DNA of 64,000 bases from Bacteroidota bacterium. GTDB lineage: Bacteria > Bacteroidota > Bacteroidia > Palsa-965. The stretch is taken from contig JAAFIA010000014.1 in assembly GCA_013298545.1 (NCBI GenBank), forward strand, positions 32 through 64,031. The letters are read 5' to 3'. The notes beneath the pieces were generated by a model. That model did not search any database and was not told the origin of the DNA. It worked only from the letters and a program-made list of their open reading frames with translations. This document shows positions 1-64,000 of the stretch, in pieces; positions within the stretch are counted from its first letter, which is position 1; every line of letters starts with the position of its first letter. Both the position numbers and the translations under genes were made by a program.

Positions 1-401
1 TAGTTATGCTATTGGGAAGTCTCTTTTTTGAATTATAGCTTTCGTTTTCAGACCTATACTGTGAATAGAGCTTTTTAACTTAACGCGCATGCGAAGCATC
101 GGGATTGAGAATTGTTATGATGCATTTTTGTGCCAGACGAGGCACGTTTTGAAGGCCATAGCGGCGCGCCTACGGTCAAAAAACGTAACGAAGTATGGTG
201 CAAAAAGGCGCATAACAATTCCGAGGCTTCGGAACAAAAGATGAAATTTAAACAGGCTCTTAGCAAGGACGCAAAAAGTCCTTTGTTCAAATGCCCGAAA
301 TCATTAACTTTACCGAGTAATGTCTTGTTCCGTTTAGGAGAATAGTCAGCATCCACACACCGCTGCCTGTTCGCGCAACAAGGCCCGAACTTTTTTTGCT
401 T

Positions 402-3400
402 ATGATCATCCGATTGTCCCGCATATCGGCTTTTGTTTTTTTGATGCTTTGCTCGCTTTCTATGCAAGCCCAATTTTACAATGGCTCACAAACCGATTTT
501 GGTAAGAACCGTGTTCAGTACCAAGACTTCAAATGGAACTATTACCGGTTTGATAAATACGAAGTGTATTTCAACACGGGTGGAAAAGAACTCGCTATTT
601 ATGTTGCACGCGCAGCCAAACAGCACCTCGCCGAAGTAGAGAAAATTTTTGATTATAGCCTCGATGATCGCATTCAATTTGTAGTTTACAACAAACAAGA
701 AGATTTCAAACAAAGCAATGTTGGCCTTACCAACGACGATCAACAAAATGTTGGTGGCTACACACGCATTGTAGGACGAAAAGTTTTTCTCTATTACGAA
801 GGCGATCATGTTCGGCTCGAAGAACAAATTCGCGGCGGCATTGCGGAGATTCTCATCAACCAAATGATGTATGGCGGTAATACCCGCGACATGCTCAAAA
901 GTTCCACCTTGCTCAATTTGCCCGAATGGTATGTAAAAGGTTTGGTTTCGTATGTGTCTAAAGGCTGGAATGCCGACATCGACAATCGTGTGCGCGATGG
1001 CATCATGAGCGGTCGCTATAAAAAATTCAATCACCTCACAGGCGAAGATGCCGTTTATGCTGGTCATTCCATTTGGTACTACATCGCTGAAAAGTATGGC
1101 CCAGGTGTTATTCCAAATATTCTTTACATGACCAAAGTGAGCCGCAATGTAGAAAGCGCATTTCTCTTTGTACTCGGTGTCAATATGCGGGTGTTGACGA
1201 TTGAATGGATGAATTATTATTCGCAACGTTATTCCATGAACGATACAACACGTACCGTTCCAACTTCGCCGCTCATTGAAAAACCGAAAGCCACACGCGT
1301 TTATAGCCAAGCAAAAATTAGTCCTGATGGCCGTTACATCACCTACGTTACCAACGAAATGGGTCAGACCAAACTCTGGCTCGAAAATTTGGGAACGCAT
1401 AAGCGGAAACGTTTATTGAAAATGGGCCATCGCATCGATCGCATCAATGACTATTCGTATCCGCTTCTCGCTTGGCATCCTTCTGGACAAATTTTGTCTT
1501 GGATTTATGAGAAAGAGGGCGAAACATTTTTAGTGATTTACACCATTGAGACGGGCGAGAAAATTGTTAAGCCCTTGGTCAATTTTATCAAGGTGCTCGA
1601 TTATTCGTATTCGCCCGATGGAAAATCGTTTGTGATGTCTGCCGTGCAACGCGGCCAAACCGATATTTATGTTTACAGCATTGCTGGCGGTGGAGCCATT
1701 CCAGTTACGAACGATGTGTTTGATGATTTGAACCCGCGCTTTGTCAACAATGGTAAGGGCATTATTTTCAGTTCCAACCGCAACAGCGATACACTCGGTA
1801 TTGTGAGCAAAGACACCAAGCTGCGTACTTCCTTCGATTTATTTATTTACAACTGGAAAACAAAAGATGATGTGTTGCGCCGTCTGACAAATACACCGGG
1901 CATCAATGAATTGCAAGCAGCGGCTTGGGACAGTACCAATTTTTGTTTTGTCAGCGATCAGAATGGTGTGCGTAACCGTTATGTTGGTTATTTCGATAGT
2001 ACCATTGCTTATGTCGATACCGTTGCCCATTATCGCTATTTTGCGCGAAGCATTCCCATTACAAATTATAAATCAGGGATTTTAGAACAAGATGTACAGC
2101 CAGAAGCAGGCAAGTACGCCGAGATTTTATTCATCGATGGGCGCTACCGCATTTTTATTCACAACATGGAGGCGTTTGACAAACTCCAAGCGTCGAAATT
2201 GAAGAATACGGTTCATCGCAACCGCATGATTGAATTGGTGCGCATTGATGCCGAGTTAGATTCACTCGAAAAAGTAAAAGCCAATCAACCTAAGAAGACC
2301 ACAAAAAACGAACCTGTTCCGCAAAACAAAACGCTCGTTCCACCACCTCCCGGAAAAACGGATTCTTCTGGTACGAAAGTCAATATTGATAATTACCAGT
2401 TTGGACAACCCAAACGTTCGAGTACGATTGATGCCAATATTCCGCCTCCACCGAAACTGGATCCCGATGCATCGGGACCAAAAGACACAACCATAAAAGC
2501 TCCTGTTGTTAAAACTGTTCCTGATACCACACTCCGCGATTCGGTTGTGAAAGCTCCGATCGACGAATTTTTATTGCCGATTGCGCGCAATTACAAAATT
2601 CAATACAGCACGGAGTATGTGGTAAGCCAACTCGACAATAGTTTTTTAAATGCCGGATACCAACGTTTCACAGGTGGAAGTTCTCCGATCTTTTTAAATC
2701 CTGGATTTACGGGCTTGTTCAAAATCGGTATCACCGATTTGCTCGAAGATCATAAAATTGTGGGTGGTGTGCGTTTGTCGGGCGATTTAAAAAACAACGA
2801 ATACATCATTCAATACGATGATCGCACACGTCGTTTAGATCGTACACTTTTGTTGCACCGTCAAGCATTTTTGAGTGTAGCCAACGGCGGAACATTGAGT
2901 AAAATCCACACACAAGAAGGACGTTATGGTTTGCGTTGGCCGTTTAGCGAAGTGGCTTCGCTGCGCGGACAAATTGGTTACCGCAACGACCGCCGTATCT
3001 TTTTATCGCAAGACTTCAACACGCTCAATGCTAAAAACACGTATAACAATTCGGCCAACTTGAAAATTGAATTTGTGTTTGACAACACCATTCGTCGCGG
3101 ATTGAATTTGTACAATGGCATTCGCCTCAAAGTATTTGCCGAAACGTTTCAAGGCGTTGATAGTTTGTTTAAAGTAACCATTCCGTCCAATCGTTTCTTG
3201 AAGAATGATTTGTATGTGGTTGGCTTTGATGTGCGCATGTACAAAAAGATCCACCGCGAATTTATTTGGGCTACGCGTATTTCTGGTGCTACATCATTTG
3301 GCCGCGAAAAATTGGTTTACTACATGGGTGCGGTTGATAATTGGCTCACACCAAAATTCGATCAGAGTGTTTATGTGGCCGATGATATGAATTATACCTA

Positions 3401-3818
3401 TCAGACCTTGGTTACACCGATGCGCGGATTTTATCAAAACATCCGCAACGGGAATAGCTTTTTAATGATTAATTCGGAATTGCGTTTTCCTGTATTCCGT
3501 TACCTTTTCAATCGTCCAATGCGTTCCGATTTCTTGAATAATTTTCAGGTGATTGGTTTTGGTGATGTGGGTACGGCATGGACTGGTCCAAATCCGTACG
3601 ATCCGCGCAATTCGCTGAATACAACAATCATTGGTGCGCCAGGCAATCCGATTACGGTTGTGTTGAAAAATCACAAAGAGCCAATTGTTGCTGGTTATGG
3701 CGTTGGTTTGCGTACTCGCATTTGGGGGTATTTTGTTCGCGTAGATTGGGCTTGGGGCTTAGAAGATCGGTTGATTTTGCCGCGCGTAACGTACCTTTCG
3801 TTCAGCATGGATTTTTAA
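402..3818 (+). CDS. Large outer-membrane protein: signal peptide, TolB-like PD40 beta-propeller repeats, C-terminal Omp85/BamA-like beta-barrel
   Basis: 1139-aa ORF; the ORF track starts at TTG 396 and the first ATG is 402. N-terminal signal peptide ending QAQ. WD40/PD40-like motifs (PDGRYITYVTNEMGQTKLW, SPDGKSFVMSA). C-terminal segment (AGYGVGLRTRIWGYFVRVDWAWGLE) resembles the Omp85 barrel C-terminal motif. Stop overlaps the next start (TAATG). Confidence 0.55.
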   Translation: MIIRLSRISAFVFLMLCSLSMQAQFYNGSQTDFGKNRVQYQDFKWNYYRFDKYEVYFNTGGKELAIYVARAAKQHLAEVEKIFDYSLDDRIQFVVYNKQEDFKQSNVGLTNDDQQNVGGYTRIVGRKVFLYYEGDHVRLEEQIRGGIAEILINQMMYGGNTRDMLKSSTLLNLPEWYVKGLVSYVSKGWNADIDNRVRDGIMSGRYKKFNHLTGEDAVYAGHSIWYYIAEKYGPGVIPNILYMTKVSRNVESAFLFVLGVNMRVLTIEWMNYYSQRYSMNDTTRTVPTSPLIEKPKATRVYSQAKISPDGRYITYVTNEMGQTKLWLENLGTHKRKRLLKMGHRIDRINDYSYPLLAWHPSGQILSWIYEKEGETFLVIYTIETGEKIVKPLVNFIKVLDYSYSPDGKSFVMSAVQRGQTDIYVYSIAGGGAIPVTNDVFDDLNPRFVNNGKGIIFSSNRNSDTLGIVSKDTKLRTSFDLFIYNWKTKDDVLRRLTNTPGINELQAAAWDSTNFCFVSDQNGVRNRYVGYFDSTIAYVDTVAHYRYFARSIPITNYKSGILEQDVQPEAGKYAEILFIDGRYRIFIHNMEAFDKLQASKLKNTVHRNRMIELVRIDAELDSLEKVKANQPKKTTKNEPVPQNKTLVPPPPGKTDSSGTKVNIDNYQFGQPKRSSTIDANIPPPPKLDPDASGPKDTTIKAPVVKTVPDTTLRDSVVKAPIDEFLLPIARNYKIQYSTEYVVSQLDNSFLNAGYQRFTGGSSPIFLNPGFTGLFKIGITDLLEDHKIVGGVRLSGDLKNNEYIIQYDDRTRRLDRTLLLHRQAFLSVANGGTLSKIHTQEGRYGLRWPFSEVASLRGQIGYRNDRRIFLSQDFNTLNAKNTYNNSANLKIEFVFDNTIRRGLNLYNGIRLKVFAETFQGVDSLFKVTIPSNRFLKNDLYVVGFDVRMYKKIHREFIWATRISGATSFGREKLVYYMGAVDNWLTPKFDQSVYVADDMNYTYQTLVTPMRGFYQNIRNGNSFLMINSELRFPVFRYLFNRPMRSDFLNNFQVIGFGDVGTAWTGPNPYDPRNSLNTTIIGAPGNPITVVLKNHKEPIVAGYGVGLRTRIWGYFVRVDWAWGLEDRLILPRVTYLSFSMDF

Positions 3819-5041
3819 TGGAAACAAATTCCGGTTTGCTTCAACACATTCGCGCACGCGCCCACGCGCTCCTGCCGCACATCTCTACGCTGCGCCAGCA
3901 CATCCACGCACATCCCGAATTGTCGTTCCAAGAATTTGAAACCGCAACCTTCGTCGAAACGCAACTTCAACGTATTGGAATACCTTTTCAACGCCTTACC
4001 GAAACAGGTGTTGTGGCATTGATTGCCGGAAAAAATCCAAACAAAAAAATCATTGCCCTCCGCGCCGATCTCGACGCGCTGCCGATAACAGAGATCAATA
4101 CAACAACATACACGTCAAAAAATATTGGCGTGATGCATGCGTGTGGACACGATGTGCATACGGCTTCGCTGCTCGGTGCCGCACAAATTTTATTCGAACT
4201 TCGCGACGCATTTGAAGGAACGATAAAATTGATTTTTCAACCTGGCGAAGAAAAACTTCCGGGTGGCGCTTCGCTTATGATTGCGGCTGGCGTACTCGAA
4301 AATCCAAAGCCAGAAAGCATTTTTGCGCAACATGTTTTTCCTTCGCTTCCCGCAGGAAAAGTTGGATTCCGTAGCGGCATGTACATGGCTTCGACCGATG
4401 AATTGTATCTGACCATTACCGGAAAAGGGGGCCATGCGGCAATGCCCGCAGATTATACCAATCCCTTGTTGATTGCTTCGACCGTTTTGCTAGAATTGGA
4501 TAAACTGTTCATGCAAAAAGATTCGCGCCTCGCTGAAACTAACGAGGTACCAACGGTGCTTGCCTTTGGGAAAATCGAAGGCAAAGGCGCAACCAATGTT
4601 ATTCCCAATCACGTTGCCATCGAAGGAACATTTCGGACGATGGATGAACACTGGCGTTCGCGCGCGCATGCGTTGATGCAAGCACGCGCCCAAGAGGTTG
4701 CCGAGAACATGGGCGGAACATGCACCTTGCGAATTGAAAAAGGCTATCCGTTTTTAGTCAATCACGATTTGTTGACTGTGCGTGCACGTGATGCCGCAGA
4801 AATCTATTTGGGGAAAGACAATGTTGTAACGTTAGAAAAACGCATGACGGCAGAAGATTTTGCGTATTTCTCGCAAGTGATGCCTGCTTGTTTTTACCGA
4901 CTTGGAACGGCATCGCCTGATGGAAAATATACGAGCGGTGTTCATACTCCCAATTTCGATATTGATGAACAAGCATTGGAAACAAGCGTGGGTTTGTTGG
5001 CTTGGTTGACCTTGCATGAATTGAAAGAAACAAACGCATGA
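3818..5041 (+). CDS. M20D-family amidohydrolase (hippurate hydrolase / N-acyl-L-amino acid amidohydrolase-like)
   Basis: ATG at 3818 overlaps the upstream stop; the annotated 3578 start lies inside the upstream gene. Conserved M20 metal-binding segments (MHACGHDVH, GTIKLIFQPGEE, NVIPNHV). About 407 aa, typical for the family. Confidence 0.8.
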   Translation: METNSGLLQHIRARAHALLPHISTLRQHIHAHPELSFQEFETATFVETQLQRIGIPFQRLTETGVVALIAGKNPNKKIIALRADLDALPITEINTTTYTSKNIGVMHACGHDVHTASLLGAAQILFELRDAFEGTIKLIFQPGEEKLPGGASLMIAAGVLENPKPESIFAQHVFPSLPAGKVGFRSGMYMASTDELYLTITGKGGHAAMPADYTNPLLIASTVLLELDKLFMQKDSRLAETNEVPTVLAFGKIEGKGATNVIPNHVAIEGTFRTMDEHWRSRAHALMQARAQEVAENMGGTCTLRIEKGYPFLVNHDLLTVRARDAAEIYLGKDNVVTLEKRMTAEDFAYFSQVMPACFYRLGTASPDGKYTSGVHTPNFDIDEQALETSVGLLAWLTLHELKETNA

Positions 5042-5703
5042 AATTTATAGGAAATGTAATTCCATCTTCGCTTGCGCCTGAGCAACAGGCTTTGCTTGAT
5101 GCTGGAAAAGTGTTGCCGTTGATGGAAGAATTTTATACCATTCAAGGCGAAGGCTACCATTCGGGTAAAGCGGCTTATTTTATTCGGCTTGGTGGTTGCG
5201 ATGTGGGTTGCCATTGGTGTGATGTGAAAGAGAGTTGGGATGCAAACGCCCATCCGCTCACACCCGTTGAAGCTATTGTGGAACATGCCTTGCAGCATCC
5301 GGCAAAAGCAGTTGTTGTAACAGGTGGCGAACCCTCGGCGTTTAATTTGAGCCACTTAACGGCGGAATTAAAAAAACACGGCATTCAAACATTTATTGAA
5401 ACATCGGGTGCTTATCCGTTGACGGGCGAATGGGATTGGATTTGCCTTTCGCCGAAAAAAACAATGCCGCCGGTGGCCGAAAATTTTAAAAGGGCACAAG
5501 AATTGAAGGTAATCGTATTCAACCGCGACGATTTTCGCTGGGCAGAAGAAAATGCAGCACACGTTTCCGATGCGTGCATACGTTTCTTACAACCAGAGTG
5601 GAGCAAATCGGCGGCCATGATGCCTGAAATAACAAATTATGTCATGCAACATCCCGAATGGAATATTTCGTTGCAGACCCATAAGTACATGAATATCCCA
5701 TAA
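5038..5703 (+). CDS. queE: 7-carboxy-7-deazaguanine synthase (radical SAM)
   Basis: FYTIQGEGYHSGKAAYFIRLGGCDVGCHWCD is the QueE signature with the Cx14CxxC-type cluster. ATGA overlap with the upstream stop. Confidence 0.85.
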   Translation: MKFIGNVIPSSLAPEQQALLDAGKVLPLMEEFYTIQGEGYHSGKAAYFIRLGGCDVGCHWCDVKESWDANAHPLTPVEAIVEHALQHPAKAVVVTGGEPSAFNLSHLTAELKKHGIQTFIETSGAYPLTGEWDWICLSPKKTMPPVAENFKRAQELKVIVFNRDDFRWAEENAAHVSDACIRFLQPEWSKSAAMMPEITNYVMQHPEWNISLQTHKYMNIP

Positions 5704-5734
5704 GTCATTCAATTCGTTGATCGATCAAGTAGTT

Positions 5735-7705
5735 ATGAAACACCTATTCGCGATTTTACTCTGTGTGTTTGCTTTTTCTTGCAAAGCACAACCTGCTATG
5801 GAATTGACCACGACCAATAAGAAGGCTAAAAAGGCCTATGAATCGTCGTTGGTTTATCTCGATTCACGGCAGTACGACAAAGCCTTGGCAGAATTGAAAT
5901 CGGCACAGCAGGCAGATCCGAATTTTGTGGAGGCTTATATTTTGGAAGCCAATGTGCACATGGAGTTGCGGCAATGGGAAAAAGCAATTGAGCAATTTAA
6001 AAAATCGTTTGCCATCAATCCGGGTTTTTTTCCTGCTTCCTATTCAGATTGTGGTTATTGCGAAATGCGTGTAGGAAAATATGCGGAGGCCAAAGCCGAC
6101 TACGAAACATTTTTGAAAGTCATGCGCAAATCAACGCCTGAGAAAATGATTAACAATGCAAAGACACAAATTGCCAGTTGCGATTTTGCGATCAATGCCA
6201 TGGCGCATCCCGTTCCTTTTAATCCGAAAAGCATTGGTAATGGAATCAATTCCGATGCGTGTGAGTATTTTCCGAATGTTACTGCCGACGATCAGACTTT
6301 TCTCATTACACGCAATCGGCAAGAACGCGATCCGAATACAGGTGCATTGATGATGTCGCAAGAAGATTTTTACATCAGTTACCGCGACGATAATGGCAAG
6401 TGGAGTACGGCACAAAACATGGGCGGTCCGCTCAATTCTACCCGCAATGAAGGAGCGCCAAGCCTTTCTGCCGATGGCCGTTTTTTGTTTTTCGCGGCAT
6501 GCGATGAAGATTATATGGGCTATGGTCCAAACCGCCAAGGTTTTGGTAGTTGCGATATTTTCTTTTCGCAAAAACATGGTGGCATGTGGACACCGCCCGT
6601 AAATGTAGGCGCACCCATCAATACGGGCGCGTGGGAGACACAACCATCTTTTTCATCAGATGGAAAAACGTTGTATTTCATCAGTAGCCGCAATGGCGGT
6701 TTTGGAAGCAGCGATATTTACATGGCCGAACTGGGGCCAGATAGCAAATGGAGTCCGGTAGTCAATTTAGGTGCTGATATTAATACTGCAGGAAAAGAAG
6801 AAGCCGTTTTTATTCACCCCGATAACCAAACACTTTATTTTGCTTCCGATGGCCATACCGGAATGGGTGGTTTGGATCTGTATGTATGTCGCCGCCAAGC
6901 CGATGGAAAATGGGGCAAGCCCGAAAACTTAGGCTATCCAATCAATACGTTTAATGACGAAAGTGGATTGATCGTAAATGGTTTGGGCGACATTGCTTAC
7001 TACTCGTCTGACCGCGAAGGAACATTAGGTTGCGATGATATTTGGATGTTTGATCTTCCAAAATCGCTTCGTCCCACAACCGTTACCTTCATGCAAGGAA
7101 AAGTATTTGATAAAACAACTAAAAAACCCATTGGTGCCGGATTCGAGTTGGTTGATTTAGCAACAGGAAAAACTGCTATTGCTTCAACTTCCGATCCCGT
7201 TACAGGTGAGTTCACCGTTTGTATTCCAGTCAATGCAGATTATGCGTTGAATGTAAATAGCGAAGGCTATTGTTTTTATACAGAATCGTTCCGCTTGAAA
7301 GAATCGACCGACCCAAATAAACCGTATAAAATGGATGTGCCGCTTATTCCGCTTACTGTTGGCGGCGGTGGCGAATTGAAAAACGTTTATTTTGAAACGG
7401 GGAAATTTGATTTACGTCCAGAATCGGAAGTAGAATTGAATAAACTGATTGCGTTTTTGAATGCCAATCCAACAATGAAAATCGAACTTTCGGGACATAC
7501 CGATAATGTAGGCGATAAAAAAGCCAATCAAGTACTTTCCGAAAATCGTGCGCGTGCGGTTTATGTGTATCTGGTTTCGCATGGTGTTGATGCAAAACGT
7601 TTGTCCTACAAAGGGTATGGCGATACACAACCCAAAGTAGCGAACGACACGCCAGAACACCGTCAGATGAACCGCCGCACAGAGTATAAAATCACGGCAA
7701 TATAG
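5735..7705 (+). CDS. OmpA-family protein with N-terminal TPR, PD40 (TolB-like) repeats and C-terminal OmpA peptidoglycan-binding domain
   Basis: The ORF track begins at TTG 5717; the first ATG (MKHLF..., signal peptide) is at 5735. TPR-like helices; PD40 motifs (SADGRFLFFAA, SSDGKTLYFIS). C-terminal OmpA motif (ELSGHTDNVGDKKANQVLSENRARAV). Confidence 0.8.
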   Translation: MKHLFAILLCVFAFSCKAQPAMELTTTNKKAKKAYESSLVYLDSRQYDKALAELKSAQQADPNFVEAYILEANVHMELRQWEKAIEQFKKSFAINPGFFPASYSDCGYCEMRVGKYAEAKADYETFLKVMRKSTPEKMINNAKTQIASCDFAINAMAHPVPFNPKSIGNGINSDACEYFPNVTADDQTFLITRNRQERDPNTGALMMSQEDFYISYRDDNGKWSTAQNMGGPLNSTRNEGAPSLSADGRFLFFAACDEDYMGYGPNRQGFGSCDIFFSQKHGGMWTPPVNVGAPINTGAWETQPSFSSDGKTLYFISSRNGGFGSSDIYMAELGPDSKWSPVVNLGADINTAGKEEAVFIHPDNQTLYFASDGHTGMGGLDLYVCRRQADGKWGKPENLGYPINTFNDESGLIVNGLGDIAYYSSDREGTLGCDDIWMFDLPKSLRPTTVTFMQGKVFDKTTKKPIGAGFELVDLATGKTAIASTSDPVTGEFTVCIPVNADYALNVNSEGYCFYTESFRLKESTDPNKPYKMDVPLIPLTVGGGGELKNVYFETGKFDLRPESEVELNKLIAFLNANPTMKIELSGHTDNVGDKKANQVLSENRARAVYVYLVSHGVDAKRLSYKGYGDTQPKVANDTPEHRQMNRRTEYKITAI

Positions 7706-7859
7706 ATCAACGTACAAAACTTCGCACACTTGGCAGCTTGTGTTTGCCGGATTCCGATGCATTTAAATGATGCCGAAGTCTAGGCATTGAGATTTTCGGG
7801 CAAATGTGGTTTAGATAAAATCTAAGTTTCCTTTCCATTTGCCGCTCATCATTTATTTC

Positions 7860-7890
7860 TTGGTCAACGTAACGCTTTTCCTACATTTGT
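7860..7890 (+). promoter_or_regulatory. Putative Bacteroidetes sigma-A promoter (TTG ... TACATTTG) upstream of the M16 peptidase gene
   Basis: TAnnTTTG -7 motif (TACATTTG) about 18 nt upstream of ATG 7908; TTG about 20 bp further upstream. Confidence 0.35.
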
Positions 7891-7907
7891 AAGTAAGCAC
7901 TTTTACC

Positions 7908-10892
7908 ATGAAAAAAATCTTCTCAATTCTAGCCGTTTCCTCAACGGTTTTTTTAACTGCTCAGATTGCTCCGGTAGCACCGAATAAAGCAAAACTGATT
8001 GAAAAAGTTACAACCAACGGTGTTGGCAAACCCTGCATCGCCTACGAAAAATATGTTTTGCCGAATGGCTTAACCTTGCTCGTTCACGAAGATCATTCCG
8101 ACCCGATTGCACACGTCGATGTAACGTATCACGTAGGATCGGCGCGCGAACAAGATGGCCGTTCGGGTTTTGCGCATTTCTTTGAACACATGATGTTTCA
8201 AGGATCAGAGCATGTGGGCGACGAGCAACATTTCAAAATGGTAACCGAAGCTGGCGGAACGATGAATGGCACAACCAACAACGACCGCACCAATTATTTT
8301 GAAACGGTTCCGGCCAATTACCTAGAAATGGCGTTGTGGCTTGAAGCAGATCGCATGGGTTTTTTGCTCGATTCGGTTACACAGAAAAAATTTGAGATTC
8401 AACGCTCAACAGTTAAGAACGAGCGCGGACAGAATTACGACAACGCGCCTTATGGTTTGTTGTGGGAGAAAATTGGCGAAGCCATGTATCCTGTCGGGCA
8501 TCCGTATTCTTGGCAGACCATTGGTTATATCGAAGATTTGAATCGCGTGAATGTGCAAGATTTGAAAAACTTTTTCATGCGTTGGTATGGTCCAAACAAT
8601 GCGACTGTAACAGTTGCTGGTGACGTGAACACCGCCGATGTGGTGAAATTGGTAGAAAAGTATTTTGGTACGATCAAGCGTGGCCCTGCTGTAACGGCTA
8701 TGCCAAAAGCGCCTGTTACCTTAGATAAAAATCGGTGCATTTCTTACGAAGACAATGTGCGTATGGCGCAACTTTCTCTGGCATGGCCGGGCGTGTATTC
8801 GTGGCACGAAGATGAAGCAGCGTTGGATGTGTTGTCGAGTATTATTGGCGATGGAAAAAGTTCTGTTTTCTACGAAACGTTTGTAGAATCGGAAATTGCA
8901 GAACGCGCTTCGATGTTTAGTAGCACATCGGAACTAGCCGGACAAATCATGGTCAATATTCGTGCGTATCCGGGACATTCGTTGCGCGAGATTGATAGTT
9001 TGGTGAATGTGGCTTTTGCGAAATTTGAGAAACGTGGTGTAACGGATGATGATTTACAACGGTTCAAAATTTACATTGAAACGTACATGATTGATCAGAT
9101 GTTGAGTGTTGGCGATAAAGCTTCGACATTGGCGTATTACCAAACATTTTTTGGCAATGCCAATTTGGTGAATAAGGACATGGAACGCTATCAGCGCGTT
9201 ACGAAAGAAGATGTGATGCGTGTGTACAACAAGTACATCAAAAACAAAGCGCAAGTGTGCATGAGCATTTACCCGAAAGGAAAAGTGGACAAAGCACGTC
9301 TTGATAATTTCACACCGCCAAAACGCAATACAGACACACCTGAAGCATCGGAATACAAAAACCTTTCCTACGTTCACCCAACCGATTTTTTCGATCGCAG
9401 TAAAAAACCAGTTGCGGGTGCAACACCTGTTGTGAAATCTCCTGCATTGTGGCGCAATACGTCTGGAAATGGTTTGCGCATGATTGGAACACAATCGACC
9501 GAAGTGCCGCGTACGTTTATGATGTTGAGTATTTCGGCAGGGCATCGTCAAGAAAATCCTGAACAGGCTGGTATTGCTTACCTCATGGTGAAAATGCTTG
9601 ATCAATCAACTGAAAAACGCGAAGCCTCTGAAATTGAAAAGCAATTTGAATTGTTGGGAAGTGAAGTAAGTATCAGTTCCGACAACGACGAAATTCAAGT
9701 TTATGTATCTGCGTTGACACGCAATCTGGATGCAACACTCGCTTTGGTGGAAGAAAAATTATTTCATCCCAAATTCGATCAGCAAGAATTTGATTTGATG
9801 AAGAAACAACAGCTCGAATCGGTAAAAAACATGTCGATTCAGCCTGTATCAATGGCCAATTTGGTTTTCAACCGCATGGTATATGGAGAGAATCACATCA
9901 TGGCCCTTCCGAGTATCGGAACACAGGAAACCGTCTCGAAGTTGACGATTGAGGATGTGAAAGCGTATTACAAAAAAATGATGTCGCCAAACATTGCTCG
10001 TCTTGTTGTGGTGAGTGATGTGCCGAAAGAAAAAATGTTGCCTAAGTTGACGTTCTTAGATCGTTGGGCCTCAACAGGTGTTTCACTTAAAACAGAAGCA
10101 GAGTTGGGAACGCCTCCTGCGGGTGGACCAACTACGATTTATTTGTTCAATAAAGACAAAGCAGCGCAATCTGAAATTCGTGTGGGACGTTTGGGAATGA
10201 CGTACAATGCAACGGGTGAATATTATCAAGCTACGGTGATGAACTACATGTTGGGTGGTAATTTCAATAGCCGTATCAATTTAAAATTGCGCGAAGAGAA
10301 AGGTTGGACTTACGGCGCGCGTTCTGGATTTGGAGGAACGAATTATACGGGAACATTTGTTGCTTCTGCTGGTGTGCGCTGGGATGCTTCAGATAGTTCT
10401 ATTGTGGAGTTTGTGAATGTCATTCGTGATTATGGCAAGTCGGGGCCAACAGCACAGGAATTAGAATACACGAAGAAAGCCATGTCGCAAAGCGAGGCTT
10501 TGCGTTATGAAGAGCCTTTGCAGAAATTGTTTTTCTTGAAACGTATTCTCGATTATAATCTGGCTGATGATTATACCATTGCCCAAAATCAGGCTTTGCA
10601 AAATATGAATGAGAAAGATGCTGACGCTTTAGCCAAAAAATGGTTAGATCCCGATCACATGGTGGTGGCTGTTGTTGGCGACAAAGCGCGCATTGGCGAT
10701 AAATTGGCTAAACTTGGTTACAATGTGGTGGAAGTAGATGCAACGGGTAAACCGATGCCTACGACCGTGAAAGAAGAGCCGAAGAAAGAAGAACCCAAGC
10801 CCAATCCGCCAGTAGAAGAAACGAAAAAGAAGAAAACTAAAAAATCGAAGAAACGTACGCGTGGTGCGAAGTATGATGAAATCACGAAGTAA
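7908..10892 (+). CDS. M16-family zinc peptidase (pitrilysin/insulinase-like, two M16 halves) with lysine-rich C-terminal tail
   Basis: Signal peptide. Inverted zinc motif HFFEHMMFQG (HxxEH) plus NAxT/ENER region. 994 aa, consistent with tandem M16 active and inactive domains. C-terminal KEEPKKEEPKPNPPVEETKKKKTKKSKKRTRG. Confidence 0.85.
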   Translation: MKKIFSILAVSSTVFLTAQIAPVAPNKAKLIEKVTTNGVGKPCIAYEKYVLPNGLTLLVHEDHSDPIAHVDVTYHVGSAREQDGRSGFAHFFEHMMFQGSEHVGDEQHFKMVTEAGGTMNGTTNNDRTNYFETVPANYLEMALWLEADRMGFLLDSVTQKKFEIQRSTVKNERGQNYDNAPYGLLWEKIGEAMYPVGHPYSWQTIGYIEDLNRVNVQDLKNFFMRWYGPNNATVTVAGDVNTADVVKLVEKYFGTIKRGPAVTAMPKAPVTLDKNRCISYEDNVRMAQLSLAWPGVYSWHEDEAALDVLSSIIGDGKSSVFYETFVESEIAERASMFSSTSELAGQIMVNIRAYPGHSLREIDSLVNVAFAKFEKRGVTDDDLQRFKIYIETYMIDQMLSVGDKASTLAYYQTFFGNANLVNKDMERYQRVTKEDVMRVYNKYIKNKAQVCMSIYPKGKVDKARLDNFTPPKRNTDTPEASEYKNLSYVHPTDFFDRSKKPVAGATPVVKSPALWRNTSGNGLRMIGTQSTEVPRTFMMLSISAGHRQENPEQAGIAYLMVKMLDQSTEKREASEIEKQFELLGSEVSISSDNDEIQVYVSALTRNLDATLALVEEKLFHPKFDQQEFDLMKKQQLESVKNMSIQPVSMANLVFNRMVYGENHIMALPSIGTQETVSKLTIEDVKAYYKKMMSPNIARLVVVSDVPKEKMLPKLTFLDRWASTGVSLKTEAELGTPPAGGPTTIYLFNKDKAAQSEIRVGRLGMTYNATGEYYQATVMNYMLGGNFNSRINLKLREEKGWTYGARSGFGGTNYTGTFVASAGVRWDASDSSIVEFVNVIRDYGKSGPTAQELEYTKKAMSQSEALRYEEPLQKLFFLKRILDYNLADDYTIAQNQALQNMNEKDADALAKKWLDPDHMVVAVVGDKARIGDKLAKLGYNVVEVDATGKPMPTTVKEEPKKEEPKPNPPVEETKKKKTKKSKKRTRGAKYDEITK

Positions 10893-10915
10893 GCGCGAAT
10901 ACGGTAATTGAAAAT

Positions 10916-10958
10916 AAAAATCGTCCGTTGCGTTTATGCTTCGGACGATTTTTATTTT
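10916..10958 (+). terminator. Rho-independent terminator after M16 peptidase gene
   Basis: Hairpin aaaaatcgtccg...cggacgattttt followed by a T-run. Confidence 0.6.
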
Positions 10959-10972
10959 AATCGGTAAGAACT

Positions 10973-11422
10973 ATGAACATACGTTGCTATAAAGCTACTG
11001 ACAAAGAAAACTTGGTTGCATTACTTCGCTTGCTTACGCCAGCGTATTTTGCACCGGAGGAAGAAGCTGATTTTATCATGTATCTCGATTTGCATGCAAC
11101 AGATTATTTTGTTGTAGAAGATGGTGCTGAATTGGTTGCGTGTGGTGGATTTAATGCTTCGAAAACAATTGGTGAGATTAAAATAGCTTGGGACATGGTT
11201 CATCCCAATTATCAAGGAAAAGGAATTGGTGGTCGTTTACTCCAGTATCGAATAGAAAAAATACAACAGATCGAAAACATCAATACGATTGTCGTGCGTA
11301 CTACGCAAAAAGCCGATGTGTTTTATGCGAAGCATGGTTTTGAGACAAAGAAAATTGTGGTTGATTATTGGGCCAAAGGCTTTGATCTCTATCACATGGA
11401 ACGGCCTTTGCATTTGGATTGA
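10973..11422 (+). CDS. GNAT-family N-acetyltransferase
   Basis: Motif A region QGKGIGGRLLQYRIEKI; 149 aa. Confidence 0.7.
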   Translation: MNIRCYKATDKENLVALLRLLTPAYFAPEEEADFIMYLDLHATDYFVVEDGAELVACGGFNASKTIGEIKIAWDMVHPNYQGKGIGGRLLQYRIEKIQQIENINTIVVRTTQKADVFYAKHGFETKKIVVDYWAKGFDLYHMERPLHLD

Positions 11423-11444
11423 ATCAATGCTCTTCTAACGGTAT

Positions 11445-11482
11445 AAAAAAATCGCGTCCAGTTTGTTGGACGCGATTTTTTT
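11445..11482. terminator. Bidirectional rho-independent terminator between convergent genes
   Basis: aaaaaaatcgcgtcca gtttgt tggacgcgattttttt. A-run on one side and T-run on the other, between + gene end 11422 and - gene end 11498. Confidence 0.6.
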
Positions 11483-11497
11483 ATGCTTTTCAGGTGT

Positions 11498-13279
11498 TTA
11501 TTCTGAAATGAATTTGCCTGTTACCAAACGTTTTTCATCCTGAACAATTTCGTAGAAATACAATCCAGCAGGATAATTTGCGGCATCGAGTGGAATGATG
11601 CTGCGGGTTAAATTCTCTTCGGTATAAACTACGCGTCCTTGCATATCATAAATACGAAGTGCAAGTGTATTCAAACCAAAAGCTGCAAAATTATCAATGC
11701 GAATTGCGCCAACATCGTTCATCGGATTTGGATAAACCTGTGCATTTAAAGTTGCAGAAGCAATTCCATTTGTGCTGAGCGGGAAAGCACCTTCATTGAC
11801 TGTAATGTTTTGATCGGCAGGAAGCGCGAGCATTTTATCAACGATTCCAGAAGGCCATTGAATGGTAACGCTATCAATACCTGTATTTTGGCCAAGACCG
11901 AAGTGCATTTCAAAACTGTTTTGTGTGCCATAGGCTTCGCCAGAACGAACTTCGCGTACTTGAATGCCAAATGCACCATAAATTTTTACGATAGCACCAA
12001 TTCCATTTAAACTACTAAAGCCATTTGCAGCACCGCCAACCAAATCGAATTTAATCCAATGATTAGTATTGCCTGCTGCAATTGATCCATTCATCCACAA
12101 ACGGTCGTTGCGGCTACTTGGTGAATTGTAGATGTTGCAGTAACTCGCATACACATCTAAAAATCCATCGTCGTTGAGATCACCAACTGCATGTGATGTG
12201 ATTTTGTTGGTATTGTAAACAAAGGGATTTGCTTGTAGGTTGAATGTACCATCGCCATTTCCGGTGTAGAGGTAATGTTCCGTTCCAGAGATCAACAAAT
12301 CAAGATTGCCATCGTTATCAAAATCATGGAACGTGGCATTCATTCCAAAATAAGTATCAGTAGGAGCAATACCGCATGTGCTGGTAACATCGGTAAATAC
12401 ACCTGACCCATCGTTGAGCATCATGTTGCTATTGACATCGTAGTTGAGTACAAAAGCATCCATATCGCCATCGTTGTCCACATCGCCCCAAGCGGTACTC
12501 CAACTTTGTGCACCGAGGCGTAAGTTGGATGTATTGGTTACATCTTGTGTAAATGTACCATTGCCATTGTTTAAGAAAACTTGATTGATACGACGCGCAT
12601 CGCTAGAATTAGAAACGTTTTGACGGCAGTGTGTAATGTATAAGTCAATCAAACCATCGTTGTTGATGTCTGTCCAGATCGAAGCATAGTTGCCGCTATT
12701 GTCGGAGGTTGGAAAAGTGGCTAAAGGCATGAGGCTTTGGTCGAAAGTCCAGCCCGTTCCATTGTTGTTGACGTAGATGTGCGACATGGCAACGTCGTTA
12801 CACACAAAGGCATCGATAAAGTGATCTGGTGTAACAGGTGCGAAGTTTGCGCCTTGAACGAAGATTGATCCTGCACCAGTAGCTGTCGTTACGTTTGTTC
12901 CGGTGTATGAAGTGGCCATATTGTCGGCAACCAAAATTCGGGTACTGCCGTTATTTCCCCAGAGCACATCATTTTTTCCGTTATTGTCCACATCGCCAAT
13001 ACACATGCCCCAAGGGCTTCCGAACGTATTGGTGAACGAGGATTCGGTAAATGTGCCATTGGATGTTCCTTGGTACTCGATATACATCGTGGTATTTTGC
13101 GATGCACGAATGATGTCATCTTTTCCATCGCCATTCATATCACAAACGCCAATCGCATTTCCGCTATGGAATGTTGTCGTAGGCAAAAGTGTTGTTTGAT
13201 TGGAAAAAGGAATTTGAGCAGTTACAGCGATTGGTAAAAAGACTGCAACGAAGCTACTGAGGTGTAGCATTTTTTTCAT
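11498..13279 (-). CDS. FG-GAP/VCBS-repeat (integrin-alpha-like) secreted protein with T9SS C-terminal sorting domain
   Basis: ATG at 13279 (MKKMLHLSSFVAVFLPIAVTAQ signal peptide); the track start 13375 is upstream. Repeated DxDxDGxxD/FG-GAP-like motifs (CDMNGDGKDDII, GDVDNNGKNDVL, DINNDGLIDLY, GDVDNDGDMDAF, HDFDNDGNLDLL, GDLNDDGFLDVY). C-terminal about 80 aa matches T9SS type-A CTD (VYPNP...GLYFYEI...). Confidence 0.7.
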   Translation of the reverse strand: MKKMLHLSSFVAVFLPIAVTAQIPFSNQTTLLPTTTFHSGNAIGVCDMNGDGKDDIIRASQNTTMYIEYQGTSNGTFTESSFTNTFGSPWGMCIGDVDNNGKNDVLWGNNGSTRILVADNMATSYTGTNVTTATGAGSIFVQGANFAPVTPDHFIDAFVCNDVAMSHIYVNNNGTGWTFDQSLMPLATFPTSDNSGNYASIWTDINNDGLIDLYITHCRQNVSNSSDARRINQVFLNNGNGTFTQDVTNTSNLRLGAQSWSTAWGDVDNDGDMDAFVLNYDVNSNMMLNDGSGVFTDVTSTCGIAPTDTYFGMNATFHDFDNDGNLDLLISGTEHYLYTGNGDGTFNLQANPFVYNTNKITSHAVGDLNDDGFLDVYASYCNIYNSPSSRNDRLWMNGSIAAGNTNHWIKFDLVGGAANGFSSLNGIGAIVKIYGAFGIQVREVRSGEAYGTQNSFEMHFGLGQNTGIDSVTIQWPSGIVDKMLALPADQNITVNEGAFPLSTNGIASATLNAQVYPNPMNDVGAIRIDNFAAFGLNTLALRIYDMQGRVVYTEENLTRSIIPLDAANYPAGLYFYEIVQDEKRLVTGKFISE

Positions 13280-13383
13280 GGTTGGTGTTTTTGAATACGT
13301 AATATTACGAAAAGAATTTGATTGAGAAATTGTATTTTTCATGAAATGTCTTTTTGTTATGTGTAAATTAGGCACTTGTAATT

Positions 13384-15351
13384 ATGGCTCAACAACTCAT
13401 CACCTACTTCAACCGTTTTAAAGCATTTGTGATTTTAGCGGTTGCTATACTTTTAACTGCTTCTGCCAGTATTTTCATTGGCGATAAAGCGGAGGCAAAA
13501 ACATTTCATACGCCTGCCGAACGCGCGCGCTTGCACGAGATGTTACAAACTTTACCTACCGATACAAATTTGTGGTTTGGTGGTTCTGGGAAATGTGCGG
13601 GATGTCATGGACATGATCCGGCTGGAAACGCGTTCATTACAAGCACAGGCGAAGATGTGAATATTGCTGATGCTTGGGCCGGAACGATGATGGCCAATTC
13701 GGCCAAGGATCCATTTTGGCGCGCAAAAGTGAGTCACGAAATTTTGGTCAATCCCGGACTTCAGCAGGATATTGAAAATTTATGTACACGTTGCCACGCG
13801 CCTGTTGGTCGTTTTGAGGCTGAGTACACGGGTCAAATGCCCTATTCGATTGCGGCTATGGAACAAGATTCGCTTGCACTCGATGGGGTGAATTGTAGCG
13901 CATGCCACCAACAATTCGATACGTTACTGGGGCGCAATTTTTCGGGCAATTTGCATTATAAACGCAAACAAGTTTGGGGGCCATACACCGATCCGTTTAC
14001 TGGGCCAATGCAATTTTTTGCCGGATTTACACCCAATTACGGCCCACACGTTACGCGGGGTGGATTTTGCGGCGGTTGCCATACACTACAAACCAATACG
14101 GTTGATTTATCGGGGCAGTTGACAGGACAAGTATTTACCGAACAAGCAACGTATCACGAATGGCTCAATTCGCAGTATAGCGATACGGCTGCAGCAACGG
14201 CGCGTTCTTGCCAGAGTTGCCATCTTCCACGCATTACCGATCCGGTAGATATTGCAACCAATTATCCTTTTCTCGATAGTCGTACACCGTTTGGCAAACA
14301 TTACCTTGTTGGTGGCAATGCGTTTATGTTGAAATTGATGCGCAACAATATGTCTGCAATTGGTGCAACATGCCAACCCGAAAATTTCGATACAGCAATT
14401 GTGCGCACGATGCGTATGTTGCGCGATAGTACAGTGAATTTGACATTGACAGAGGCGAATCGTACAAGCGATACCGTATTTTTCGATGTGCGTGTATTGA
14501 ATAAAGCAGGACATAAATTTCCGTCAGGTTATCCGGCACGTATTGCCTGGATTGAGTTGGTGGTCATGGATGCAACCTTAGATACACTTTTTGCATCGGG
14601 TTTGCCTGATGGGAATGGCGATGTACGCAACCGCGATTTGCCATACGAGCCACATTACAATCAAATTACGTCATCGTCTCAAGTTCAGATTTACGAAATG
14701 GTTTTGGGTGATGTTGCTGGAAATGAAACAACGGTTTTGGAACGTGCCGATACGTCTTTGAAAGATAACCGTCTGCCACCAGTTGGCTTTACTACATCGC
14801 ACAATGCTTATGATACCTGTATCATTACACCTGATGCGCTTGGCGATACTGATTTTAATCGCGTGGGCATGACGCAAGGAACGGGAGCAGACGAAGTACA
14901 TTACCATGTTCCGCTTGCTGGATATACCGGCGCGTTGAATGTTTCTTGTCGGGTGTGGTATCAATCAGTTCCGCGTCGTTGGTTGGGCAATATGTTTAGT
15001 TTCTCATCGCCACAAATCACCGCGTTTCAGAATATGTACAATGCGGCTGATCTTGCTCCAGAATTGGTAGCGCAAGTGGTTTCGGGACCAATTATTACTT
15101 CGACGCAACCCGTTGCGCAACCGCAAATACGCATGTATCCAAATCCTACCGCCAATGGACAAGTTCAAGTTTCTGGTCTAGTCAATTCAGACTTAGTTTC
15201 CATCCAGATTTTTGATTTGACCGGACGTTTGGTTGCTCAACCGTCGGTAAATAATTTTGATGGAACAATTGAATTGCCAGCGCGTGGTTTGTACTTAGTA
15301 GCCATTGAAACGAAGAAAACGCGTATCGTGCAGAAAGTCTTGTGGCGCTAG
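13384..15351 (+). CDS. Multiheme c-type cytochrome (five CxxCH) with T9SS C-terminal sorting domain
   Basis: Signal/TM anchor. Heme motifs CAGCH, CTRCH, CSACH, CGGCH, CQSCH. C-terminal MYPNPTANGQVQVSGL...RGLYLVAIETKKTRIVQKVLWR resembles a T9SS type-A CTD. Confidence 0.65.
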   Translation: MAQQLITYFNRFKAFVILAVAILLTASASIFIGDKAEAKTFHTPAERARLHEMLQTLPTDTNLWFGGSGKCAGCHGHDPAGNAFITSTGEDVNIADAWAGTMMANSAKDPFWRAKVSHEILVNPGLQQDIENLCTRCHAPVGRFEAEYTGQMPYSIAAMEQDSLALDGVNCSACHQQFDTLLGRNFSGNLHYKRKQVWGPYTDPFTGPMQFFAGFTPNYGPHVTRGGFCGGCHTLQTNTVDLSGQLTGQVFTEQATYHEWLNSQYSDTAAATARSCQSCHLPRITDPVDIATNYPFLDSRTPFGKHYLVGGNAFMLKLMRNNMSAIGATCQPENFDTAIVRTMRMLRDSTVNLTLTEANRTSDTVFFDVRVLNKAGHKFPSGYPARIAWIELVVMDATLDTLFASGLPDGNGDVRNRDLPYEPHYNQITSSSQVQIYEMVLGDVAGNETTVLERADTSLKDNRLPPVGFTTSHNAYDTCIITPDALGDTDFNRVGMTQGTGADEVHYHVPLAGYTGALNVSCRVWYQSVPRRWLGNMFSFSSPQITAFQNMYNAADLAPELVAQVVSGPIITSTQPVAQPQIRMYPNPTANGQVQVSGLVNSDLVSIQIFDLTGRLVAQPSVNNFDGTIELPARGLYLVAIETKKTRIVQKVLWR

Positions 15352-15352
15352 T

Positions 15353-16282
15353 TTACGCGTTACTCTTTTTTATTCCGGCATACATCATTTTGTAAACAGG
15401 TGTTTCGATGTGCATGGCCTGTGCCGTTTCGATCACGTAACCCGTTAATGCTTCGAGTTCGGTATTGGGTTTCTTATTTCGGAAATCGCGCTGCATCGAA
15501 GAATTTGTGTCTGGCGGAAGTTTTTTAATTTTTTCGATGGCCCTTTCCTTGATGTGTTGGTCTAAGGAAATGCCTTTGTTTTTGGCAATAGCAATGACTT
15601 CATCAATTAATGCAGAAACAGCATCAAGGTGTTTTTCCATTAAAACGCCTGTGCCGCAATTGTAAAAAGTGGTTGCTGTTGCTGTTGGCGAAAGGAAAAT
15701 GTATTTCTCCCAAACTTTGGTGTTGATTTGACGATGGGCATACACATCAATTCCTGCGGCACGAAAGAGGTGTTCAAATTGAACGAGTTGTTCCATGTGA
15801 ATTTCTTCGCCGCCAAAATGCAATTGTTGTATCGCTCCCGAATTTTCAATCACACCTGCTTCTTTCAAATGCGATACAATGTAAACACAGCCTTCTAATA
15901 CCGCGTTCTCCGGAAATAGTTGTTTGATTTCAGTTGTAGCATTGACACCATTTTGAAGGGGAAGGATGATGGCGTTTTTATCGATGCAAGGTGAAAGTTG
16001 TTTTAAGGCGGTAGTTAAATCATAAGTCTTTGTGCAAACTATAATTAAATCGGTTCGGCCAACTTCCGTTGCATCATCGGTCGCTAGGAAAGGAGTGGCG
16101 ATAAATGCTTTTCCTTGTTCGATCACCTGAAGTCCGTTTTGCTGAATCTTCTGAAGATTTTCTCCTCGTGCAAAAAATACAATATTGATATCCGAGTTTG
16201 CGTAATGTTTGGCTAATAACCCACCAAAATAGCCGCCAACGCCACCAATACCTGCAACAATAATATTTGTTTTCGAACTCAT
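15353..16282 (-). CDS. panE: 2-dehydropantoate 2-reductase (ketopantoate reductase, ApbA/PanE family)
   Basis: N-terminal Rossmann motif IIVAGIGGVGGYFGG; ApbA-family length of 309 aa; ATG verified at 16282. Confidence 0.75.
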   Translation of the reverse strand: MSSKTNIIVAGIGGVGGYFGGLLAKHYANSDINIVFFARGENLQKIQQNGLQVIEQGKAFIATPFLATDDATEVGRTDLIIVCTKTYDLTTALKQLSPCIDKNAIILPLQNGVNATTEIKQLFPENAVLEGCVYIVSHLKEAGVIENSGAIQQLHFGGEEIHMEQLVQFEHLFRAAGIDVYAHRQINTKVWEKYIFLSPTATATTFYNCGTGVLMEKHLDAVSALIDEVIAIAKNKGISLDQHIKERAIEKIKKLPPDTNSSMQRDFRNKKPNTELEALTGYVIETAQAMHIETPVYKMMYAGIKKSNA

Positions 16283-16356
16283 GGTGTGCGTTTTTTGCTG
16301 AAATGGTGATTAGTTGATAGATCAACTAATTGATAGGTGTGTAGCGAATATGCTTA

Positions 16357-16803
16357 TTACCGTTTTTTCTTAAAAAATTCTTTCAATAAATTGCTGCATT
16401 CTTCTTCCAGCAATCCGCTAACAACTTCTGTTTTTGGATGAAGGACGGGTTGATTCAATCGGATATAGCCACGTTTCTGATCGGCGGCACCAAAAACAAT
16501 TTTTTTAATTTGCGACCAGTGCAAGGCTCCGGCGCACATCAAACAAGGCTCTAGTGTAACGTACAAGGTGCATTCATTTAAGTATTTTCCACCCAAATGA
16601 TTTGCGGCTGATGTAATGGCTTGCATTTCGGCGTGGGCGGTTACGTCGGTTAAGCGTTCGGTGAGGTTGTGTGCGCGGGCGATGATGGTATTGTCGCAAA
16701 CGATCACAGCACCAACAGGAACTTCGTCGGCCTCAAATGCGCGTTTGGCTTCTTTGAGTGCTTCGCGCATGAAATGCTCATCAGATTGAACGTAAAGTTG
16801 CAT
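16357..16803 (-). CDS. tadA: tRNA-specific adenosine deaminase
   Basis: Cytidine/deoxycytidylate deaminase zinc motifs HAEMQAI ... PCLMCAGAL; the ATG at 16803 (MQLYVQ...) is preferred over the upstream track start 16851. Confidence 0.8.
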   Translation of the reverse strand: MQLYVQSDEHFMREALKEAKRAFEADEVPVGAVIVCDNTIIARAHNLTERLTDVTAHAEMQAITSAANHLGGKYLNECTLYVTLEPCLMCAGALHWSQIKKIVFGAADQKRGYIRLNQPVLHPKTEVVSGLLEEECSNLLKEFFKKKR

Positions 16804-16854
16804 GGCGTAAAGGTAGCGATTCGTGTGAGTAAGCGATTCGCGTAAAATCAAAAA

Positions 16855-17901
16855 CTACTTCCACGGATTGCTAAACCGCTCATCGCTTATGAATGCAGAA
16901 TCGGTGAGTGTGAGCAGGAAAGCGAGTAATTGTTCTTTCTCGATTGCGGTAAGATGCACACCGCCATTTTTTGCAGCCGTCATTTTAGAGTCAACATTTT
17001 TTCCTGCGTGTACGCCTTCGCTGTAAAAATCAATGACCTCCCGTAGCGTTGCAAAACGTCCGTCGTGCATGTATGGCGCTGTAAGTGCGACATTGCGTAA
17101 GGATGGAATTTTGAATTGTCCCCATTCTTGTTGCTTTCCCGTAATTGCACCACGTCCACCATCCAGCGGCAATATTTTATCAAGACCATTGTTGCTGAAT
17201 TTTCCGGTGGTGCCAAGTGCGTTGCCGTCGGTGGTGTGGCAATGCAAGCAATCGCCCTTCGTCATGTCGTTGGCGATGACAAAACCTTCGGCTTCATCAT
17301 GCGTGAAAAAGGCTTTGCGTTGCGTCATGCCATCGTATTTTGAGCGGTAAGAAATCAGGGTACGCTCAAATTGTGCAATTGCAAAAGCAATCAATACACT
17401 ATCTATTTTCTGATTGCCAAAAACGGTTTCAAATTGTTTCTTGTAAAATGGATTTCGACTGATGCGTATGGCTGCAAGTTTCCAATCGAGGTCCATTTCG
17501 TTGTGCGCGCTTACAGGTTGAAAAACTTGCGTTTCGATGCTTGCGGCGCGGCCATCCCAGAAAAAATTTGAATACCATGCTAAGTTAAATAAAGGCATGG
17601 TGTTGCGTTTCATCAATTCACCATCAATTCCTTTGCTGAATTTTTTTCCACCGTCGGTAAAAGCAAATTCTTGTTTGTGGCACGAGGCGCAAGAAATAGA
17701 ACTATCGCGGCTTAAAACCGGATCATAAAATAAATATCGACCGAGCAACGCCCCTTCATTGCTAACTGGATTTTCTGCCGAAGAAGACATAGGCGGGAAA
17801 AAACGCAGTTCGGGAAATTGGTAGGGCGTTGTGGTCTGCTGGGCCACAAAACCCACACAGACCACAACGGTAAAAAGGATCAGAAACGAAATGTGCCGCA
17901 C
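16855..17901 (-). CDS. Di-heme cytochrome c peroxidase (CCP/MauG family)
   Basis: Two CxxCH motifs (CASCH, CLHCH) with CCP-family spacing; signal peptide. Apparent GTG start 6 nt downstream of the upstream gene's stop. Confidence 0.8.
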   Translation of the reverse strand: MRHISFLILFTVVVCVGFVAQQTTTPYQFPELRFFPPMSSSAENPVSNEGALLGRYLFYDPVLSRDSSISCASCHKQEFAFTDGGKKFSKGIDGELMKRNTMPLFNLAWYSNFFWDGRAASIETQVFQPVSAHNEMDLDWKLAAIRISRNPFYKKQFETVFGNQKIDSVLIAFAIAQFERTLISYRSKYDGMTQRKAFFTHDEAEGFVIANDMTKGDCLHCHTTDGNALGTTGKFSNNGLDKILPLDGGRGAITGKQQEWGQFKIPSLRNVALTAPYMHDGRFATLREVIDFYSEGVHAGKNVDSKMTAAKNGGVHLTAIEKEQLLAFLLTLTDSAFISDERFSNPWK

Positions 17902-17907
17902 AGAATA

Positions 17908-18828
17908 TTAATCTTCAAGGAAGATGACAAATGTTTCGGTCATCAAATTCGATTTTACTTTTAGGTAATACGTGCCGCGTGGTTGATCGCTTAAATTAAG
18001 TGTTGCGTTTGCGGAATTGACCGCATACGTTTTAATCAATTGTCCATTGGTACTAAACAAATACACTTCTTCGATGAATTGCGTATTGGCCAGTTGTGTT
18101 GTTTCGATATTTACAATTCCGGTTGTGGCATTTGGAAACGCATGGATATTATCAACCTGTTGCCCGCCTTTAGCGGTATGTTGAATGGTAATATGAGCAG
18201 ATAAATTATCAATCATCCAACCTTCGCGCACATCGTTGATGGAATCGGTTTTTAAGGTGTAGCGAAGCATGAGTGTGTCTTGCTGCATTTGTACATTGTA
18301 GAAAAAACAAAGCCAAATGTCGCGCCATGTCGTGTCGCGACCGCTGAATGCAAATTCGTTGGTGGCGTTGATGGTATCGGCATTGGCTTGGTTGTATCCG
18401 TAAAAATTATATACAAACGGATTGTTGAATACATTGAACCAAGTTTGTCCGCTATCGAGCGAGTATTCAACGATTCCACCTTCGCGGCCCGGATCCATAT
18501 CGAGTTTTTGTTTCCATTGGATGGCTAAAACACCGGGATAAAAATTTCCGTTATCGAGCGTGAAACTGAACCGCGATGTGTTGTTGAGCGGAATGGGGTT
18601 GATGGTGTCGGTAACCATAACATTGGGAACGGTTGACGCCGCATTGAAAATTGTTTTTTGTGGCGGCCCAATTTGCCAGACATTATTCGTGTCAGGGTCG
18701 ATGTCGATGAAAACGGAATTTAAAATAGACGTATCAGCACCATCGAAGTATTGGTAGTAATCGTATTGCGCTTTGGCTGGTGCAACGATTAAAAAACAGA
18801 GTAGGGTTTGGAGTAGCAGTTTTTTCAT
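17908..18828 (-). CDS. Secreted protein of unknown function with T9SS C-terminal sorting domain
   Basis: ATG at 18828 (MKKLLLQTLLCFLIVAPAKAQ signal peptide); C-terminal about 80 aa CTD-like (FPNATTGIVNIE...GTYYLKVKS...). Confidence 0.55.
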   Translation of the reverse strand: MKKLLLQTLLCFLIVAPAKAQYDYYQYFDGADTSILNSVFIDIDPDTNNVWQIGPPQKTIFNAASTVPNVMVTDTINPIPLNNTSRFSFTLDNGNFYPGVLAIQWKQKLDMDPGREGGIVEYSLDSGQTWFNVFNNPFVYNFYGYNQANADTINATNEFAFSGRDTTWRDIWLCFFYNVQMQQDTLMLRYTLKTDSINDVREGWMIDNLSAHITIQHTAKGGQQVDNIHAFPNATTGIVNIETTQLANTQFIEEVYLFSTNGQLIKTYAVNSANATLNLSDQPRGTYYLKVKSNLMTETFVIFLED

Positions 18829-18962
18829 GGGTCGTGTTTTTAGTGATGCAAAGATGATGGTGTTTTTAGGTAAAAACAAATCCGTCTTTGAAAATCTTAC
18901 GCATTCAAAAGCAAAAAGCCAGTCGTTATGCTGACTGGCTTTTTGCTAAATGGTGTATATGC

Positions 18963-19487
18963 TTACTTTCTCTTCTCCTCAAAAATCATAGAACCAGAAT
19001 TGATGCAATACCGCAAATTTGTGGGTGGAGGGCCATCATCAAAAACGTGTCCTAAGTGTCCGCCGCATTTTTTGCACGTTACTTCGGTGCGTTTCATACC
19101 ATACGAATTATCGACATGATAATCGACAACAGTTGAATCCCAAGGCAAGGAAAAACTTGGCCAACCACAACCCGAATCGAATTTTTGATCGGATGAGAAA
19201 AGTACGGTAGAACAAGCGGCGCATTTATAAATTCCAGTTGCATGGTTATCCCAGTATGCACCTGTGTATGCACGTTCGGTGCCTTTCTCGCGAAGGATAT
19301 GATATTGATCGGGCGTGAGTTGGGCTTTCCATTCCTGATCTGTCTTGGTGATTTTATCAGACTGGGTAGAATCGTTTTTTAGCGAATCGGATTTGGTCAT
19401 GGTGGTGTGTGTTGGAATGGTATCAGGTGCAGTTGTGCAACTGGTTGTAAGTGCAACGAATAGCATTAAGGCGATTGACATTTTCAT
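18963..19487 (-). CDS. msrB: Peptide-methionine (R)-S-oxide reductase MsrB, secreted/lipoprotein form
   Basis: SelR motifs [24 protein letters not shown] and [21 protein letters not shown]; N-terminal signal with lipobox-like LTTSC. Confidence 0.85.
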
Positions 19488-19623
19488 GTGTGTTGATTTC
19501 CAAGATATACGGCTTGGTGTAAAATTCGGTTTTAACCTTCACATCTCTTAACAAACAGGCAAAACATAAGTTCGCGCACCGAGCCATCTTTCAACGGCCC
19601 GATGCGCGAATTTAGTCTTGTTC

Positions 19624-21369
19624 TTAAAAAGATACGGTGTATTTCCAGAATTTGAATGTGCGGAGGTTTTCTTCTTTGGTTAAACTTACTTTCCCGCCCG
19701 TGGCTTGTCCTACACGGTTTACAGCACTGCTAGCGAGGTCAAATCCGGTTACCTTTTTGTTTTCGTCGGCATTCATGGCCATCACCTCTTGAGCTGTTTC
19801 GTCGTCATCGTTTGTTGGGTTTTTGCTTTTCGATGATCCGTCAAGTGTCTTTTTCAAGCGACGCGCAACATATTGTGCCGGTGAAATGTAATTGGGTTGA
19901 TAAGCTAAATTGGTATTAGGGTCGTAAGGTTCTATGACGCCTTCACGAATTTGATTGAGGCCAGTTGGGTTATTGAATAAAGCCTGAACATTTTTCTCGG
20001 GCATGTTGTATGCGACAAAACGACTTGGGTTGTTATTTTCAGGTGCAACGATGGGTTGCAGTTGGTTGTTTGGATTGTAAATGCGTTTTGATTTGTCTGA
20101 CTGATCGGGCGCGTTAATCGTATTGTTGGCGATTTGTGCTGGAGTTTGTGGAGCTTGATTAGGTACGATTTGCGGAATGGTTTTCGACTTTGTTTTGAGG
20201 CTGTCGTTGGTGGCAACTTGATCGGTACCCGAATTGGTTTGTTGCGAATTGAAGAAGAAAATTCCAACCAACAGCAAAACTGCCGCCGCCGCTGACCAAC
20301 GCGTAACCGTCCACCACGCAATGCCCGCGCGCCCGTCGTGATAAAGCGCCGCTTTGTCAGGAAATACAATGCTGGTATCTGGTTGCAAACGTGTTTGTGC
20401 AAGCAGCGTCATTTCGTGTTGCATCTCAGGATGCGAACTGAGGTATGCGTCGAATACGTTTTGTTCAATGGCATTGAGTTCGCCATCGAAAGCAGCTACG
20501 GCATATTCGTCGAAATTCGATGCCGTAATAAGCGTTGTTTGTTTTAACGAAGCTTTATCGGCAAAAGCAATGGCTTCGGGCTGAAGAATGGTTTGACGGA
20601 AAGATTCAACAATGGCTTGCTTTTCGGGATTGTTGTTTAAGAATTGTGTAAACGCTGTAAGTTCATCGGCGTTTAATTCCTGATCGAGAAAAGCAACAGC
20701 ATATTCTTCAAAATTCGATTCCTGAATAGTCGTGGTAACCGTTTTCTTTAACGCATTTTTATGGGGGAAAACAAGATCGCTTTCGGGAACAAAACGTGTT
20801 TGTTCAAACAGTGAAAATTCGGCTTGTTGTTCGGGATGTGTTGCAAGAAACTGTTGAAAGATCGCTTGCTCTTCGCTTGTCAATTCACCTTCAATAGCTT
20901 GTACAGCAATCGTGTCGAAATTTTCAACGGTAAGCACAAAAGGAGATGATTTTTTCAAGGCATCTTTTCCTTCAAATACAATTTCAGCATCGGCTTCTAA
21001 GCGCGTTTGCTGAATGAGGTGAAAGGTGCTACGGTGTTGCGGATTGGCTTGAAGAAAAGCTTCTAATTCCTTTTTCTGATTTTCATGCAACAAACCTTCG
21101 AGCGAAGCAATACAAAACCATTCGATGTTGTTTTCAGAAACAGGCTCCGTTGTTTCGAGCGATTTTTTAAGCGAATTTTTATTTGGGAAAACGATTTCTT
21201 CCGCGTTGAATTCTTCGTTAAATGATGCATCCACAAAACTGTCGAACAATTCGCGGAGATCAGCGTTGTTTTCCAGAAACTGGAAAAGTGCCGAAGTCTG
21301 CTCCATGTTCAAGCGCCCCTCGTAAAAATCGAGGAAAAATGCTTCACAGTTTTGACGGTTAATATTCAT
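19624..21369 (-). CDS. Membrane anti-sigma-factor-like protein with five tandem about 60-aa cytoplasmic repeats, one TM helix and N/P/Q-rich periplasmic tail
   Basis: Immediately downstream (6 nt) of the ECF sigma gene. Repeats each ending (V/I)FPxKxALKK(S/T). TM helix WWTVTRWSAAAAVLLLVGIFFF. Confidence 0.55.
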   Translation of the reverse strand: MNINRQNCEAFFLDFYEGRLNMEQTSALFQFLENNADLRELFDSFVDASFNEEFNAEEIVFPNKNSLKKSLETTEPVSENNIEWFCIASLEGLLHENQKKELEAFLQANPQHRSTFHLIQQTRLEADAEIVFEGKDALKKSSPFVLTVENFDTIAVQAIEGELTSEEQAIFQQFLATHPEQQAEFSLFEQTRFVPESDLVFPHKNALKKTVTTTIQESNFEEYAVAFLDQELNADELTAFTQFLNNNPEKQAIVESFRQTILQPEAIAFADKASLKQTTLITASNFDEYAVAAFDGELNAIEQNVFDAYLSSHPEMQHEMTLLAQTRLQPDTSIVFPDKAALYHDGRAGIAWWTVTRWSAAAAVLLLVGIFFFNSQQTNSGTDQVATNDSLKTKSKTIPQIVPNQAPQTPAQIANNTINAPDQSDKSKRIYNPNNQLQPIVAPENNNPSRFVAYNMPEKNVQALFNNPTGLNQIREGVIEPYDPNTNLAYQPNYISPAQYVARRLKKTLDGSSKSKNPTNDDDETAQEVMAMNADENKKVTGFDLASSAVNRVGQATGGKVSLTKEENLRTFKFWKYTVSF

Positions 21370-21374
21370 GTTGG

Positions 21375-21860
21375 TTATACTACTTTTTCAATGCTACCAA
21401 TGTAATTTTTCAGAAACGTTCGTGCTCTGAAAATATAAACTTTCACTTGTGCTTCGCTAAGTCCGGTTATTTCGCCAATTTCTTCATACGAATAGCCTTC
21501 ATAGTCGCGAAGTAAAACCACCGAGCGTTGAATCTCGGGCAGTTTACCCAATGCTTCCTGCAAAATTTCTTTCAGATCGCTATACTGCTTCGTATGCGAG
21601 AGCGCAATCATAGGCGCTTCATCCATCGAACCTTGACGTTGATCTTTGCGCAAGGCATCGATCATGGTTCGATAGGCCGTCGTAAACATATACGACTTGG
21701 CGTTTTTGGCTTCTGTATCCGATACTTTGAGCCACAGTTTCTCAAAAGTATCCTGTACAATGTCCTTCGCTTTGTCCTTATCCTTTACATTCTTCAGAAT
21801 AAAGCGGTACAGGTTGTCGGCGTACAAGTCCACACAGCGATTGAACTCTTCTGCAGTCAT
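21375..21860 (-). CDS. ECF-subfamily RNA polymerase sigma-70 factor
   Basis: 161 aa; region 2 (DIVQDTFEKLW) and region 4 HTH (SYEEIGEITGLSEAQVKVYIFRAR). Confidence 0.85.
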   Translation of the reverse strand: MTAEEFNRCVDLYADNLYRFILKNVKDKDKAKDIVQDTFEKLWLKVSDTEAKNAKSYMFTTAYRTMIDALRKDQRQGSMDEAPMIALSHTKQYSDLKEILQEALGKLPEIQRSVVLLRDYEGYSYEEIGEITGLSEAQVKVYIFRARTFLKNYIGSIEKVV

Positions 21861-21968
21861 GGTTTTTAGGTGCTTCCGGGAATAAGACGGTTAAACCCAA
21901 GCCGAAGTTACAGGAGTTTTTGAATATCTCGCAATCAATTGGTTGTTAGGCCATTAAAAAAATAAACA

Positions 21969-22415
21969 TTAAACTTGCTTCATTAATTGCGAATAGGCCT
22001 CTTCAGGAGTTTGCAAATCGCTTAACACATTATTAAGTGTTGGGTTGGTTAGGGTAAAACACCATACATTGGATAGGATCAGATTATCCAAGATTTTGTC
22101 GGTAAGTGCTATATCTTGAAAAAAGAAACTCGTTTTAAAACGTAAATCGCCATCGGTATAATCAAACTCGAAATTACCCACATTTAAGCCATAATTTATT
22201 CGAGTAATTAATTCCGCAATCTGGGATCTTTTATCAACTCTAATCTTAGGTTGAAATATCGAATAGACTGAAATACGTTCTTCACGTAGAATAAAATCTA
22301 CGATGAGATTAAATTTTATTCCTTCATGATTTATTGGAATCAAAAAAGCCCCCTCCGAGATAGAGTCAAATTGCCATCCCTTATGATTAAAATATCGAAT
22401 CAAGGACTCGCGCAT
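21969..22415 (-). CDS. Hypothetical protein, possibly YbjN-like fold
   Basis: 148-aa ORF with ATG start, 8 nt after the upstream ORF's stop; lies in an AT-rich (about 33% GC) islet. The family call rests on weak pattern similarity only. Confidence 0.45.
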   Translation of the reverse strand: MRESLIRYFNHKGWQFDSISEGAFLIPINHEGIKFNLIVDFILREERISVYSIFQPKIRVDKRSQIAELITRINYGLNVGNFEFDYTDGDLRFKTSFFFQDIALTDKILDNLILSNVWCFTLTNPTLNNVLSDLQTPEEAYSQLMKQV

Positions 22416-22423
22416 GTGTAGGA

Positions 22424-22999
22424 TTATTTATGAATTGATAAACCCTTTCCGATAAAATCCGAAAAGTCAAATACGGTATGATCATTTGAGTATGGTAATG
22501 GGTAGGGTATGTATTTTTTGGCGATGGAGAAATAGTTTGAAAGTTTCTGATAGGGGCTAAGAATTTCTATGTCAGCCGAAGGGAAATTAGTTTTTAAGAA
22601 AGCATGAATTTTCTCGATCTGAGGCGAAAATGTTACATCAAAGAAAGTGTCCGCTGTTGGATAATGATCAGAGGTGAGCTTTTCTATTGGAATGATTGGT
22701 GTGTGCTCTAAGTAGAATCCTCTTTTTATTTCAGTAACCATGTATTCTTGATAAGGGTTATCAAGAATAAGTTTTTTTAGCGAAATCTTTCGGTCTATAA
22801 AAGCGCGAAGTTTTGACGGAGGTACCTGAAAAATCAACCAAGTATTACTCTCATTTGAATAATCTACCCAATAGAATAAATATAGATTATTGTTGCGTAC
22901 ATCAAAGAACATAGAAAGCTCTGGCCCATCGTGGTTAATGAGATCGCCGACTCGGATTAAGTTTGCGCCAAGCGTATTTGCTTTATCATGCAACATCAT
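22424..22999 (-). CDS. Hypothetical protein (AT-rich islet, middle gene)
   Basis: About 191-aa ORF; ATG at 22999 overlaps the 3' end of the upstream ORF by 14 nt; no recognisable motif. Confidence 0.45.
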   Translation of the reverse strand: MMLHDKANTLGANLIRVGDLINHDGPELSMFFDVRNNNLYLFYWVDYSNESNTWLIFQVPPSKLRAFIDRKISLKKLILDNPYQEYMVTEIKRGFYLEHTPIIPIEKLTSDHYPTADTFFDVTFSPQIEKIHAFLKTNFPSADIEILSPYQKLSNYFSIAKKYIPYPLPYSNDHTVFDFSDFIGKGLSIHK

Positions 23000-23435
23000 C
23001 AAATATATTTATTCTTTTTATAATTCGTTTACTCAAATCTGCGTTTTCATATTCATGAAAATCAAAATGGCTCGTCTCTTCATTAAAATCTCCTGCCAAA
23101 CCATCTGTTTCATGCAATTGCAAATGAGCGATGTAATCTCCTTTATCTCTTCGAAATTTAACTTGAAGTTTAGGTGGCTTATTTGCTAAAACGGCCTTGT
23201 AACGAGCTTTTGCTTCTGTCTCATTTTTATATAAAGATAACCCGTAGCCGGAACACATTTTGTCTGATTCATCGAGTACTTTGGCTGGTGGATATTGGAT
23301 TAACCATAAGGGTTTGAAATCATTTTCATGTGCTTGAGCATGCACCCATCGAAATGCCAACATCGAAACACCAGAAAAATTTGCAGCAGGACAGTGATCA
23401 AATTGCCTCAAAAAATCTTTATACTTAAGCTCCAT
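22986..23435 (-). CDS. Hypothetical protein (AT-rich islet, first gene)
   Basis: About 149-aa ORF from ATG 23435 (MELKYKDF...); no recognisable motif. Confidence 0.4.
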   Translation of the reverse strand: MELKYKDFLRQFDHCPAANFSGVSMLAFRWVHAQAHENDFKPLWLIQYPPAKVLDESDKMCSGYGLSLYKNETEAKARYKAVLANKPPKLQVKFRRDKGDYIAHLQLHETDGLAGDFNEETSHFDFHEYENADLSKRIIKRINIFDDVA

Positions 23436-23583
23436 ACAAAAAAACAACAATTAAAAATTAAACCTTCCATCATCTATTCCCTGCAAAAGTATAACATTCG
23501 AATACGCCATGTCAAGTCCCTAGCCTCCAAAGCGATCTAACTCGTTGACTATCTGCACAATATTTTTCTAGGCAGATTCTCCC

Positions 23584-24546
23584 TTAAACATCGCCATCCC
23601 GTTTCATCGGCCCTTTGCCCCAATCTGCCAATTCTTCTGCCGACCACAATTCTGGAAAAAACACATTCAACTGTAACGATGGTGGCAAATATTGTTTCCA
23701 ATTTGTTCCGCCAGTAGCGGCAATATCTTCCGGTTTCTTTTCTAAATAATGCGAGGCCGACCAAACGTGTTGTAGTTTCCAATTGACGTTCACATTTGCA
23801 TCGAGCCAGCGCAGGGCTTTTTTAAGCTCTTCTGTTTTTTCAACTTCCGGCAAATTGCGCCAAAGAGCAGCAAGATTTGTATCTCTATTTTCTTGACCCA
23901 ATGCTAAAAATGTAGCCCCATACTTTTCTTCAAATTGTTGAAGGGTGAGCGTCTTTTTACCTGAACCATCTTCGGTAGCACCCGAACGCCAATAAATATG
24001 ATCAAACAAATCGGTGAGGGACGATTGCGAAGAAACTTTATCGCGCGATTTTGCGGCTACCAAATTGATGAAATCCGTTGAACGAATTTCAATCATGCGG
24101 TATTGGCCCGATTGGAATCCGCTTGCAGGAGTTAGTGAAAGTCGGTACTTCAAAAATTGTTCGCGTTCCATGCCATCGCGCATAATCCGAAACGATGTAA
24201 TGAGCGCATCGAAATAATTCGCAATACGCAATACGCGTGTACGGAAAAACTCACCTGTCAATGTTCCTGATTTTCCCCGCTCCGCCAATTGATCATATTC
24301 CAACTGACACAGTTTAAAATACAATTCTGTAATCTGATGGTACATGATGAAAATCTTCTCATCCGGAAAAGCCGTGCGTGGTTTTTGCAACGTGAGCAAC
24401 GTATCGAGTTGAATATAATCCCAGTAATTCAGATAATCAGCATAAATCATGCTGTCTAAATAGACACCTAAATCTTGTTGCTTGTCGTTGAGTTTGGTTT
24501 GAAGCTGTTGGAGCTTATCAAGAATTTCTGGAGAAAAATCGGCCAT
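23584..24546 (-). CDS. kynA: Tryptophan 2,3-dioxygenase
   Basis: TDO signature YIQLDTLLTLQKP...DEKIFIMYHQITELYFKL; ATG at 24546 (the track TTG start is at 24573). Confidence 0.75.
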   Translation of the reverse strand: MADFSPEILDKLQQLQTKLNDKQQDLGVYLDSMIYADYLNYWDYIQLDTLLTLQKPRTAFPDEKIFIMYHQITELYFKLCQLEYDQLAERGKSGTLTGEFFRTRVLRIANYFDALITSFRIMRDGMEREQFLKYRLSLTPASGFQSGQYRMIEIRSTDFINLVAAKSRDKVSSQSSLTDLFDHIYWRSGATEDGSGKKTLTLQQFEEKYGATFLALGQENRDTNLAALWRNLPEVEKTEELKKALRWLDANVNVNWKLQHVWSASHYLEKKPEDIAATGGTNWKQYLPPSLQLNVFFPELWSAEELADWGKGPMKRDGDV

Positions 24547-24698
24547 TGTTTTTGCGTTGAATTTGGGCTGCAAGTTAGGTAAAGGATAGCAAAATCGTGT
24601 GCAAGAAAAAGGATGATTGTCGTCAGGTTTTCTGAAAAGAAAAATCCGGCCTTCGCAGGTGTTTGCAAAGGCCGGATTTGTAAGTAAATTTTATACAA

Positions 24699-27600
24699 TT
24701 AACGCACAACGATGCGCCGCGTAACCATTCCTTGTGCTGTTTGCACTTGGATCAGGTAAACGCCTTTGGCCCAACGCTCCGTATTCATTGGGATTTGTGT
24801 TGAACCTGCTTGAAGTTGGTGTTGCTGATTGTAAACGGTTTGTCCAAGCAAATCAACAATGCTGATGCCCACCGTTTGCGATGAAGCGAGCTGAATGTCT
24901 AAGGTAAACACATCGCTTGTTGGGTTCGGATAGGCTTGAATGTTTGTAATAGCACCTTGGCCTTGAACACCAAGACAAATAGAACTGAAAATAGTTTGTG
25001 TGGCGGTTCCTGCGCAATTGTTACCATCAATATAAGTATATGTGATCGTGTGTGTACCTTGTCCGGCAACAGCAGGATCGAAGATGCCATTGGTTACACC
25101 AGGGCCGCTGTATGTTCCGCCAGCAGGAGAACCACCTGTCAAAGCAAATGGCGCTGTGGTATTTGTACAAACGGTATCATAAGCTGAAGCATTGTATGCG
25201 GTAACCTGATTGCCAATGGATGCAATTACGGGCGTGCGCGGACTGGTGCAAGCACCCAACGTAATGCCCCAATTGTAGAGGTAATAATAAAATGCTCCAC
25301 CTGCTGATGATCCTGTAATATTTACAGCACCGTTTAAGGTATATGGATAATTTGCGCCACTGTTGTTGCGATACAAATTCATTTGTGTTCCTCCAATGCG
25401 ATAGCTGCCCGGAGTAAGCGGAATATTGAGTGTAACCGTACTATTTCCGGCAGGTGGATTAATCACAACCTGTTGCAATTGATTTCCGGCATTGTCCCAA
25501 AGGGTTACCGTACGATTGCCCGCAGCACCAGCATTCACATCGGCCGTAGCGAGTGTGCAGTTTTGAAGAACGGTAAATTCCAAGTATTGTGTTGAGGTGT
25601 TGTTGTGTTGGCCACCGGTTCCGAAATTGGAATTTACGGGTCCAACATTCCCTGGAGGTTGCGCCACTTGCGACTCAACATAATACGTTGTGGTGTTGTT
25701 GAGGAAAGGTGTTGTATAAGAACCACCTGTAGCAACTTGTGTACCGCCAATTGCTTGTGTGTACCAAGCCAATGATCCCGGACCAACAGCACTCAAATTG
25801 AGTGTGGCTGGTTGGCAACTGTTTGCGCCAGTTCCGGTTGGTGCGTTTGGTGGATTGATCACAATGTATCCTGATTGAACAATTGAATCAGCGCCGCATG
25901 TACTGTTTACTGAGAGGCTTACATTGTATGTGCCTGCTTGCGTGTAAACGTGCGATGGGTTGAATGTGTTACTTGTGGTATTGTCGCCAAAATTCCAAGT
26001 TGCGTTTGCTGCATTTGTACTGTTGTTCGTGAAGACCACCGTTGCAGGAACAGAGCAGCTCGATGTTATGTTGGCAGTAAACGCAGCGTTTACCGTTGGT
26101 GAATAAACTGGGCCAACTCCGCAAGCGTACCAAGCATTCGCTGTTGTTGTAACTTGTGGCGTGCAAGCACCAAAAAGATCTTCAGCAGATTGAATCGCGT
26201 AAGTACGCGCATCGGCATATTGCGACGTGTTGACTAAGTAAACGGAAAGATTACGGAATGCAATACGGCCAGCATCGCTAATGCCAATACCTGTTACGTT
26301 AAAAGCATTGTTAAGATCGTTTGTTCCGCTTCCTCCTTGACACATGAGGTAGAACCAATAATTCTGAACACCGCTGTTAGTATGAACACCACCATTATCA
26401 GCAGTTCCAGTGTACCAGTTTGTTCCTGTGTAGCAATCGGGATCGCCGTATTGGTTTGGATTGGACATGCTGCGCAAAGCGGAATTTGCATTCACGGTAA
26501 TTTCTTCACCAATTAAAAAGTTGCCAACGGGTTTAGAATAAAATTCAATTGCTGTTCCAAAAACATCAGAAAAAGATTCGTTCAATGCGCCCGATTCGTC
26601 TTGGTAATCGAGACCAGCTGTGTTTTCTGTTACGCCGTGTGTGAACTCATGGCCGCAAACATCAATAGCTGTCAAAGGATTAAATCCACCAGGCTGTTGA
26701 CTGCCATCGCCATACGTCATGGATGTGCCATCCCAATAAGCATTGTCGTAATTGTTGCTATAATGGACATAGGAGATCATGAGCATACCATTGCCATCAA
26801 TACCATTGCGTCCATGCTGAATTTGATAATAATCATACGTTTTTTCAGCACCCCAATGTGCATCGTAAGCCGCATTGTCATCGTTTGCTGTGCTGGTCCA
26901 GTTTGTTGTTCCATTTGTAAAATCAACCGCACTAGCCGTATTGGTTCCATTGTTCAAATTCAAGGTACGAATGCCCATGCCACGACCAGCTTCGCGTAGG
27001 CGATAACTTCCAGCATTGCTATCGCAAATGATATTTTGTGTACCGCTATACATGGTATTTGCTGTTCCTGCTACATCGGCTTCGTGGATGCGATTTTGCT
27101 TGTGTACAATTTCGCCTGTTTGTGCATCCACATAAATGTAATTGCGGCTCATGGGCGCACTTGCATACACATCAAATTTCCAAGCGAGGTGAAAATCGCG
27201 TTTGAAAATGTCGCCGTTCGCGGCTACAATAACGAGTTCGCCTTTTGGATAATAAGTGGCTGAGGTGTTATTGCGAATTTCTTTTAATAAAGATTCATCC
27301 GCTGGATTTTCCCATTTGTATTGTTGCGCTCCAATATTGAGCAATGCTTTGCTCAGTGCCGCAGATTCAGAGAGCGCAGGACTTGTATTTAGTGTAATGC
27401 CTTCAAACCACATACCATTGGCCGATTCCACGCGGCCATTGCGTTCGTGAATGAGGTATTCGCCACCTTGAACGGGAATGCCAGCATACAATTGATTGAA
27501 CCGTGTATGTGTAAATCCAAGCTCATCTTTTTGCTGGCGGTATTGTTGCCATTGGTCTGCAAATTGCATCTGCAAAACCGGACGCAAATGGGTTTGAATA

Positions 27601-27782
27601 CGCGATGCCGGAATCTGACTCGCACTGTTAAAAACAATAAACGAAGGCACATGCGATTGTTTATTGATCACAACGAGTTTACTCTCTGGACAAAGTTTCG
27701 CAGCTTCATTTCCAGTAAACTGATTTTGTGCAGCTAAAACAGATGCAAGCAAAATACACGATGAGGTAAAAAGTTTGTACAT
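24699..27782 (-). CDS. M4 (thermolysin-like) zinc metalloprotease with PKD-like repeats and T9SS C-terminal sorting domain
   Basis: Signal peptide from ATG 27782. HExxH...E motif (VCGHEFTHGVTE ... GALNESFSDVFG). C-terminal AYPNPTSDVFTLDIQ...KGVYLIQVQ CTD. Confidence 0.8.
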   Translation of the reverse strand: MYKLFTSSCILLASVLAAQNQFTGNEAAKLCPESKLVVINKQSHVPSFIVFNSASQIPASRIQTHLRPVLQMQFADQWQQYRQQKDELGFTHTRFNQLYAGIPVQGGEYLIHERNGRVESANGMWFEGITLNTSPALSESAALSKALLNIGAQQYKWENPADESLLKEIRNNTSATYYPKGELVIVAANGDIFKRDFHLAWKFDVYASAPMSRNYIYVDAQTGEIVHKQNRIHEADVAGTANTMYSGTQNIICDSNAGSYRLREAGRGMGIRTLNLNNGTNTASAVDFTNGTTNWTSTANDDNAAYDAHWGAEKTYDYYQIQHGRNGIDGNGMLMISYVHYSNNYDNAYWDGTSMTYGDGSQQPGGFNPLTAIDVCGHEFTHGVTENTAGLDYQDESGALNESFSDVFGTAIEFYSKPVGNFLIGEEITVNANSALRSMSNPNQYGDPDCYTGTNWYTGTADNGGVHTNSGVQNYWFYLMCQGGSGTNDLNNAFNVTGIGISDAGRIAFRNLSVYLVNTSQYADARTYAIQSAEDLFGACTPQVTTTANAWYACGVGPVYSPTVNAAFTANITSSCSVPATVVFTNNSTNAANATWNFGDNTTSNTFNPSHVYTQAGTYNVSLSVNSTCGADSIVQSGYIVINPPNAPTGTGANSCQPATLNLSAVGPGSLAWYTQAIGGTQVATGGSYTTPFLNNTTTYYVESQVAQPPGNVGPVNSNFGTGGQHNNTSTQYLEFTVLQNCTLATADVNAGAAGNRTVTLWDNAGNQLQQVVINPPAGNSTVTLNIPLTPGSYRIGGTQMNLYRNNSGANYPYTLNGAVNITGSSAGGAFYYYLYNWGITLGACTSPRTPVIASIGNQVTAYNASAYDTVCTNTTAPFALTGGSPAGGTYSGPGVTNGIFDPAVAGQGTHTITYTYIDGNNCAGTATQTIFSSICLGVQGQGAITNIQAYPNPTSDVFTLDIQLASSQTVGISIVDLLGQTVYNQQHQLQAGSTQIPMNTERWAKGVYLIQVQTAQGMVTRRIVVR

Positions 27783-27896
27783 GGGTGTGTGGAATTGGTG
27801 TTTTCTAATAGGGATTAATCCATTGATTTTCCACAAGATATAGCGAACTTTTCACATAATGTACGGGCAAGTGAAAAATCCGTCAAAAACCCCGAT

Positions 27897-28301
27897 TTAT
27901 TTGCATTGACATGCCACACCATCAGGCATCGGATCTATGCGCAAGAGTTTTGCGGTAGAATCTTTTGTGCATGCAGCAATGTAGCAATCGACGGGTTTGC
28001 CCGAAACGGTAATGTGTACAAAGTATTCGTGGCAAGGTTCTTTATCGGTTTGACTACGTCCAAAATCAACCGAGCCATTCAGAAACGCTTTACGAATGCT
28101 ATCAACGGGCATGTTGGCGCAATTGAGTTTGCATTGCATGCTGCTGTCGATGTCGTATGTTTTAGCTAAGTGCAAAAAATTCAGTACGCGCGATTCGGGA
28201 AGCCAACCGCTAAAATCACGTTCGCGGCTACGGAACAAGAAAAAGCAAATAATACAGCCCAGTCCAAAACCAAAAACATATAACATGATGCGTCTTTTCA
28301 T
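27897..28301 (-). CDS. Hypothetical membrane-anchored Cys-containing protein
   Basis: 134-aa ORF with N-terminal TM segment; no family recognised. Confidence 0.4.
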   Translation of the reverse strand: MKRRIMLYVFGFGLGCIICFFLFRSRERDFSGWLPESRVLNFLHLAKTYDIDSSMQCKLNCANMPVDSIRKAFLNGSVDFGRSQTDKEPCHEYFVHITVSGKPVDCYIAACTKDSTAKLLRIDPMPDGVACQCK

Positions 28302-28310
28302 GGCGCAAAG

Positions 28311-29531
28311 TTACAAGGCTGCAACGAGTAGATCAAGATCTTTGTACGGAAGATTGAAATGTTCGCCAAGGTATTTGTTGGTGAGCATGCCGTTGTAAAG
28401 ATAAACGCCGCTGCGCACGCCTACGTTATGGCGAAGCATATTGGCAATTCCGGCTTCTTCGCCGATGTTGAGCATAATGGGGGCAAAAATGGTACTCAGC
28501 GCATACGAGGCCGTGCGCGATACACGCGAGGCAATATTGGGAACGCAATAGTGTGTAACGCCGTGTTTACGGAAAACGGGTTTGGAATGATTGGTTACTT
28601 GCGATGTTTCAAAACAACCGCCTTGGTCAATGCTCACATCCACGATTACTGCACCTGCTTTCATTTCGGCCACCATTTCTTCTGTTACAACGCAAGGTGT
28701 TCGCCCTTCGCTGGCACGAAGTGCGCCAATGGCAACATCGGCAGTTTTTAAATGTTTGGCCAAAACCTTTGGCTGAATGATGGAAGTGAAAATGCGTGTT
28801 CCTAAAGCACTTTGCAAGCGACGCAACCGATACACCGAATTGTCAAACACCTTGACGGATGCGCCTAGTCCGAAAGCGGCACGGGCTGCGTATTCGCCTA
28901 CTGTTCCTGCACCAATGATAACCACTTCGGTTGGTGCAACGCCAGAGATGCCGCCAAGAATTGCGCCTTGTCCGTTATTGACATTGCTTAAATATTCGGC
29001 AGCAATGAGGATGGATGTGCCGCCAGCAATTTCGCCCATGGAGCGAATTACGGGGAATACACCATCTTCGTCTTTGATCCATTCAAACGCGAGGGCGGTT
29101 ACTTTTTTATCGATGAGGCGGCGCAAAAAACTTTCGGGTTGCGCCGGAAGTTGTAGCGTAGAAAGAAGCAATTGTTTGGGCTGCATCCATTCAATCTCTT
29201 GAAGCGATGGCGGCGCAACTTTCAGAATGATTTCCGAATTTTTATAAAGTTCTTCGGGGGTATAGCAGATTTTTGCTCCTGCTTCGGAATAGTCGTTGTC
29301 TTGAAAACTCGACGGCTTGCCAGCTCCGGCTTCAACAGAAACTTCATGCCCGTGATTTACGAGCAACGCAACATCGTCAGGAACAAGTGAAACACGGTTT
29401 TCCTGAAACGAAATTTCTTTCGGAATACCAATGCTTAAACTACCTTTTTTCTTGGCTACTTCGAGCATTTCTTCCTGAGGCATCAGGGCGCTCTTGGTCA
29501 GCGATTGCAGTACATCACGAGAAGTCATCAT
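28311..29531 (-). CDS. ald: Alanine dehydrogenase (AlaDH/PNT family)
   Basis: IGIPKEISFQENRVSLVPD N-terminal domain and NAD-binding VIIGAGTVGEYAARAAFGLGASVKVFD. Confidence 0.7.
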   Translation of the reverse strand: MMTSRDVLQSLTKSALMPQEEMLEVAKKKGSLSIGIPKEISFQENRVSLVPDDVALLVNHGHEVSVEAGAGKPSSFQDNDYSEAGAKICYTPEELYKNSEIILKVAPPSLQEIEWMQPKQLLLSTLQLPAQPESFLRRLIDKKVTALAFEWIKDEDGVFPVIRSMGEIAGGTSILIAAEYLSNVNNGQGAILGGISGVAPTEVVIIGAGTVGEYAARAAFGLGASVKVFDNSVYRLRRLQSALGTRIFTSIIQPKVLAKHLKTADVAIGALRASEGRTPCVVTEEMVAEMKAGAVIVDVSIDQGGCFETSQVTNHSKPVFRKHGVTHYCVPNIASRVSRTASYALSTIFAPIMLNIGEEAGIANMLRHNVGVRSGVYLYNGMLTNKYLGEHFNLPYKDLDLLVAAL

Positions 29532-29652
29532 AAACGGGAGATCATTGTACGGATTTCAAAAAAAACGATGCTTTTCTGAAAAGGACGCTTAAAAATACGC
29601 TTTTCCTGAGAATTGCCAATACAGATTGCCGCGGAATTTATTTTACAGCAAT

Positions 29653-30534
29653 TTATGGGGTAGCGATTTCTTGTGGCTCGATGTGAATCAACACATGACC
29701 GAGTTCGGGAATATCGGCTTTTAAGGCATCTTGAAGCAGATGCGCCAAATCGTGTCCTTCGCGTACACTAATGTCGCCTTTGACCATGGCGTGAAGTTCG
29801 ATGTGGTATTTCATGCCCGCTTTTCGGATAAAACATTTTTCTGTTCCCGTAATGCCTTGCACGCCTGATGCCACTTTTCGGATTTCGTCAATCAAATCGT
29901 CATAGACATGCTCGTCCATAATTTCGCTCAAGGCGGGACGAAAAATTAAATAGCTGTTGTATAAAATAAAAAACGATGCGAGTAGCGCAGCCCAATCATC
30001 GGCAGCTTCATATCCTTTTCCTAAAATAAGGGCAATCGAAATTCCGATAAATGCGGCAACAGAGGTAATGGCATCGCTGCGGTGATGCCAAGCATCGGCT
30101 TTGAGCGAAGAACTATGCGTTTCTTTACTTTTCTTCATCACAAAACGATACGATAATTCCTTCCACAAAATAATCACACCAAGTACAATGAGGGTATAAG
30201 GTTTGGGCAAAGCATGTGGTGTGCGAATATTGTCGATGCTTTCTAAGGCAATAATGGTTGCCGAGACAATGAGAAAACCAACAACTACAAACGTCATTAA
30301 CGTTTCGGCGCGGCCATGTCCGTAGGGATGATTTTTATCGGGCGGACGATTGGCGTATTTAATGCCCAACAAAACGAGAATGGAAGAAAATACATCAGCC
30401 GTTGATTCAATGGCATCGGCAATCAAGGCATACGAGTTTCCGAAATAACCGACAATGCCTTTAATCAGGGCAAGTACAATGTTTCCAACAATGCTGAAAT
30501 AAGTTGTATTAACAGCCGTTTTTTCGTTGGTCAT
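29653..30534 (-). CDS. Cation diffusion facilitator family metal efflux transporter
   Basis: CDF signature in TM2-TM3 (ALIADAIESTADVFSS ... HPYGHGRAETL); 293 aa; start overlaps the tsaE stop (ATGA). Confidence 0.85.
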   Translation of the reverse strand: MTNEKTAVNTTYFSIVGNIVLALIKGIVGYFGNSYALIADAIESTADVFSSILVLLGIKYANRPPDKNHPYGHGRAETLMTFVVVGFLIVSATIIALESIDNIRTPHALPKPYTLIVLGVIILWKELSYRFVMKKSKETHSSSLKADAWHHRSDAITSVAAFIGISIALILGKGYEAADDWAALLASFFILYNSYLIFRPALSEIMDEHVYDDLIDEIRKVASGVQGITGTEKCFIRKAGMKYHIELHAMVKGDISVREGHDLAHLLQDALKADIPELGHVLIHIEPQEIATP

Positions 30535-30959
30535 GCAGATATGTATAAGCTGGCCTCAAGGCTTCGCGTTTGTTGATCGGCAGTAATGTTTACAGCGATG
30601 GTGTTTTCAGGCAGGAGCGGGGCGATATTTTCAGGCCATTCGATGAAACAATAATTTCCACTGTAAAGATATTCTTCTACGCCCATATCAATTGCTTCTT
30701 CTAATCTTCGAATGCGGTAAAAGTCGAAATGATAAATCGCTTGATTTTGTGCATTTCGGTATTCGTTGACAAGTGAAAATGTAGGACTTGATGTATGTTC
30801 GGTTACACCAAGTGCTTCGCAAATGATTTTAATGGTAGTTGTTTTTCCTGCGCCCATTGCGCCAAAAAAAGCAAACACCCGATTATCTGGAAATGCCAAA
30901 AGCAGTTTTTTTGCAAGTTCCGGCAATTGCTCAAGCGAAGAAATGGTTGCTTGAAACAT
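30531..30959 (-). CDS. tsaE: tRNA threonylcarbamoyladenosine biosynthesis protein TsaE
   Basis: P-loop GAMGAGKTT and SPTFSLVNEY motif; 142 aa. Confidence 0.8.
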   Translation of the reverse strand: MFQATISSLEQLPELAKKLLLAFPDNRVFAFFGAMGAGKTTTIKIICEALGVTEHTSSPTFSLVNEYRNAQNQAIYHFDFYRIRRLEEAIDMGVEEYLYSGNYCFIEWPENIAPLLPENTIAVNITADQQTRSLEASLYISA

Positions 30960-30965
30960 GGTGTT

Positions 30966-32519
30966 TTATTTTGCACTAAGTATCACAAACGGAATAATCA
31001 TTTCTTCTAACGAAATGCCGCCATGTTGAAAGGTATTGCGGTAATAGGTAACGTAGTGGTTGTAGTTGTTTGGATAGGCAAAAAACAAATCTTGTTTTGC
31101 AAAAACAAATGCGGTGCTGACGTGCTGCTTGGGTAAAAATGCGTCAGCGGGATTGCGAATTTCAAACACATCTTTTTTGATGTAATCCAAACTCTTGCCT
31201 TGTTTGTAACGCAAGTTAGTATTGACATTGCGGTCGCCGACAACTTTTGATGGTTCGGTAACTTTAATGGTTCCATGATCGGTGGTGATGATCATGCGTG
31301 CGCCGCGATCGGCAACTTGTTTGATCATGTCGTGCAAGGGCGAATGTTCAAACCACGAAAGGGTGAGTGAGCGGTAAGCCGCATCGTCATCGGCGAGTTC
31401 GCGAATGACTTCCATTTCGGTACGTGCATGCGAGAGCATATCAACGAAATTGTAAACAATGACGTTGAGTTTATTTTGCATGAGGTTACTGAAACTATCG
31501 GCAAGTTTTTTTCCGGCAGTGTGGTTGGTAATTTTGTTGTAGGAGAATTTTACGTCTTTGCCAAGGCGTTTGAGGTTGGCGGCAAGAAATTCTTCTTCGT
31601 GCATATTTTTTCCACCTTCGTCTTCGTCGTTGAGCCATGCATTCGGGAATCGCTTTTCGATTTCAGAGGGCATGAGTCCGGCAAAGAGTGCGTTGCGCGC
31701 GTATTGCGTAGCGGTAGGCAAAATGCTAAAAAATAAATCTTCGGATTCGACTTTGAAGTATTGGCTCAAAACGGGTTGAAGGACTTTCCATTGGTCGTAG
31801 CGCAAATTATCGATGAGCATAAAAAAGAGTGGCCCTTCTTTATCGAGTTGCGGTGCAAGTTTATTTTTGAGGAGGGTGTGGGAGAGGGTGGGGGGATTTT
31901 TCTCTTTACCATTTAACCAACTGATGTAGTTCTGTTCAATAAATTTCGAGAAAGCAACATTGGCTTCGCGTTTTTGCATGGTCAGCACTTCATTCATGCC
32001 CGCATCTTGCGATTTGCCAAGTTCGAGTTCCCAGAAGACTAATTTTTTATACACATCAGTCCATTCGGTATGCGAGAGTTTGTCGCTCAAGGTCATGCCA
32101 ATGTTTCGGAATTCTTGTTGGTATCCGCTGGTGGTTTTTTCAGAAACAATGCGTTTATTGTCTAAGATCTTTTTGAGCGCGAGCAGAATCTGATTTGGGT
32201 TGACGGGTTTAATGAGGTAATCGGCAATTTTAGAACCGATAGCATCTTCCATGAGATTTTCTTCTTCACTTTTGGTAATCATCACCACGGGCACGTCGTT
32301 GTGCAAATTTTTCAGTCGGGTGAGTGTTTCCAATCCAGAAAGGCCGGGCATATTTTCGTCGAGAAAAACAATGTCGAAGTCTTGCTTTTCGGCGAGTTCA
32401 ATGGCTTCGTTTCCACTGGTAACGGTTGTTACTTCGTAGCCTTTATCTTTCAAAAAGATAACATGTGGTTTGAGCAAATCGATTTCGTCGTCGGCCCAGA
32501 GAATGCGAACTTGATCCAT
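30966..32519 (-). CDS. porX: T9SS response regulator PorX (CheY-like receiver + PglZ/alkaline-phosphatase-like domain)
   Basis: Receiver domain (ILWADDEIDLL ... FLDENMPGLSG) followed by a roughly 380-aa PglZ-type domain; 517 aa, matching PorX architecture; located in T9SS context. Confidence 0.7.
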   Translation of the reverse strand: MDQVRILWADDEIDLLKPHVIFLKDKGYEVTTVTSGNEAIELAEKQDFDIVFLDENMPGLSGLETLTRLKNLHNDVPVVMITKSEEENLMEDAIGSKIADYLIKPVNPNQILLALKKILDNKRIVSEKTTSGYQQEFRNIGMTLSDKLSHTEWTDVYKKLVFWELELGKSQDAGMNEVLTMQKREANVAFSKFIEQNYISWLNGKEKNPPTLSHTLLKNKLAPQLDKEGPLFFMLIDNLRYDQWKVLQPVLSQYFKVESEDLFFSILPTATQYARNALFAGLMPSEIEKRFPNAWLNDEDEGGKNMHEEEFLAANLKRLGKDVKFSYNKITNHTAGKKLADSFSNLMQNKLNVIVYNFVDMLSHARTEMEVIRELADDDAAYRSLTLSWFEHSPLHDMIKQVADRGARMIITTDHGTIKVTEPSKVVGDRNVNTNLRYKQGKSLDYIKKDVFEIRNPADAFLPKQHVSTAFVFAKQDLFFAYPNNYNHYVTYYRNTFQHGGISLEEMIIPFVILSAK

Positions 32520-32616
32520 AATTTAGAACTATCGGAAGCGGTTATTGGCCGCAGATGAGTGAATGTTTTGGTGAGGATTTTGAAAATTCTTTTTGAAAGA
32601 GCAAGATAATTATATG

Positions 32617-33468
32617 TTACTCTTCATCGCTAAACATAGCAGCAATTAAGGCGATTAAAGCCAATCCAACTAATACGTTTGCTGTATTTGTATTTTTGTT
32701 AAAAACAGGTGTTGTGTTTATTGGAAGAGAAGTGTTATTGTATATGATTGTTGGTTCATGTATGGTAGAGTCTTCGTCAGAATTGAATGTTGGCGAAATT
32801 TGAATACCGGAAAGTTTGTGGCTCAATTCCTCGATTTTGTTTACGAGATTATTTCTGTTAAAGTAGTACGGTAGAATTTTTTCATGAAAATGTGTCGGAA
32901 TCCGTATCTCACTTTCTTCTGATTGAACGAGAATAACTTTGCAGTTTACGTCAGTGGCTTTATAAATATATTTTTCCAATTCGGTAAAATCTTTCCCATA
33001 CACATTCATAATTAAAACTATCGTTTCTCGCTGAATGGAAGTATTGGGCAAAATCTTTTCAATCATCAATCCTTTTTCTGAAGCAAGTTTTTCAAAATGC
33101 TGCAACAAGTCTTGTCCTTTTTTGCCTGAATGAACAGCAACATAAATTTTTTTTGATCGAATTTCTTCGAAAAAACGAGCACGTAAATCAATGTATTCTT
33201 TAACCGAATTTCGGATCACATCAGCAACTGAAGAGGATGCTTTTATCACTTTAACGCGTTGTTTAAACAAAACATCACCAAAAAGATCGATCACATAAAA
33301 AAACGCTCCATTAATGAATGAAGGAGCGAGATACTCAACTCGATCAAATGAAACCTCAATGTTTTGAAACGGATTTCTTCGAATCGAATTGGCAATTTCT
33401 TTGCCCACAATCAATCCGCCCGAACTAGTCAGGTGATCAGATGTGAGTTTTGAAACGGCTATTTCCAT
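32617..33468 (-). CDS. DUF4325-like (STAS-like) domain protein with C-terminal transmembrane anchor
   Basis: 283 aa; ATG overlaps the upstream stop (TAATG); N-terminal about 100 aa resemble a STAS-like DUF4325; C-terminal VLVGLALIALIAAMF is hydrophobic; AT-rich (about 33% GC). Confidence 0.45.
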   Translation of the reverse strand: MEIAVSKLTSDHLTSSGGLIVGKEIANSIRRNPFQNIEVSFDRVEYLAPSFINGAFFYVIDLFGDVLFKQRVKVIKASSSVADVIRNSVKEYIDLRARFFEEIRSKKIYVAVHSGKKGQDLLQHFEKLASEKGLMIEKILPNTSIQRETIVLIMNVYGKDFTELEKYIYKATDVNCKVILVQSEESEIRIPTHFHEKILPYYFNRNNLVNKIEELSHKLSGIQISPTFNSDEDSTIHEPTIIYNNTSLPINTTPVFNKNTNTANVLVGLALIALIAAMFSDEE

Positions 33469-34334
33469 TAAAATTCGATTGTTTCGTCGAAACTTTCCTT
33501 TTCGAGTTCCTCAAAGTTACGAAAATCGAGCGATGCGCGTATGAGTGTTCCCGGATGGTCGTACTCAAGTAGTTGATGATCTTCCATGTTGAATGTATAG
33601 CCCGTTTTTGGGTTTACAAACAAACAACCCCGACCAGAACGTATTTCTAATTCTCTTTTTACGGTTTCAATCAAGGAAATGAGGTTGTTTAAACCTCGTC
33701 CATAATTCTGTGCGGTTGTTTTTGTTGTAATGAAATTTTCTGTCGCGTACCAGATTGCCTCCGAATCACTTCGCCGTTGCATTTCAATTCCGAAATGGCT
33801 TTTTATCCGGTGAGCAATTCCGGTACCTAAATCAGAAACAACGATTTCTATTTTATTCGAGACAATTGGGGCAATGTGAATAAAACCAAAGCGATAATCC
33901 GAATGCTGACATATGTTCATGTACAACTCTGCAAATACAGCAATAGCTTGTGTTAAATCTTTTTGTTTTAAAGTAGGATTAGTCTTGAAAAAGTCAAGCA
34001 GTTGATTCCGCCGATTCAGTAACTTCTCCTCATTATCAACACTTGTAAGAAATAGACCAAAGCTGCCAGCATGAATTTCGATACTTTGGTACGGATGATC
34101 TGCAATTTTCTTGAAATACGCTAATGCATTATTTGACGATTCGACATGCGAGATAGCAACGCGATTGTTTTGTTGTTCTAAAATTATACTGAGAAGAAAA
34201 CAGGTAGCAGAGTTATCAATTTCTTCAACAGATGCCCAATCAAATTTAATCGTAACAGGCTTTCTCTGTTGTAATGCTAATCGTATATCTACAAGTTCTT
34301 GTAGCGAAATTTTTGTGTTGAAACTAAAAACCAT
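33468..34334 (-). CDS. STAS-like N-terminal domain fused to GHKL/RsbW-SpoIIAB-like serine kinase ATPase domain
   Basis: N-box-like ELYMNICQHS and G1-box VVSDLGTGIAHRI; G2-like NYGRGLNN; N-terminal anti-sigma-antagonist-like segment. ATG at 34334 sits 2 nt after the ispF stop; the track TTG start is at 34358. AT-rich. Confidence 0.5.
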   Translation of the reverse strand: MVFSFNTKISLQELVDIRLALQQRKPVTIKFDWASVEEIDNSATCFLLSIILEQQNNRVAISHVESSNNALAYFKKIADHPYQSIEIHAGSFGLFLTSVDNEEKLLNRRNQLLDFFKTNPTLKQKDLTQAIAVFAELYMNICQHSDYRFGFIHIAPIVSNKIEIVVSDLGTGIAHRIKSHFGIEMQRRSDSEAIWYATENFITTKTTAQNYGRGLNNLISLIETVKRELEIRSGRGCLFVNPKTGYTFNMEDHQLLEYDHPGTLIRASLDFRNFEELEKESFDETIEF

Positions 34335-34336
34335 TG

Positions 34337-34816
34337 CTACTTTTTTTGAATCAAACAAACCGCATACGCATTGGCACCGTTTTCGCTGCCCACATACCCC
34401 AGTTTTTCATTGGTGGTTGCTTTGATCGAAACGCAATCTTCGGCCACGCCGAGAATTGGCGCAAGCACACGCACCATTTCGGGAATGTGTGGATTTATTT
34501 TTGGTTGTTCGAGGCAAAGTGTCGCATCTACATTGCCCACGCGCCAGCCACGCTCCAAAAGCAAACGCACCACTTCGCGCAACAAATCTTTGCTATCGGC
34601 ACCTTTCCAACGCGCATCGGTATTCGGAAAGTGAAAACCAATATCGCGTAGTGCAGCCGCACCCAACAACGCATCGCAAATCGCATGCAACAACACATCC
34701 GCATCCGAATGCCCATCGCAACCCTTTTCATGTGGAATTAAAACACCACCCAGCCAAAGCGGACGACCCACCACCAATTGATGTACATCGAATCCAAATC
34801 CTACGCGTATATCCAT
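34337..34816 (-). CDS. ispF: 2-C-methyl-D-erythritol 2,4-cyclodiphosphate synthase
   Basis: GFGFDVHQL ... GHSDADVLLHAICDALLGA signature. Confidence 0.85.
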   Translation of the reverse strand: MDIRVGFGFDVHQLVVGRPLWLGGVLIPHEKGCDGHSDADVLLHAICDALLGAAALRDIGFHFPNTDARWKGADSKDLLREVVRLLLERGWRVGNVDATLCLEQPKINPHIPEMVRVLAPILGVAEDCVSIKATTNEKLGYVGSENGANAYAVCLIQKK

Positions 34817-34865
34817 GCTGTAAAAGTAAACGAGCCGTTCGGAATATGGAACGCTTTGATGCTTT

Positions 34866-36041
34866 TTATTTTGAAGGAGCAGGTTTGCGTTTCAATCGAA
34901 TCGAATCAAACGCCACATGTAAAGAAATTCTATATGTCTTATCCAAACCACGAGCGGTGTTTCTGATTAGCATCAAGTATGAGAAATTCAAATCGAATGC
35001 ACGATAATGAATGCCGATTCCAGACGTGAAAAATTGGCGAAACCCTTTTGTCTTATGCTCATAGAAAAAACCACCACGCACAAATAAGAAACGATTAAAT
35101 CCATATTCCATGCCACTAGCTAGAATAATTTCATTTAACTCTTCCCGAAAACCATTTGGTGCATCTGTAAACGAGCCAAAAATTCCCGATGCTGCTGATC
35201 GATTTGGGTCGCGCCCTGCAAGAATTGCATAATGCCCATTAGCCAATAATATTGGTTGGCCTAACGAGTCTGTTTTATAGGTCGGTGGTGTTGGGACTAG
35301 CAATTTGTTCGCATCAATATAAAAGCCAAGTTGATGTGCCGCGCTCATGTCGATACGCGTTCCTATTCCTAAGCGCAGATTTGTTGTAATGAAGTCGCTA
35401 GTTGTTTGATTCGTGTGTTTTACTTTTGCACCAATGTTGGAAATATGAACGCCATACATTAGTATAGTTCTCTTGTCGCCCAATGAAAATTGATCGTTTG
35501 TATAAAAGGCGGAGATATCAGCAGCGTATGTCTTTCCCTGCATTCCAGCGAAAAGCGACGAATAAATATAGCGAGCCGAAATAGCAGATGAGAAATGGTC
35601 GTTTATTTTATAGGCTAATGATAAATCCAAAGCTAATGCTGTTTGACTATTCCTAGTGTTAAAACGACCCGCGGTGTAATTGCGCATACTAAAGCCAAGT
35701 GTTGTTTTCTCCTTCAATCGCCTACACCCACTTAAATAGAAGACATTAATCTCAGGTCGAACTGCGCGCAGCCAAGGTGTGTAAGAAAAACTCAATGCGC
35801 TTTTATGTGCTATCCAAACAAGTTTGGCTGGATTCCAAAAATTAGCATTTGCATCAGCAGTTGTCGCCGCACCTAATTCACCCATCCCACATGCCCTAGC
35901 ATCTGGAGAAATGGATAAGAAGGGAACTGCAGTTGAAATCGTATTAAGTTGTCCGATACTGTTTTGTCCCACTAGATCAATTCTTGCAGAGAACGTGAGC
36001 AAGATGAGTGATAGCAATCGCATTGCTCTGATGTTCTTCAT
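34866..36041 (-). CDS. PorV/LptO-family T9SS outer-membrane protein (second, divergent paralog)
   Basis: QLNTISTAVPFLSISPDARACGMGE...FWNPAKL is highly similar to the adjacent PorV, and the barrel is FadL-like. Confidence 0.6.
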   Translation of the reverse strand: MKNIRAMRLLSLILLTFSARIDLVGQNSIGQLNTISTAVPFLSISPDARACGMGELGAATTADANANFWNPAKLVWIAHKSALSFSYTPWLRAVRPEINVFYLSGCRRLKEKTTLGFSMRNYTAGRFNTRNSQTALALDLSLAYKINDHFSSAISARYIYSSLFAGMQGKTYAADISAFYTNDQFSLGDKRTILMYGVHISNIGAKVKHTNQTTSDFITTNLRLGIGTRIDMSAAHQLGFYIDANKLLVPTPPTYKTDSLGQPILLANGHYAILAGRDPNRSAASGIFGSFTDAPNGFREELNEIILASGMEYGFNRFLFVRGGFFYEHKTKGFRQFFTSGIGIHYRAFDLNFSYLMLIRNTARGLDKTYRISLHVAFDSIRLKRKPAPSK

Positions 36042-36150
36042 GTTGTATAAACGAAGAATACATCAAAAAAGTCTCTATATAAGATTCGTTTTGACACAAA
36101 AAAAACCGCACTGTCAACTGACGAATGCGGTTTTATGATTTCCGAAAATT

Positions 36151-37404
36151 TTATTTGCTATCACCACCATCATTCTGCGATTTAAACGCATCGAAGTCGA
36201 AGGTGAGTGTGAATCGTAATGTGTTTTGCAACGGACTTCGTTGGCCATTGGCTGGAATCAAATATGCAAAATCCAATCCGAAAACATTGTAACGCAAGCC
36301 TGCACCCAAGGTAATGAACTGACGATTTCCTTTTAACGGATGCTCATAAAAATAACCAGCGCGCACCGCAAATTGCTTGTCGTACCAATATTCAAAACCC
36401 GCAGCGATATTGAATTCGCGAAGTTCTTCTTTAAATCCACCTGGAGCATCGTTGAATGAACCAAGAATACCTGATGGCACAGAACGGTTAGGATCTTTAC
36501 CATACAAAATCTGATACTGTCCATCTGGGCCAATAATAGGTGAGCCATTGGAATCAAGTTCATACACAGGAGGCGTTGGCACAAGCAATTTGTTCAACTC
36601 CACAGAAAATGCAATCTGGTTATAATCATCTGCATCAACCAACATACCAGCTCCCAAACGCATATTGATTGGAATAAAATCGCGGTTGGTAGATGTAGAG
36701 TAAGAAATTTTTGCACCAATATTAGACAAGTTTAAACCAGCCATCATGGTTGCTTTTTTTCCACTCAGCTTAATATCATCGTTAAAATAATAAGCCGCAA
36801 GATCAACGGCAAACGATGTTCCGGGTTTGGTATCTTGACCAGAAACCGTAATGCCATTGGTGAGGTTGGAACGAATAAAACGACCCGCCATAGCCGCAGA
36901 GAAACGATTGCCAAGCTTGCGCGAATAAGCAGCGTCTAAAGCAAATTCGTTTGGACGAAACTGGCCAATGCTATTGCCCACAACATCAGTAAACGTAATA
37001 TTTCCCAACGAGAAATAACGCAATGACCCACCAAATGCAGAATTTTTATCCAGTTTGGAGTAGAAACTGACATAAGCTAGATTGATGTCGGGAACAAGAG
37101 CGCGCAACCAAGGCGTGTAAGAAACACCAAGCCCCATTTTTTTCTGCGCAAACGCTAGTTTGGCCGGATTCCAATGCAACGAATTGACATCAGGCGTTGT
37201 AGAAACACCCGTTTCGCCCATTCCGCCAGCGCGGGAATCGGGAGAAATCATCAGAAACGGAACCGCTGTGGTAATGGTATTCAGTTGACCAAGAAGTTGG
37301 TCAGTCGTAAGGTTGACTTGGGCCATAGCAGGAGTTGATACTCCGGCTGCAAGACCGAATAGCAATGCAGCTTTTGCTATTGTAGAGTTCATTCGTGGAT
37401 TCAT
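36151..37404 (-). CDS. porV: T9SS outer-membrane channel/shuttle protein PorV (LptO)
   Basis: QLNTITTAVPFLMISPDSRAGGMGETG...HWNPAKL; about 400 aa; immediately downstream of porU. Confidence 0.7.
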   Translation of the reverse strand: MNPRMNSTIAKAALLFGLAAGVSTPAMAQVNLTTDQLLGQLNTITTAVPFLMISPDSRAGGMGETGVSTTPDVNSLHWNPAKLAFAQKKMGLGVSYTPWLRALVPDINLAYVSFYSKLDKNSAFGGSLRYFSLGNITFTDVVGNSIGQFRPNEFALDAAYSRKLGNRFSAAMAGRFIRSNLTNGITVSGQDTKPGTSFAVDLAAYYFNDDIKLSGKKATMMAGLNLSNIGAKISYSTSTNRDFIPINMRLGAGMLVDADDYNQIAFSVELNKLLVPTPPVYELDSNGSPIIGPDGQYQILYGKDPNRSVPSGILGSFNDAPGGFKEELREFNIAAGFEYWYDKQFAVRAGYFYEHPLKGNRQFITLGAGLRYNVFGLDFAYLIPANGQRSPLQNTLRFTLTFDFDAFKSQNDGGDSK

Positions 37405-37445
37405 GTGAACGACAAAAATAGAAATTTAGACTTTCATTCTACATC

Positions 37446-40400
37446 TTAATTGAGGATAACCAGCTTTTCATACCGCTCAGCTGTTTTTCCATCGGTAGAA
37501 CGTACAAACACCCGATAAACGTAAACACCCCGTCCGATATTGTCCCCATAGTCATCTTTTCCATCCCATTCGATCGGATCGGAGCGATAACCTGCCGTAT
37601 GAACACGCTGATTGATGGTTTTTACGAGCTTGCCCGAAGTTGTAAAGATCTGAATTTGAGTGTCATACTCTTCGCATTGCTGGTTGTGTTCAAAAAAGAA
37701 GGAAGTTTTGGTCGTGAATGGATTAGGATAATTTAAAACATGCTCCAAAGCCAAATTGGCCGATTCCGAAACCACAAACTCGGTTGTAGTCTTGGACGAA
37801 TTGTTGTAAACATCCCAAACTTTCAGACTTAAGGTATGTGTTCCCGGAGCAAGTTTGTCGAACGGATAAATGATTTTTCCGCTTTTGTAACTGTTCAAAT
37901 CGGCTTGGTAATAATCATTGAGCACAATTGCATTGTCTGTCTCTTCGTCCAAAATCGCTACAATATCGTGGCCAATGCCATTGCCAACCGTATTGACACC
38001 ATTGCTGTCAACAATTACCGCATACAATTTTGGCGACTCATCCGTAATGCCACCCGAAACAAAGTTGCTGTCGTTCATGTACAATTTCACTTGCGGACCA
38101 GTAACATCTACAGGCGCATTCGTCGATGTTCCGCCTACAACAAGTTTTTCATAATTGCCGTGTGCATCGGTTATACCATTATCGGCATAATAACTGATTC
38201 GGCCTGGGCCATACTGAAACGCAATATCGCGCGGGACAACAAAACTGAAGGTAAATTGACCGTTTACCGCTGTTACTTTTCCACGATAAAGAATACTTTT
38301 CTGAAGTTGATAGGTAAAGGGAAGATTTGGCGGATCATTGGCAAGTGTTACAATGGTTGTTGGTTTGTCGAAAACGGTTGGGTAAACAACACCATTAAAA
38401 CCAGACATGATATTTCCGGCTGTATCCGCCACATAACCACTTACGGTAATCACGTTCAAGGCGCGCAGCGTATCTGACGAGGTTTGCGTCAGCGGAACAT
38501 TGTTGATGTGCGTGGTAATGACTTCGTTTTGCGGATAATTCAGTTTCAACGCCGGATCACCGAGCAAGGTGAAGTTGCGGTTGTTTGTACTGTTTCCACT
38601 TGTGTTTTTGGTAATGCGGTAAATATCGCCAACAGCTGGCATTTCGCCATTGATAGGCTTAAACGCACATTTATAAAAATTGGTATTTAAAATAAAGTTT
38701 GGTGTTGAATAAACCAGTCGAACCGTAGTAAACAAACCAATACCACCACCATTGGCATTCAATAAAACATATTCGCCAGCAGAGGTACGACCGGGATCAT
38801 CAAAACGACTAAATTCACACGTTGCTGTTACAAACAAAGGAAGGTTGCAGAGATTGGTCCATCCATTGATTTGAGGTACATCGATCACGCGTTCGTGCGC
38901 AAGACCCACTTCGCCACCATGCCCAGTATAATTCATAATCAAGCACCCTTTGGCAATACGACGATCAATAGCTTCGGTTACGCCAGGATAACGCTCGCCG
39001 CCAGGCGTTTGTTCTTGCTGATACGCATCGAAAAAGATTTTATCAATGTTGTAATTATCGTAAGCCGTATCAACATACGTCGCTAAATCATCCGATTGAT
39101 CCATGTGAATATCAGCATCCTCATCATCGCCAATAAAGGACAACCAGTTGCGCCATTCGCCACCATTCGCACATTGGTCAGCACTACATGAACTTGGATC
39201 TAAAACAGGTGCCGTACGCTGTGTATAACGTCTGATTTTGTTGATGATGGCCCCCGCTTCTTCCCGTGTTCGTGTTGGGAAGCGACCAATTCCAACATCT
39301 ACATAACCCACGTCGCTTCCACCATCCCACGTGCCAACATCATCTAACAACCCATAAAATTCGTCAGAAACATACGACTCTGTTGGCCCGAGCGAATTGT
39401 AGTTTTGGAATGTAGGAATGTAATTCGAGTTGCCTGACAAACGGCTTTTGTTATCGTACGAACCATCGCCAAACAACAACAAATAGCGCGGCATCGAATC
39501 GGGATCATTTGTCTTGAAGTAAAGCATCCGCACAAAATCGCGAATGGCCGTTACATCTTGCATGCCCGAGGAAAACTCATTGTAAATCTGTTGCGGCGTT
39601 ACAATCACGGACGACAAGCCATTGATGTCGGCATGAATCTGCGCCAGTTCGGAGGCCTCCTGAAGAAATAAAGGATGCGCAACAATAATGTAATCTACCG
39701 GATTTAACCCGTGCAAATTTTGATTGGCAACCGAACCTTTTGCCGAAGGCGTGTAAAAGAGAGTGCCGTCAAAAGCAACAAACTCCCGCATCGAATCGGT
39801 AGCCAATGTCCATAAATAATTGCCATTGCTGCTCGTTACGTTTTGTTGCGCCACATTGGCCAAGTCTGTTACATCCCAAACAATTGTTCCTGATCCGGCA
39901 GCCGTGAGCGTGAATGCTGCAACATTTCCGGTTCCAGCACTTTGCTCATCGCGGAAAAGAAGTTGCCCTGCAACCATGCGCAATTGCCGACGTACATTCA
40001 CTTCAATATAATTCAACCAACCAATTGCCCCGCTTTGGTTGCGCGAAACATTGACCGAAATAACCGAACCAGTTGGTGCAAAAGTAAGTTGCGTATTGGC
40101 TGGCGCAGCATACGGGCTATAATACGAATTGACTTGTGAAAACGGAACGGTAACCGTGCCGCTTGCCGCTTGTGCTGTAACGCTATAAGTATGTTGCGCT
40201 TCGTAGCGTGAAATCATATCCACTTTTACCCAAGCGTTTGTCGAAAGATCAATGTTGGGGAAGCTAAATCCAAAACTGTATTGGGCAATGATGTTGAACT
40301 CTTCGCCATACCATTCGCGGCCCGATTTAATCAAGTTTGTATTGTCCGATTCATGGTATTGAAAATCATCAAACGAAACAACCGAATGCGTAGGCGTTTG

Positions 40401-41360
40401 CGATGATGTGGCTTGCAAGGCAACACGCTTGCCGGCACCTAAGTCGATGTTGATGAAATAAAACGCCGTGTCGCTGTATTGATGAACTTGATGGTAAAAA
40501 CGATTGGTGGTCGTGTTGTATTTCCAAACATGCGGCGAGAGGGCATAAAACAAAACATAATCCGATTCATCAAAAACACCATCGTTCTCACCTTGCACGT
40601 AAATTGCATGTTCGAGCAAATCATCCGCATGCGCCAAGTTGTTATTGAACGATAGCATGCCGCGACCGTTTGCATAAATACGAATATTGCGTGGATCAAC
40701 ACTCGCTACATCAACGCCGAGATTTTCAAAAAAAGCACGATCCATTTTATGAACGCCCGTGCGGGTTGTGCCTACGCGAAACCAAGTGCCCGTTGCCAAA
40801 ACAGAGCCATTCGCAAATGCCGGACTTACAGGCGCATTTCGATTGGGGTTATTGGTTGGTGTAAGTTGAACATCAAAACGAACCAAACGCTCAACGAGGC
40901 CAGTTGACGGATTTCGACGCAGTGGAATAAAATTTATTTCCGCATAAGGAACACGACGCTCATAGCTAATCGATACAATTGGAGTGATGGCTGTTTCCAA
41001 GGCACCTGCTGAAAAACCAAGAACTTGGAGGCTGGTACGATCCAAGTTTTCAAAAACCGGATTCAGCAAATTGACATTGGCATCGGTTGTGCCAACTGGA
41101 ACACGAATGCGTTCGTGATAAAGCGGCAAAAAATTGGTTTGAGGATCGTAATTGGCCCCTTCAAAGGTTAAAAAAGTGCGTTTTTCAGTCTCCGTATAGT
41201 TTGTCGTTTCTGGTTGGCCCCAAGCAATTGTACGGGAATTAGGGGCAGCAAAACGCGAATTGCTTTGAGCTTGTAAAGGAGAAATGCCTACAAAAACAAC
41301 AAAAAGTGGAAGTAGAAATAAGGCAAAGGAGGCGTTTTTGAATTTCATGGAGCGGTACAT
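37446..41360 (-). CDS. porU: T9SS C-terminal signal peptidase (sortase) PorU, gingipain-like C25 peptidase family
   Basis: 1304 aa with signal peptide; C25-like catalytic H (NYTGHGGEVG) and C (FVTATCEFSRFDD); porU-porV synteny as in Flavobacterium. Confidence 0.7.
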   Translation of the reverse strand: MYRSMKFKNASFALFLLPLFVVFVGISPLQAQSNSRFAAPNSRTIAWGQPETTNYTETEKRTFLTFEGANYDPQTNFLPLYHERIRVPVGTTDANVNLLNPVFENLDRTSLQVLGFSAGALETAITPIVSISYERRVPYAEINFIPLRRNPSTGLVERLVRFDVQLTPTNNPNRNAPVSPAFANGSVLATGTWFRVGTTRTGVHKMDRAFFENLGVDVASVDPRNIRIYANGRGMLSFNNNLAHADDLLEHAIYVQGENDGVFDESDYVLFYALSPHVWKYNTTTNRFYHQVHQYSDTAFYFINIDLGAGKRVALQATSSQTPTHSVVSFDDFQYHESDNTNLIKSGREWYGEEFNIIAQYSFGFSFPNIDLSTNAWVKVDMISRYEAQHTYSVTAQAASGTVTVPFSQVNSYYSPYAAPANTQLTFAPTGSVISVNVSRNQSGAIGWLNYIEVNVRRQLRMVAGQLLFRDEQSAGTGNVAAFTLTAAGSGTIVWDVTDLANVAQQNVTSSNGNYLWTLATDSMREFVAFDGTLFYTPSAKGSVANQNLHGLNPVDYIIVAHPLFLQEASELAQIHADINGLSSVIVTPQQIYNEFSSGMQDVTAIRDFVRMLYFKTNDPDSMPRYLLLFGDGSYDNKSRLSGNSNYIPTFQNYNSLGPTESYVSDEFYGLLDDVGTWDGGSDVGYVDVGIGRFPTRTREEAGAIINKIRRYTQRTAPVLDPSSCSADQCANGGEWRNWLSFIGDDEDADIHMDQSDDLATYVDTAYDNYNIDKIFFDAYQQEQTPGGERYPGVTEAIDRRIAKGCLIMNYTGHGGEVGLAHERVIDVPQINGWTNLCNLPLFVTATCEFSRFDDPGRTSAGEYVLLNANGGGIGLFTTVRLVYSTPNFILNTNFYKCAFKPINGEMPAVGDIYRITKNTSGNSTNNRNFTLLGDPALKLNYPQNEVITTHINNVPLTQTSSDTLRALNVITVSGYVADTAGNIMSGFNGVVYPTVFDKPTTIVTLANDPPNLPFTYQLQKSILYRGKVTAVNGQFTFSFVVPRDIAFQYGPGRISYYADNGITDAHGNYEKLVVGGTSTNAPVDVTGPQVKLYMNDSNFVSGGITDESPKLYAVIVDSNGVNTVGNGIGHDIVAILDEETDNAIVLNDYYQADLNSYKSGKIIYPFDKLAPGTHTLSLKVWDVYNNSSKTTTEFVVSESANLALEHVLNYPNPFTTKTSFFFEHNQQCEEYDTQIQIFTTSGKLVKTINQRVHTAGYRSDPIEWDGKDDYGDNIGRGVYVYRVFVRSTDGKTAERYEKLVILN

Positions 41361-41587
41361 TTTTTAGATTCTCAAAGATAGTAAACAACTTAGAAACGTT
41401 TTTTTCTTTTTGAAATTTGGATTTCTTGAGAAAATAATTCTACATTTGTTAATAACGTTTGTTGGTTGTTAGTAATTTAGCGGCTGAAAAACGTTCGGCA
41501 AACACCAATTATTGCCTGAACGGTTGAAAAAATGCAACCGATTCAGTAAGAAATGCGTATCATTGTATCTTAACTAATCTTCAGAAT

Positions 41588-42544
41588 ATGCTGAAGCGTC
41601 TGTTTATCGCCTTCGGGCTAGTGATTTGTGCCGGGTTTTCGGAGAACCTGTATGCGCAAGATCCAGAATTTACGCAGTTTTATGCGAACCCGTTGTACCT
41701 CAATCCTGCTTTCGCAGGAACGGCACGCTGTCCGCGCATCTGCATGAATTACCGTAACCAATGGCCCGGAATTTCTGGAACATTCGTTACTTACAGTGCT
41801 TCTTACGATCAACACATCGACGGTATTGCTGGCGGTGTGGGTCTTTTGTTTACAAATGACCGTGCCGGACAAGCAACCATCAATACCACCAACATCAGCG
41901 GTATGTATTCCTACCAACTCAACATCACACGTGAGTTTTCGATGAAATTTGGTATTCAAGCTACATACGCTCAGAAAAGTGTGGATTGGAGCAAACTCAA
42001 TTTTGGCGATATGATTGATCCACGTCGTGGATTTATCTACAACACCAACGAGGTTCCAAACGTTACCAGCCGCAGCAATGTCGATATTTCGACAGGTATT
42101 TTGGGGTATAGCCGCCGTTACTTCTTCGGTTTTGCTTGGCACCACATTACACAGCCTGACGAAGGATTCTTGGGTGTTTCCAAACTTCCTTCCAAATACA
42201 CTGGCCACGCGGGTATGGTTATTCCAATTGGTGGTCGTTATGGCGAATCAAGTTTCTCGCCAAATGTGCTTTTCCAAAAACAACAAGACTTTCAACAACT
42301 CAATCTCGGTATGTACTTTACCAAAGGGCCACTCGTTGGTGGTGCTTGGTATCGTGGCCGCGACTCCTTTATTCTGCTCGTCGGATTTCAGCAGGATTTA
42401 TTCAAACTTGGATATAGTTATGACTTAACTGTTTCCAAACTGACCAATGCTACGGCAGGTTCACACGAGCTTTCTTTCCAGATGCAGTTCGAGTGTAAAC
42501 CTAAAAAGAAGAAATTCCGTACCGTTAGCTGTCCATCATTTTAA
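41588..42544 (+). CDS. T9SS membrane protein, PorP/SprF family
   Basis: Characteristic N-terminus AQDPEFTQFYANPLYLNPAFAG; 318 aa. Confidence 0.8.
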   Translation: MLKRLFIAFGLVICAGFSENLYAQDPEFTQFYANPLYLNPAFAGTARCPRICMNYRNQWPGISGTFVTYSASYDQHIDGIAGGVGLLFTNDRAGQATINTTNISGMYSYQLNITREFSMKFGIQATYAQKSVDWSKLNFGDMIDPRRGFIYNTNEVPNVTSRSNVDISTGILGYSRRYFFGFAWHHITQPDEGFLGVSKLPSKYTGHAGMVIPIGGRYGESSFSPNVLFQKQQDFQQLNLGMYFTKGPLVGGAWYRGRDSFILLVGFQQDLFKLGYSYDLTVSKLTNATAGSHELSFQMQFECKPKKKKFRTVSCPSF

Positions 42545-42624
42545 TAAACTGTATAATAAGCAAGGGAAAACAAGCGTTATACATTCAATCAAACCAAGGG
42601 AAACTACTACCAACACCTCAAATC

Positions 42625-44154
42625 ATGAAGAAAGCTGTCAAGCCGTTGGCCCTCGTCGCATGCCTCGCACTTCTCGCATCTTGCCAGAAAGAGCGCTCTA
42701 GCACGACCGGCTGGAACTACAACGACCCTGACAATGGCGGATTCGAAGTTGTACCCTACGAAGAGCAAGAAACCGGTCCCGGTCTCGTACTCGTCGAAGC
42801 TGGTACATTTACGATGGGCCGTGTAGAACAGGATGTAACTTACGACTGGAACAACGTTCCACGCCGCGTTACCGTCTCCTCATTTTATATGGACGAAACA
42901 GAAGTCCGTAACCTCGATTACCTCGAGTATCTTTATTGGACAGCCCGCGTTTTTGGAGCTGATTATCCAGAAATATTCACACAGGCTTTGCCTGATACGC
43001 TCGTTTGGCGCTCGAAACTCGCCTTCAACGAACCGTATGTCGAATACTACCTGCGTCACCCATCTTACCGCGATTATCCGGTTGTTGGTGTTAATTGGTT
43101 ACAAGCTACAAACTACTGCAGCTGGCGTACCGACCGCGTAAACGAATTTATCCTCATTCGTGAAGGTATTCTCGATTTTGCGCCCGATCAGGTAAACGAC
43201 CAAACATTCAATACCGATCACTACCTCGCTGGTTTAAAAGCGAACGTTCCTTATGTAGGAAACGTAATTCAGGATGTCCCTTCGCTCAATCCTACCGGTC
43301 CAGAAACCCGTATGGTACGCATGGAAGACGGAATCCTGTTGCCGAAATACCGCCTCCCAACCGAAGCGGAATGGGAATATGCGGCTTTCGGTCTCATCGG
43401 AAATACCATCGGCGAACGTATCACCGACCGCCGCCTTTATCCTTGGAACGGACACGCAGTGCGTAACCCTGATGAAGAATACATCGGTCAAATGCTTGCC
43501 AACTACAAACGTAGTAATGGTGACAACATGGGTACTGCTGGTTACTTGAACGATGCTGGTGATATCACCACTCCCGTGTATTCATACTGGCCAAACGATT
43601 ACGGTCTGTACAACATGGCTGGCAACGTTTCGGAATGGGTAATGGACGTTTATCGTCCGCTCTCATTGACTGACAACGACGACTTCCGTGCATATCGTGG
43701 TAACGTTTTCAAAACAGCGATGAAAGATCCTAGCGATGCTACATTGACTTATGTTGAAGATTCTGTTCGTTACGATAACGATTCAAACATCATCAGCATT
43801 CCTGGTGCTATTCGTTACCGCAATGTTGATTTGGCTTACAAAGAAGACAAACTCGACAAACGCCGCAACTACAAACAGTCTGATAACATCAACTACAAAG
43901 ACGGTGATGGTTTATCTTCTGTTTATTACACAGATCCTGCTGGTATTAGCGCAAACAAACTCATGTATGAGTGGGGTGCTACCTCGTTGATCAACGACAA
44001 AGCTCACGTTTACAAAGGAGCTTCTTGGAAAGATCGTGCTTACTGGATGGTTCCTGGTACACGTCGTTTCTTGGATCGTCAGCAATCAACAGACTTTATT
44101 GGTTTCCGTTGCGCGATGACACGCGTAGGAAGTCCGACTGGTTTGGGTAAATAA
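42625..44154 (+). CDS. gldJ: Gliding motility lipoprotein GldJ (FGE-sulfatase/SUMF1-like domain)
   Basis: Lipobox LLASC. SUMF1-like domain (VVGVNWLQATNYCSWRTDR, MAGNVSEWV, YRGASWKD). The murF gene immediately downstream matches the Flavobacterium gldJ-murF arrangement. About 510 aa is also compatible with a GldK paralog. Confidence 0.65.
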   Translation: MKKAVKPLALVACLALLASCQKERSSTTGWNYNDPDNGGFEVVPYEEQETGPGLVLVEAGTFTMGRVEQDVTYDWNNVPRRVTVSSFYMDETEVRNLDYLEYLYWTARVFGADYPEIFTQALPDTLVWRSKLAFNEPYVEYYLRHPSYRDYPVVGVNWLQATNYCSWRTDRVNEFILIREGILDFAPDQVNDQTFNTDHYLAGLKANVPYVGNVIQDVPSLNPTGPETRMVRMEDGILLPKYRLPTEAEWEYAAFGLIGNTIGERITDRRLYPWNGHAVRNPDEEYIGQMLANYKRSNGDNMGTAGYLNDAGDITTPVYSYWPNDYGLYNMAGNVSEWVMDVYRPLSLTDNDDFRAYRGNVFKTAMKDPSDATLTYVEDSVRYDNDSNIISIPGAIRYRNVDLAYKEDKLDKRRNYKQSDNINYKDGDGLSSVYYTDPAGISANKLMYEWGATSLINDKAHVYKGASWKDRAYWMVPGTRRFLDRQQSTDFIGFRCAMTRVGSPTGLGK

Positions 44155-44179
44155 AATTTCAATCCATTTCGATGCTATC

Positions 44180-44218
44180 GAACGCCTCAAGTGAGTAACT
44201 TGGGGCGTTCATTTTTTT
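44180..44218 (+). terminator. Hairpin plus T-run after gldJ (possible attenuator/terminator before murF)
   Basis: gaacgcc ... ggcgttc followed by atttttttt. Confidence 0.4.
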
Positions 44219-45514
44219 ATGCATACATCGACCGAAACACTTTACGCACATTTTCTGCAACATCCGCAGGTGTGCACCGATACGCGCAACATCATTGCCG
44301 GAGGAATATTTTTCGCTCTCAAAGGCGGAAATTTTAATGGAAACGCATTTGCTGCCGAAGCACTCGAAAAAGGTGCAGCCTATTGTGTTGTCGATGAAGC
44401 TAACTACGCTACTGACTCGCGTTGTTTGTTGGTGGACGATGTATTAACGGCCTTGCAACAAGTAGCACGGCATCATCGTCGTCAAATGCCAGCGAAAATT
44501 TTTGCGCTGACCGGAAGCAATGGAAAAACCACAACAAAAGAATTGCTTGCGCGCGTGCTGGCACAGAAATTTAAGACACATGCTACTACGGGAAATTTGA
44601 ATAACCACATTGGTGTACCCTTGACTTTGTTGGCGTTGAAACCGGAGCATGAAATTGCCGTTGTTGAAATGGGTGCGAACCACCAACAAGAAATTGCGGA
44701 TTTATGTGCCATCGCAGAGCCGGATTATGGATTGATTACGAATGTTGGCTTGGCGCATCTCGAAGGATTTGGCGGACCAGAAGGGGTGTTGAAAGGAAAA
44801 ACAGAAATGTATGATGCCTTGCGCAAACGCAATGGGCTTGTTTTGGTCTTGGCCGATGATGCGCGTTTGATTCAACGCTCAGAGGGAATGACACGCGTTT
44901 TTTATGGAACATCGGATGCCGCCGAATTAAAAGGTGTTTTGTTGGATGCAACGCCGTTTGTACAGTTTTCGTGGTCGTGGCAAAACAAGACTTATAACGT
45001 GGATACAAAAATGGTAGGCACGTACAATTTTCCAAACATGTTGGCTGCTGCAACGGCAGGAATTGTGTTGGGCGTAACACCCGAAAAAATTTCGGAAGCC
45101 TTGGCTGCGTACGTTCCTGCAAACAGTCGTTCGCAATTGATTGAGAAAAACGGAAATACGATTTTGTTAGATGCGTACAATGCAAACCCTTCGAGCATGA
45201 CTGCGGCGATCATTAATTTTTCGCAGATGGAAGCGGAGCATAAATTTTTGATTTTAGGCGATATGTTTGAACTCGGCGATCAAGCTGCAGCAGAACATCA
45301 ACGCGTGGTAGATTTACTCGCCGCACAAAAATTGAACCGTGTGATTTTGGCCGGAAAAAATTTCGCTGCAACAACCGATTCGTTTGGTGCCATACGTGTT
45401 GACGATGCGCCTCAAGCTGCTGCATGGCTAAAAGAACATCCGCAAACAAATACCTTGATGTTGATCAAAGGCTCACGCGGCATGAAATTGGAATTGGTTC
45501 TGGAGGCGATTTGA
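44219..45514 (+). CDS. murF: UDP-N-acetylmuramoyl-tripeptide--D-alanyl-D-alanine ligase
   Basis: Mur ligase P-loop ALTGSNGKTTTKEL; 431 aa. Confidence 0.85.
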   Translation: MHTSTETLYAHFLQHPQVCTDTRNIIAGGIFFALKGGNFNGNAFAAEALEKGAAYCVVDEANYATDSRCLLVDDVLTALQQVARHHRRQMPAKIFALTGSNGKTTTKELLARVLAQKFKTHATTGNLNNHIGVPLTLLALKPEHEIAVVEMGANHQQEIADLCAIAEPDYGLITNVGLAHLEGFGGPEGVLKGKTEMYDALRKRNGLVLVLADDARLIQRSEGMTRVFYGTSDAAELKGVLLDATPFVQFSWSWQNKTYNVDTKMVGTYNFPNMLAAATAGIVLGVTPEKISEALAAYVPANSRSQLIEKNGNTILLDAYNANPSSMTAAIINFSQMEAEHKFLILGDMFELGDQAAAEHQRVVDLLAAQKLNRVILAGKNFAATTDSFGAIRVDDAPQAAAWLKEHPQTNTLMLIKGSRGMKLELVLEAI

Positions 45515-45617
45515 AAAAACGTATGAACAAGGAAAATACGTTCAAAATACTCAGACGTATTTGTCAAACAGAGAGGGATATTGGATGTAATCTTATGGAA
45601 CAAAGCTTCGCATAAGG

Positions 45618-46256
45618 TTAAAATTTAATTTCTTTCGGCACGTTAAAAACAGTAGTATCTATTTTTGCATTTTCTTCAAAGCGCACAAGTTTGGATGTCG
45701 TTACATCGTTATCGAATTTTAGTTGAACCTGAAGCGTAATGCCTTTATAGAGAAATGTACGGCTCTCCATTCTACTGCCTTCGCGCCCCCAAACAGCACA
45801 AGTGTAATCGCCCACTTTTTCTTCACGCATTTTTGTACAACCCATCATTGTCATTTTTCGTTCCTCTAGAAAAAGAGAATCGTCAGCGTTATTAATTGGT
45901 CTGTTCAATTTTGAGCCAATATTACTTGCCAAAGAAATGTCATACTCGATTGCGCCGTCATTGATTAGCAATTTGTACGGTGTGAACTTTTTGATGCCAA
46001 ATGTTTCATAAGTGTACATGGCCCTACGCATACCCCAATGGTCAAAGTATAAAATTTCTTTGGTTTTATCTTCGCCATGTATCACTTCCACAATACCCGA
46101 TTCAATGCCATATATATGCGCACCTTTATCTGTATTGGTTTCTTTTGCGATTGTGTTTAAGGCTATACTGTTTGTTATTGCATTGTGCGGAAGTTTGCTT
46201 TCTTCACAGGCCGAAAACAGAATTATTATTATACCGAATAGGATGATTTTTTTCAT
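45618..46256 (-). CDS. Hypothetical lipoprotein
   Basis: Signal peptide with lipobox LFSAC; moderately low GC (about 40%); no recognised family. Confidence 0.45.
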   Translation of the reverse strand: MKKIILFGIIIILFSACEESKLPHNAITNSIALNTIAKETNTDKGAHIYGIESGIVEVIHGEDKTKEILYFDHWGMRRAMYTYETFGIKKFTPYKLLINDGAIEYDISLASNIGSKLNRPINNADDSLFLEERKMTMMGCTKMREEKVGDYTCAVWGREGSRMESRTFLYKGITLQVQLKFDNDVTTSKLVRFEENAKIDTTVFNVPKEIKF

Positions 46257-46440
46257 TGGAGTAAGTTATATCGGATACAATGTACTTTTTATTACCATTC
46301 AAAGTCGATTGGTATCAGAAGGATGTAGGAAAAAAAGCTTGTATATTTTGATTTCGTATTTGTTTTATAAATGCTTGCGGCAAAATTGGTTATAGCGATG
46401 AGCGTTTTGATTTGAAATTGTGATACTATCCCTCACCCAC

Positions 46441-46481
46441 AAAAAAATCCCCGCCTCCTTTCAAAAGCGGGGATTTTTCAT
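46441..46481. terminator. Bidirectional rho-independent terminator
   Basis: aaaaaaatccccgcc tcctttcaaaa gcggggatttttc between convergent genes. Confidence 0.55.
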
Positions 46482-46496
46482 GAATTAAAAATTCAA

Positions 46497-47636
46497 TTAG
46501 CCCAACACGGTACGTGAAATAACAATCTTTTGTACTTCACTTGTGCCTTCATAGATCTGTGTGATTTTCGCGTCGCGCATCAAACGTTCTACGTGGTATT
46601 CTTTTACAAAGCCGTAACCGCCGTGAACCTGAACCGCTTCAACCGTTGTGTCCATAGCCACTTTGGAAGCGTATAATTTAGCCATAGAACTAGCCAAGGC
46701 ATAATCGCCATGAATATCTTTCAGCCAAGCCGCTTTCAAACAAAGCAAACGAGCCGCTTCAATTTGTGTCGCCATATCGGCTAGTTTAAAAGCAATGGCT
46801 TGGTGTTGCGAAATCGCTTTTCCAAATGCTTTACGCTCTTTCGAATACGCAAGTGCCAATTCATAAGCACCAGAGGCAATGCCGAGGGCTTGCGAAGCAA
46901 TACCAATACGGCCACCCGTAAGCGTCTTCATCGCAAACTTAAATCCAAAACCATCTTCGCCAATGCGGTTTGCTTTCGGAACTTTTACGTCTTGAAACAT
47001 CAAGGTATGTGTATCGGAAGCGCGGATGCCAAGTTTGTTTTCTTTGGCACCAATGATAAATCCGGGCATGCCTTTTTCAACGATCAAGGCATTGATTCCT
47101 TTATGTCCCTTATCGGCATCGGTTTGTGCAATGACCAAATACGTTGAAGCAGAACCACCGTTTGTAATCCAGTTTTTTGTTCCGTTTAGCAAGTAATGAT
47201 CGCCCATGTCAATCGCGGTGGTGCGTTGCGAGGTGGCATCAGATCCGGCTTCTGGTTCAGAAAGACAGAACGCGCCAATCTGTTCGCCTTTTGCGAGCGG
47301 AACGAGGTATTTCTGTTTTTGTTCTTCGTTGCCAAATTGTTCGAGACCCCAGCAAACGAGTGAATTGTTGACCGACATGATTACCGAGCATGACGCATCA
47401 ACTTTTGAAATTTCTTCCATCGCGAGCACGTACGAAATCGTGTCCATACCGCCGCCGCCATATTTGGGGTCAACCATCATGCCGAGGAATCCAAGCTCGC
47501 CCATTTTTTTGACTTGCTCAGTCGGAAATTTTTGAAGTTCGTCGCGTTCAATAACGCCGGGCTTGAGTTCGTTTTGAGCGAAGTCGCGCGCGGCTTGCTG
47601 GATCATGAGGTGTTCCTCGGAAAGTTCGAAATGCAT
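46497..47636 (-). CDS. Acyl-CoA dehydrogenase (short-chain/butyryl-CoA dehydrogenase-like)
   Basis: ATG at 47636 (MHFELSEEHLMIQQAARDFA...); ACAD motifs throughout (GFLGMMVDPKYGGGGMD, catalytic YEGTSEVQ near the C-terminus); about 379 aa. Confidence 0.85.
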   Translation of the reverse strand: MHFELSEEHLMIQQAARDFAQNELKPGVIERDELQKFPTEQVKKMGELGFLGMMVDPKYGGGGMDTISYVLAMEEISKVDASCSVIMSVNNSLVCWGLEQFGNEEQKQKYLVPLAKGEQIGAFCLSEPEAGSDATSQRTTAIDMGDHYLLNGTKNWITNGGSASTYLVIAQTDADKGHKGINALIVEKGMPGFIIGAKENKLGIRASDTHTLMFQDVKVPKANRIGEDGFGFKFAMKTLTGGRIGIASQALGIASGAYELALAYSKERKAFGKAISQHQAIAFKLADMATQIEAARLLCLKAAWLKDIHGDYALASSMAKLYASKVAMDTTVEAVQVHGGYGFVKEYHVERLMRDAKITQIYEGTSEVQKIVISRTVLG

Positions 47637-47781
47637 GGTGGTTGAATACAGATTAATTCGTGAACAATAGGTGGCAAATATAAGAGTTACAAACGACCCA
47701 AAGCGGAAAAAGAACCTTGTTTTCATGTTTTTTTCTGTTCCGAATGCCCGTAATTTGCACCACTCATTTGCACCTGAAATC

Positions 47782-48858
47782 ATGGCCCTTCATTCACAGA
47801 AAAAATATACCGTCGTTGGCCTCATGTCGGGCACCTCGCTTGATGGATTGGATTGTTGTTGTGTTGAATTTACGCAGGTCGATTCGGCATGGTCGTATCA
47901 GCTTCTTGCTGCCGAAACACTTCCTTATACAGCGTTCTGGCAAAATGAATTGGTACAGGCCGAACATCTTTCTGGTCGCGCGTTGATGCGGTTGCATAGC
48001 GCGTATGGACATTACTTGGGCGCATGTGTTCAACAATTTTTGCAGCGTTACCAGTTGCCAAGCCCCGCCCTCATTGCCTCGCACGGCCATACTATTTTTC
48101 ATGAACCGCAACACGCCATGACTTTTCAACTTGGAAGTGGCGCGGCGATTGCGGCGCAAACCAATCTTCCCGTTGTCTCCGATTTTCGCAGCCTCGATGT
48201 GGCCCTTGGCGGACAAGGCGCTCCACTCGTTCCGATTGGCGATCAGATTTTGTTTGGCGATTATGCGGCCTGTCTCAATCTAGGAGGTATTGCGAATATC
48301 TCTTTTCAATACAACCAGAAACGCATAGCGTTTGATTGCTGTGCATGCAATATGATTTTGAATTATTACAGCGAAAAATTGGGACAACCGTTTGACGCGG
48401 CTGGTGCTTGGGCGCGCGAAGGAAATTTGCATGAAAATATGCTGCAACAACTTCAAGGCGTTCCTTATTATGCAAAACCGTTTCCGAAATCATTAGGGAA
48501 AGAAAATGTTTGGACCGAAATTCTCCCGCTGCTCGAAGATGCTAATATTTCGGAGCGCGATTGCTTGCGCACGTTTACCGAACACATTGCGCTTCAGTTG
48601 GCGCATGTATTTCAACAAATTCCAAATCCAGAAAAGGGCGTGTTGATGACTGGTGGCGGCGCTTACAATACATTTTTACGCGAGCGCTTGCATCTGCATT
48701 CCAACGTCAAACAAATCATTCCAGCTAAACAAACCATTGAGTTTAAAGAAGCGTTGATTTTTGCTTGGCTCGGGCTGGCGCGCACATTGGGTTTGACAAA
48801 CACCTTGTCTTCGGTTACGGGTGCGCGGAACGATAGTTCAGGTGGCGCCATGTATTAG
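47782..48858 (+). CDS. anmK: Anhydro-N-acetylmuramic acid kinase
   Basis: ATG at 47782 (MALHSQKKYTVVGLMSGTSLDGLD); AnmK signature. Confidence 0.8.
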   Translation: MALHSQKKYTVVGLMSGTSLDGLDCCCVEFTQVDSAWSYQLLAAETLPYTAFWQNELVQAEHLSGRALMRLHSAYGHYLGACVQQFLQRYQLPSPALIASHGHTIFHEPQHAMTFQLGSGAAIAAQTNLPVVSDFRSLDVALGGQGAPLVPIGDQILFGDYAACLNLGGIANISFQYNQKRIAFDCCACNMILNYYSEKLGQPFDAAGAWAREGNLHENMLQQLQGVPYYAKPFPKSLGKENVWTEILPLLEDANISERDCLRTFTEHIALQLAHVFQQIPNPEKGVLMTGGGAYNTFLRERLHLHSNVKQIIPAKQTIEFKEALIFAWLGLARTLGLTNTLSSVTGARNDSSGGAMY

Positions 48859-48877
48859 TTATAAAACGTAAGGACAC

Positions 48878-48915
48878 AAAAAAAATCCGCATCAATTTAG
48901 GTGCGGATTTTAATT
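48878..48915. terminator. Bidirectional terminator between anmK and the acidic-protein gene
   Basis: aaaaaaaatccgcatc aatttag gtgcggatttt. Confidence 0.5.
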
Positions 48916-48930
48916 TATCTGTGCTATCAA

Positions 48931-49248
48931 TTAGAAACGATCATCGTCAAAAAAATCGTCATCATCGTCGTCTAAGTCGATGTTTCCGAAATCTAAATCT
49001 TTTTCGATTTTGACATTCTTTTCGTCAGAGTCAGACGGGCTATCGTCTTCATCTGGTTTTTCGTAGTCATCATCTTCTTCAGGAAGATCCTCGTCAGATT
49101 CGGTTTCTTCTACTTCATCCGACAAATCATCTTCGTCATCATCTTCTTCGCGCGACTTTTTCGACTTCGATGTTTTTCCCGAAGCGCCTGCGCTGCTTGC
49201 TTTTTTGGAAGCTTCTTTTTTTGGTGTTCCTGATTTTTTCATCGTCAT
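48931..49248 (-). CDS. Small protein with basic N-terminus and extremely acidic C-terminal two-thirds
   Basis: 105-aa ORF with ATG start; residues 1-35 are K/S-rich; residues 36-105 are D/E-rich (SDEVEETESDEDLPEEDDDYEKPDEDD ... DLDDDDDDFFDDDRF). Confidence 0.45.
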   Translation of the reverse strand: MTMKKSGTPKKEASKKASSAGASGKTSKSKKSREEDDDEDDLSDEVEETESDEDLPEEDDDYEKPDEDDSPSDSDEKNVKIEKDLDFGNIDLDDDDDDFFDDDRF

Positions 49249-49394
49249 GACATTATTCTTGACGGTTTAAAATTAAAAATGTTTTTTGAATTGAATCGAA
49301 TTGCAAGTTTAAAAAAGTTTTTTTCATTACGAAAAAATAAAAATGCCTATTGGGGCAAATGGGTTTTGTACTTTTGCGGCTTATTCTAACAATC

Positions 49395-50615
49395 ATGAAA
49401 GACTTACTTGCCGCATACGAATACAAACGCCCTGAAATTGTTTTTGAATGGAAAGATGCAGAAACGGAAGCTGAAGGTTGGATTGTGATTAATTCGTTGC
49501 GCGGTGGCGCGGCGGGTGGGGGCACGCGCATGCGTAAAGGCTTGGACAGACGCGAAGTAGAATCGCTCGCCAAGACCATGGAAGTGAAATTTACAGTTTC
49601 AGGCCCAGCGATTGGTGGTGCAAAATCGGGCATCAATTTCGATCCCGCCGACCCACGCAAAAAAGGCGTTCTCGAACGTTGGTTCAAAGCCGTTACACCC
49701 ATTCTGAAAAATTATTACGGCACAGGTGGCGATCTCAACGTGGACGAAGTACATGATGTTATTCCAATTACCGAATCGTATGGCTTGCTTCACCCACAAG
49801 AAGGCGTTGTGCGTGGCCATTTTGGCGCAGATGCTGCTTCTGCCGCAAAAAAAATAGAACAACTCCGCGAAGGCGTTTCGAAACGTGTTGACGATTTACG
49901 TTATGTTCCCAAGGCAGGATACTTGGTGGCCGATATGATTACGGGTTGGGGAGTGGCCGAATCGGTGCGTCATTATTACGAAGTATATGGAGGAGCCGTT
50001 GCTGGGAAACGTGTTATTATTCAAGGTTGGGGCAATGTTGCCTCCGCCGCAGCTTATTATTTAGCACAGCAAGGCGCAAAAATCACAGGCATCATCGATC
50101 GCGATGGTGGTTTGATTAATGCCAACGGATTCTCTTTTGAAGAGATCACAACACTTTTTGTTAACAAACAAGGCAATAAGCTTGCTGCCGAAAATTTATT
50201 GTCGCAATCAGAAATTCAAGAACGCGTTTGGAGTTGTGGCGCAGAAGTGTTTATTCCGGCTGCCGCTTCTCGTCTGGTTACCCGCGAACAGGTGGACGCC
50301 ATGATTGCTGGTGGATTGGAAGTGATTGCTTGTGGTGCAAACGTTCCTTTTGCAGACAAAGAAATTTTCTTTGGACCGATTGGCGAATACACCGACGAGA
50401 AAGTAAGTGTTGTTCCAGATTTTATTGCCAACTGTGGCATGGCTCGTGTGTTTGCTTACCTCATGCAAGACAGTATTACCATTTCTGACGAAGCCATTTT
50501 TACCGATGTTTCACAAACGATCCGTAAAGGAATTGAGCAAACACATGCCGCAAGTCCAGCAAAAACAAACATTGCAAAAACTGGTTTTGGAATTGCGTTG
50601 AAGCAATTGGTGTAG
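49395..50615 (+). CDS. Glu/Leu/Phe/Val-family amino-acid dehydrogenase (glutamate dehydrogenase-like)
   Basis: ATG at 49395 (MKDLLAAYEYK...); GGAAGGGTRM..., the catalytic-Lys region (FTVSGPAIGGAKSGINFDP) and an NAD(P) Rossmann segment (IQGWGNVASAAAYYL). Confidence 0.75.
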   Translation: MKDLLAAYEYKRPEIVFEWKDAETEAEGWIVINSLRGGAAGGGTRMRKGLDRREVESLAKTMEVKFTVSGPAIGGAKSGINFDPADPRKKGVLERWFKAVTPILKNYYGTGGDLNVDEVHDVIPITESYGLLHPQEGVVRGHFGADAASAAKKIEQLREGVSKRVDDLRYVPKAGYLVADMITGWGVAESVRHYYEVYGGAVAGKRVIIQGWGNVASAAAYYLAQQGAKITGIIDRDGGLINANGFSFEEITTLFVNKQGNKLAAENLLSQSEIQERVWSCGAEVFIPAAASRLVTREQVDAMIAGGLEVIACGANVPFADKEIFFGPIGEYTDEKVSVVPDFIANCGMARVFAYLMQDSITISDEAIFTDVSQTIRKGIEQTHAASPAKTNIAKTGFGIALKQLV

Positions 50616-50826
50616 CGGAAATTTTCAAGTACCCAAAAGAACGGTATAAATCCACAGGCGTTTTTGAGTTTCTAAAAACAAATGTGTTTACACAGCGCAC
50701 AACTCCCCACCTGCGCGAAAGCCTGTGTGGTCTCATGTCTAGCGTCTCACGTCTAAAAAAAACGAGCGCAGCGAGTTCATAATACTAAAATCATCCAAGC
50801 CTCAACCGTGAAGAAATTTGTGCATT

Positions 50827-50868
50827 TGGAACTTGGAACTTGGAACTTGAAATTTGGAACTTGAATTT
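50827..50868. repeat. Short tandem repeat (GGAACTT x3, degenerate x2-3)
   Basis: ttggaacttggaacttggaacttgaaatttggaacttgaattt in a roughly 520-bp non-coding region. Confidence 0.8.
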
Positions 50869-51142
50869 CACTTTCTCAACCACTTACTTTTTCATTCATA
50901 CCACTTATCAAAGCATGGCCACCTCGCTATAACATTTCTGTTTTCTTTGCGTTCAAGCAATCAGAAACCTATTCCTGCCGCTACGCATGATCTGAAAATT
51001 ACACTGTAACTGTCTTTTCCCAAACGTGTTCCGAATACACTTTCATCCCAAGTGTTTTCAAACTCCCCAAACACGCCGACACATTCCCACAGTGCAGCAA
51101 TGTCTTTTGAAACTGCAGCTCAAAGACAAACTAGTTCAGATA

Positions 51143-51979
51143 ATGTCTAACCTAACACAAAAACTCGATCGTATGGAAACGAACCTCGTTCTTTCCCCCA
51201 GTTTCAATGAACTGGTCTTCGAACAACGGCATAAGGAATATGGTGCTTATAAACTGCGTCGCACCTATCACCGCCGCGTACTCTCTTCACTCCTTGTTGC
51301 AACCACCTCTTTTGGTCTTGCCATTGGTCTCTTCTTCGCACTTCAGCAACCCGCCGAAGCAAAAATGCCGGCTATGAAAAATGATGGAGGTATTATTATC
51401 GACATCATCAAGCCTGATGAGCCTAAATCCGAAGAGCCAAAACCAAAAGTAGAACAACCGCAAACGCCCCCCGCCCCCAAAGCCCCCGAGGCACAACCCG
51501 AACTCACCGTTCCGGTTGTTACCACTCAACCTGTGATTACACCTCCACCAACAAATAATGGTGCAGGCGGAAATCCAAAAGGCCAAGATGGCGGCACCGG
51601 AACCGATACAACAGGTAAAGTTATAACAAACCCTTGTATCGATTGCCCTCCTACTGATCCGCCACTCGTTAAACCCGAAATTCCAACTTGGGTAGAGGAA
51701 ATGCCGTTTAGTAATATTGCCGATGCGCACATCAAAAAGAATACGGTTTATCCCGAATTCGAGCGCGCACGCGGTACACAAGGAACAGTTTTCATTCAGT
51801 TCATTGTGCGTAAAGATGGAACACTCGATGACTTCAAAGTCGCCAAAGGCGTTAGCCCTGCGCTCGACCGCGAAGCATTGCGCGTAGCCAAATCAATGCC
51901 CAATTGGAATCCCGGCAAGCAAAACGGACACGAAGTGGACGTGATTTGCACCAAACCCATCGCGTTTAAGCTGAGATAA
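51143..51979 (+). CDS. tonB: Energy transducer TonB (proline-rich spacer, TonB C-terminal domain)
   Basis: ATG at 51143. N-terminal TM; Pro-rich EPKPKVEQPQTPPAPKAPEAQPE; C-terminal TonB fold segment (QGTVFIQFIVRKDGTLDDFKVAKGVSPALDREALRVAKSMPNWNPGKQNG). Confidence 0.7.
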   Translation: MSNLTQKLDRMETNLVLSPSFNELVFEQRHKEYGAYKLRRTYHRRVLSSLLVATTSFGLAIGLFFALQQPAEAKMPAMKNDGGIIIDIIKPDEPKSEEPKPKVEQPQTPPAPKAPEAQPELTVPVVTTQPVITPPPTNNGAGGNPKGQDGGTGTDTTGKVITNPCIDCPPTDPPLVKPEIPTWVEEMPFSNIADAHIKKNTVYPEFERARGTQGTVFIQFIVRKDGTLDDFKVAKGVSPALDREALRVAKSMPNWNPGKQNGHEVDVICTKPIAFKLR

Positions 51980-52014
51980 ATTACCGCTTATTTCACCTTG
52001 AAGATTCGCGCGAC

Positions 52015-52115
52015 GGCCCGTAAATACTAGTCTTCGGGCCGGAAAGGCTCTCGGGATTCACATACACGTGTTGAAAAAGGTTCAGGGCCCCTTCCCGGGG
52101 GCCTTTCGTTTTAGA
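52015..52115 (+). terminator. Two GC-rich hairpins (ggcccg...cgggcc and gggcccc ttcc cgggggcc plus a T-rich tail) between tonB and exbB
   Basis: Stable stems read directly; the second is followed by tttcgtttt. Could be a terminator/attenuator or a small structured RNA. Confidence 0.4.
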
Positions 52116-52163
52116 GATACTTTCGTATGATTATCTGCGTTCTTAAATCTAAACAACCTTCAC

Positions 52164-52952
52164 ATGATTCGTCGTGTTCTCGTTTCCCTCTTCGCCATCT
52201 TGTTTTCAGTTACCATGCTGAATGCACAAAATGCCGACTCTGCTCAGAAAGCTGCCGCCAATGGCATTCAAAATCCGAATGCGCAAGTTGTGCAGCCGCA
52301 AACACCAACAGCCGAGCCACAAATTGATGTGCAAAAACTATCGCCAATCGATGTCATCATGCTCGGTGGCTGGGTGATGATTCCACTCGTCATCTTTTTA
52401 CTACTCGTGATTTTTTATGCCGTAGAACGAACCATCGTCATTTCCAAAGCCGGAAAATTCGACCGCAATTTCATGAACAACATCCGCGACTATTTACACA
52501 GTGGCCGCATTGATGCTGCGCGTGAATTTTGCCGTACCTCCAACACACCCGTTTCCCGTGTCATTGAAAAAGGAATCAGCCGCCTCGGTAAAAAAACAGA
52601 AGAAGTGCAAGATGCCATGGAAACAGCCGGACGCATCGAAATCACACGCGTCGAGAAAAATCTCCATGTGCTTGGATTGATTTCTAAAATTGCACCCATG
52701 CTCGGGTTCATTGGTACGATCATTGGCGTTGTTACCATCTTCTACGACATTTCACTCTCTGGTGACATTGCCATCAAAACAATTTCTGGTGGTTTGTATC
52801 AGAAAATGGTTTCGAGTGGTGCCGGACTTGTTGTGGGTGTTCTGGCTTTCGTTGGTTACCACTTGCTCAATACCCGTATCGACCGCGTTGCTTCACAAAT
52901 CGAACGCACCAGTTTAGAATTTATCGACCTCATCAGTGAGCCTGGTAAATAA
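52164..52952 (+). CDS. exbB: MotA/TolQ/ExbB proton-channel protein with N-terminal periplasmic extension
   Basis: Three TM segments and the conserved C-terminal region (GLISKIAPMLGFIGTIIGVV ... GGLYQKMVSSGAGLVVGV). Confidence 0.85.
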   Translation: MIRRVLVSLFAILFSVTMLNAQNADSAQKAAANGIQNPNAQVVQPQTPTAEPQIDVQKLSPIDVIMLGGWVMIPLVIFLLLVIFYAVERTIVISKAGKFDRNFMNNIRDYLHSGRIDAAREFCRTSNTPVSRVIEKGISRLGKKTEEVQDAMETAGRIEITRVEKNLHVLGLISKIAPMLGFIGTIIGVVTIFYDISLSGDIAIKTISGGLYQKMVSSGAGLVVGVLAFVGYHLLNTRIDRVASQIERTSLEFIDLISEPGK

Positions 52953-52987
52953 TTTTTCTGATCGTTCGTTTTAAAAAACACATCATC

Positions 52988-53386
52988 ATGAATCTTCGTC
53001 GCCGTCATCGCGAAAGTGCAGAGGTCTTTACCGAATCGTTAAACGACATCATGTTTTTTCTGTTGTTGTTTTTCATCATCATCTCGACACTCGCTAATCC
53101 GAATGTGATCAAACTCAATTTGCCGAGTTCGGTTACCACAACACAGGTTACCAATTCGCGCGTAACCTTGCAGGTTGACGGAAACGGAAATTATTTCATC
53201 AACAACTATCCCGTTCCGTTCGATCAACTCGAAATCGCATTAGCCGCCGAGACCAAAGCAAAGAATACCGAAAGTGTTATCCTTGCGCTCGACAAATCGT
53301 TGACCATTCAAGACTTGGCCGATGTGATGCAGATTGGTAGCAAGCTCAAACTCAAGATGGTACTCAATGCAAAATCCATCAATTAA
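52988..53386 (+). CDS. exbD: Biopolymer transport protein ExbD/TolR
   Basis: 132 aa; N-terminal TM (LNDIMFFLLLFFIIIST) followed by the periplasmic ExbD domain. Confidence 0.85.
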   Translation: MNLRRRHRESAEVFTESLNDIMFFLLLFFIIISTLANPNVIKLNLPSSVTTTQVTNSRVTLQVDGNGNYFINNYPVPFDQLEIALAAETKAKNTESVILALDKSLTIQDLADVMQIGSKLKLKMVLNAKSIN

Positions 53387-53508
53387 ACGAAATCGATTTA
53401 TACATTCCATTAGTTGATACAACAAATACCTGCAACAGGCCGTTACTAGTAAGCATTGCTGCTGAATCAATGCCACACAAAAACGCTAACGGTAAAAACA
53501 CACGACAC

Positions 53509-54354
53509 ATGGAAACGCTGATTCTGAGTAGAGACGAACGCCAAGCCAAACTTGGAGCATGGATTGTAACAGGTTGTGTTACGGCAATTTTATTCCTGTT
53601 TCTTTTTTTCTGGACTATCATCACACCCATTCCGCCGCTTCCGCCAAACATGGATGCACCCGAAATCACATTTGATTTTACAGGTTCTACTGGAACAGGT
53701 TCACCCGATGCAGGTGGAAGTTCGCTCGGCGAAACAGGCGATCCTGGCGCTGCTGCCGATGGCGGCAATCAAATTCCTGAACCACAACCAAACGTTGCAG
53801 ATAACAATGCGGTAACAGACGACAATAACGACAATCCCGCAGCACCCAAAGGAAACAACACCAAACCAAGCGATAAACCTGCGGTAAATCCCTTGCTCCA
53901 AAAATTGCTCGACAATTCCAAGAAGAACAAAGGCAAAGCAACCGTAACCATGAGTGGCGGCGGCCAGGGCGATGATCCGTACAATTCGGGTGCAGGTGGC
54001 AAAGATGGGCCGGGCGTGGGCGAAGGAAATGATCCAGGGCGCGAAGGAAGTGGTGATACAGGTAATGGTGGCAAAGGCGGTAAAGATGGCAAAGGAAGTG
54101 GCCGCCGCATTGTTTCGCAACCCGAATTTGTCAACCCCACACAAGAAGAAGGAAAAGTCCGTATCAAACTTACCATCAACCGCGAAGGCAAAGTGGTGGG
54201 AACACCAAGTGTTGTAACCGAAGGTACAACCACCAGCAACAATATCCTCCGCGCTACCGCCACGCAAAAAGGCAAACAAATTGTCTTCAATGCTGCGCCA
54301 AATGATCCAGAAACTGTTTCTTTATTCATCACCATCGACTTCACGCTCAAGTGA
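53509..54354 (+). CDS. TonB-like/Gly-rich periplasmic protein (probable second TonB-family protein of the exbBD cluster)
   Basis: TM anchor; Pro-rich then Gly/Asp-rich low-complexity region; C-terminal about 90 aa TonB-C-like (GKVRIKLTINREGKVVG...). Start uncertain (53470 or 53509). The stop overlaps the folC GTG start. Confidence 0.5.
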   Translation: METLILSRDERQAKLGAWIVTGCVTAILFLFLFFWTIITPIPPLPPNMDAPEITFDFTGSTGTGSPDAGGSSLGETGDPGAAADGGNQIPEPQPNVADNNAVTDDNNDNPAAPKGNNTKPSDKPAVNPLLQKLLDNSKKNKGKATVTMSGGGQGDDPYNSGAGGKDGPGVGEGNDPGREGSGDTGNGGKGGKDGKGSGRRIVSQPEFVNPTQEEGKVRIKLTINREGKVVGTPSVVTEGTTTSNNILRATATQKGKQIVFNAAPNDPETVSLFITIDFTLK

Positions 54355-55640
54355 CCTACAAGCAAACGCTCGATTATTTATATACGCAACTGCCGATGTT
54401 TCAACGCATCGGCGTTGCTGCTTATAAAGCCGATCTCAATAATACGCTTGCGATATGCAAAGCACTCGACAATCCCGAAAAAAAATTTCGGAGCATTCAC
54501 ATCGCCGGAACAAACGGCAAAGGATCGACCTCGCATCTACTCGCCGCAATTTTGCAGAAAGCCGGATATAAAACCGGTCTTTACACATCGCCGCACCTCA
54601 AAGATTTCCGCGAACGGATCCGCATCAACGGAAAAATGATTCCGCAAAAAAACATCATTCATTTTGTGGCCGATCACCGCAAGACGTTTGAAAAAATTGA
54701 ACCTTCTTTTTTTGAATGGACGGTTGGTTTAGCATTCGATTATTTTGCAAACGAAAAAGTTGACATTGCGGTCATCGAAACAGGGCTTGGTGGAAGGCTC
54801 GATTCCACCAACGTCATTGTTCCCGAATTGAGTATCATTACCAACATCAGTTTCGATCATGTCAACTTGCTTGGCAATACCTTGCAAAAAATTGCTACCG
54901 AAAAAGCGGGCATCATCAAACGCCAAGTTCCGGTTGTGATTGGTGAAACACAAAAAGAAATTCAATCCGTTTTTTTGCAAAAAGCCCGCGCACAAAAAGC
55001 CCCGCTCGTTTTTGCCGATCAAGAAATTCGCGTCAGCAACATCAAGCACACGCCCACATTTCCGCCCGAACTCACCTGTGATGTGAGTGGATGGAATAAG
55101 TTGGCCAAATTGCGTTGTGCTTTGCCCGGCATGTATCAGCGAAAAAATATCGCAACCGTTCTCGCGGCAGTCGAAGAATTGAACGATGCCGGATTCAAAA
55201 TCTCCGAACAAGCCATCCGCGCCGGATTTCGCGAAGTCAAAAAAATTACGGGCTTGCGTGGCCGTTGGGAAATACTTTCCCGCAAACCGCTCACCATCGC
55301 CGATACAGGCCACAACGAATCAGGCATCCAAGAAATTTTAGCACAACTCAAACGCACACCACATAAAAATTTGCACATTGTTTTAGGTGTTGTAAACGAT
55401 AAAGACATTTCCAAAATTCTCAGCCTCTTACCCAAAAAAGCAAGTTATTATTTCTGCCAAGCAAAAATTCCACGCGCCTTGGATAAAAACGAATTGCAAG
55501 AAAAAGCAGTTGCTGTTGGCTTAAAAGGAAATACCTACGCATCAGTAAAAATGGCACTCAAAAACGCACAAGCACAAGCCGCCTCCGGCGATTTGGTGTT
55601 TGTGGGTGGAAGTACATTTGTTGTGGCAGAAGTGGTTTGA
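54351..55640 (+). CDS. folC: Bifunctional folylpolyglutamate synthase/dihydrofolate synthase
   Basis: Mur-ligase-like P-loop HIAGTNGKGST; N-terminus TYKQTLDYLYTQLPMFQRIG is typical of FolC; apparent GTG start. Confidence 0.8.
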   Translation: MTYKQTLDYLYTQLPMFQRIGVAAYKADLNNTLAICKALDNPEKKFRSIHIAGTNGKGSTSHLLAAILQKAGYKTGLYTSPHLKDFRERIRINGKMIPQKNIIHFVADHRKTFEKIEPSFFEWTVGLAFDYFANEKVDIAVIETGLGGRLDSTNVIVPELSIITNISFDHVNLLGNTLQKIATEKAGIIKRQVPVVIGETQKEIQSVFLQKARAQKAPLVFADQEIRVSNIKHTPTFPPELTCDVSGWNKLAKLRCALPGMYQRKNIATVLAAVEELNDAGFKISEQAIRAGFREVKKITGLRGRWEILSRKPLTIADTGHNESGIQEILAQLKRTPHKNLHIVLGVVNDKDISKILSLLPKKASYYFCQAKIPRALDKNELQEKAVAVGLKGNTYASVKMALKNAQAQAASGDLVFVGGSTFVVAEVV

Positions 55641-55776
55641 GGTGTTGGAGCGTAACATTGCAGCAATACATAACCAATGCTCCCGCCTTCGCCTCGTCTT
55701 TGCTAGCGGCACAAATCTTCCCGCTCCTCCGGCTCAGTCGGGGCTAGTTCCATGACAACCACACCACAAAAAGCAT

Positions 55777-55809
55777 AAAAAAAACCGGATACAAACGCAT
55801 CCGGTTTTT
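55777..55809. terminator. Bidirectional rho-independent terminator between folC and the convergent T9SS gene
   Basis: aaaaaaaaccggat acaaacgc atccggttttt. Confidence 0.6.
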
Positions 55810-55827
55810 AGTTGATAGATCAACTAC

Positions 55828-58173
55828 TTATTTTGTAATCACCAAGCGTACTTGCGAAACTGTATTTCCAGAAACCGCTTGCATCGTATAAATACCCGCA
55901 GCTAAATCAGAAGCATCGATCTGGAAGGTGCCTGTTGTGTTGTAAGTGTAAACACCAACCACTTGTCCAGCAGCATTGAACAAACGAACAGTTGTTGCGT
56001 TTTCATTCAATTGCAAATTGATGATTCCATTTGCCGGATTTGGATAAACATGCAAAAGCGAATTTGTTGTTTGCTCCACAATACCCACACAAGGATCGAC
56101 CGTGATTTGAATTGTTGCAGTGCCAGAGCAGCCATTGGTATCTGTGTAATTATAAATTACCGTTTGAACACCTGCACCAATTGACGGATCGAAATTTGTT
56201 CCGCTTACACCAGGGCCAGAAAATGCGCCACCCGCCGGAGTTCCCGACAAGATAACATCAGCATCATCTGTACAAACAAATGTTGACGTAGCCGTAGCCG
56301 AAACCGTCGGATTTTGATTGACGGTAACATTGATCGAATCGGAAGTTGTGCAACCATTCGAATCGGTTACAAGTACATTGCATGAACCGCTTACGGTAAG
56401 CGTAACGGTTTGCGTTGTAGAACCATCGCACCACGCATAAGACGCAAATCCCGCACCCGCATCAAGGGTAACGAAACTGCAAGCCGCAACATCAGGACCG
56501 AGGTTTACAATTGGATTTGGATTCACCACAAAATTGATCGAATCGGAATTGGTGCAACCATTCGTATCGGTAACGAAAACCATACACGAACCACTCGTTG
56601 TAAATGTTGTTGTTTGGCTTGTTGAACCATCGCACCATACATAAGAAGCAAAACCTGCGCCACCATCCAAGATAATACTTCCACAAACAACCGTATCCGC
56701 ACCTAAATCTACAATCGGATTGGGATTGATGGTGATGTTGATCGAATCGCTACTAGAACAGTTATTGCTATCGGTTACCGTAACGTAGTACATGCCTGTT
56801 GCGGTTACAGCAAGTGTTTGCAAGTTTGTACTGTCGTTCCACATGAAGCTTGCGCCTGCATTGGCCGCATCCAAAATTGTATTGTCGCAGTACGCATTGT
56901 CAACACCAAGATTTACTACAGGATTGGGAACACTCACAGCTTGCAACGCAACCGCAGCAGAATCGGAACAACCAAAATTGTTGGTCTGGTAAACATTGTA
57001 ACGGCCAGGAGAATTGATCAACAAACTATCATTCGTTTCTGCTGGTAGTGCAATTCCATTTTTATACCATTGCTGTGTGCCAACAGGAAGAGCAGAGGCA
57101 TAGAAACTGCCGTTTGGACAAAGTGTTGTATTGCCTACAATCGAAGGATTGGGTGTACCCAAAACCACAAGCGTATAGGTGGTTACTGTGTCATGTGTAT
57201 TGATGCTGCCGCTTGCTAATTCAATGCTAACGGTATAAGTACCAGCAGTTGAGTACGTGTGTGAAGATCCAACAAGGCCTGTGGTGTCTGTATTTCCATC
57301 ACCCCAATGATAGATCACATTTTCAAATAGTTGTAAACCGCCTGCGCCAACAAAAAGTGTATTGCCTTCGCAGATGGAGTCGGTACTGTACGTAAAAGCA
57401 GGAGGCTGAACAAGGCCGCGCAAATTATCGGGATTAGAACCTGATGGGTTTGCACCATATACGCCACTTGTATTTACATGGCGAAAATTGCTCGAAATAG
57501 TAGAGTTTAAAAAATTATTATTGCCCAAATAAAGTGAGCCAAACGTTTCGCCACCAGGTGTTCCGGTTATTGGAATATTAGTCGCAGTATATGGAGCAAC
57601 AGATAAAACTTTTTCCATCACAATGGTGATGCCGTTGCCCGACCAATGGTAAAAGAAATTATCGTCTTTGTTGTAGCAAATAATTTCACCGTCGGCACCT
57701 GCACCAAGCGCCGCTGCCAATGTTTTGGTGCCATTGGTTTTGTCAATTAAATACATGGTCTCGGGCACAGTTGCACCATTTCCGGTTACACCAAACAATT
57801 GACCATCTTCACGAAAACAGATCGATGAAAATTTATCGCCCAAATTTCCTACTTGCGTACATACGCCTGTTTGCAAATTGATTTTACCCAAAACACGGCC
57901 TGTAACTGCCGAAAGTTTCATAATGACATAAACTTCAAACGTTGTTGGATCTATGGCTAAACCGGTCATACCTGTGATGGTAAAGCCCGGAATAGAAGGC
58001 CCAATACGGTTGACAACCTGCCAAGTGGTGGTATCAATTGACCAAAGCGAATCTTGAAAAGGGCTAGTGCCCCAAACAAGCGGTCGTGGGGTAGGTACTT
58101 GCGCACGAAGTGTCTGTGTATTGCTGAGTATCAATGACAATACAGCAAAACACACAAGTAAGATTTTTTTCAT
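55828..58173 (-). CDS. Large secreted repeat protein (beta-propeller-like N-terminus, tandem about 70-aa Cys-containing repeats) with T9SS C-terminal sorting domain
   Basis: ATG at 58173 (MKKILLVCFAVLSLILSNTQTLRAQ). Internal near-identical repeats (DSINxxVNPNPIVxLGxD...AGAGFASYxWCDGSTxQT...TDxNGCTxSDSIN). C-terminal VYPNPANGIINLQ...GIYTMQAVSG CTD. Confidence 0.65.
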   Translation of the reverse strand: MKKILLVCFAVLSLILSNTQTLRAQVPTPRPLVWGTSPFQDSLWSIDTTTWQVVNRIGPSIPGFTITGMTGLAIDPTTFEVYVIMKLSAVTGRVLGKINLQTGVCTQVGNLGDKFSSICFREDGQLFGVTGNGATVPETMYLIDKTNGTKTLAAALGAGADGEIICYNKDDNFFYHWSGNGITIVMEKVLSVAPYTATNIPITGTPGGETFGSLYLGNNNFLNSTISSNFRHVNTSGVYGANPSGSNPDNLRGLVQPPAFTYSTDSICEGNTLFVGAGGLQLFENVIYHWGDGNTDTTGLVGSSHTYSTAGTYTVSIELASGSINTHDTVTTYTLVVLGTPNPSIVGNTTLCPNGSFYASALPVGTQQWYKNGIALPAETNDSLLINSPGRYNVYQTNNFGCSDSAAVALQAVSVPNPVVNLGVDNAYCDNTILDAANAGASFMWNDSTNLQTLAVTATGMYYVTVTDSNNCSSSDSINITINPNPIVDLGADTVVCGSIILDGGAGFASYVWCDGSTSQTTTFTTSGSCMVFVTDTNGCTNSDSINFVVNPNPIVNLGPDVAACSFVTLDAGAGFASYAWCDGSTTQTVTLTVSGSCNVLVTDSNGCTTSDSINVTVNQNPTVSATATSTFVCTDDADVILSGTPAGGAFSGPGVSGTNFDPSIGAGVQTVIYNYTDTNGCSGTATIQITVDPCVGIVEQTTNSLLHVYPNPANGIINLQLNENATTVRLFNAAGQVVGVYTYNTTGTFQIDASDLAAGIYTMQAVSGNTVSQVRLVITK

Positions 58174-58322
58174 GAAATGTGGGTTTGTTTGATGCAGCTT
58201 TCGATACAAAAGTAAGGAAAATAAATTCATTGCAAGTATTTGATATTCATTGTTTTATATTTCAAGTAGATCGAAAATAAGACTAGTAAAACAGGTTAGC
58301 CAAGAAAAAAAAACGATCTTTT

Positions 58323-58353
58323 TTTGTAAATATCGAAGAAGAAAGTATATTTG
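58323..58353 (+). promoter_or_regulatory. Putative Bacteroidetes-type promoter for tRNA-Val (TTTG-N19-TATATTTG)
   Basis: TTTG at 58323-58326 and TATATTTG at 58346-58353, about 28 nt upstream of the tRNA 5' end. Confidence 0.4.
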
Positions 58354-58381
58354 CAGCCCCAAAACACGGAACTGTCCGTTT

Positions 58382-58456
58382 GGGAGCATAGCTCAGCTGG
58401 TTCAGAGCATCTGCCTTACAAGCAGAGGGTCACAGGTTCGAATCCTGTTGCTCCCA
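58382..58456 (+). tRNA. tRNA-Val (anticodon TAC)
   Basis: 75-nt cloverleaf: acceptor GGGAGCA/TGCTCCC, D-arm GCTC...GAGC, anticodon arm TCTGC-CTTACAA-GCAGA, T-arm ACAGG-TTCGAAT-CCTGT, discriminator A; followed by a hairpin terminator (cccgaa gcaa ttcggg T9). Confidence 0.9.
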
Positions 58457-58494
58457 CAAAAAATCCCGAAGCAATTCGGGATTTTTTTTTTGAG

Positions 58495-58656
58495 ATGCAT
58501 TACGTTTACATATTATACAGCAAGCGTATCGACAAATACTATGTCGGCGAAACTATTTCTGTGGAAGAACGTTTGCACCAACACAATTCGGGATATTTTG
58601 TGGGAGATGAGTTATGTTTATATTTGATTAGAAAGCGTTGTATAAGTATTGTATGA
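58495..58656 (+). pseudogene. Truncated GIY-YIG nuclease-family (YhbQ/UPF0213-like) gene remnant
   Basis: MHYVYILYSKRIDKYYVGETISVEERLHQHNSG matches the GIY-YIG N-terminal half; the ORF ends about 20 aa later without the conserved C-terminal half; immediately 3' of tRNA-Val. Confidence 0.5.
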
Positions 58657-58675
58657 CCTAGAAGTAGATGCAAAA

Positions 58676-59080
58676 ATGAAAACAGCGACAATAGAAGTTT
58701 ACGACAAAAGAGAAAAGATAACAACCACTATGCAGGTTGAACAAATCGCTAATAACGTTTTTAGAATGTTAGACAATGATGTTTTTAATTGTAGATTGAC
58801 TCTTGGAACTGAATTTGAAACTCGACTCAACCAAGACGGTAAACATGAGATTGTAAGAATTGTTAAAGAATCTTTTTATATAACAAGACGTTTTTTTCTA
58901 TCCGTACAATTCAAAGAATCCGAATACAGAATTTTAGGTGATGAAATAGAAAAGCAAGGCGGGTTTTGGCAGGTCGATTTCGGTAGTATTGCAACAATCA
59001 ATCTGCCGAAAGATTGCAAAATAAACATTGACGAGGTTTTTAAGGTTTTTGACTTTAAGCCCACAGAAATAAAAGACTAA
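58676..59080 (+). CDS. Hypothetical protein (AT-rich cassette, gene 1)
   Basis: ORF of 134-143 aa (ATG 58649 or 58676); about 35% GC; stop TAA directly abuts the next ATG. Confidence 0.4.
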   Translation: MKTATIEVYDKREKITTTMQVEQIANNVFRMLDNDVFNCRLTLGTEFETRLNQDGKHEIVRIVKESFYITRRFFLSVQFKESEYRILGDEIEKQGGFWQVDFGSIATINLPKDCKINIDEVFKVFDFKPTEIKD

Positions 59081-59428
59081 ATGTTAGGTCAAGCCTTTTG
59101 TGAATTTTTAGAATACGAAATCTCCAAAATGTTTGAGCATTCTGTCAATGATCAAACTAAAGGGTTTTGGTGTGATGGGGTTTTACTAAGCCAGCCCGAA
59201 AGCAACTATTCTCAAAAGTTCGTAAATGACAATAGACACGTTAAATTAAAAGCTTTCATAGGCAAAGATGGACAAACCGAATATGAACTGATATTAAAAT
59301 TCGGACCTCAAGCCCTAAGTCGGTATGCAAGAAATTTAGACATATATGCATGTGTGCCAAGCCCAGACAGACTAAATTGCTTCTATATAGACACTAAACG
59401 AAATAGAATTGAACTACAACTTGATTGA
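59081..59428 (+). CDS. Hypothetical protein (AT-rich cassette, gene 2)
   Basis: 115-aa ORF starting immediately after the upstream stop; no family recognised. Confidence 0.4.
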   Translation: MLGQAFCEFLEYEISKMFEHSVNDQTKGFWCDGVLLSQPESNYSQKFVNDNRHVKLKAFIGKDGQTEYELILKFGPQALSRYARNLDIYACVPSPDRLNCFYIDTKRNRIELQLD

Positions 59429-59504
59429 TGAGCGTTTTAAGTAATATCCAAGAACTCCTTCCACCCACAGCAACCCATCGCGCACTTTTCACTCATTCCC
59501 TCTA

Positions 59505-60239
59505 CTACCTCTTATGACAACAATCCAACGCTTGTTCTTTTGTTGTGCAAGTCGCCGCATTATCCTGCGAAAGTTTTGGGCTGATGTAACGAATACCCAA
59601 ATTTAATCCGCGCAAAATCAAGAGCACCGCCATAATGCCAACCATTACCGGAACAAGCCTGCGGATGCCCGTTTTTATTTTCGCAGAAAGCAATTGACTC
59701 GTGTAGCTGATGGTAAACATAAACGGCAAAGTACCTAAGCCGAAAATAGCCATAAACAAAACACTCTTCCAAACATCGCCTGTGGCCACCGCACCAGCCA
59801 ACGCCATATACACCATGCCACACGGCAAAAGACCATTGAGCAAACCAATCGTAAAAAGTGATTTTATACCACGCTGCTGAAACTGCATCGCAATTTTATT
59901 TTTCACCCGTTGCAACACCCGAAAAAATCCATTGCTGTATGCCCAAGTGTTTAACTTTTGTTGCGGAATAAATAATCCAATCAGAATTAATGCGCCAAGT
60001 ACAACCGAGAGTTTTTGCTGATACCCAAACAACGAAAAACTTGCGCCAATCAATCCAAACAAAACGCCAAAAGCCGAGTAAGTAATTATTCGCCCAAAAT
60101 TATAAGCCAGAATAGAAAACACTTTTTCTGTTTTGCTAAAACCGCCAATAGGCAAGGCCATGGCAATAGGGCCACACATGCCCAAGCAGTGAAAACCACC
60201 CAGAAAACCCAATGTCAATGCAGCAATCAGAAAAGCCAT
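59505..60239 (-). CDS. Sulfite exporter TauE/SafE-family membrane protein (cbb3 cluster-associated)
   Basis: Multi-TM protein with a Gly-rich helix (LGFLGGFHCLGMCGPIAM); position after fixH is typical of cbb3 oxidase accessory clusters. Confidence 0.65.
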   Translation of the reverse strand: MAFLIAALTLGFLGGFHCLGMCGPIAMALPIGGFSKTEKVFSILAYNFGRIITYSAFGVLFGLIGASFSLFGYQQKLSVVLGALILIGLFIPQQKLNTWAYSNGFFRVLQRVKNKIAMQFQQRGIKSLFTIGLLNGLLPCGMVYMALAGAVATGDVWKSVLFMAIFGLGTLPFMFTISYTSQLLSAKIKTGIRRLVPVMVGIMAVLLILRGLNLGIRYISPKLSQDNAATCTTKEQALDCCHKR

Positions 60240-60245
60240 GGTTGA

Positions 60246-60680
60246 TTAAATAAAAATTGTTTCCTCTTTATAAAATTGCCGCTTGTTGTTTGTCCACGTT
60301 ACGCACATCTTGTAAATGCCTTTACTCAACTTCGATTTGTCAATGCGTTGTTTGCCATTCGTATCGGCAGCAAGTTTAATTTTCACATCCTTCGATGCAT
60401 CTGATGGACGATATAAAAGTACCTCGCCTTGAAAATCGACTCCAGCATCAATCTGCGATAAATCCAAAATCAACGCATCGCTATTCAGTTCATGCGAAAT
60501 GCTTTTTACCAATGCCTGTTCATTGCTGATGGCTTCGATGCGTTGCTGATAATTTAATTCCTGTGCATAATAATCTTTAGCAACCAAATCTGATTTGCTC
60601 GTACTGCTGATGACTACCATACTCACAATGAGTATGACAAAGCCTACATATACAAGTGTGATGCGAATTCCCCAGCTCAT
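60246..60680 (-). CDS. ccoH: FixH/CcoH-family cbb3 oxidase assembly protein
   Basis: 144 aa, single N-terminal TM; between ccoG and the TauE-like gene. Confidence 0.65.
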   Translation of the reverse strand: MSWGIRITLVYVGFVILIVSMVVISSTSKSDLVAKDYYAQELNYQQRIEAISNEQALVKSISHELNSDALILDLSQIDAGVDFQGEVLLYRPSDASKDVKIKLAADTNGKQRIDKSKLSKGIYKMCVTWTNNKRQFYKEETIFI

Positions 60681-60702
60681 GGTGTTTGTGTTTTAAGTGA
60701 AA

Positions 60703-62106
60703 CTAATCGCTTGTTGGTCCAAGAAAACTTGTGGTTACAGTTTTGATTAATTTACCATCGCTATAAATGCCCAGTTTGATTTTTGTCTTACGCGTTTCGA
60801 TGTCTTTTTTGTCGAGGTAAACAAAGAAGGTGCCTTGCGTTACCCCTTCTTTTTTTACAGACAATGCTTTGCCTACAATTTCAACGCTTGCATGCGGAAA
60901 ATTATCGACACGAATGGTAACGGGTAGATCTTTTCGTGTTTTGTTTACAAGTTTAATCGTGTACAAATTGCTTACTTGGTCGTTTGGTTGTTCCTGATAC
61001 AACATGCCTTTGGCACGAATAACCGTTGCATCATAATCTGTGCGACTGATGAGTAAGAAGCTTTCAAAGCCAATCAAAATAAGCAGTACAGCAGTGTAAG
61101 CCTTCATGCGGTTGGTGAACGTCAACTTCACTTTATTCTTGATACCATTCTCAGAATCAAAACGAATCAAGCCTTTGGGAAGATTGACACTTTCCATCAT
61201 GTGGTCGCAAGCATCGATGCATGCTGTACAATTTACACATTCGAGTTGTGTGCCGTTGCGAATGTCAATGCCTGTTGGACAAACTTTCACACATAAATTA
61301 CAATCAATACAATCGCCACCCGTGCGTACTTCGTTCTTTTTAAACTTGTGTCGTTCTTCGCCACGCACATAATCATACGCCACAACAATGGAGTCTTTGT
61401 CTAACAAAACACCTTGCATGCGTCCGTATGGACAAACAATTAAACACACTTGCTCGCGAAACCACGAGTAAACAAAAAAGAAAACGCCCGTAAAAATTAA
61501 GATGGCCATGAAACCACCCGTGTGTTCGGAAATTGGTTCGGTAATGATTTTAAATAATTCATCAACACCAATAATGTAGGAGAGGAACGTGTTTGCAATC
61601 AAGAACGAAAGAATGAAAAACAAGGAGTATTTAAGTACACGTTTCCTTATTTTCGATTGGTCAAGCGGCGCATTTTTCAAGGCTTTCTGATGTGGCGCAT
61701 CACCATCAATCCAGAATTCAATGCGCCTGAAAAGCATTTCGAGAAAAATGGTTTGTGGGCAAGCCCACCCGCAAAATACCCGCCCAAAAATTACCGTAAA
61801 CAAAGCAATGAACACAATGAAAATCAACATCCCAATTCCGAAAATGTAGAAATCTTGCGGCCAGAAAATAACGCCAAACAAAATAAACTTACGCTCCAAG
61901 ATATTGATCAGGAAAAGCGGCTCACCCTGAACTTTAATAAATGGCAATCCAAAAAATACAACCAAATAAAAGTAACTCAACAACTTTCTCAGGTTGAATA
62001 ATCGACCCGCTGGTTTGTATGGATAAATCCATTTTCGCTTTCCCTCCGCATCAATCGTCGCGATGTGGTCACGAAATGATTCTGCACGATTTTGTTCCTC
62101 TTTCAT
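60703..62106 (-). CDS. ccoG: cbb3-type cytochrome oxidase accessory protein CcoG/FixG (4Fe-4S ferredoxin-type)
   Basis: Two ferredoxin-type Cys clusters (CIDCNLCVKVCP ... CVNCTACIDACD); N-terminal TM helices; 467 aa. Confidence 0.85.
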   Translation of the reverse strand: MKEEQNRAESFRDHIATIDAEGKRKWIYPYKPAGRLFNLRKLLSYFYLVVFFGLPFIKVQGEPLFLINILERKFILFGVIFWPQDFYIFGIGMLIFIVFIALFTVIFGRVFCGWACPQTIFLEMLFRRIEFWIDGDAPHQKALKNAPLDQSKIRKRVLKYSLFFILSFLIANTFLSYIIGVDELFKIITEPISEHTGGFMAILIFTGVFFFVYSWFREQVCLIVCPYGRMQGVLLDKDSIVVAYDYVRGEERHKFKKNEVRTGGDCIDCNLCVKVCPTGIDIRNGTQLECVNCTACIDACDHMMESVNLPKGLIRFDSENGIKNKVKLTFTNRMKAYTAVLLILIGFESFLLISRTDYDATVIRAKGMLYQEQPNDQVSNLYTIKLVNKTRKDLPVTIRVDNFPHASVEIVGKALSVKKEGVTQGTFFVYLDKKDIETRKTKIKLGIYSDGKLIKTVTTSFLGPTSD

Positions 62107-62122
62107 TCACGTAATTCAAAAT

Positions 62123-63313
62123 CTATTTGACTGAATCCTGTTTGGTTTTCAGTGAATCTATTTTTGGTGCCAACGAATCTGTTTTTGGTGCAAGCGAATC
62201 GCTAGCCGATGCGCCAGCTTCTGTGTATAAATCGCCCTGCGCTTCTTTTGCGCCCGGTGGATTTGTTCCTTTCAACGAATAAATAAAACTCGTCAATTGC
62301 GCAATCTGATTGGGCGAAAAATCTTCCTGCCAAGGTTTCATCCCTTTTTCAACCCAGCCGTATTTGATCGACTTGAATACATCCGCCAAGCCACCACCAT
62401 GCAACCAATAGCGATCGGTTAAATTTGGACCAACTTTTCCTTCACCAGCAGCACCATGACAAGCAGCGCAATTCGCAACAAACAATTCTTTGCCCGTAAC
62501 AAGATCAGCACCAGTCAATAATTTAACATTGGTTTCGTCCACATTGTTTGCCGCAGTTTTCATATACTCCGCAATGTCAATTTTGGCCTGCGCTACTTCC
62601 TTGTTGTATTCCGCCACCTGAAGATCGCCAGTTTTGAAAATATGGAAGTTTGCAAGGTAAACCACAGCCACAACAATGGTTAAGTAAAAACCATATTTCC
62701 ACCACGGCGGCAAACTATTATCCAATTCACGAATACCGTCATATTCATGATCAAGCATGATGTCGTGCTCATCTTCAATGTCAACAGAAGCATTCAGAAC
62801 ATCAAAAATTGTTTTCTCTTTCGGTTTGTTAACAATTGGGGCAGCAACCTTTTCTTTCGCTGTAAAATGCATGATGAGACGGAAGAAGATAGCAATAATA
62901 GCGACCTCAAAAATGATAATTGTTATTAGAATGAAAAATGTTGTCATGTCTAGACCACCAATCAACCAGTCGTTCACTTCAACAACTCCGGCATCCGTTG
63001 CAGCAGGTGTTGCCGCTGCTGCTAAAAGCATAAAATTACTTTTAACGCCTTCGTTGTTTTTCAATGTGTTGGCGTTTTTTTTCAGTTTCGTCGTTACAAA
63101 GTCACTACCGATGATGTTTTTCAGCGCAAGCCCCATCATGATAATGACGAGCAATAACAGGAAGATAGAGGTTACCAAAACCACATACATCGTATTGGAA
63201 AAATCGCTTGAGATTGCTTTTTCTGGCGTTTGATTTTGTGCAAACATCAACATCGGCAAGACTAGTGCACAAACCATCAGAAACATGTTTTTATGAATGC
63301 GCTGTTTCATCAT
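62123..63313 (-). CDS. ccoP: cbb3-type cytochrome c oxidase subunit III (CcoP), mono-heme Bacteroidetes form
   Basis: CAACHGAAGEGKVGPNLTDRYWLHGG heme c motif; N-terminal TM segments; overlaps ccoQ. Confidence 0.75.
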   Translation of the reverse strand: MMKQRIHKNMFLMVCALVLPMLMFAQNQTPEKAISSDFSNTMYVVLVTSIFLLLLVIIMMGLALKNIIGSDFVTTKLKKNANTLKNNEGVKSNFMLLAAAATPAATDAGVVEVNDWLIGGLDMTTFFILITIIIFEVAIIAIFFRLIMHFTAKEKVAAPIVNKPKEKTIFDVLNASVDIEDEHDIMLDHEYDGIRELDNSLPPWWKYGFYLTIVVAVVYLANFHIFKTGDLQVAEYNKEVAQAKIDIAEYMKTAANNVDETNVKLLTGADLVTGKELFVANCAACHGAAGEGKVGPNLTDRYWLHGGGLADVFKSIKYGWVEKGMKPWQEDFSPNQIAQLTSFIYSLKGTNPPGAKEAQGDLYTEAGASASDSLAPKTDSLAPKIDSLKTKQDSVK

Positions 63314-63509
63314 TTCCTTTTTTTATTGATGTGATAGACTCGCTTGTTGAAGCATTGAGCGGAATTCTAGAAAGCATATCGAAATGATCTTTGCGCCCTT
63401 TTAGGATATAATAACCTACAAACACGAAAAAGACAAAGAAGATTAGCAAGGAAACCAGTGGGTATATCCCAACACCAGTGATGCTTTCGAGGTAGTTGAT
63501 GAATTTCAT
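63291..63509 (-). CDS. ccoQ: CcoQ/FixQ-like small membrane protein of cbb3 oxidase
   Basis: 72 aa with a single TM (IYPLVSLLIFFVFFVFVGYYIL); lies between ccoNO and ccoP. Confidence 0.55.
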   Translation of the reverse strand: MKFINYLESITGVGIYPLVSLLIFFVFFVFVGYYILKGRKDHFDMLSRIPLNASTSESITSIKKGNDETAHS

Positions 63510-63528
63510 AAGGTGCGAGCGTTAAAAA

Positions 63529-64000
63529 TTATTTTTTGGTCGTATCTGTTGCTGTTTTTTTGATGTCTGTTCCCATGCGTTGCAGGTAAGCAATCAGCGC
63601 CACGATTTCGCGATCAGATTTCGTTTTCATGCCATCTTTTTCAAGATTTGCGGCAATGCCTTTGGCTTGTTTCTCCATTTCGCTCGCAGCAATTTTTTCG
63701 TACCCTTCTGGATATGGAACACCCAAACGTTTCATCGCTTTGATTTTTGCAACCGTTGAAGAAACATCAACCTGATCGTCAAACAACCACGGATATGCAG
63801 GCATGATCGAACCCGGCGACATCGACGTTGGATCTAGCATGTGAGAATAGTGCCAACTGTCGGGATATTTTCCACCAATACGCGCTAGGTCTGGTCCCGT
63901 TCGTTTACTTCCCCATTGGAATGGATGGTCGTAAACAAATTCTCCCGCTTTCGAGTATTCGCCATAACGCGAGGTCTCACTGCGGAATGGACGAATCATT
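63529..64000 (-). CDS. ccoNO: cbb3-type cytochrome c oxidase CcoNO fusion, C-terminal (CcoO mono-heme) part; truncated by window edge
   Basis: CcoO motif PFQWGSKRTGPDLARIGGKY; the ORF runs off the 3' end of the window. Confidence 0.8.
   Translation of the reverse strand, partial: MIRPFRSETSRYGEYSKAGEFVYDHPFQWGSKRTGPDLARIGGKYPDSWHYSHMLDPTSMSPGSIMPAYPWLFDDQVDVSSTVAKIKAMKRLGVPYPEGYEKIAASEMEKQAKGIAANLEKDGMKTKSDREIVALIAYLQRMGTDIKKTATDTTKK

What the first reader, a model, noticed from the sequence alone, without database searches (positions are those of the whole stretch)
13384..15351. Five-heme c-type cytochrome carrying a T9SS C-terminal sorting domain
A 655-aa protein has an N-terminal signal/anchor and five canonical CxxCH heme-binding motifs spread over the first 300 residues. 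Its C-terminal segment of about 80 aa has the hallmarks of a type-A T9SS CTD (YPNP...G, ...GLYLV...). That predicts a multiheme cytochrome exported to the cell surface or medium by the type IX secretion system. Surface multiheme cytochromes are best known from metal-reducing Proteobacteria, so a T9SS-routed one in a Bacteroidota aerobe is unusual. It could mediate extracellular redox chemistry. It lies divergent to a T9SS FG-GAP protein and about 1.5 kb from a periplasmic cytochrome c peroxidase.
Basis: partly seen in the sequence, partly recalled or inferred. Interest (0 to 1): 0.6.

Follow-up and report, generated by a model that had tools for sequence, protein, structure and literature searches.

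The report
T9SS-exported five-heme cytochrome of Bacteroidota
This gene encodes a five-heme electron-carrying protein with a tag for the Bacteroidota outer-membrane secretion system (T9SS); it represents a large, uncharacterised family that may let common aerobic Bacteroidota do redox chemistry outside the cell.

Summary
ORF 13384..15351 (+) encodes 655 aa with a Sec-type signal peptide and five CxxCH motifs. All 15 motif residues are invariant in 84 sequences. The extreme C-terminal domain passes both curated T9SS type-A CTD models. The same window encodes PorU, two PorV, PorP/SprF, PorX and GldJ, plus cbb3 oxidase genes, so the host has a T9SS and makes c-type cytochromes.

The core is not c554-, NapC- or MtrC-like. 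Its only significant solved-structure match is the pentaheme cytochrome c552 of Thermochromatium tepidum. It also shares a signature loop with the Geobacter polysulfide reductase MccSep/ExtKL, but lacks MccSep's selenocysteine and heme-ligating cysteine.

The family is large: over 4400 proteins and at least 591 species genomes, almost all uncultured Bacteroidota, all carrying the CTD. Full-length relatives at 33-37% identity occur in Gammaproteobacteria and Sulfurovum; they lack the CTD and several have lipoprotein signals.

A divergent FG-GAP/ASPIC T9SS gene is adjacent in 22 of 83 related loci. The nearby MauG/MbnH-like gene is not conserved.

Most likely this is a surface or secreted electron-transfer cytochrome. 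Its substrate and electron source are unknown. No paper in the library links multiheme cytochromes to the T9SS.

The parts
13384..15351 (+). Complete gene: 655-aa pentaheme c-type cytochrome with a T9SS type-A CTD
   Evidence: ORF listing; Pfam and NCBIfam scans; homologs
13384..13497 (+). Sec signal peptide, residues 1-38, with predicted cleavage after AEA
   Evidence: Read from the translation: basic n-region, 20-residue hydrophobic core, AxA site, no Cys. Homologs keep an A-x-A at the same column. No signal-peptide predictor was available.
13501..14430 (+). Mainly alpha-helical heme-binding cap, about residues 40-349, carrying all five CxxCH motifs
   Evidence: AF2 core model with pLDDT 87.8 and pTM 0.89; Foldseek match to 5ze8
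13594..13608 (+). Heme motif 1, C71-A-G-C-H75
   Evidence: Invariant in 84 of 84 sequences
13783..13797 (+). Heme motif 2, C134-T-R-C-H138
   Evidence: Invariant in 84 of 84 sequences
13894..13908 (+). Heme motif 3, C171-S-A-C-H175
   Evidence: Invariant in 84 of 84 sequences
14068..14082 (+). Heme motif 4, C229-G-G-C-H233
   Evidence: Invariant in 84 of 84 sequences
14209..14223 (+). Heme motif 5, C276-Q-S-C-H280
   Evidence: Invariant in 84 of 84 sequences
14431..15099 (+). Beta-sandwich (Ig-like) stem plus a family-specific C-terminal extension, about residues 350-572
   Evidence: Secondary structure of the models. No Pfam model covers it. It holds the conserved motifs QVQIYE, KDNRLxPxGF and DxDFN.
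14500..14541 (+). Signature loop N373-K-A-G-H377-K-F-P-S-G-Y383-P-A-R386
   Evidence: The profile aligns it to the c552 loop NLQPHAMPTGAPFRN and to the MccSep loop NHAGHSIPDGU325PTPN. N, G, H, P, G, P and R are invariant or nearly so.
15133..15348 (+). T9SS type-A C-terminal sorting domain, residues 584-655
   Evidence: TIGR04183 at 42.4 bits (cutoff 23) and PF18962 at 36.1 bits (cutoff 27). 8glk_D superposes at TM 0.83. The profile hits the NucA CTD at E 4.8e-6. Present in 83 of 84 homologs; the exception is cut by its contig end.
13280..13383 (.). AT-rich 104-bp divergent intergenic region shared with the FG-GAP gene
   Evidence: Sequence. The intergenic gap is also 104 bp in the JGI gene calls of the 97%-identical locus L001.
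11498..13279 (-). Divergent neighbour and candidate partner: FG-GAP_3 + UnbV_ASPIC + type-A CTD protein. The likely true start is MKKMLHL at 13279; the listed ORF runs to 13375.
   Evidence: Pfam scan. A homolog lies next to the cytochrome gene in 22 of 83 related loci, in several arrangements, and most of these neighbours carry a CTD.
37446..41360 (-). Context: T9SS sortase PorU, which would remove the CTD
   Evidence: NF033707 at 1343.7 bits against a cutoff of 420
34866..37404 (-). Context: two PorV outer-membrane shuttle paralogs (36151..37404 and 34866..36041)
   Evidence: NF033710 at 501.6 and 350 bits against a cutoff of 250
30966..32519 (-). Context: T9SS response regulator PorX
   Evidence: NF052313 at 854.1 bits against a cutoff of 300
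41588..44154 (+). Context: PorP/SprF (41588..42544) and GldJ (42625..44154)
   Evidence: PF11751 at 220 bits; TIGR03524 at 475.6 bits against a cutoff of 458.2

Best explanation
The gene encodes a secreted pentaheme c-type cytochrome.

Shown by sequence and model:
- It has a Sec signal peptide.
- It has a helical cap with five invariant CxxCH sites.
- It has an Ig-like beta-sandwich stem whose invariant loop (N..GH.FP.G.P.R) reaches back toward the cap. This is the c552/PHC fold, here with an added C-terminal subdomain.
- It ends in a type-A T9SS sorting domain.

Inferred pathway:
- The apoprotein crosses the inner membrane by Sec.
- Hemes are attached and the protein folds in the periplasm.
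- The CTD is recognised by the T9SS encoded in the same window, and the holo-cytochrome crosses the outer membrane.
- PorU removes the CTD.
- The protein ends up either anchored on the cell surface or released.

Inferred role: outside the cell its heme chain works as an electron-transfer module rather than a MccSep-type enzyme. The Bacteroidota branch has exactly five invariant non-motif histidines, enough for bis-His ligation of all five hemes. The protein would pass electrons between ambient or cell-derived reductants and extracellular acceptors such as Fe(III), Mn(IV), humics, Cu(II) or O2. It may act together with the co-secreted FG-GAP/ASPIC neighbour. The physiological donor and acceptor are unknown.
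For: Motifs and their conservation: five CxxCH against 0.007 expected, with 0 of 100000 shuffles reaching five. All 15 motif residues are invariant in 84 sequences, as are H118, H258, H306, H377, H424 and M103.

CTD: it scores above both curated cutoffs, sits at the extreme C-terminus, structurally matches a CTD caught in the T9SS, and is kept in 83 of 84 homologs. Homologs of the whole core at 33-37% identity in Gammaproteobacteria and Sulfurovum lack it, and several of those read carry a lipobox. So the CTD is a lineage-specific targeting device.

Machinery in the same window: PorU, two PorV, PorX and GldJ, PorP/SprF, and cbb3 CcoP/CcoG plus a DsbD_2 thiol transporter.

Fold: 5ze8 is the only significant PDB match (E 2.1e-16, TM 0.65 on the target, probability 1.00). 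Profile hits to 5ze8 (E 0.005) and weakly to MccSep fall on the signature loop.

Against MccSep-type catalysis: the position equivalent to the selenocysteine is Y in 82 and F in 2 of 84 sequences. In ten of the CTD-less homologs from the core-only search it is F, Y, I or H. There is no conserved non-motif cysteine.

Partner: the FG-GAP/ASPIC gene is directly adjacent in 22 of 83 loci, in divergent, tandem and downstream arrangements across Flavobacteriales, Saprospiraceae and unclassified Bacteroidia. Nearly all FG-GAP hits within 8 kb are the immediate neighbour.
Against: - There is no experimental localisation. A CTD is necessary for T9SS export but does not prove it.
- No outer-membrane electron conduit (porin-cytochrome) appears in the window or in the homolog loci inspected. 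A link from a surface cytochrome to respiration is therefore unexplained.
Across the wider family only H306, H377 and H424 are invariant and M103 nearly so. One or two hemes could have unusual or open coordination, which would favour catalysis.
- H258 is replaced in 2 of 37 metagenomic homologs.
- The nearest functionally characterised relative, MccSep, is an enzyme, and c552 has no assigned function (PMC11976967).
- In most loci the gene stands alone with no informative neighbours.
Confidence: 0.5

Rival explanations
1. It is an extracellular catalytic oxidoreductase. One heme would act as an active site served by the invariant Ig-domain loop, as in MccSep, acting on a small or insoluble substrate such as polysulfide/S0, peroxide or N-oxyanions.
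For: The closest characterised relative of the fold, MccSep, is a polysulfide reductase whose active site is built by the same loop (preprint 10.1101/2025.11.18.688581). The loop and the KDNRLxPxGF motif are the most conserved parts of the protein. Only three non-motif His are invariant across the whole family. CTD-less relatives occur in sulfur oxidisers such as Sulfurovum, Thiotrichaceae, Cocleimonas and Thioalkalispiraceae.
Against: The NF040886 ExtKL model scores 20 bits against a cutoff of 250. The selenocysteine position is Tyr or Phe, and is variable (F, Y, I, H) in the wider family. No conserved extra cysteine could replace C239. Five invariant extra His in the Bacteroidota branch fit five six-coordinate hemes.
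Confidence: 0.25
2. It is a surface metal reductase for nutrient acquisition: it reduces Fe(III) or Cu(II) at the cell surface to aid uptake, rather than serving respiration.
For: The hosts are aerobes or microaerobes with cbb3 oxidase, where Fe(III) is insoluble. The gene is usually solitary, not in a respiratory operon. From my own knowledge and untested here: methanotrophs display copper-regulated surface multiheme cytochromes, and Methylomicrobium/Methylococcaceae carry homologs of this family.
Against: No iron- or copper-uptake genes are linked in the loci examined. No regulator or Fur-box analysis was possible. The electron source at the surface is as unexplained as in the main model.
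Confidence: 0.15
3. It is a periplasmic cytochrome. The C-terminal beta-sandwich would be only a structural Ig-like domain, or a vestigial CTD that is not used for export.
For: The solved and characterised relatives are periplasmic (c552; MccSep). No T9SS-secreted c-type cytochrome was found in four literature searches.
Against: The CTD passes two curated models and keeps the PNP...G...G motifs. It is retained in 83 of 84 homologs down to 43% identity. It is absent precisely from non-Bacteroidota homologs. T9SS machinery is encoded in the window.
Confidence: 0.07

Closest known systems
Pentaheme cytochrome c552 of Thermochromatium tepidum (PDB 5ZE8)
   Same: It is the only significant solved-structure match (Foldseek E 2.1e-16, probability 1.00, TM 0.65 on the target). 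It shares the five-heme helical cap and the Ig-like beta-sandwich, and the loop H-x-Phi-P-x-G-x-P-x-R aligns.
   Different: Identity is 17%. c552 is periplasmic, about 385-435 aa, has no CTD and lacks the roughly 150-aa C-terminal extension. Where c552 has the W..SMH histidine, this family has M102-M103. The function of c552 is itself unassigned (PMC11976967).
MccSep / ExtKL (GSU2937-2936), the multiheme selenoprotein polysulfide reductase of Geobacter ('sPHC')
   Same: It has a five-heme cap plus an Ig-like stem. The loop NHAGHSIPDG-U-P aligns to NKAGHKFPSG-Y-P. The NCBIfam ExtKL model gives a weak hit over hemes 2-5.
   Different: The score is far below cutoff (20 against 250). Here there is no Sec or Cys at the U325 position and no heme-ligating cysteine. 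MccSep is a periplasmic tetramer, whereas this protein carries a T9SS CTD and has a larger core.
MtrC/OmcA/MtrF outer-surface decaheme cytochromes of Shewanella
   Same: The proposed role is analogous: a multiheme protein displayed outside the outer membrane.
   Different: They are not homologous at family level (PF22113 at 22.8 bits against a cutoff of 30). They have ten hemes, are lipoproteins exported by the T2SS, and are wired to the periplasm through the MtrAB porin-cytochrome. No such conduit is seen here.
T9SS type-A CTD cargo (for example F. johnsoniae NucA, P. gingivalis gingipains and HBP35)
   Same: The sorting domain is the same (TIGR04183/PF18962). It matches 8glk_D and gingipain CTDs. 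It uses the same Sec-then-T9SS route.
   Different: Known cargo are hydrolases, adhesins and toxins. No cargo with covalently bound c-type hemes turned up in the literature searches.
CTD-less 'multiheme c-type cytochrome' lipoproteins of Gammaproteobacteria and Sulfurovum (for example P0201, P0279, P0320)
   Same: They share the full-length core at 33-37% identity, with the same five CxxCH motifs, loop and KDNRL motifs.
   Different: They have no CTD. Several of those read have a lipobox signal instead. They are equally uncharacterised, and their gene contexts are uninformative.
Archaeal extracellular cytochrome nanowire AvECN and the 'lPHC' GSU2801
   Same: The literature relates the c552/PHC fold to AvECN and defines a long PHC variant (PMC11976967). 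AvECN is a precedent for this fold working outside the cell.
   Different: This is a lead only.

Membership tests
T9SS type-A CTD cargo (TIGR04183 / PF18962) | C-terminal domain scores above the curated cutoff | tested here: met
   TIGR04183 at 42.4 bits (cutoff 23) and PF18962 at 36.1 bits (cutoff 27), over residues 584-652
T9SS type-A CTD cargo (TIGR04183 / PF18962) | The domain lies at the extreme C-terminus and has the CTD beta-sandwich fold | tested here: met
   It ends 3 residues before the stop codon. It superposes on the NucA CTD in a T9SS complex (8glk_D) with TM 0.83 and rmsd 1.9 A.
T9SS type-A CTD cargo (TIGR04183 / PF18962) | N-terminal Sec signal peptide | tested here: met
   Read from the sequence: K/R n-region, 20-residue hydrophobic core, AEA|K site, no Cys. 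No predictor was run.
T9SS type-A CTD cargo (TIGR04183 / PF18962) | The host encodes the T9SS machinery | tested here: met
   PorU, two PorV, PorX and GldJ score above equivalog cutoffs; PorP/SprF matches Pfam
T9SS type-A CTD cargo (TIGR04183 / PF18962) | T9SS-dependent export with CTD cleavage | not testable with these tools
   Needs fractionation of wild type against a T9SS mutant
Multiheme c-type cytochrome | Several CxxCH sites, beyond chance and conserved in orthologs | tested here: met
   Five sites against 0.007 expected. All 15 residues are invariant in 84 sequences and in 32 sequences spanning three phyla.
Multiheme c-type cytochrome | Covalent heme attachment and defined axial ligands | not testable with these tools
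   Candidate distal ligands are H118, H258, H306, H377, H424 and M103. Model coordinates could not be read.
c552 / PHC pentaheme family (5ZE8-like) | Five-heme helical cap plus Ig-like stem fold | tested here: met
   Foldseek to 5ze8 gives E 3.5e-12 for the full model and 2.1e-16 for the core, with TM 0.64-0.65 on the target. No other PDB hit has E below 0.001.
c552 / PHC pentaheme family (5ZE8-like) | Stem loop N-x3-H-x-Phi-P-x-G-x-P | tested here: met
   Profile alignment to 5ze8 residues 287-342 and MccSep residues 306-346
MccSep / ExtKL polysulfide reductase (NF040886) | Model score at or above the cutoff | tested here: not met
   20 bits against a cutoff of 250
MccSep / ExtKL polysulfide reductase (NF040886) | Sec or Cys at the U325 position | tested here: not met
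   The aligned residue is Y383: Y in 82 and F in 2 of 84 sequences
MccSep / ExtKL polysulfide reductase (NF040886) | Conserved heme-ligating cysteine (C239) | tested here: not met
   The only non-motif cysteines (C330, C479, C522) are not conserved
MtrC/OmcA/MtrF (PF22113) | Domain II/IV model at or above the gathering score | tested here: not met
   22.8 bits against 30
NapC/NirT (PF03264) and NrfH (TIGR03153) | Model at or above the cutoff | tested here: not met
   19.3 bits against 24.1, and 17.9 against 134.2
Cytochrome c554 (PF13435) | Model at or above the gathering score, with the tetraheme c554 fold | tested here: inconclusive
   It scores 24.2 bits against 20.8 over hemes 1-3. However, no c554 structure appears among the Foldseek hits. 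This is motif-level similarity only.

The most novel reading that the evidence does not exclude
Bacteroidota have their own route for putting multiheme cytochromes outside the cell. The T9SS would replace the lipoprotein/T2SS and porin-cytochrome routes of Proteobacteria. This pentaheme family, often paired with a co-secreted FG-GAP/ASPIC beta-propeller, would be the terminal module of a previously unrecognised extracellular electron-exchange capacity (mineral, humic or metal redox). That capacity would be widespread in aerobic freshwater, soil and activated-sludge Flavobacteriales and Saprospiraceae.
Probability: 0.2. Interest if true: 0.8.

Novelty: new variant of a known kind. Interest (0 to 1): 0.6.

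Why it matters
Cytochrome-based extracellular electron transfer is understood almost entirely from Shewanella and Geobacter. Bacteroidota are among the most abundant heterotrophs in lakes, soils, oceans and wastewater plants, and they are not regarded as electroactive.

A conserved, T9SS-tagged pentaheme family found in hundreds of Bacteroidota species gives a concrete, genetically tractable test of whether they carry out extracellular redox chemistry. It would also be the first T9SS cargo with covalently bound hemes.

The result further shows that the c552/PHC fold, which so far has one enzyme and one orphan structure, has a much larger 'long' branch spanning three phyla, with alternative targeting signals (CTD or lipobox).

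Tried and rejected
- An exact-sequence lookup of the window protein found nothing. The 97%-identical P0001 was used instead.
- Model coordinates cannot be read by any tool. Heme-ligand geometry and the position of Y383 and R386 relative to a heme therefore could not be measured.
- MccSep-type catalysis was rejected: there is no Sec or Cys and no C239 equivalent.
- A 'catalytic Tyr383' idea was dropped, because the position is F, Y, I or H in the CTD-less homologs read.
- MtrC, NapC and NrfH membership was rejected on score.
- A link to the MauG/MbnH-like gene was rejected. It is absent from the closest relatives (L004-L015). It appears 3-6 kb away in 11 other loci, all labelled Flavobacteriales or Chryseobacterium. 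The upstream 323-aa CTD protein has no homolog in any locus and no MbnP signature.
- Gene contexts of the proteobacterial and Sulfurovum homologs were uninformative.
- ORF-cluster analysis of neighbourhoods was too noisy from shadow ORFs.
- Four literature searches for multiheme or CXXCH together with T9SS or type IX secretion returned nothing relevant.
- The c552 structure paper (PMID 29691716) is not held.
Full report
**1. Observation**

The ORF sits at exactly 13384..15351 on the + strand and encodes 655 aa. It carries five CxxCH motifs: C71AGCH, C134TRCH, C171SACH, C229GGCH and C276QSCH. These use 10 of the 13 cysteines. From composition, 0.007 motifs are expected, and none of 100000 shuffles reached five (maximum 2).

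The N-terminus has a basic n-region, a 20-residue hydrophobic core and an AEA|K site, with no cysteine. It is therefore a Sec signal peptide rather than a lipoprotein signal. This was read from the sequence; no predictor was available.

Residues 584-652 match TIGR04183 at 42.4 bits (cutoff 23) and PF18962 at 36.1 bits (cutoff 27). In the AlphaFold model this domain superposes on the NucA CTD captured in the T9SS translocon complex (8glk_D: TM 0.83, rmsd 1.9 A, 27% identity). A family profile hits the same chain at E 4.8e-6.

**2. Host context**

The window itself supplies the machinery the interpretation needs:

| Gene | Coordinates | Model | Score |
|---|---|---|---|
| PorU sortase | 37446..41360 | NF033707 | 1343.7 bits (cutoff 420) |
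| PorV | 36151..37404 | NF033710 | 501.6 bits (cutoff 250) |
| PorV paralog | 34866..36041 | NF033710 | 350 bits (cutoff 250) |
| PorX | 30966..32519 | NF052313 | 854.1 bits (cutoff 300) |
| GldJ | 42625..44154 | TIGR03524 | 475.6 bits (cutoff 458.2) |
| PorP/SprF | 41588..42544 | PF11751 | 220 bits |

At the right end lie cbb3-oxidase genes: CcoP/FixP (62123..63313), CcoG/FixG (60703..62106) and a DsbD_2 thiol transporter (59505..60239). The organism is therefore a T9SS-proficient Bacteroidota that respires oxygen and matures c-type cytochromes.

Only three ORFs in the 64 kb contain CxxCH: this gene (5), the MauG-like gene (2) and CcoP (1). No porin-cytochrome-like conduit is visible.

**3. 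The family**

A search of 5.8 billion proteins gave 4403 hits at E <= 1e-5 among 8000 candidates. The best 120 are all 570-690 aa and 47-97% identical. Where a source names them, the name is only 'hypothetical' or 'T9SS type A sorting domain-containing protein', from Bacteroidota.

The 80 loci kept are almost all MAGs of Flavobacteriales, Saprospiraceae, Cryomorphaceae or unclassified Bacteroidia, from lakes, activated sludge, groundwater and soil.

In 84 sequences all 15 CxxCH residues are invariant. So are H118, H258, H306, H377, H424 and M103. The CTD is present in 83 of 84; the exception is cut by a contig end.

**4. What the core is**

Pfam and NCBIfam give only motif-level cytochrome hits:
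- c554 is just above cutoff.
- c7, MtrC, NapC, NrfH and ExtKL are all below cutoff.

AlphaFold models were built for the full protein (pLDDT 79.7) and for the core alone with a three-phylum alignment (pLDDT 87.8, pTM 0.89). They show a helical cap (about residues 40-349) holding the five heme sites, followed by a beta-sandwich region (about 350-567).

The only significant solved-structure match is the pentaheme cytochrome c552 of Thermochromatium tepidum (5ZE8). It scores E 3.5e-12 for the full model and 2.1e-16 for the core, with probability 1.00 and TM 0.64-0.65 on the target. Every other hit has E above 0.001 and is a generic Ig-like match.

A core-only profile finds 5ze8 by sequence (E 0.005) and, weakly, the Geobacter multiheme selenoprotein MccSep (9wt8). 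In both cases the match falls on one loop:

| Protein | Loop sequence |
|---|---|
| This protein | NKAGH377KFPSGY383PAR |
| c552 | NLQPHAMPTGAPFRN |
| MccSep | NHAGHSIPDG-U325-PTPN |

In MccSep this Ig-domain loop carries the catalytic selenocysteine next to a His/Cys-ligated heme 2. The protein is a periplasmic tetrameric polysulfide reductase (preprint 10.1101/2025.11.18.688581).

A cable-bacteria study groups ExtKL/MccSep ('sPHC') and GSU2801 ('lPHC') into a pentaheme 'PHC' family. It notes structural homology to c552 and, citing Baquero et al. (2023), to the archaeal extracellular nanowire AvECN. It also states that c552 has no assigned function (PMC11976967).

The window protein is thus a long member of the c552/PHC fold class. 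It is not a MccSep:
- The ExtKL model scores 20 bits against a cutoff of 250.
- The selenocysteine position is Tyr or Phe.
- No non-motif cysteine is conserved.

**5. The wider family and the meaning of the CTD**

An exhaustive HMMER search with the core alone (residues 40-572) found cluster representatives as follows:

| E-value threshold | Representatives |
|---|---|
| <= 1e-3 | 2770 |
| <= 1e-10 | 1661 |
| <= 1e-30 | 586 |

Many of these match the whole core at 35-40% identity, are only 540-610 aa long and end where the core ends. They have no CTD, and several start with a lipobox (for example P0201 'LFAC', P0209 'LTAC', P0217 'LSAC').

A search seeded with P0201 returned homologs whose source names, where given, place them in Gammaproteobacteria (Thiotrichaceae, Cocleimonas, Woeseiaceae, Thioalkalispiraceae, Methylomicrobium/Methylococcaceae) and Sulfurovum. 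They are annotated only as 'multiheme c-type cytochrome'.

The five heme sites, the loop (N, G, H, P, P, R), E422, H424, Q435, Y437 and K460-D-N-R463 are invariant across both branches. The CTD is therefore a lineage-specific targeting module added to an older core. This argues that it is functional rather than incidental.

In ten of these CTD-less homologs the selenocysteine-equivalent position is F, Y, I or H, so it is not a catalytic residue.

Only H306, H377 and H424 (with M103 nearly so) are invariant family-wide. H118 and H258 are invariant only in the Bacteroidota branch. The five extra histidines there fit five bis-His hemes. However, the ligation of one or two hemes is not settled, because no tool exposes model coordinates.

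**6. Neighbourhood**

The FG-GAP/ASPIC CTD gene most likely starts at 13279 (MKKMLHL...). This matches the 593-aa JGI gene call in the 97%-identical locus and leaves a 104-bp AT-rich divergent intergenic region.

A homolog of it is the immediate neighbour of the cytochrome gene in 22 of 83 related loci:
- It is present in every locus at 51% identity or more.
- It recurs in Saprospiraceae and other Flavobacteriales in divergent, tandem and downstream arrangements.
- Almost every FG-GAP hit within 8 kb is directly adjacent.
- Most of these neighbours carry a CTD.

This is moderate evidence for a functional pair of co-secreted proteins. The background copy number of such genes was not measured.

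The MauG/MbnH-like gene scores 241 bits on TIGR04039, below the cutoff of 363. It is absent from the closest relatives and appears 3-6 kb away in 11 other loci, all labelled Flavobacteriales or Chryseobacterium, so I treat its proximity as coincidental.

In the main Flavobacteriales clade, and in Sulfurovum and Cocleimonas, the cytochrome gene is solitary among housekeeping genes.

**7. Mechanism**

Shown:
- The signal peptide
- The heme sites
- The fold
- The CTD
- T9SS genes in cis

Inferred:
- Sec export and periplasmic heme attachment and folding
- CTD-dependent passage through the T9SS
- CTD removal by PorU
- Surface anchoring or release

For the role outside the cell I favour an electron-transfer module. 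This includes a possible surface metal-reductase reading, listed separately as a rival. The reasons are that the Bacteroidota branch has just enough invariant histidines for five six-coordinate hemes, and that the MccSep catalytic residues are absent.

A catalytic role remains a serious rival at 0.25. The only characterised relative is an enzyme, the loop is extraordinarily conserved, and ligand conservation is incomplete family-wide.

The main weakness of any respiratory reading is the absence of a visible outer-membrane electron conduit. Diffusible reductants, a partner protein or non-respiratory chemistry would be needed.

A purely periplasmic location is unlikely (0.07).

**8. Literature and novelty**

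No paper in the library holds 'multiheme cytochrome' with 'type IX secretion', or 'multiheme' with 'T9SS'. Two broader searches that included CXXCH, TIGR04183 or Por_Secre_tail found no paper linking the two topics.

One survey of Danish wastewater MAGs predicts secreted multiheme proteins in Bacteroidota, especially Saprospiraceae, and suggests an unrecognised capacity for extracellular electron exchange. It does not mention the T9SS or this family (PMC11495043).

I therefore rate the finding a new variant of known kinds: a PHC-fold multiheme cytochrome combined with T9SS cargo. It is real, widespread and uncharacterised. Interest is 0.6. It is not categorically new, but it gives a direct genetic handle on whether abundant aerobic Bacteroidota perform cytochrome-based extracellular redox chemistry.

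Noticed in passing
window 30966..44154: A cluster of T9SS genes: PorX (30966..32519), two tandem PorV paralogs (34866..36041 and 36151..37404), long-form PorU (37446..41360), PorP/SprF (41588..42544) and GldJ (42625..44154). A PorE-like OmpA protein (5717..7705) scores below its cutoff (338 bits against 600).
   Followed up: partly
window 16855..18879 (-): A MauG/MbnH-like di-heme enzyme (TIGR04039 at 241 bits, below the cutoff of 363) lies 7 bp downstream of a 323-aa T9SS-CTD protein with no MbnP signature. The pairing of a periplasmic protein-modifying heme enzyme with a secreted cargo is unexplained. The 323-aa protein has no homolog in any of the 83 related loci.
   Followed up: partly
window 19624..21860 (-): An ECF sigma factor (21375..21860) is followed by a 581-aa protein with no Pfam or NCBIfam hit. 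That protein contains about five repeats of a motif like 'F.QFL..NPE....F.L..QTRL.P......F..K..LKK'. It may be an unusual repeat-bearing anti-sigma factor.
   Followed up: no
window 59505..63313 (-): cbb3-type oxidase accessory and subunit genes (DsbD_2 transporter, CcoG/FixG, CcoP/FixP) indicate high-affinity aerobic respiration. A tRNA lies at 58382..58456 (+).
   Followed up: partly
window 24699..27836 (-) and 55828..58230 (-): Further T9SS cargo: a 1045-aa M4 thermolysin-like peptidase with PKD and Ig_7 domains and a CTD, and an 800-aa protein whose only recognisable domain is the CTD.
   Followed up: no
window 11498..13375 (-): The mechanical ORF for the FG-GAP/ASPIC gene over-extends by 32 codons. 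The likely start is ATG at 13279 (MKKMLHL...), matching the 593-aa gene call in L001.
   Followed up: yes
window 22001..24000, 32001..34000 and 58001..62000: GC content drops to 0.37-0.40 in these segments, against about 0.44 elsewhere. The cause was not examined.
   Followed up: no
L066 (JBLHIB010000047.1): A CTD-bearing homolog at 45% identity sits on a contig labelled as a Gammaproteobacteria MAG. This is probably a mis-binned Bacteroidota contig.
   Followed up: no
P0203 (1919 aa), P0199 (1142 aa), P0241 (1189 aa), P0188 (941 aa), P0212 (1028 aa): Some family representatives embed the whole pentaheme core inside much larger proteins. The fusion partners were not examined.
   Followed up: no
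L085 4863..7547 (-): In Cocleimonas sp. KMM 6892, the CTD-less homolog is divergent from a second, 894-aa multiheme cytochrome gene.
   Followed up: no

Follow-up and report, generated by a model that had tools for sequence, protein, structure and literature searches.

The question raised by this locus is what three small, tightly packed minus-strand ORFs, here termed A, B, and C in the order in which they would be transcribed, are doing in an AT-rich islet between kynA and an ECF sigma factor gene. The islet lies in a 64,000-nucleotide stretch of contig JAAFIA010000014.1 from a Bacteroidota bacterium; the whole of this stretch is referred to below as the window. The original prediction had given the ORFs, their sizes, a 14-nt overlap, and an 8-nt gap, and the coordinates agree on every point (Table 1). 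The extent of the A/B overlap depends on the start codon assigned to B: starting B at the ATG of 22999 gives 14 nt, and the possible start codons together give 11–17 nt, the alternatives being the ATG at 22996 (190 aa, the NCBI call) and a TTG at 23002 (192 aa). The stop codon of B and the start of C are separated by the 8-nt gap, and the open frame of A extends to a TTG at 23450. The two flanking genes were also named correctly, as judged from Pfam annotations carried by their 94–99% identical orthologues; the sigma factor gene is part of a sigma/anti-sigma pair. The base composition had been overstated. Within the window the islet does mark the GC minimum at the 1.5-kb scale, some 3 SD under the mean, with only 0.24% of such stretches being as low, but the contrast is 35.2% (34–36% per ORF) against a window mean of 43.2%, i.e., 8 points under the background, and not 33% against about 50%.

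Table 1. Coordinates of features in and around the islet (positions in the window).
Feature	Coordinates	Strand	Description
Sigma factor flank	21375..21860		99% identity to ECF sigma factor
Hyper-divergent block	21960..22800	-	Spans B beyond about residue 65 and all of C, relative to L001
Gene C	21969..22415	-	148 aa; YbjN family
Gene B	22424..22999	-	191 aa from ATG at 22999; shortened PD-T4-10B-like
B C-terminal tail	22427..22582	-	Residues 141–192; pLDDT 41–65
B N-domain (BN)	22583..22969	-	Residues ~12–140 of the 192-aa frame; pLDDT >90
Gene A	22986..23435	-	149 aa from ATG; PD-T4-10A-like
Promoter-like site upstream of A	23488..23515	-	TTGACA-16 nt-TATACT with TG; consensus match only
kynA flank	23584..24573		94% identity to protein carrying Pfam Trp_dioxygenase

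That the ORFs might be spurious, arising by chance in AT-rich DNA, had been raised together with the original prediction. This is ruled out by a dN/dS of 0.09 for A, measured against its orthologue in a Bacteroidia MAG (locus L001), and by the conservation of all three proteins, which recur in dozens of genomes and in 30–42 of the loci described below. The promoter-like site upstream of A matches the consensus at 11 of 12 positions, the best match within the 3.4 kb scanned, and TACTTTTG inside it fits the Bacteroidota -7 consensus TAnnTTTG. No transmembrane segment or signal peptide was found in A, B, or C (the maximum 19-residue hydropathy is ≤1.08), Pfam detected no secretion or trafficking domain in them, and NCBIfam had no match to any of the three.

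The identity of the first two genes comes from the PADLOC profiles for PD-T4-10. This system (PMC9519451, Vassallo et al. 2022) was obtained by functional selection of the E. coli pangenome and consists of two overlapping ORFs without predicted function; B is toxic, A neutralizes B and cannot be deleted, and together the two confer abortive-infection protection against T-even phages. The PD-T4-10_A profile (PDLC04023) matches A with an E-value of 3.9e-20 (70.1 bits), and residues 6–142 of A align to profile positions 10–140 of 148, making A a full-length homologue. Neither Pfam nor NCBIfam assigns a family to A, and a comparison of A with C was negative. Searches of viral_contigs, the INPHARED phage set, and the PLSDB plasmid set gave no match to A, which counts against the overall reading proposed below. 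The PD-T4-10_B profile (PDLC04024) matches B with an E-value of 7.6e-17, but over positions 16–123 of 353 only. B thus corresponds to the N-terminal third of the E. coli toxin and lacks its remaining two thirds, whereas full-length family members (P0114, P0138, P0143, and P0156) match profile positions 1–345. Since B is without those two thirds, the triad may also be without a toxin of the E. coli type.

The matching part of B, its N-domain (BN), resembles DUF6575 (PF20215). The match of the window's B to this family is weak, at 20.4 bits against a gathering threshold of 26.6; 74 of 148 B-family members match it at E-values up to 1e-3. An AF2 model built from a 148-sequence alignment predicts BN with high confidence as a beta meander of four strands followed by two helices, a further pair of strands, and a last helix, with D20, G26, P27, L29, W45, D47, N53, R54, W55, P110, Y113, and P115 near-invariant in the family. 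A Foldseek search of PDB with the B model gave no significant match, the best E-value being 0.17. The idea that BN is a YbjN/TY-chaperone paralogue of C was also unsupported, as the Foldseek matches to DR_1245, p32, and YPO0625 were not significant and hhalign gave a probability of 0.2%. Beyond BN, the B tails of triads comprise 50–90 aa and are polar and hypervariable, with a mean pairwise identity of 17%. In most triads the tail is basic (pI 9–11); in contrast, the 52-aa tail of the window's B is near neutral (pI 7.3).

The last ORF had been likened to YbjN proteins, and this holds: C scores 24.4 bits against Pfam PF10722 (YbjN), for which the cut-off is 22, with residues 3–112 aligning to positions 3–109 of 126, and its relatives P0008 and P0009 also carry PF10722. 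C is thus a YbjN-family protein; the family has a T3SS class I chaperone-like fold (PMC5398634, PMC3575483). It is acidic (pI 5.2) and, at ~150 aa, similar in size to YbjN, AmyR, and DR1245. E. coli YbjN and AmyR are stand-alone stress-associated genes, whereas the sampled C subfamily is strictly operonic with A and B. The window's C has no PADLOC match. We considered whether the 353-aa E. coli toxin might be a fusion of B and C, but this was ruled out, as the C-family HMM matches no long form of B.

Homologous triads were sought elsewhere, as had been proposed, and were found. Word-indexed protein searches returned few close relatives of the window's proteins. The locus in L001 carries the triad at the matching site, flanked at one end by an M4 peptidase gene and kynA and at the other by the sigma/anti-sigma pair plus msrB, and a genome scan seeded with A added 21 more loci. 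In 16 genome loci, including that of the window, our own ORF calls combined with phmmer identified the order A, B (200–250 aa), C (150–159 aa); the hosts comprise Sphingobacterium, Mucilaginibacter, Cytophagales, Chitinophagales, Saprospiraceae, Haliscomenobacter, Thiomargarita, Chlorobiota, and Limnohabitans. A metagenome scan seeded with C yielded 16 loci, and B lay upstream of C in all 15 that could be assessed for it and A in all 13. When the neighbors in the overall set of 43 loci were compared all against all, the only recurrent families were B (42 loci), A (37), and C (30, directly downstream of B); neither a fourth conserved partner nor a conserved flank emerged among them. The triad is therefore best regarded as an autonomous unit whose position between kynA and the sigma operon is incidental. 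A functional tie to either neighbor was rejected because the synteny extends to only one close relative and the other loci differ. The A-B-C unit is found in about 30 loci, mostly of Bacteroidota, in unrelated contexts, and most triads have gene overlaps of 8–20 nt, which we took as coupling of B and C. The neighborhoods are mixed: alongside housekeeping genes, they include the defense genes Nsn, PD-Lambda-1, AbiE, RT_UG29, PD-T4-2, HEC-03, and AriA. The placement of the first two genes in a known defense family and the conservation of the triad as a unit both go beyond what had been noticed in the sequence earlier. The PD-T4-10 family reaches well beyond enterobacteria, and its commonest form in the sampled loci, mostly Bacteroidota, is a set of three genes including a YbjN-type chaperone-like protein.

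Comparison with L001 also revealed that the islet is not evolutionarily homogeneous. Nucleotide identity is 76–89% upstream and 92–97% downstream, but only 40–60% within the hyper-divergent block, which has sharp edges: identity falls from about 80% at roughly 22800 and recovers just beyond the stop codon of C. At the protein level, the flanking genes (M4 peptidase, kynA, msrB, and sigma) are 91–99% identical, the anti-sigma factor 77%, A 81%, and residues 22–66 of B 78%; the rest of B is 34–39% identical and C 44%. Synonymous sites in the block are saturated, with pS >0.75 as against 0.37–0.61 in A and the flanking genes. Saturation and the sharp edges together show that the block is an anciently diverged allele acquired by recombination and not a product of local drift, and that distal B and C were exchanged together as one cassette. 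Across triads, the distance correlation is highest between BN and C (rho 0.79, versus 0.67–0.70 for the other pairs). The triads of Thiomargarita and Chlorobiota are ~70% identical in each of the three proteins, which shows a recent cross-phylum transfer of the whole unit. The A-B-C cassette is thus horizontally mobile, being both inherited and transferred as a unit.

A wider view of the toxin-side protein was provided by a profile search of 1.84 billion representative sequences, which recovered 788 clusters with the N-domain. In all of these the match is limited to the first 125–140 residues, although the proteins themselves vary in length between ~120 and 470 aa, most commonly 200–240. What follows BN is highly variable. 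It can be the canonical PD-T4-10B C-domain, in proteins of 330–360 aa (P0114, P0138, P0143, and P0156; locus L027); a Drt8-type defense reverse transcriptase fused to BN (P0107, locus L026); DUF4332 or a helix-hairpin-helix (L022); or an unknown ~330-aa domain in a 471-aa form (P0068, L030) that lies beside PDC-M65A/B within a HigBA/HepT-MNT/RadC toxin-antitoxin island. In L020, a short B is followed by a separate SIR2-like gene, and in L002, L021, and L024 BN is paired with A alone, without C or any other payload. In every case examined, whatever the payload, an A homologue lay directly upstream of the BN gene. A and BN therefore form an invariant core, and the following part is interchangeable. 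The existence of pairs without C shows that C is dispensable for this core. The toxin-side protein of PD-T4-10 is modular, joining a conserved N-domain of A-binding type to swappable payloads.

Overall, the islet is probably an autonomous, mobile three-gene operon of the PD-T4-10 toxin-antitoxin/abortive-infection family, with an architecture that appears undescribed for that family. In the available part of the published description of PD-T4-10 (PMC9519451), B is not reported as modular and no YbjN partner is mentioned. We are fairly confident, from sequence comparison, that the operon is of the PD-T4-10 kind, and much less confident of the roles given below to the B tail and to C. With its E. 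coli namesake it shares the full-length A, the A-to-B order with overlapping ORFs, the ~135-aa DUF6575-like domain at the N-terminus of B, and the fact that all are small cytoplasmic proteins without a recognizable catalytic domain. It differs in that B has ~190 aa rather than ~350, with a short variable tail in place of the C-terminal domain; in the third conserved, YbjN-like gene after B (30 of 43 loci); and in its mainly Bacteroidota hosts. From homology, we infer that the triad may be active in defense, and the following scheme is offered. A would bind B through BN and neutralize it, as in E. coli. C would be a small, acidic, peptide-binding, chaperone-like partner of the variable distal part or tail of B, controlling the stability or activity of B. 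Phage infection would then upset the balance of A, B, and C, so that a growth-arresting toxic activity is released and infection is aborted. The pairing of B with C is supported by the basic tails of most triads facing an acidic C, by the joint swap of distal B and C, and by the rho of 0.79; the short, near-neutral tail of the window's own B speaks against the scheme. Were the pairing true, it would provide a cellular role for this operonic branch of the YbjN proteins, a family that is still poorly understood.

The chaperone role of C is drawn by analogy to the SecB-like chaperone of TAC defense; chaperone-dependent toxin-antitoxin defense is established for CmdTAC and MqsRAC. In common with the TAC systems (CmdTAC/PD-T4-9, MqsRAC, and HigBA-SecB), the triad is a three-gene, toxin-antitoxin-like operon in which the product of the third gene is a small protein of chaperone type and one partner has an unstructured, variable C-terminal extension, here the low-confidence B tail; the cassette also appears selfish and mobile, with a defense role plausible. 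However, C matches YbjN and not SecB in Pfam, and the triad is unrelated in sequence to the toxins and antitoxins of TAC systems, so the suggested likeness is one of function. A further point counts against the analogy: the variable tail is on the toxin-like B, whereas the chaperone-addiction tail of TAC systems is on the antitoxin, and A, at 149 aa against a 148-position profile, has no extension. A second precedent is provided by the TY-chaperones of the T3SS/YbjN superfamily, which have been noted in predicted conflict systems (PMC9503650, Iyer et al. 2022). There too, a YbjN-superfamily chaperone would be the accessory gene in a fast-evolving, modular, conflict-type system, but those systems are built around ADP-ribosylglycohydrolases, phosphatases, and Nudix/WYL regulators, and the triad has no such component.

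The payload data also allow a bolder extension, which we put forward tentatively and consider doubtful as it stands: A and BN may together serve as a universal core for phage sensing and regulation, controlling interchangeable outputs (the PD-T4-10B C-domain, Drt8, DUF4332, or SIR2), and the Bacteroidota triad may be a new, chaperone-gated class of defense. C would hold the variable tail of B, a phage product that titrates or destroys C would be the trigger, and a TAC-like logic would have evolved independently without SecB. The interest of the triad to phage-defense specialists would rise if chaperone gating were true. To our knowledge, PD-T4-10 is an E. coli defense system without a known mechanism. 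The triad offers several experimental handles on it, namely the toxic part of B, the target of A, and the gating of a toxin by a protein with a T3SS-chaperone fold. On the side of annotation, two-gene PD-T4-10 models may overlook or mislabel triads.

The main rival to the probable PD-T4-10-type operon with a chaperone-like C also takes A and BN as a sensor or regulator core but makes C the interchangeable effector, which on release would act on a host or phage target. The slot after BN does hold very different payloads, fused or as a separate gene, a core with a swappable effector is the classic pattern of defense systems, and C-like proteins also exist with other partners (L028). We nevertheless think it unlikely. 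The YbjN/T3SS-chaperone fold is peptide-binding and without known catalytic or toxic activity (PMC5398634), the invariant residues of C are few (only N74, G80, and G89) and do not suggest an active site, and the co-divergence of C with distal B is a better fit to a binding partner. Less likely again is that the operon is a selfish, addictive toxin-antitoxin unit or a stress-regulatory module without a role in phage defense in its host. Several observations could be read in this way: the only tested relative is the two-gene form from E. coli, E. coli YbjN and AmyR are stress-associated (PMC5398634), the islet sits between kynA and the ECF sigma operon, and many of the homologous loci, like that of the window, are set among housekeeping genes and not in defense islands, which does count against a defense reading. 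On the other hand, the sole tested member of the family defends against T-even phages, BN can be fused to a Drt8 reverse transcriptase or adjoin SIR2-like, PDC-M65, and other defense genes, and cassette exchange and cross-phylum transfer are what would be expected of conflict systems.

Two further explanations concern other kinds of activity. The original prediction had left the choice open between a small defense or toxin-antitoxin cassette and a toxin/immunity or orphan-immunity one. Of these, the former has been strengthened by the homology of A and BN to PD-T4-10 and by the mobility of the unit, and we give almost no credence to the latter, a polymorphic-toxin or orphan-immunity cassette for interbacterial competition. 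The joint swapping of distal B with the small downstream gene superficially resembles the displacement of C-terminal toxins with their immunity genes, but signal peptides, transmembrane segments, and trafficking domains (for example Rhs, PAAR, or the T9SS C-terminal domain) are all absent from A, B, and C; none of the 43 loci links them to a large toxin or secretion gene; the homologues of A and BN belong to a cytoplasmic toxin-antitoxin/Abi system; and C never occurs as an array. It is also very improbable, if less so, that A has an enzymatic role, perhaps with a fold like that of ADP-ribosyltransferases, and either modifies B to keep it inactive, by the logic of type VII toxin-antitoxin systems, or is itself the true effector. 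Cholera toxin A1 and pertussis toxin S1 account for five of the top eight Foldseek matches to the A model, and R29 in a predicted strand, S67 in a G-L-S preceding a helix, and E128 follow the order of an R-S-E triad. However, that model was built from a four-sequence alignment and is poor (pLDDT 61), and every Foldseek match, including these best ones to ADP-ribosylating toxins, has an E-value >1 and a probability of ≤0.11. No ADP-ribosyltransferase or other family was detected by Pfam in 22 A homologues even at E-values up to 10, a profile search of PDB with A gave nothing relevant, and the residues at the position in question, F126-H127-E128, do not form an ExE/QxE motif. Note that conservation in A extends beyond these three residues: the alignment of the A family has C15, P16, R29, F40, P42, C61, G65, L66, S67, G99, G112, H123, F124, F126, and E128 invariant and H127 near-invariant, and R29, S67, E128, C15, C61, and H123 in particular suggest a functional site.

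The triads, i.e., the cassette of A (a PD-T4-10A-like protein), B (a shortened PD-T4-10B-like protein) and C (a YbjN-family protein), of a Thiomargarita MAG (L008) and a Chlorobiota MAG (L014) are ~70 % identical in each of A, B and C. Judged by protein sequence, this likeness indicates that the whole cassette was moved recently by horizontal transfer between two phyla.

The SIR2-like protein of L020 (424 aa) follows A-B in the usual slot of C, and matches Aga_SIR2/pAgo-associated profiles of PADLOC (E 5e-17); the ORF call for the A of this locus is broken, giving only 72 aa, although the tblastn match spans residues 2-146. At L026, the 147-aa A homologue overlaps a gene in which BN, the conserved N-domain of B, is joined to a Drt8-type defence reverse transcriptase, an architecture that ties PD-T4-10 components to DRT systems; the reverse transcriptase lies in two ORFs (385 and 313 aa), through either a frameshift or a genuine split. 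The L030 island around A-B and PDC-M65A/B also holds HigBA, HepT-MNT and RadC fragments. In the L007 MAG record, a run of N's (translated as X) masks the N-domain of B, and its weak BN score is therefore an artefact of the record. At L028, the YbjN-type protein is a more distant relative of C, and the 353-aa and 451-aa proteins preceding it are neither A nor B and had no match in Pfam or PADLOC; this may be another chaperone-linked cassette.

Coordinates of features in the window and at related loci
Feature	Position	Strand	Remarks
Anti-sigma-like protein gene	window 19624-21369	-	adjoins ECF sigma
Low-GC islet, two adjacent ORFs	window 32617-34358	-	GC ~36 %
Third low-GC patch	window 58382-59428	+	GC ~36 %
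tRNA-Val	window 58382-58457		only tRNA gene of window
B gene with masked run	L007:1840-2445		MAG
A-B, then SIR2-like gene	L020:4941-7273		Bacteroidota MAG JBDLWG010000355.1
BN fused to DUF4332/helix-hairpin-helix	L022:5356-6345		
A homologue and BN-Drt8 RT fusion gene	L026:371-2906		metagenome ERZ23486227
Distant C-like protein after two unknown proteins	L028:446-3406		Logan ERR14790933
A and 471-aa B	L030:4557-10008		adjoins PDC-M65A/B

The two-ORF islet has the second lowest GC among the islets of the window, and lies between a response-regulator/PglZ-like gene and ispF. Its ORFs (283 and 296 aa) overlap by 1 nt; the former carries a DUF4325 STAS-like domain and the latter has a weak HATPase_c-like match, and neither was matched in PADLOC. 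Directly downstream of tRNA-Val, contiguous 143-aa and 115-aa ORFs, with no match in Pfam or PADLOC, lie in the third low-GC patch, which may be a tRNA-adjacent insertion.

Compared with its orthologue in L001, a syntenic Bacteroidia MAG, the anti-sigma-like protein is only 77 % identical, the ECF sigma 99 %. The anti-sigma-like protein contains several internal repeats, each of ~65 aa, with the recurring pattern '...FLxxNPxxxxxF...QTRLxP...VFPxKxALKK'.

Follow-up and report, generated by a model that had tools for sequence, protein, structure and literature searches.

A kinase-STAS gene pair between ispF and porX in a Bacteroidota genome, read as a variant of the CapK/CapS and VapK/VapS switches

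The gene pair and its surroundings

The DNA analysed here (hereafter the window) is a stretch of 64,000 nucleotides of contig JAAFIA010000014.1 from a Bacteroidota bacterium, in which two genes lie on the minus strand between ispF and porX (Table 1). Both predicted ORFs were confirmed, and the TAATG stop/start overlap given in a preliminary description of this DNA was read from the sequence at 33466-33470, where the gene 2 ATG and the gene 1 stop codon have one base in common. That description ran the module up to 34358; the module itself stands, but its upper boundary had to be corrected. The TTG at 34358 was rejected as the start of gene 1, which is likely the ATG at 34334, giving 288 aa and matching the database protein. 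This ATG follows the ispF stop codon after 2 nt. Downstream of the pair lie porX (REC + PglZ), tsaE, and CDF.

Table 1. Features of the kinase-STAS pair, with coordinates in the window
Feature	Coordinates	Strand	Description
Gene 1	33468..34334	-	288 aa; predicted STAS-GHKL serine kinase, CapK/VapK family; ORF = database protein P0001
Gene 1 N-terminal STAS domain	34035..34334	-	aa ~1-100; putative sensor/regulatory domain; diverges most within the family
Gene 1 GHKL (Bergerat-fold) kinase domain	33471..33962	-	aa ~125-288
N-box ELYMNICQHS	33900..33929	-	E136, N140, H144; catalytic base and Mg-binding Asn; coordinates checked against the sequence
G1 box SDLGTGI	33816..33836	-	D168, G170, G172; invariant in 40/40 homologues
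Gene 2	32617..33468	-	283 aa; STAS (DUF4325), alpha/beta domain, linker, tail anchor; ORF = P0002
Gene 2 STAS-like DUF4325 domain	33175..33468	-	aa 1-98; likely kinase substrate
Ser50 codon TCA	33319..33321	-	motif A-P-S-F-I-N-G, start of STAS helix 2; predicted phospho-acceptor
Gene 2 middle domain	32815..33156	-	aa ~105-218 (~115 aa), alpha/beta, no assigned family; candidate output domain
N/S/T-rich low-complexity linker	32683..32814	-	aa 219-262; aligns poorly, length varies among long forms
C-terminal hydrophobic tail anchor	32632..32682	-	aa 263-279, ANVLVGLALIALIAAMF; then SDEE and stop
Spacer, gene 2 stop to porX start	32520..32616	-	97 nt; synteny breakpoint versus related genomes

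Promoter and terminator scans yielded no terminator-like or promoter-like site in the spacer between gene 2 and porX, no terminator 3' of gene 2, and, with the Bacteroidetes TAnnTTTG -7 box included in the promoter scan, no convincing site ahead of gene 1 or of porX. A search for direct or inverted repeats and target-site duplications flanking the pair returned only short, imperfect matches at chance level. The GC content of the pair is 35.9% (gene 1, 37.3%; gene 2, 34.7%), compared with a window mean of 43.2% (sd 2.5), 43.4% for porX, and 49.6% for ispF, a dip of about 3 sd that is among the lowest 0.3% of GC windows. The contrast described earlier is thus real, although its size (about 33% versus about 50%) was overstated.

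No sigma factor is encoded by the genes adjoining the pair. The only one seen in a Pfam scan of the neighbours is an ECF sigma factor gene 11 kb away (21375-21860), which is not of the SigB/SigF type bound by RsbW/SpoIIAB-type kinases. This agrees with the earlier picture of a partner-switching-like module with no cognate sigma factor nearby.

Domain architecture of the kinase and its STAS partner

In word-indexed homology searches both proteins retrieved only themselves, and the family surfaced only by exhaustive phmmer, which returned 251 cluster representatives for gene 1, mostly of ~280-310 aa. A PDB sequence search with the single gene 1 or gene 2 protein found no match, and NCBIfam gave nothing useful on the window proteins. 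Against Pfam, gene 1 alone scored 16 bits for HATPase_c, below the cut-off of 26.4, and E=0.3 for STAS_2, likewise sub-threshold, so that its domains have to be called from the family profile and a structure model. From these, gene 1 is predicted to be a serine kinase in which an N-terminal STAS domain is fused to a SpoIIAB/RsbW-type GHKL domain, in line with the preliminary description. The STAS domain begins at residue ~2 according to the secondary structure of the model and the profile matches, with no N-terminal HTH, and the structures 1TID and 6M36 are among the matches. The N, G1, and G2 boxes of the SpoIIAB/RsbW-type fold are present with all catalytic boxes intact; of the residues in the N-box and G1 box reported earlier, N140, H144, D168, G170, and G172 do not vary among 40 homologues, and E136 occurs in 39 of them.

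The preliminary description had matched the pair to no named system. While PADLOC-DB v2.0.0 models indeed gave no match to either window protein, close named relatives can now be given, namely CapK/CapS and VapK/VapS/VapC (Chambers et al., EMBO J 2026; PMC13373217). CapK phosphorylates CapS at Ser54, which breaks a STAS-mediated interaction, and CapK/CapS respond to DNA damage and regulate operons such as CBASS, Bub, and Thoeris; VapKSC is a toxin-antitoxin-like anti-phage system of Escherichia sp. E4736 that protects against phage Bas42, and in which VapS is phosphorylated at Ser48 (PMC13373217). The gene 1 family profile aligns with Escherichia VapK over 260 columns covering both the STAS and the GHKL domain (hhalign 99.7%, E=1e-25), and gene 1 has a full-length match to the phage family PHROG phrog_3364 (E=5e-26). 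Of the 40 kinase homologues, 18 match the PADLOC DrmA (DISARM) model PDLC02567 in its N-terminal ~250 positions, whereas gene 1 does not.

One residue of the kinase sets it apart from both named relatives. Glu38 of gene 1 aligns with VapK F54 and CapK W68, an aromatic proposed to stack on activating ssDNA (PMC13373217). This column holds E, K, D, N, and similar residues in the close subfamily (aromatic in 2/22), and Phe in 14 of 18 distant VapK-like members. As the ssDNA-stacking aromatic is replaced by Glu38 and the position varies in the subfamily, the activating cue may differ or be absent.

The N-terminal part of gene 2 is a DUF4325 domain, for which the Pfam check proposed earlier was positive (PF14213, 30.6 bits versus a cut-off of 23, aa 26-81), unlike the two gene 1 domains. 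The best PDB match of the gene 2 STAS family profile is Escherichia VapS (9z7o_A, E=0.0044), and PHROG phrog_9989 is matched by the gene 2 STAS domain at E=0.002 and by its relatives at 1e-9 to 1e-25. Both PHROG families are annotated as 'unknown function' (phrog_3364 the kinase, phrog_9989 the STAS protein) and represent phage versions with a short STAS partner of ~100 aa. Ser50 is the predicted phosphorylation site: the residues P49, S50, F51, and N53 (P-S-F-x-N motif) are invariant in the gene 2 subfamily alignment, and the motif aligns with that around the phosphorylated VapS Ser48 ('APSFIN' versus 'ASPFFN'), although Ser50 itself sits one column after Ser48 in the HMM alignment.

The remainder of gene 2 stands where VapS has its short C-terminal tail. 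Its middle domain is conserved in six long-form proteins, and profile searches with its relatives gave no significant Pfam or PDB match, which agrees with the earlier view of a domain without known family. Sub-threshold hints pointed to nucleoside deoxyribosyltransferase (E=0.026 and 1.4), SIS, and periplasmic binding protein; a second STAS domain or a kinase relative was ruled out by hhalign, and a TIR-like or NDT-like fold, considered from the strand/helix pattern, could not be supported. A single-sequence AF2 model of gene 2 was unusable (pLDDT 38.6). The C-terminal tail anchor proposed earlier is evident as a segment with a Kyte-Doolittle mean of 2.49 over 17 aa followed by SDEE, and matching hydrophobic segments (1.8-2.4) with short charged tails end the proteins of L087, L094, and L092. 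No HTH or wHTH family was matched in gene 2 by Pfam.

Relatives, genomic contexts, and history of the cassette

Pairing is strict. At every locus examined (L082-L107 and the phage loci L090, L100, and L101), the gene directly after a kinase homologue encodes a DUF4325 or long-form STAS protein, and in most cases the two genes overlap. The long architecture of gene 2 occurs in five other loci; in long-form loci, the gene 2-type protein is often paired with short kinases that have no STAS domain. All observed cases of the long form with its membrane anchor come from Bacteroidota-like contigs, either cellular or metagenomic. Many relatives, including the orthologue in L082, have only the short ~100-aa STAS partner, so the long C-terminal part of gene 2 is dispensable for the role of the minimal pair. 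No long-form or close-subfamily locus examined has a PIN gene adjoining the pair.

These partner arrangements bear on the possibility that the pair is an addiction or defence module in which gene 1 is itself a toxin that phosphorylates host or phage proteins, with the gene 2 STAS domain as a pseudo-substrate inhibitor and the gene 2 C-terminal domain and anchor serving only to localise or stabilise it. SpoIIAB-type kinases form stable inhibitory complexes with their STAS partner, most family members consist of a ~290-aa kinase and a ~100-aa STAS protein with no recurring third gene, and the L082 orthologue keeps just the kinase and a short STAS. Such a kinase toxin is nevertheless unlikely, given that the long C-terminal architecture is kept in six divergent loci, which suggests more than localisation, that these loci often combine it with the short kinases just mentioned, and that in the one tested relative the toxin is VapC rather than the kinase (PMC13373217).

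The genomic settings of the family are varied. In Streptococcus prophages the pair follows the lysin at the prophage end; in Burkholderia phage vB_E188 it has the integrase on one side and BrnTA/portal genes on the other; in the archaeal prophage psiM100 it is part of 'inserted fragment IFa'; and in a Francisella prophage it neighbours the CI repressor and the integrase (PMC7924643). At one relative locus the pair adjoins a Type ISP restriction-modification enzyme, at another it overlaps the end of an N6-methyltransferase gene, and a long-form pair is wedged between sufC and sufD. Whether joined to the ispF 3' end in the T9SS cluster or placed between sufC and sufD, the cassette has almost zero intergenic DNA around it, which is an unusual placement. 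The close kinase subfamily and the gene 2 alignment were not found in viral contigs, tblastn gave no match for gene 1 in plasmids or for gene 2 in phages, and a metagenome scan with the gene 2 alignment recovered 3 loci only. The prophage, restriction-modification, and unrelated-operon contexts favour a conflict or signalling cassette over RsbW/RsbV housekeeping, as had been suggested. The DrmA matches among the kinase homologues, a GC content lower than that of the surrounding locus in most loci, and the pseudogenised copy in L092 also speak for an accessory or conflict character. The pair also differs from SpoIIAB/SpoIIAA and RsbW/RsbV in that Pfam detects no group-3 sigma factor or PP2C phosphatase among its immediate neighbours, a STAS domain is part of the kinase itself, the predicted substrate is a multi-domain membrane protein, and the family is phage-borne and patchy.

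The preliminary description regarded the pair as an insertion between ispF and porX. A simple insertion into this junction was rejected, as no relative has such a junction: ispF is upstream of porX in 0 of 80 related porX loci, which leaves no ancestral junction of this kind, and likewise the pair in 0 of 80. In L082 and L092, two other related genomes, ispF is directly followed by the pair, and the flanking proteins there share 62-80% identity with those of the window. In three related genomes the pair closes the porU-porV-ispF T9SS cluster on its 3' side. In L082 and L092 the pair has a GC content of 33-35%, against 43-46% around it, and the GC of the pair is below that of the locus in 8 of 9 loci. 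The low GC from which horizontal acquisition had been proposed therefore recurs as a family trait and is not a sign of recent arrival. Synteny of the window with the closest relatives stops upstream of porX, and the genes after the pair in L082 and L092 are convergent and unrelated.

The T9SS-cluster position in three genomes could instead reflect a host regulatory role, with the pair acting as a partner-switching regulator tied to type IX secretion or the envelope that would control a T9SS component or PorX signalling at the membrane. By analogy, BtrW/BtrV control type III secretion and SiaB/SiaC control a diguanylate cyclase. This role appears quite improbable: none of the 80 related porX loci has the pair, the kinase is only 36% identical between the window and L082 while the flanks are 68-80% identical, and both genes are disrupted in L092 with the flanking T9SS genes intact. 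Homologous long-form pairs that other lineages have in a suf operon and beside restriction-modification genes, as well as the phage-borne members of the family, also argue against it.

A narrower form of local control would follow the CapKS scheme, with gene 2 repressing porX-tsaE-CDF until released on phosphorylation. CapK/CapS lie directly upstream of the operon they regulate (PMC13373217), and the pair lies directly upstream of porX with the 97-nt spacer in between. Such control is scarcely credible, as gene 2 has no HTH/wHTH match and is predicted to be membrane-anchored, gene 1 is devoid of the N-terminal HTH of CapK, the genes downstream in L082 and L092 are unrelated and convergent, and the porX genes of 80 relatives are without the pair.

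The relatives also raise the question of whether the pair is a decaying, non-functional remnant of an old insertion. In L092 it is pseudogenised, with the kinase frameshifted and ~130 bp inserted into the STAS gene, and the gene 2 orthologue of L082, 61% identical in the STAS domain, has lost the C-terminal 180 aa. In the window, however, both ORFs are full length, the catalytic residues and the P-S-F-x-N motif are intact, and the stop/start overlap is kept, which makes decay very unlikely here.

A proposed membrane-tethered kinase-STAS switch

By its sequence features, the pair, a distant relative of both named systems, can be read as an architectural variant of the CapKS/VapKSC switch without a PIN toxin and without a wHTH. 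As in VapKSC, the kinase combines STAS and GHKL domains without an HTH, with the profile aligned over both, and is followed by a tightly coupled DUF4325-type STAS gene with a conserved Ser at the start of helix 2. It differs from VapKSC in having no VapC/PIN gene, the next gene being porX; in identity, which is only ~18-26%; in its Bacteroidota host and its place at the end of a T9SS/ispF operon; in Glu38 instead of VapK F54; and in that VapS ends in a short C-terminal inhibitory helix, whereas gene 2 continues into the ~115-aa alpha/beta domain, linker, and tail anchor. With CapK/CapS it shares a GHKL serine kinase with a STAS domain and a STAS-domain partner immediately downstream, and the N-terminal HTH of CapK, the C-terminal wHTH of CapS (a DNA-binding repressor), and the siting upstream of immune operons are all absent here.

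The pair is fairly likely to belong to the CapK/CapS - VapK/VapS family as a switch of two genes, a kinase and its STAS substrate, carried as an accessory cassette that moves on evolutionary timescales, and probably serves as a conflict or stress module with the C-terminal part of gene 2 as its output. Gene 1 would be a cytoplasmic serine kinase in which a cue from stress or infection acts through the variable STAS domain to gate the SpoIIAB-like GHKL domain. Once activated, it would phosphorylate Ser50 at the start of helix 2 in the STAS domain of gene 2, which is presumed to be tethered to the inner membrane by its tail anchor and in which the alpha/beta domain would take the place of the toxin-inhibiting tail of VapS or the wHTH of CapS. 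Phosphorylation may then undo a contact made by the STAS domain, be it in a dimer or in a clamp on the alpha/beta domain of the same protein, and this release would switch on a membrane-proximal output, most likely growth arrest or an abortive-infection-type defence. Points against this reading are the lack of a PIN toxin, a wHTH, or any recognisable effector, the negative PADLOC result, Glu38 in place of the ssDNA-stacking aromatic, the one-column offset of Ser50 from VapS Ser48, the many relatives with a short STAS partner alone, the T9SS-cluster position in three genomes, and the negative scan of viral contigs with the close kinase subfamily.

A more specific version of this switch is possible, if rather doubtful: the long form might be a self-contained two-gene abortive-infection system in which the STAS antitoxin is fused in cis to a hitherto undescribed membrane-anchored effector (the ~115-aa alpha/beta domain and anchor). 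The CapK/VapK-like kinase would have a fast-diverging STAS sensor for a non-ssDNA cue, proposed because the ssDNA-stacking aromatic is missing, and the whole would be a promoter-less cassette riding on housekeeping operons (ispF, suf).

Only in 2026, with CapKS and VapKSC, was it recognised that kinase-STAS switches regulate and trigger bacterial immunity. The pair described here places such a switch in Bacteroidota, outside the organisms studied so far and with the residue thought to read ssDNA missing, and points to a third, uncharacterised kind of output, namely a membrane-tethered alpha/beta domain. Should the C-terminal half of gene 2 prove to be an effector, this would be a new membrane-associated effector domain, possibly with a new activating signal; if the two-gene abortive-infection system holds true, the kinase-STAS defence switch would gain both a new effector class and a new input. 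Two PHROG families annotated as 'unknown function' also gain a likely function, as do the common pairs of DUF4325 and 'ATP-binding protein' genes in Streptococcus, Burkholderia, and Francisella prophages and in an archaeal virus.

Layout and base composition of the locus

Both open reading frames that the preliminary description had placed between ispF and porX are present there, on the minus strand, and their limits are listed in the table together with those of the other features discussed. The kinase gene (gene 1) most likely starts at an ATG 2 nt past the ispF stop codon, and its own stop codon TAA has one base in common with the ATG of gene 2, the STAS-substrate candidate. A TTG at 34358 was rejected as the start of gene 1, as it would overlap ispF. 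By Pfam, the neighbouring genes encode YgbB/IspF, PorX (receiver and PglZ), TsaE, a cation-diffusion-facilitator, and PorV. Scans for promoters and terminators found no recognisable promoter in front of gene 1 and no terminator in the spacer between gene 2 and porX; transcription of the pair is probably by read-through from ispF. A search for repeats flanking the pair found none. The porX start codon lies between the arms of an 18-nt inverted repeat (89% complementary, 129 nt between the arms), one of them in the spacer that follows gene 2 and one within porX; this repeat may have arisen by chance.

Coordinates of the gene pair and of other features in the window and in related loci
Feature	Sequence	Coordinates	Strand	Remarks
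Gene 1	window	33468-34334	-	288 aa, identical to database protein P0001; most likely start ATG 34334
Gene 2	window	32617-33468	-	283 aa, database protein P0002; ends 97 nt upstream of the porX ATG
ispF stop codon	window	34337-34339		TAG
Gene 1/gene 2 overlap	window	33466-33470		TAATG
porX start codon	window	32519		ATG
18-nt inverted repeat	window	32441-32458 / 32588-32605		
Cation-diffusion-facilitator gene	window	29653-30534	-	
406-aa gene	window	28311-29531		
PorV paralogue, ispF-proximal	window	34866-36041		391 aa
PorV paralogue, distal	window	36151-37404		417 aa
AT-rich stretch	window	~21700-23700		35.6-36.5% GC
ORFs in AT-rich stretch	window	21969-22415, 22424-23002, 22986-23450	-	
ECF sigma factor gene	window	21375-21860		adjoins AT-rich stretch
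Insert in gene 2 orthologue	L092	6685-6830		
Pair between sufC and sufD	L087	6001-7456		
Pair between sufC and sufD	L102	4505-5960		
ORFB-ORFC in prophage psiM100	L101	2731-3862		

The dip in GC content at the pair is real, and is matched in only 0.24% of windows of the same size, but the contrast of 33 against 50% first put forward is too large: the pair has 35.9% and the window averages 43.2% (sd 2.5), with porX at 43.4% and ispF at 49.6%. The sole other stretch of the window that is as AT-rich encodes a YbjN-like protein, a weak DUF6575-like protein, and a 154-aa ORF without a family. The cation-diffusion-facilitator gene, a second window-specific gene tightly set in the same operon, overlaps the tsaE stop (ATGA); it is missing from the closest relatives, in which tsaE directly precedes the orthologue of the 406-aa gene.

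A divergent STAS-GHKL kinase and its STAS partner

Taken alone, gene 1 stays below the Pfam thresholds (HATPase_c 16 bits, cut-off 26.4; STAS_2 likewise), had no matches in PADLOC, NCBIfam, or PDB sequence searches, and, when searched by word index against 5.8 billion clusters, matched only itself. Exhaustive phmmer over 1.84 billion representatives yielded a family of 251 proteins at E<=1e-3, mostly of 280-310 aa, the nearest of which are only 33-36% identical. In an alignment of 40 members, N140, H144, D168, G170, G172, G214, L215, and G262 are invariant and E136 nearly so, which corresponds to the N, G1, G2, and G3 boxes of the Bergerat fold; 33 of the 40 match HATPase_c and three match STAS in Pfam. 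Over aa ~107-244 the profile of the family resembles CheA-P4, SpoIIAB, and histidine kinases, and over aa 7-83 it matches the STAS domains of MlaB, TM1442, and prestin. The AlphaFold2 model built from this alignment is confident (pLDDT 88.7, pTM 0.88). Because of these invariant boxes, profile matches, and model, the initial reading of gene 1 as a STAS-like domain joined to a GHKL kinase is correct. By computation, gene 1 is a SpoIIAB-like kinase that is catalytically intact and has its own STAS domain. Mean pairwise identity within the family is 20% for the STAS domain versus 36% for the GHKL domain.

Gene 2 contains a DUF4325 (STAS-like) domain at aa 26-81 (30.6 bits, Pfam threshold 23), followed by an alternating strand/helix region of ~115 aa, an N/S/T-rich linker, and a hydrophobic segment of 17 residues, ANVLVGLALIALIAAMF (Kyte-Doolittle mean 2.49), after which the protein ends in SDEE. 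The middle domain had no significant match among Pfam and PDB sequences, with sub-threshold hints only of nucleoside 2-deoxyribosyltransferases (E=0.026 for one member; E=1.4 for 1f8x). A relationship of this domain to STAS or GHKL was ruled out by profile comparison, and the single-sequence AF2 model of gene 2 (pLDDT 38.6) was useless for fold assignment. The same long architecture was found in five other loci (L087/88/89/102, L092, L094-96, L097, and L099), in proteins of 264-288 aa, all with a hydrophobic segment at the C-terminus and a charged tail that is short.

Pairing, genomic settings, and origin of the cassette

At every locus with a visible neighbourhood (L082-84, L085/86, L087-89, L091, L092/93, L094-96, L097, L099, L102, L103/104, L105, and L106/107), the kinase homologue directly precedes a STAS gene on the same strand, usually overlapping it or separated by a few nt, and this partner encodes a DUF4325 protein of ~100 aa at some loci and a long-form STAS protein at the others. 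In Burkholderia phage vB_E188, a 305-aa kinase homologue (STAS above the Pfam cut-off, HATPase_c just below) and a 98-aa DUF4325 protein lie between integrase and BrnTA/portal genes, and in eight Streptococcus prophages the pair comes after the lysin, where the prophage ends. In a published table of a Francisella prophage, a hypothetical protein of 293 aa is followed by a 112-aa DUF4325 protein, adjoining a CI repressor and integrase (PMC7924643). In Methanothermobacter prophage psiM100, the annotated 'inserted fragment IFa', in front of which lie three repeats of 125 bp, contains ORFB (252 aa), a kinase homologue (tblastn E=1e-8), and ORFC (107 aa), a putative STAS partner from its position and size; if ORFC is such a partner, the cassette also occurs in archaeal viruses. 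Among PHROG families, gene 1 matches phrog_3364 over its full length (E=5e-26) and the STAS domain of gene 2 matches phrog_9989, both annotated as "unknown function". Elsewhere, long-form pairs have a Type ISP restriction-modification enzyme as their neighbour or overlap the last part of a gene for an N6-adenine methyltransferase of 733 aa. A low-GC Bacteroidetes lineage has, in two independent assemblies, a long-form pair between sufC and sufD, with a short kinase of 209-210 aa without a STAS domain and gaps of 12-33 nt; the suf operon is otherwise ordinary, and one assembly (L087) has a ParE-like toxin gene further downstream. By computation, kinase and STAS genes are strictly paired across diverse, mostly accessory contexts. 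In addition, 18 of the 40 aligned kinase homologues, though not gene 1, match the PADLOC model of the DISARM protein DrmA (PDLC02567, positions ~32-253 of 1750; best E=4e-11), and therefore some DrmA defence helicases carry the STAS-GHKL module as an N-terminal fusion.

The proposal of a fresh insertion between ispF and porX did not hold: a genome scan with PorX gave 80 loci (62-86% identity), in none of which porX is preceded by ispF, gene 1, or gene 2, and the pair follows ispF elsewhere. In the closest relatives, downstream synteny is kept (porX, tsaE, and genes of 406, 134, and 1045 aa) and upstream synteny is lost. In a Bacteroidota MAG (L082), the order is porU-porV-porV-ispF-kinase-DUF4325, with the kinase (P0154) starting 4 nt past ispF, and in a third genome (L092/L093) the pair follows porU-porV-ispF. 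Flanking proteins of the window are 62-80% identical to these relatives versus only 36-41% for the kinase; gene 2 is 61% identical to L082 in its STAS domain and 40% identical over 231 aa to the reconstructed L092 protein. Between L082 and L092, identity is 69-92% for the flanks, 78% for the GHKL part of the kinase, and only 24% for its STAS domain. The L092 pair is damaged by a frameshift in the kinase and a ~130-bp insertion after the PSFING motif of the STAS gene, and in L082 the STAS protein has been shortened by 180 residues at its C-terminus. The GC content of the pair is below that of its locus in 8/9 loci (e.g., L082 33.1/43.1%, L092 34.7/46.0%, L087 23.1/29.1%, and the Burkholderia phage 54.1/62.1%). 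From the shared gene order, divergence, damage, and GC content, it follows that the cassette sits at the ispF 3' end in a small clade, where it is subject to turnover or decay; low GC characterises the family, and the window-specific event is the rearrangement that put porX after the pair. It is highly improbable that the pair described here is a dead remnant.

The L092 insert contains the repeated words GCTGTCCAAAA / GCTGTCCAAAACG and may be a small mobile insert. Two PorV paralogues stand in tandem upstream of ispF. The distal paralogue shares 75% identity with its counterpart in L082, and the proximal one shares only 32% with the L082 gene at the corresponding place and 42% with the other L082 copy; L092 has a single porV.

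Relation to CapKS and VapKSC, and a proposed switch

Kinase-STAS switches have been published in bacterial immunity since 2026. CapK (HTH-STAS-GHKL), which ssDNA activates, phosphorylates Ser54 of CapS (STAS-wHTH), upon which the repressor dimer dissociates and CBASS, Bub, Thoeris, and other operons are de-repressed (Chambers et al., EMBO J 2026; PMC13373217). VapK (STAS-GHKL without HTH) is proposed to phosphorylate Ser48 of VapS, a STAS domain with a short C-terminal helix, freeing the PIN toxin VapC, and the vapKSC operon protects against phage Bas42 by ~2 logs (PMC13373217). The gene 1 family profile aligned with VapK, its sequence taken from the AF3 model file of that study, across both domains (hhalign 99.7%, E=1e-25, 260 columns), and the sole significant PDB match of the profile of gene 2 and its relatives was 9z7o_A, "Escherichia VapS" (E=0.0044). 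That alignment places F-A-S48-P-F-F-N of VapS opposite L-A-P49-S50-F-I-N of gene 2, in which P49, S50, F51, and N53 are invariant in the subfamily. Computationally, gene 2 is a STAS partner that is co-translated with the kinase and whose predicted acceptor site holds an invariant serine, and both proteins are homologous to an experimentally characterised kinase/substrate pair.

However, the locus belongs to neither system. In contrast to VapKSC, it has no PIN gene, gene 2 has a 185-aa extension in place of the short helix, and F54 of VapK, the proposed ssDNA-stacking aromatic (CapK W68), is Glu38 in gene 1. This column is variable in the gene 1 subfamily and Phe in 14 of 18 distant VapK-like members; a near-invariant Trp33 lies five residues upstream in the subfamily. 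Unlike CapKS, it has no HTH on the kinase, no wHTH on the STAS protein, and no immune operon downstream. Transcriptional control of porX in the manner of CapKS is extremely improbable.

The pair is probably a kinase-STAS switch with a membrane-tethered output in gene 2. A stress or infection cue, possibly other than ssDNA, would act through the variable STAS domain of gene 1 to activate the kinase, which would phosphorylate Ser50 of gene 2. As in CapS and VapS, this would break a STAS-mediated interaction and so switch the membrane-tethered C-terminal part of gene 2, with growth arrest or defence as the likely outcome. The kinase/substrate relationship is far more secure than this output. A toxin-antitoxin module, with the kinase as the toxin and the STAS protein as its antitoxin, seems unlikely. 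A host partner-switch tied to the T9SS or the envelope is quite unlikely and nevertheless deserves serious weight, because the cassette lies within the T9SS cluster in three genomes. As a kinase-STAS switch, the pair belongs to a kind of system that is already known; it is best described as a new architecture with predicted function, rare at six non-redundant loci, in which a VapK-like kinase would act with a STAS protein fused to an alpha/beta domain without a known family and to a tail anchor.
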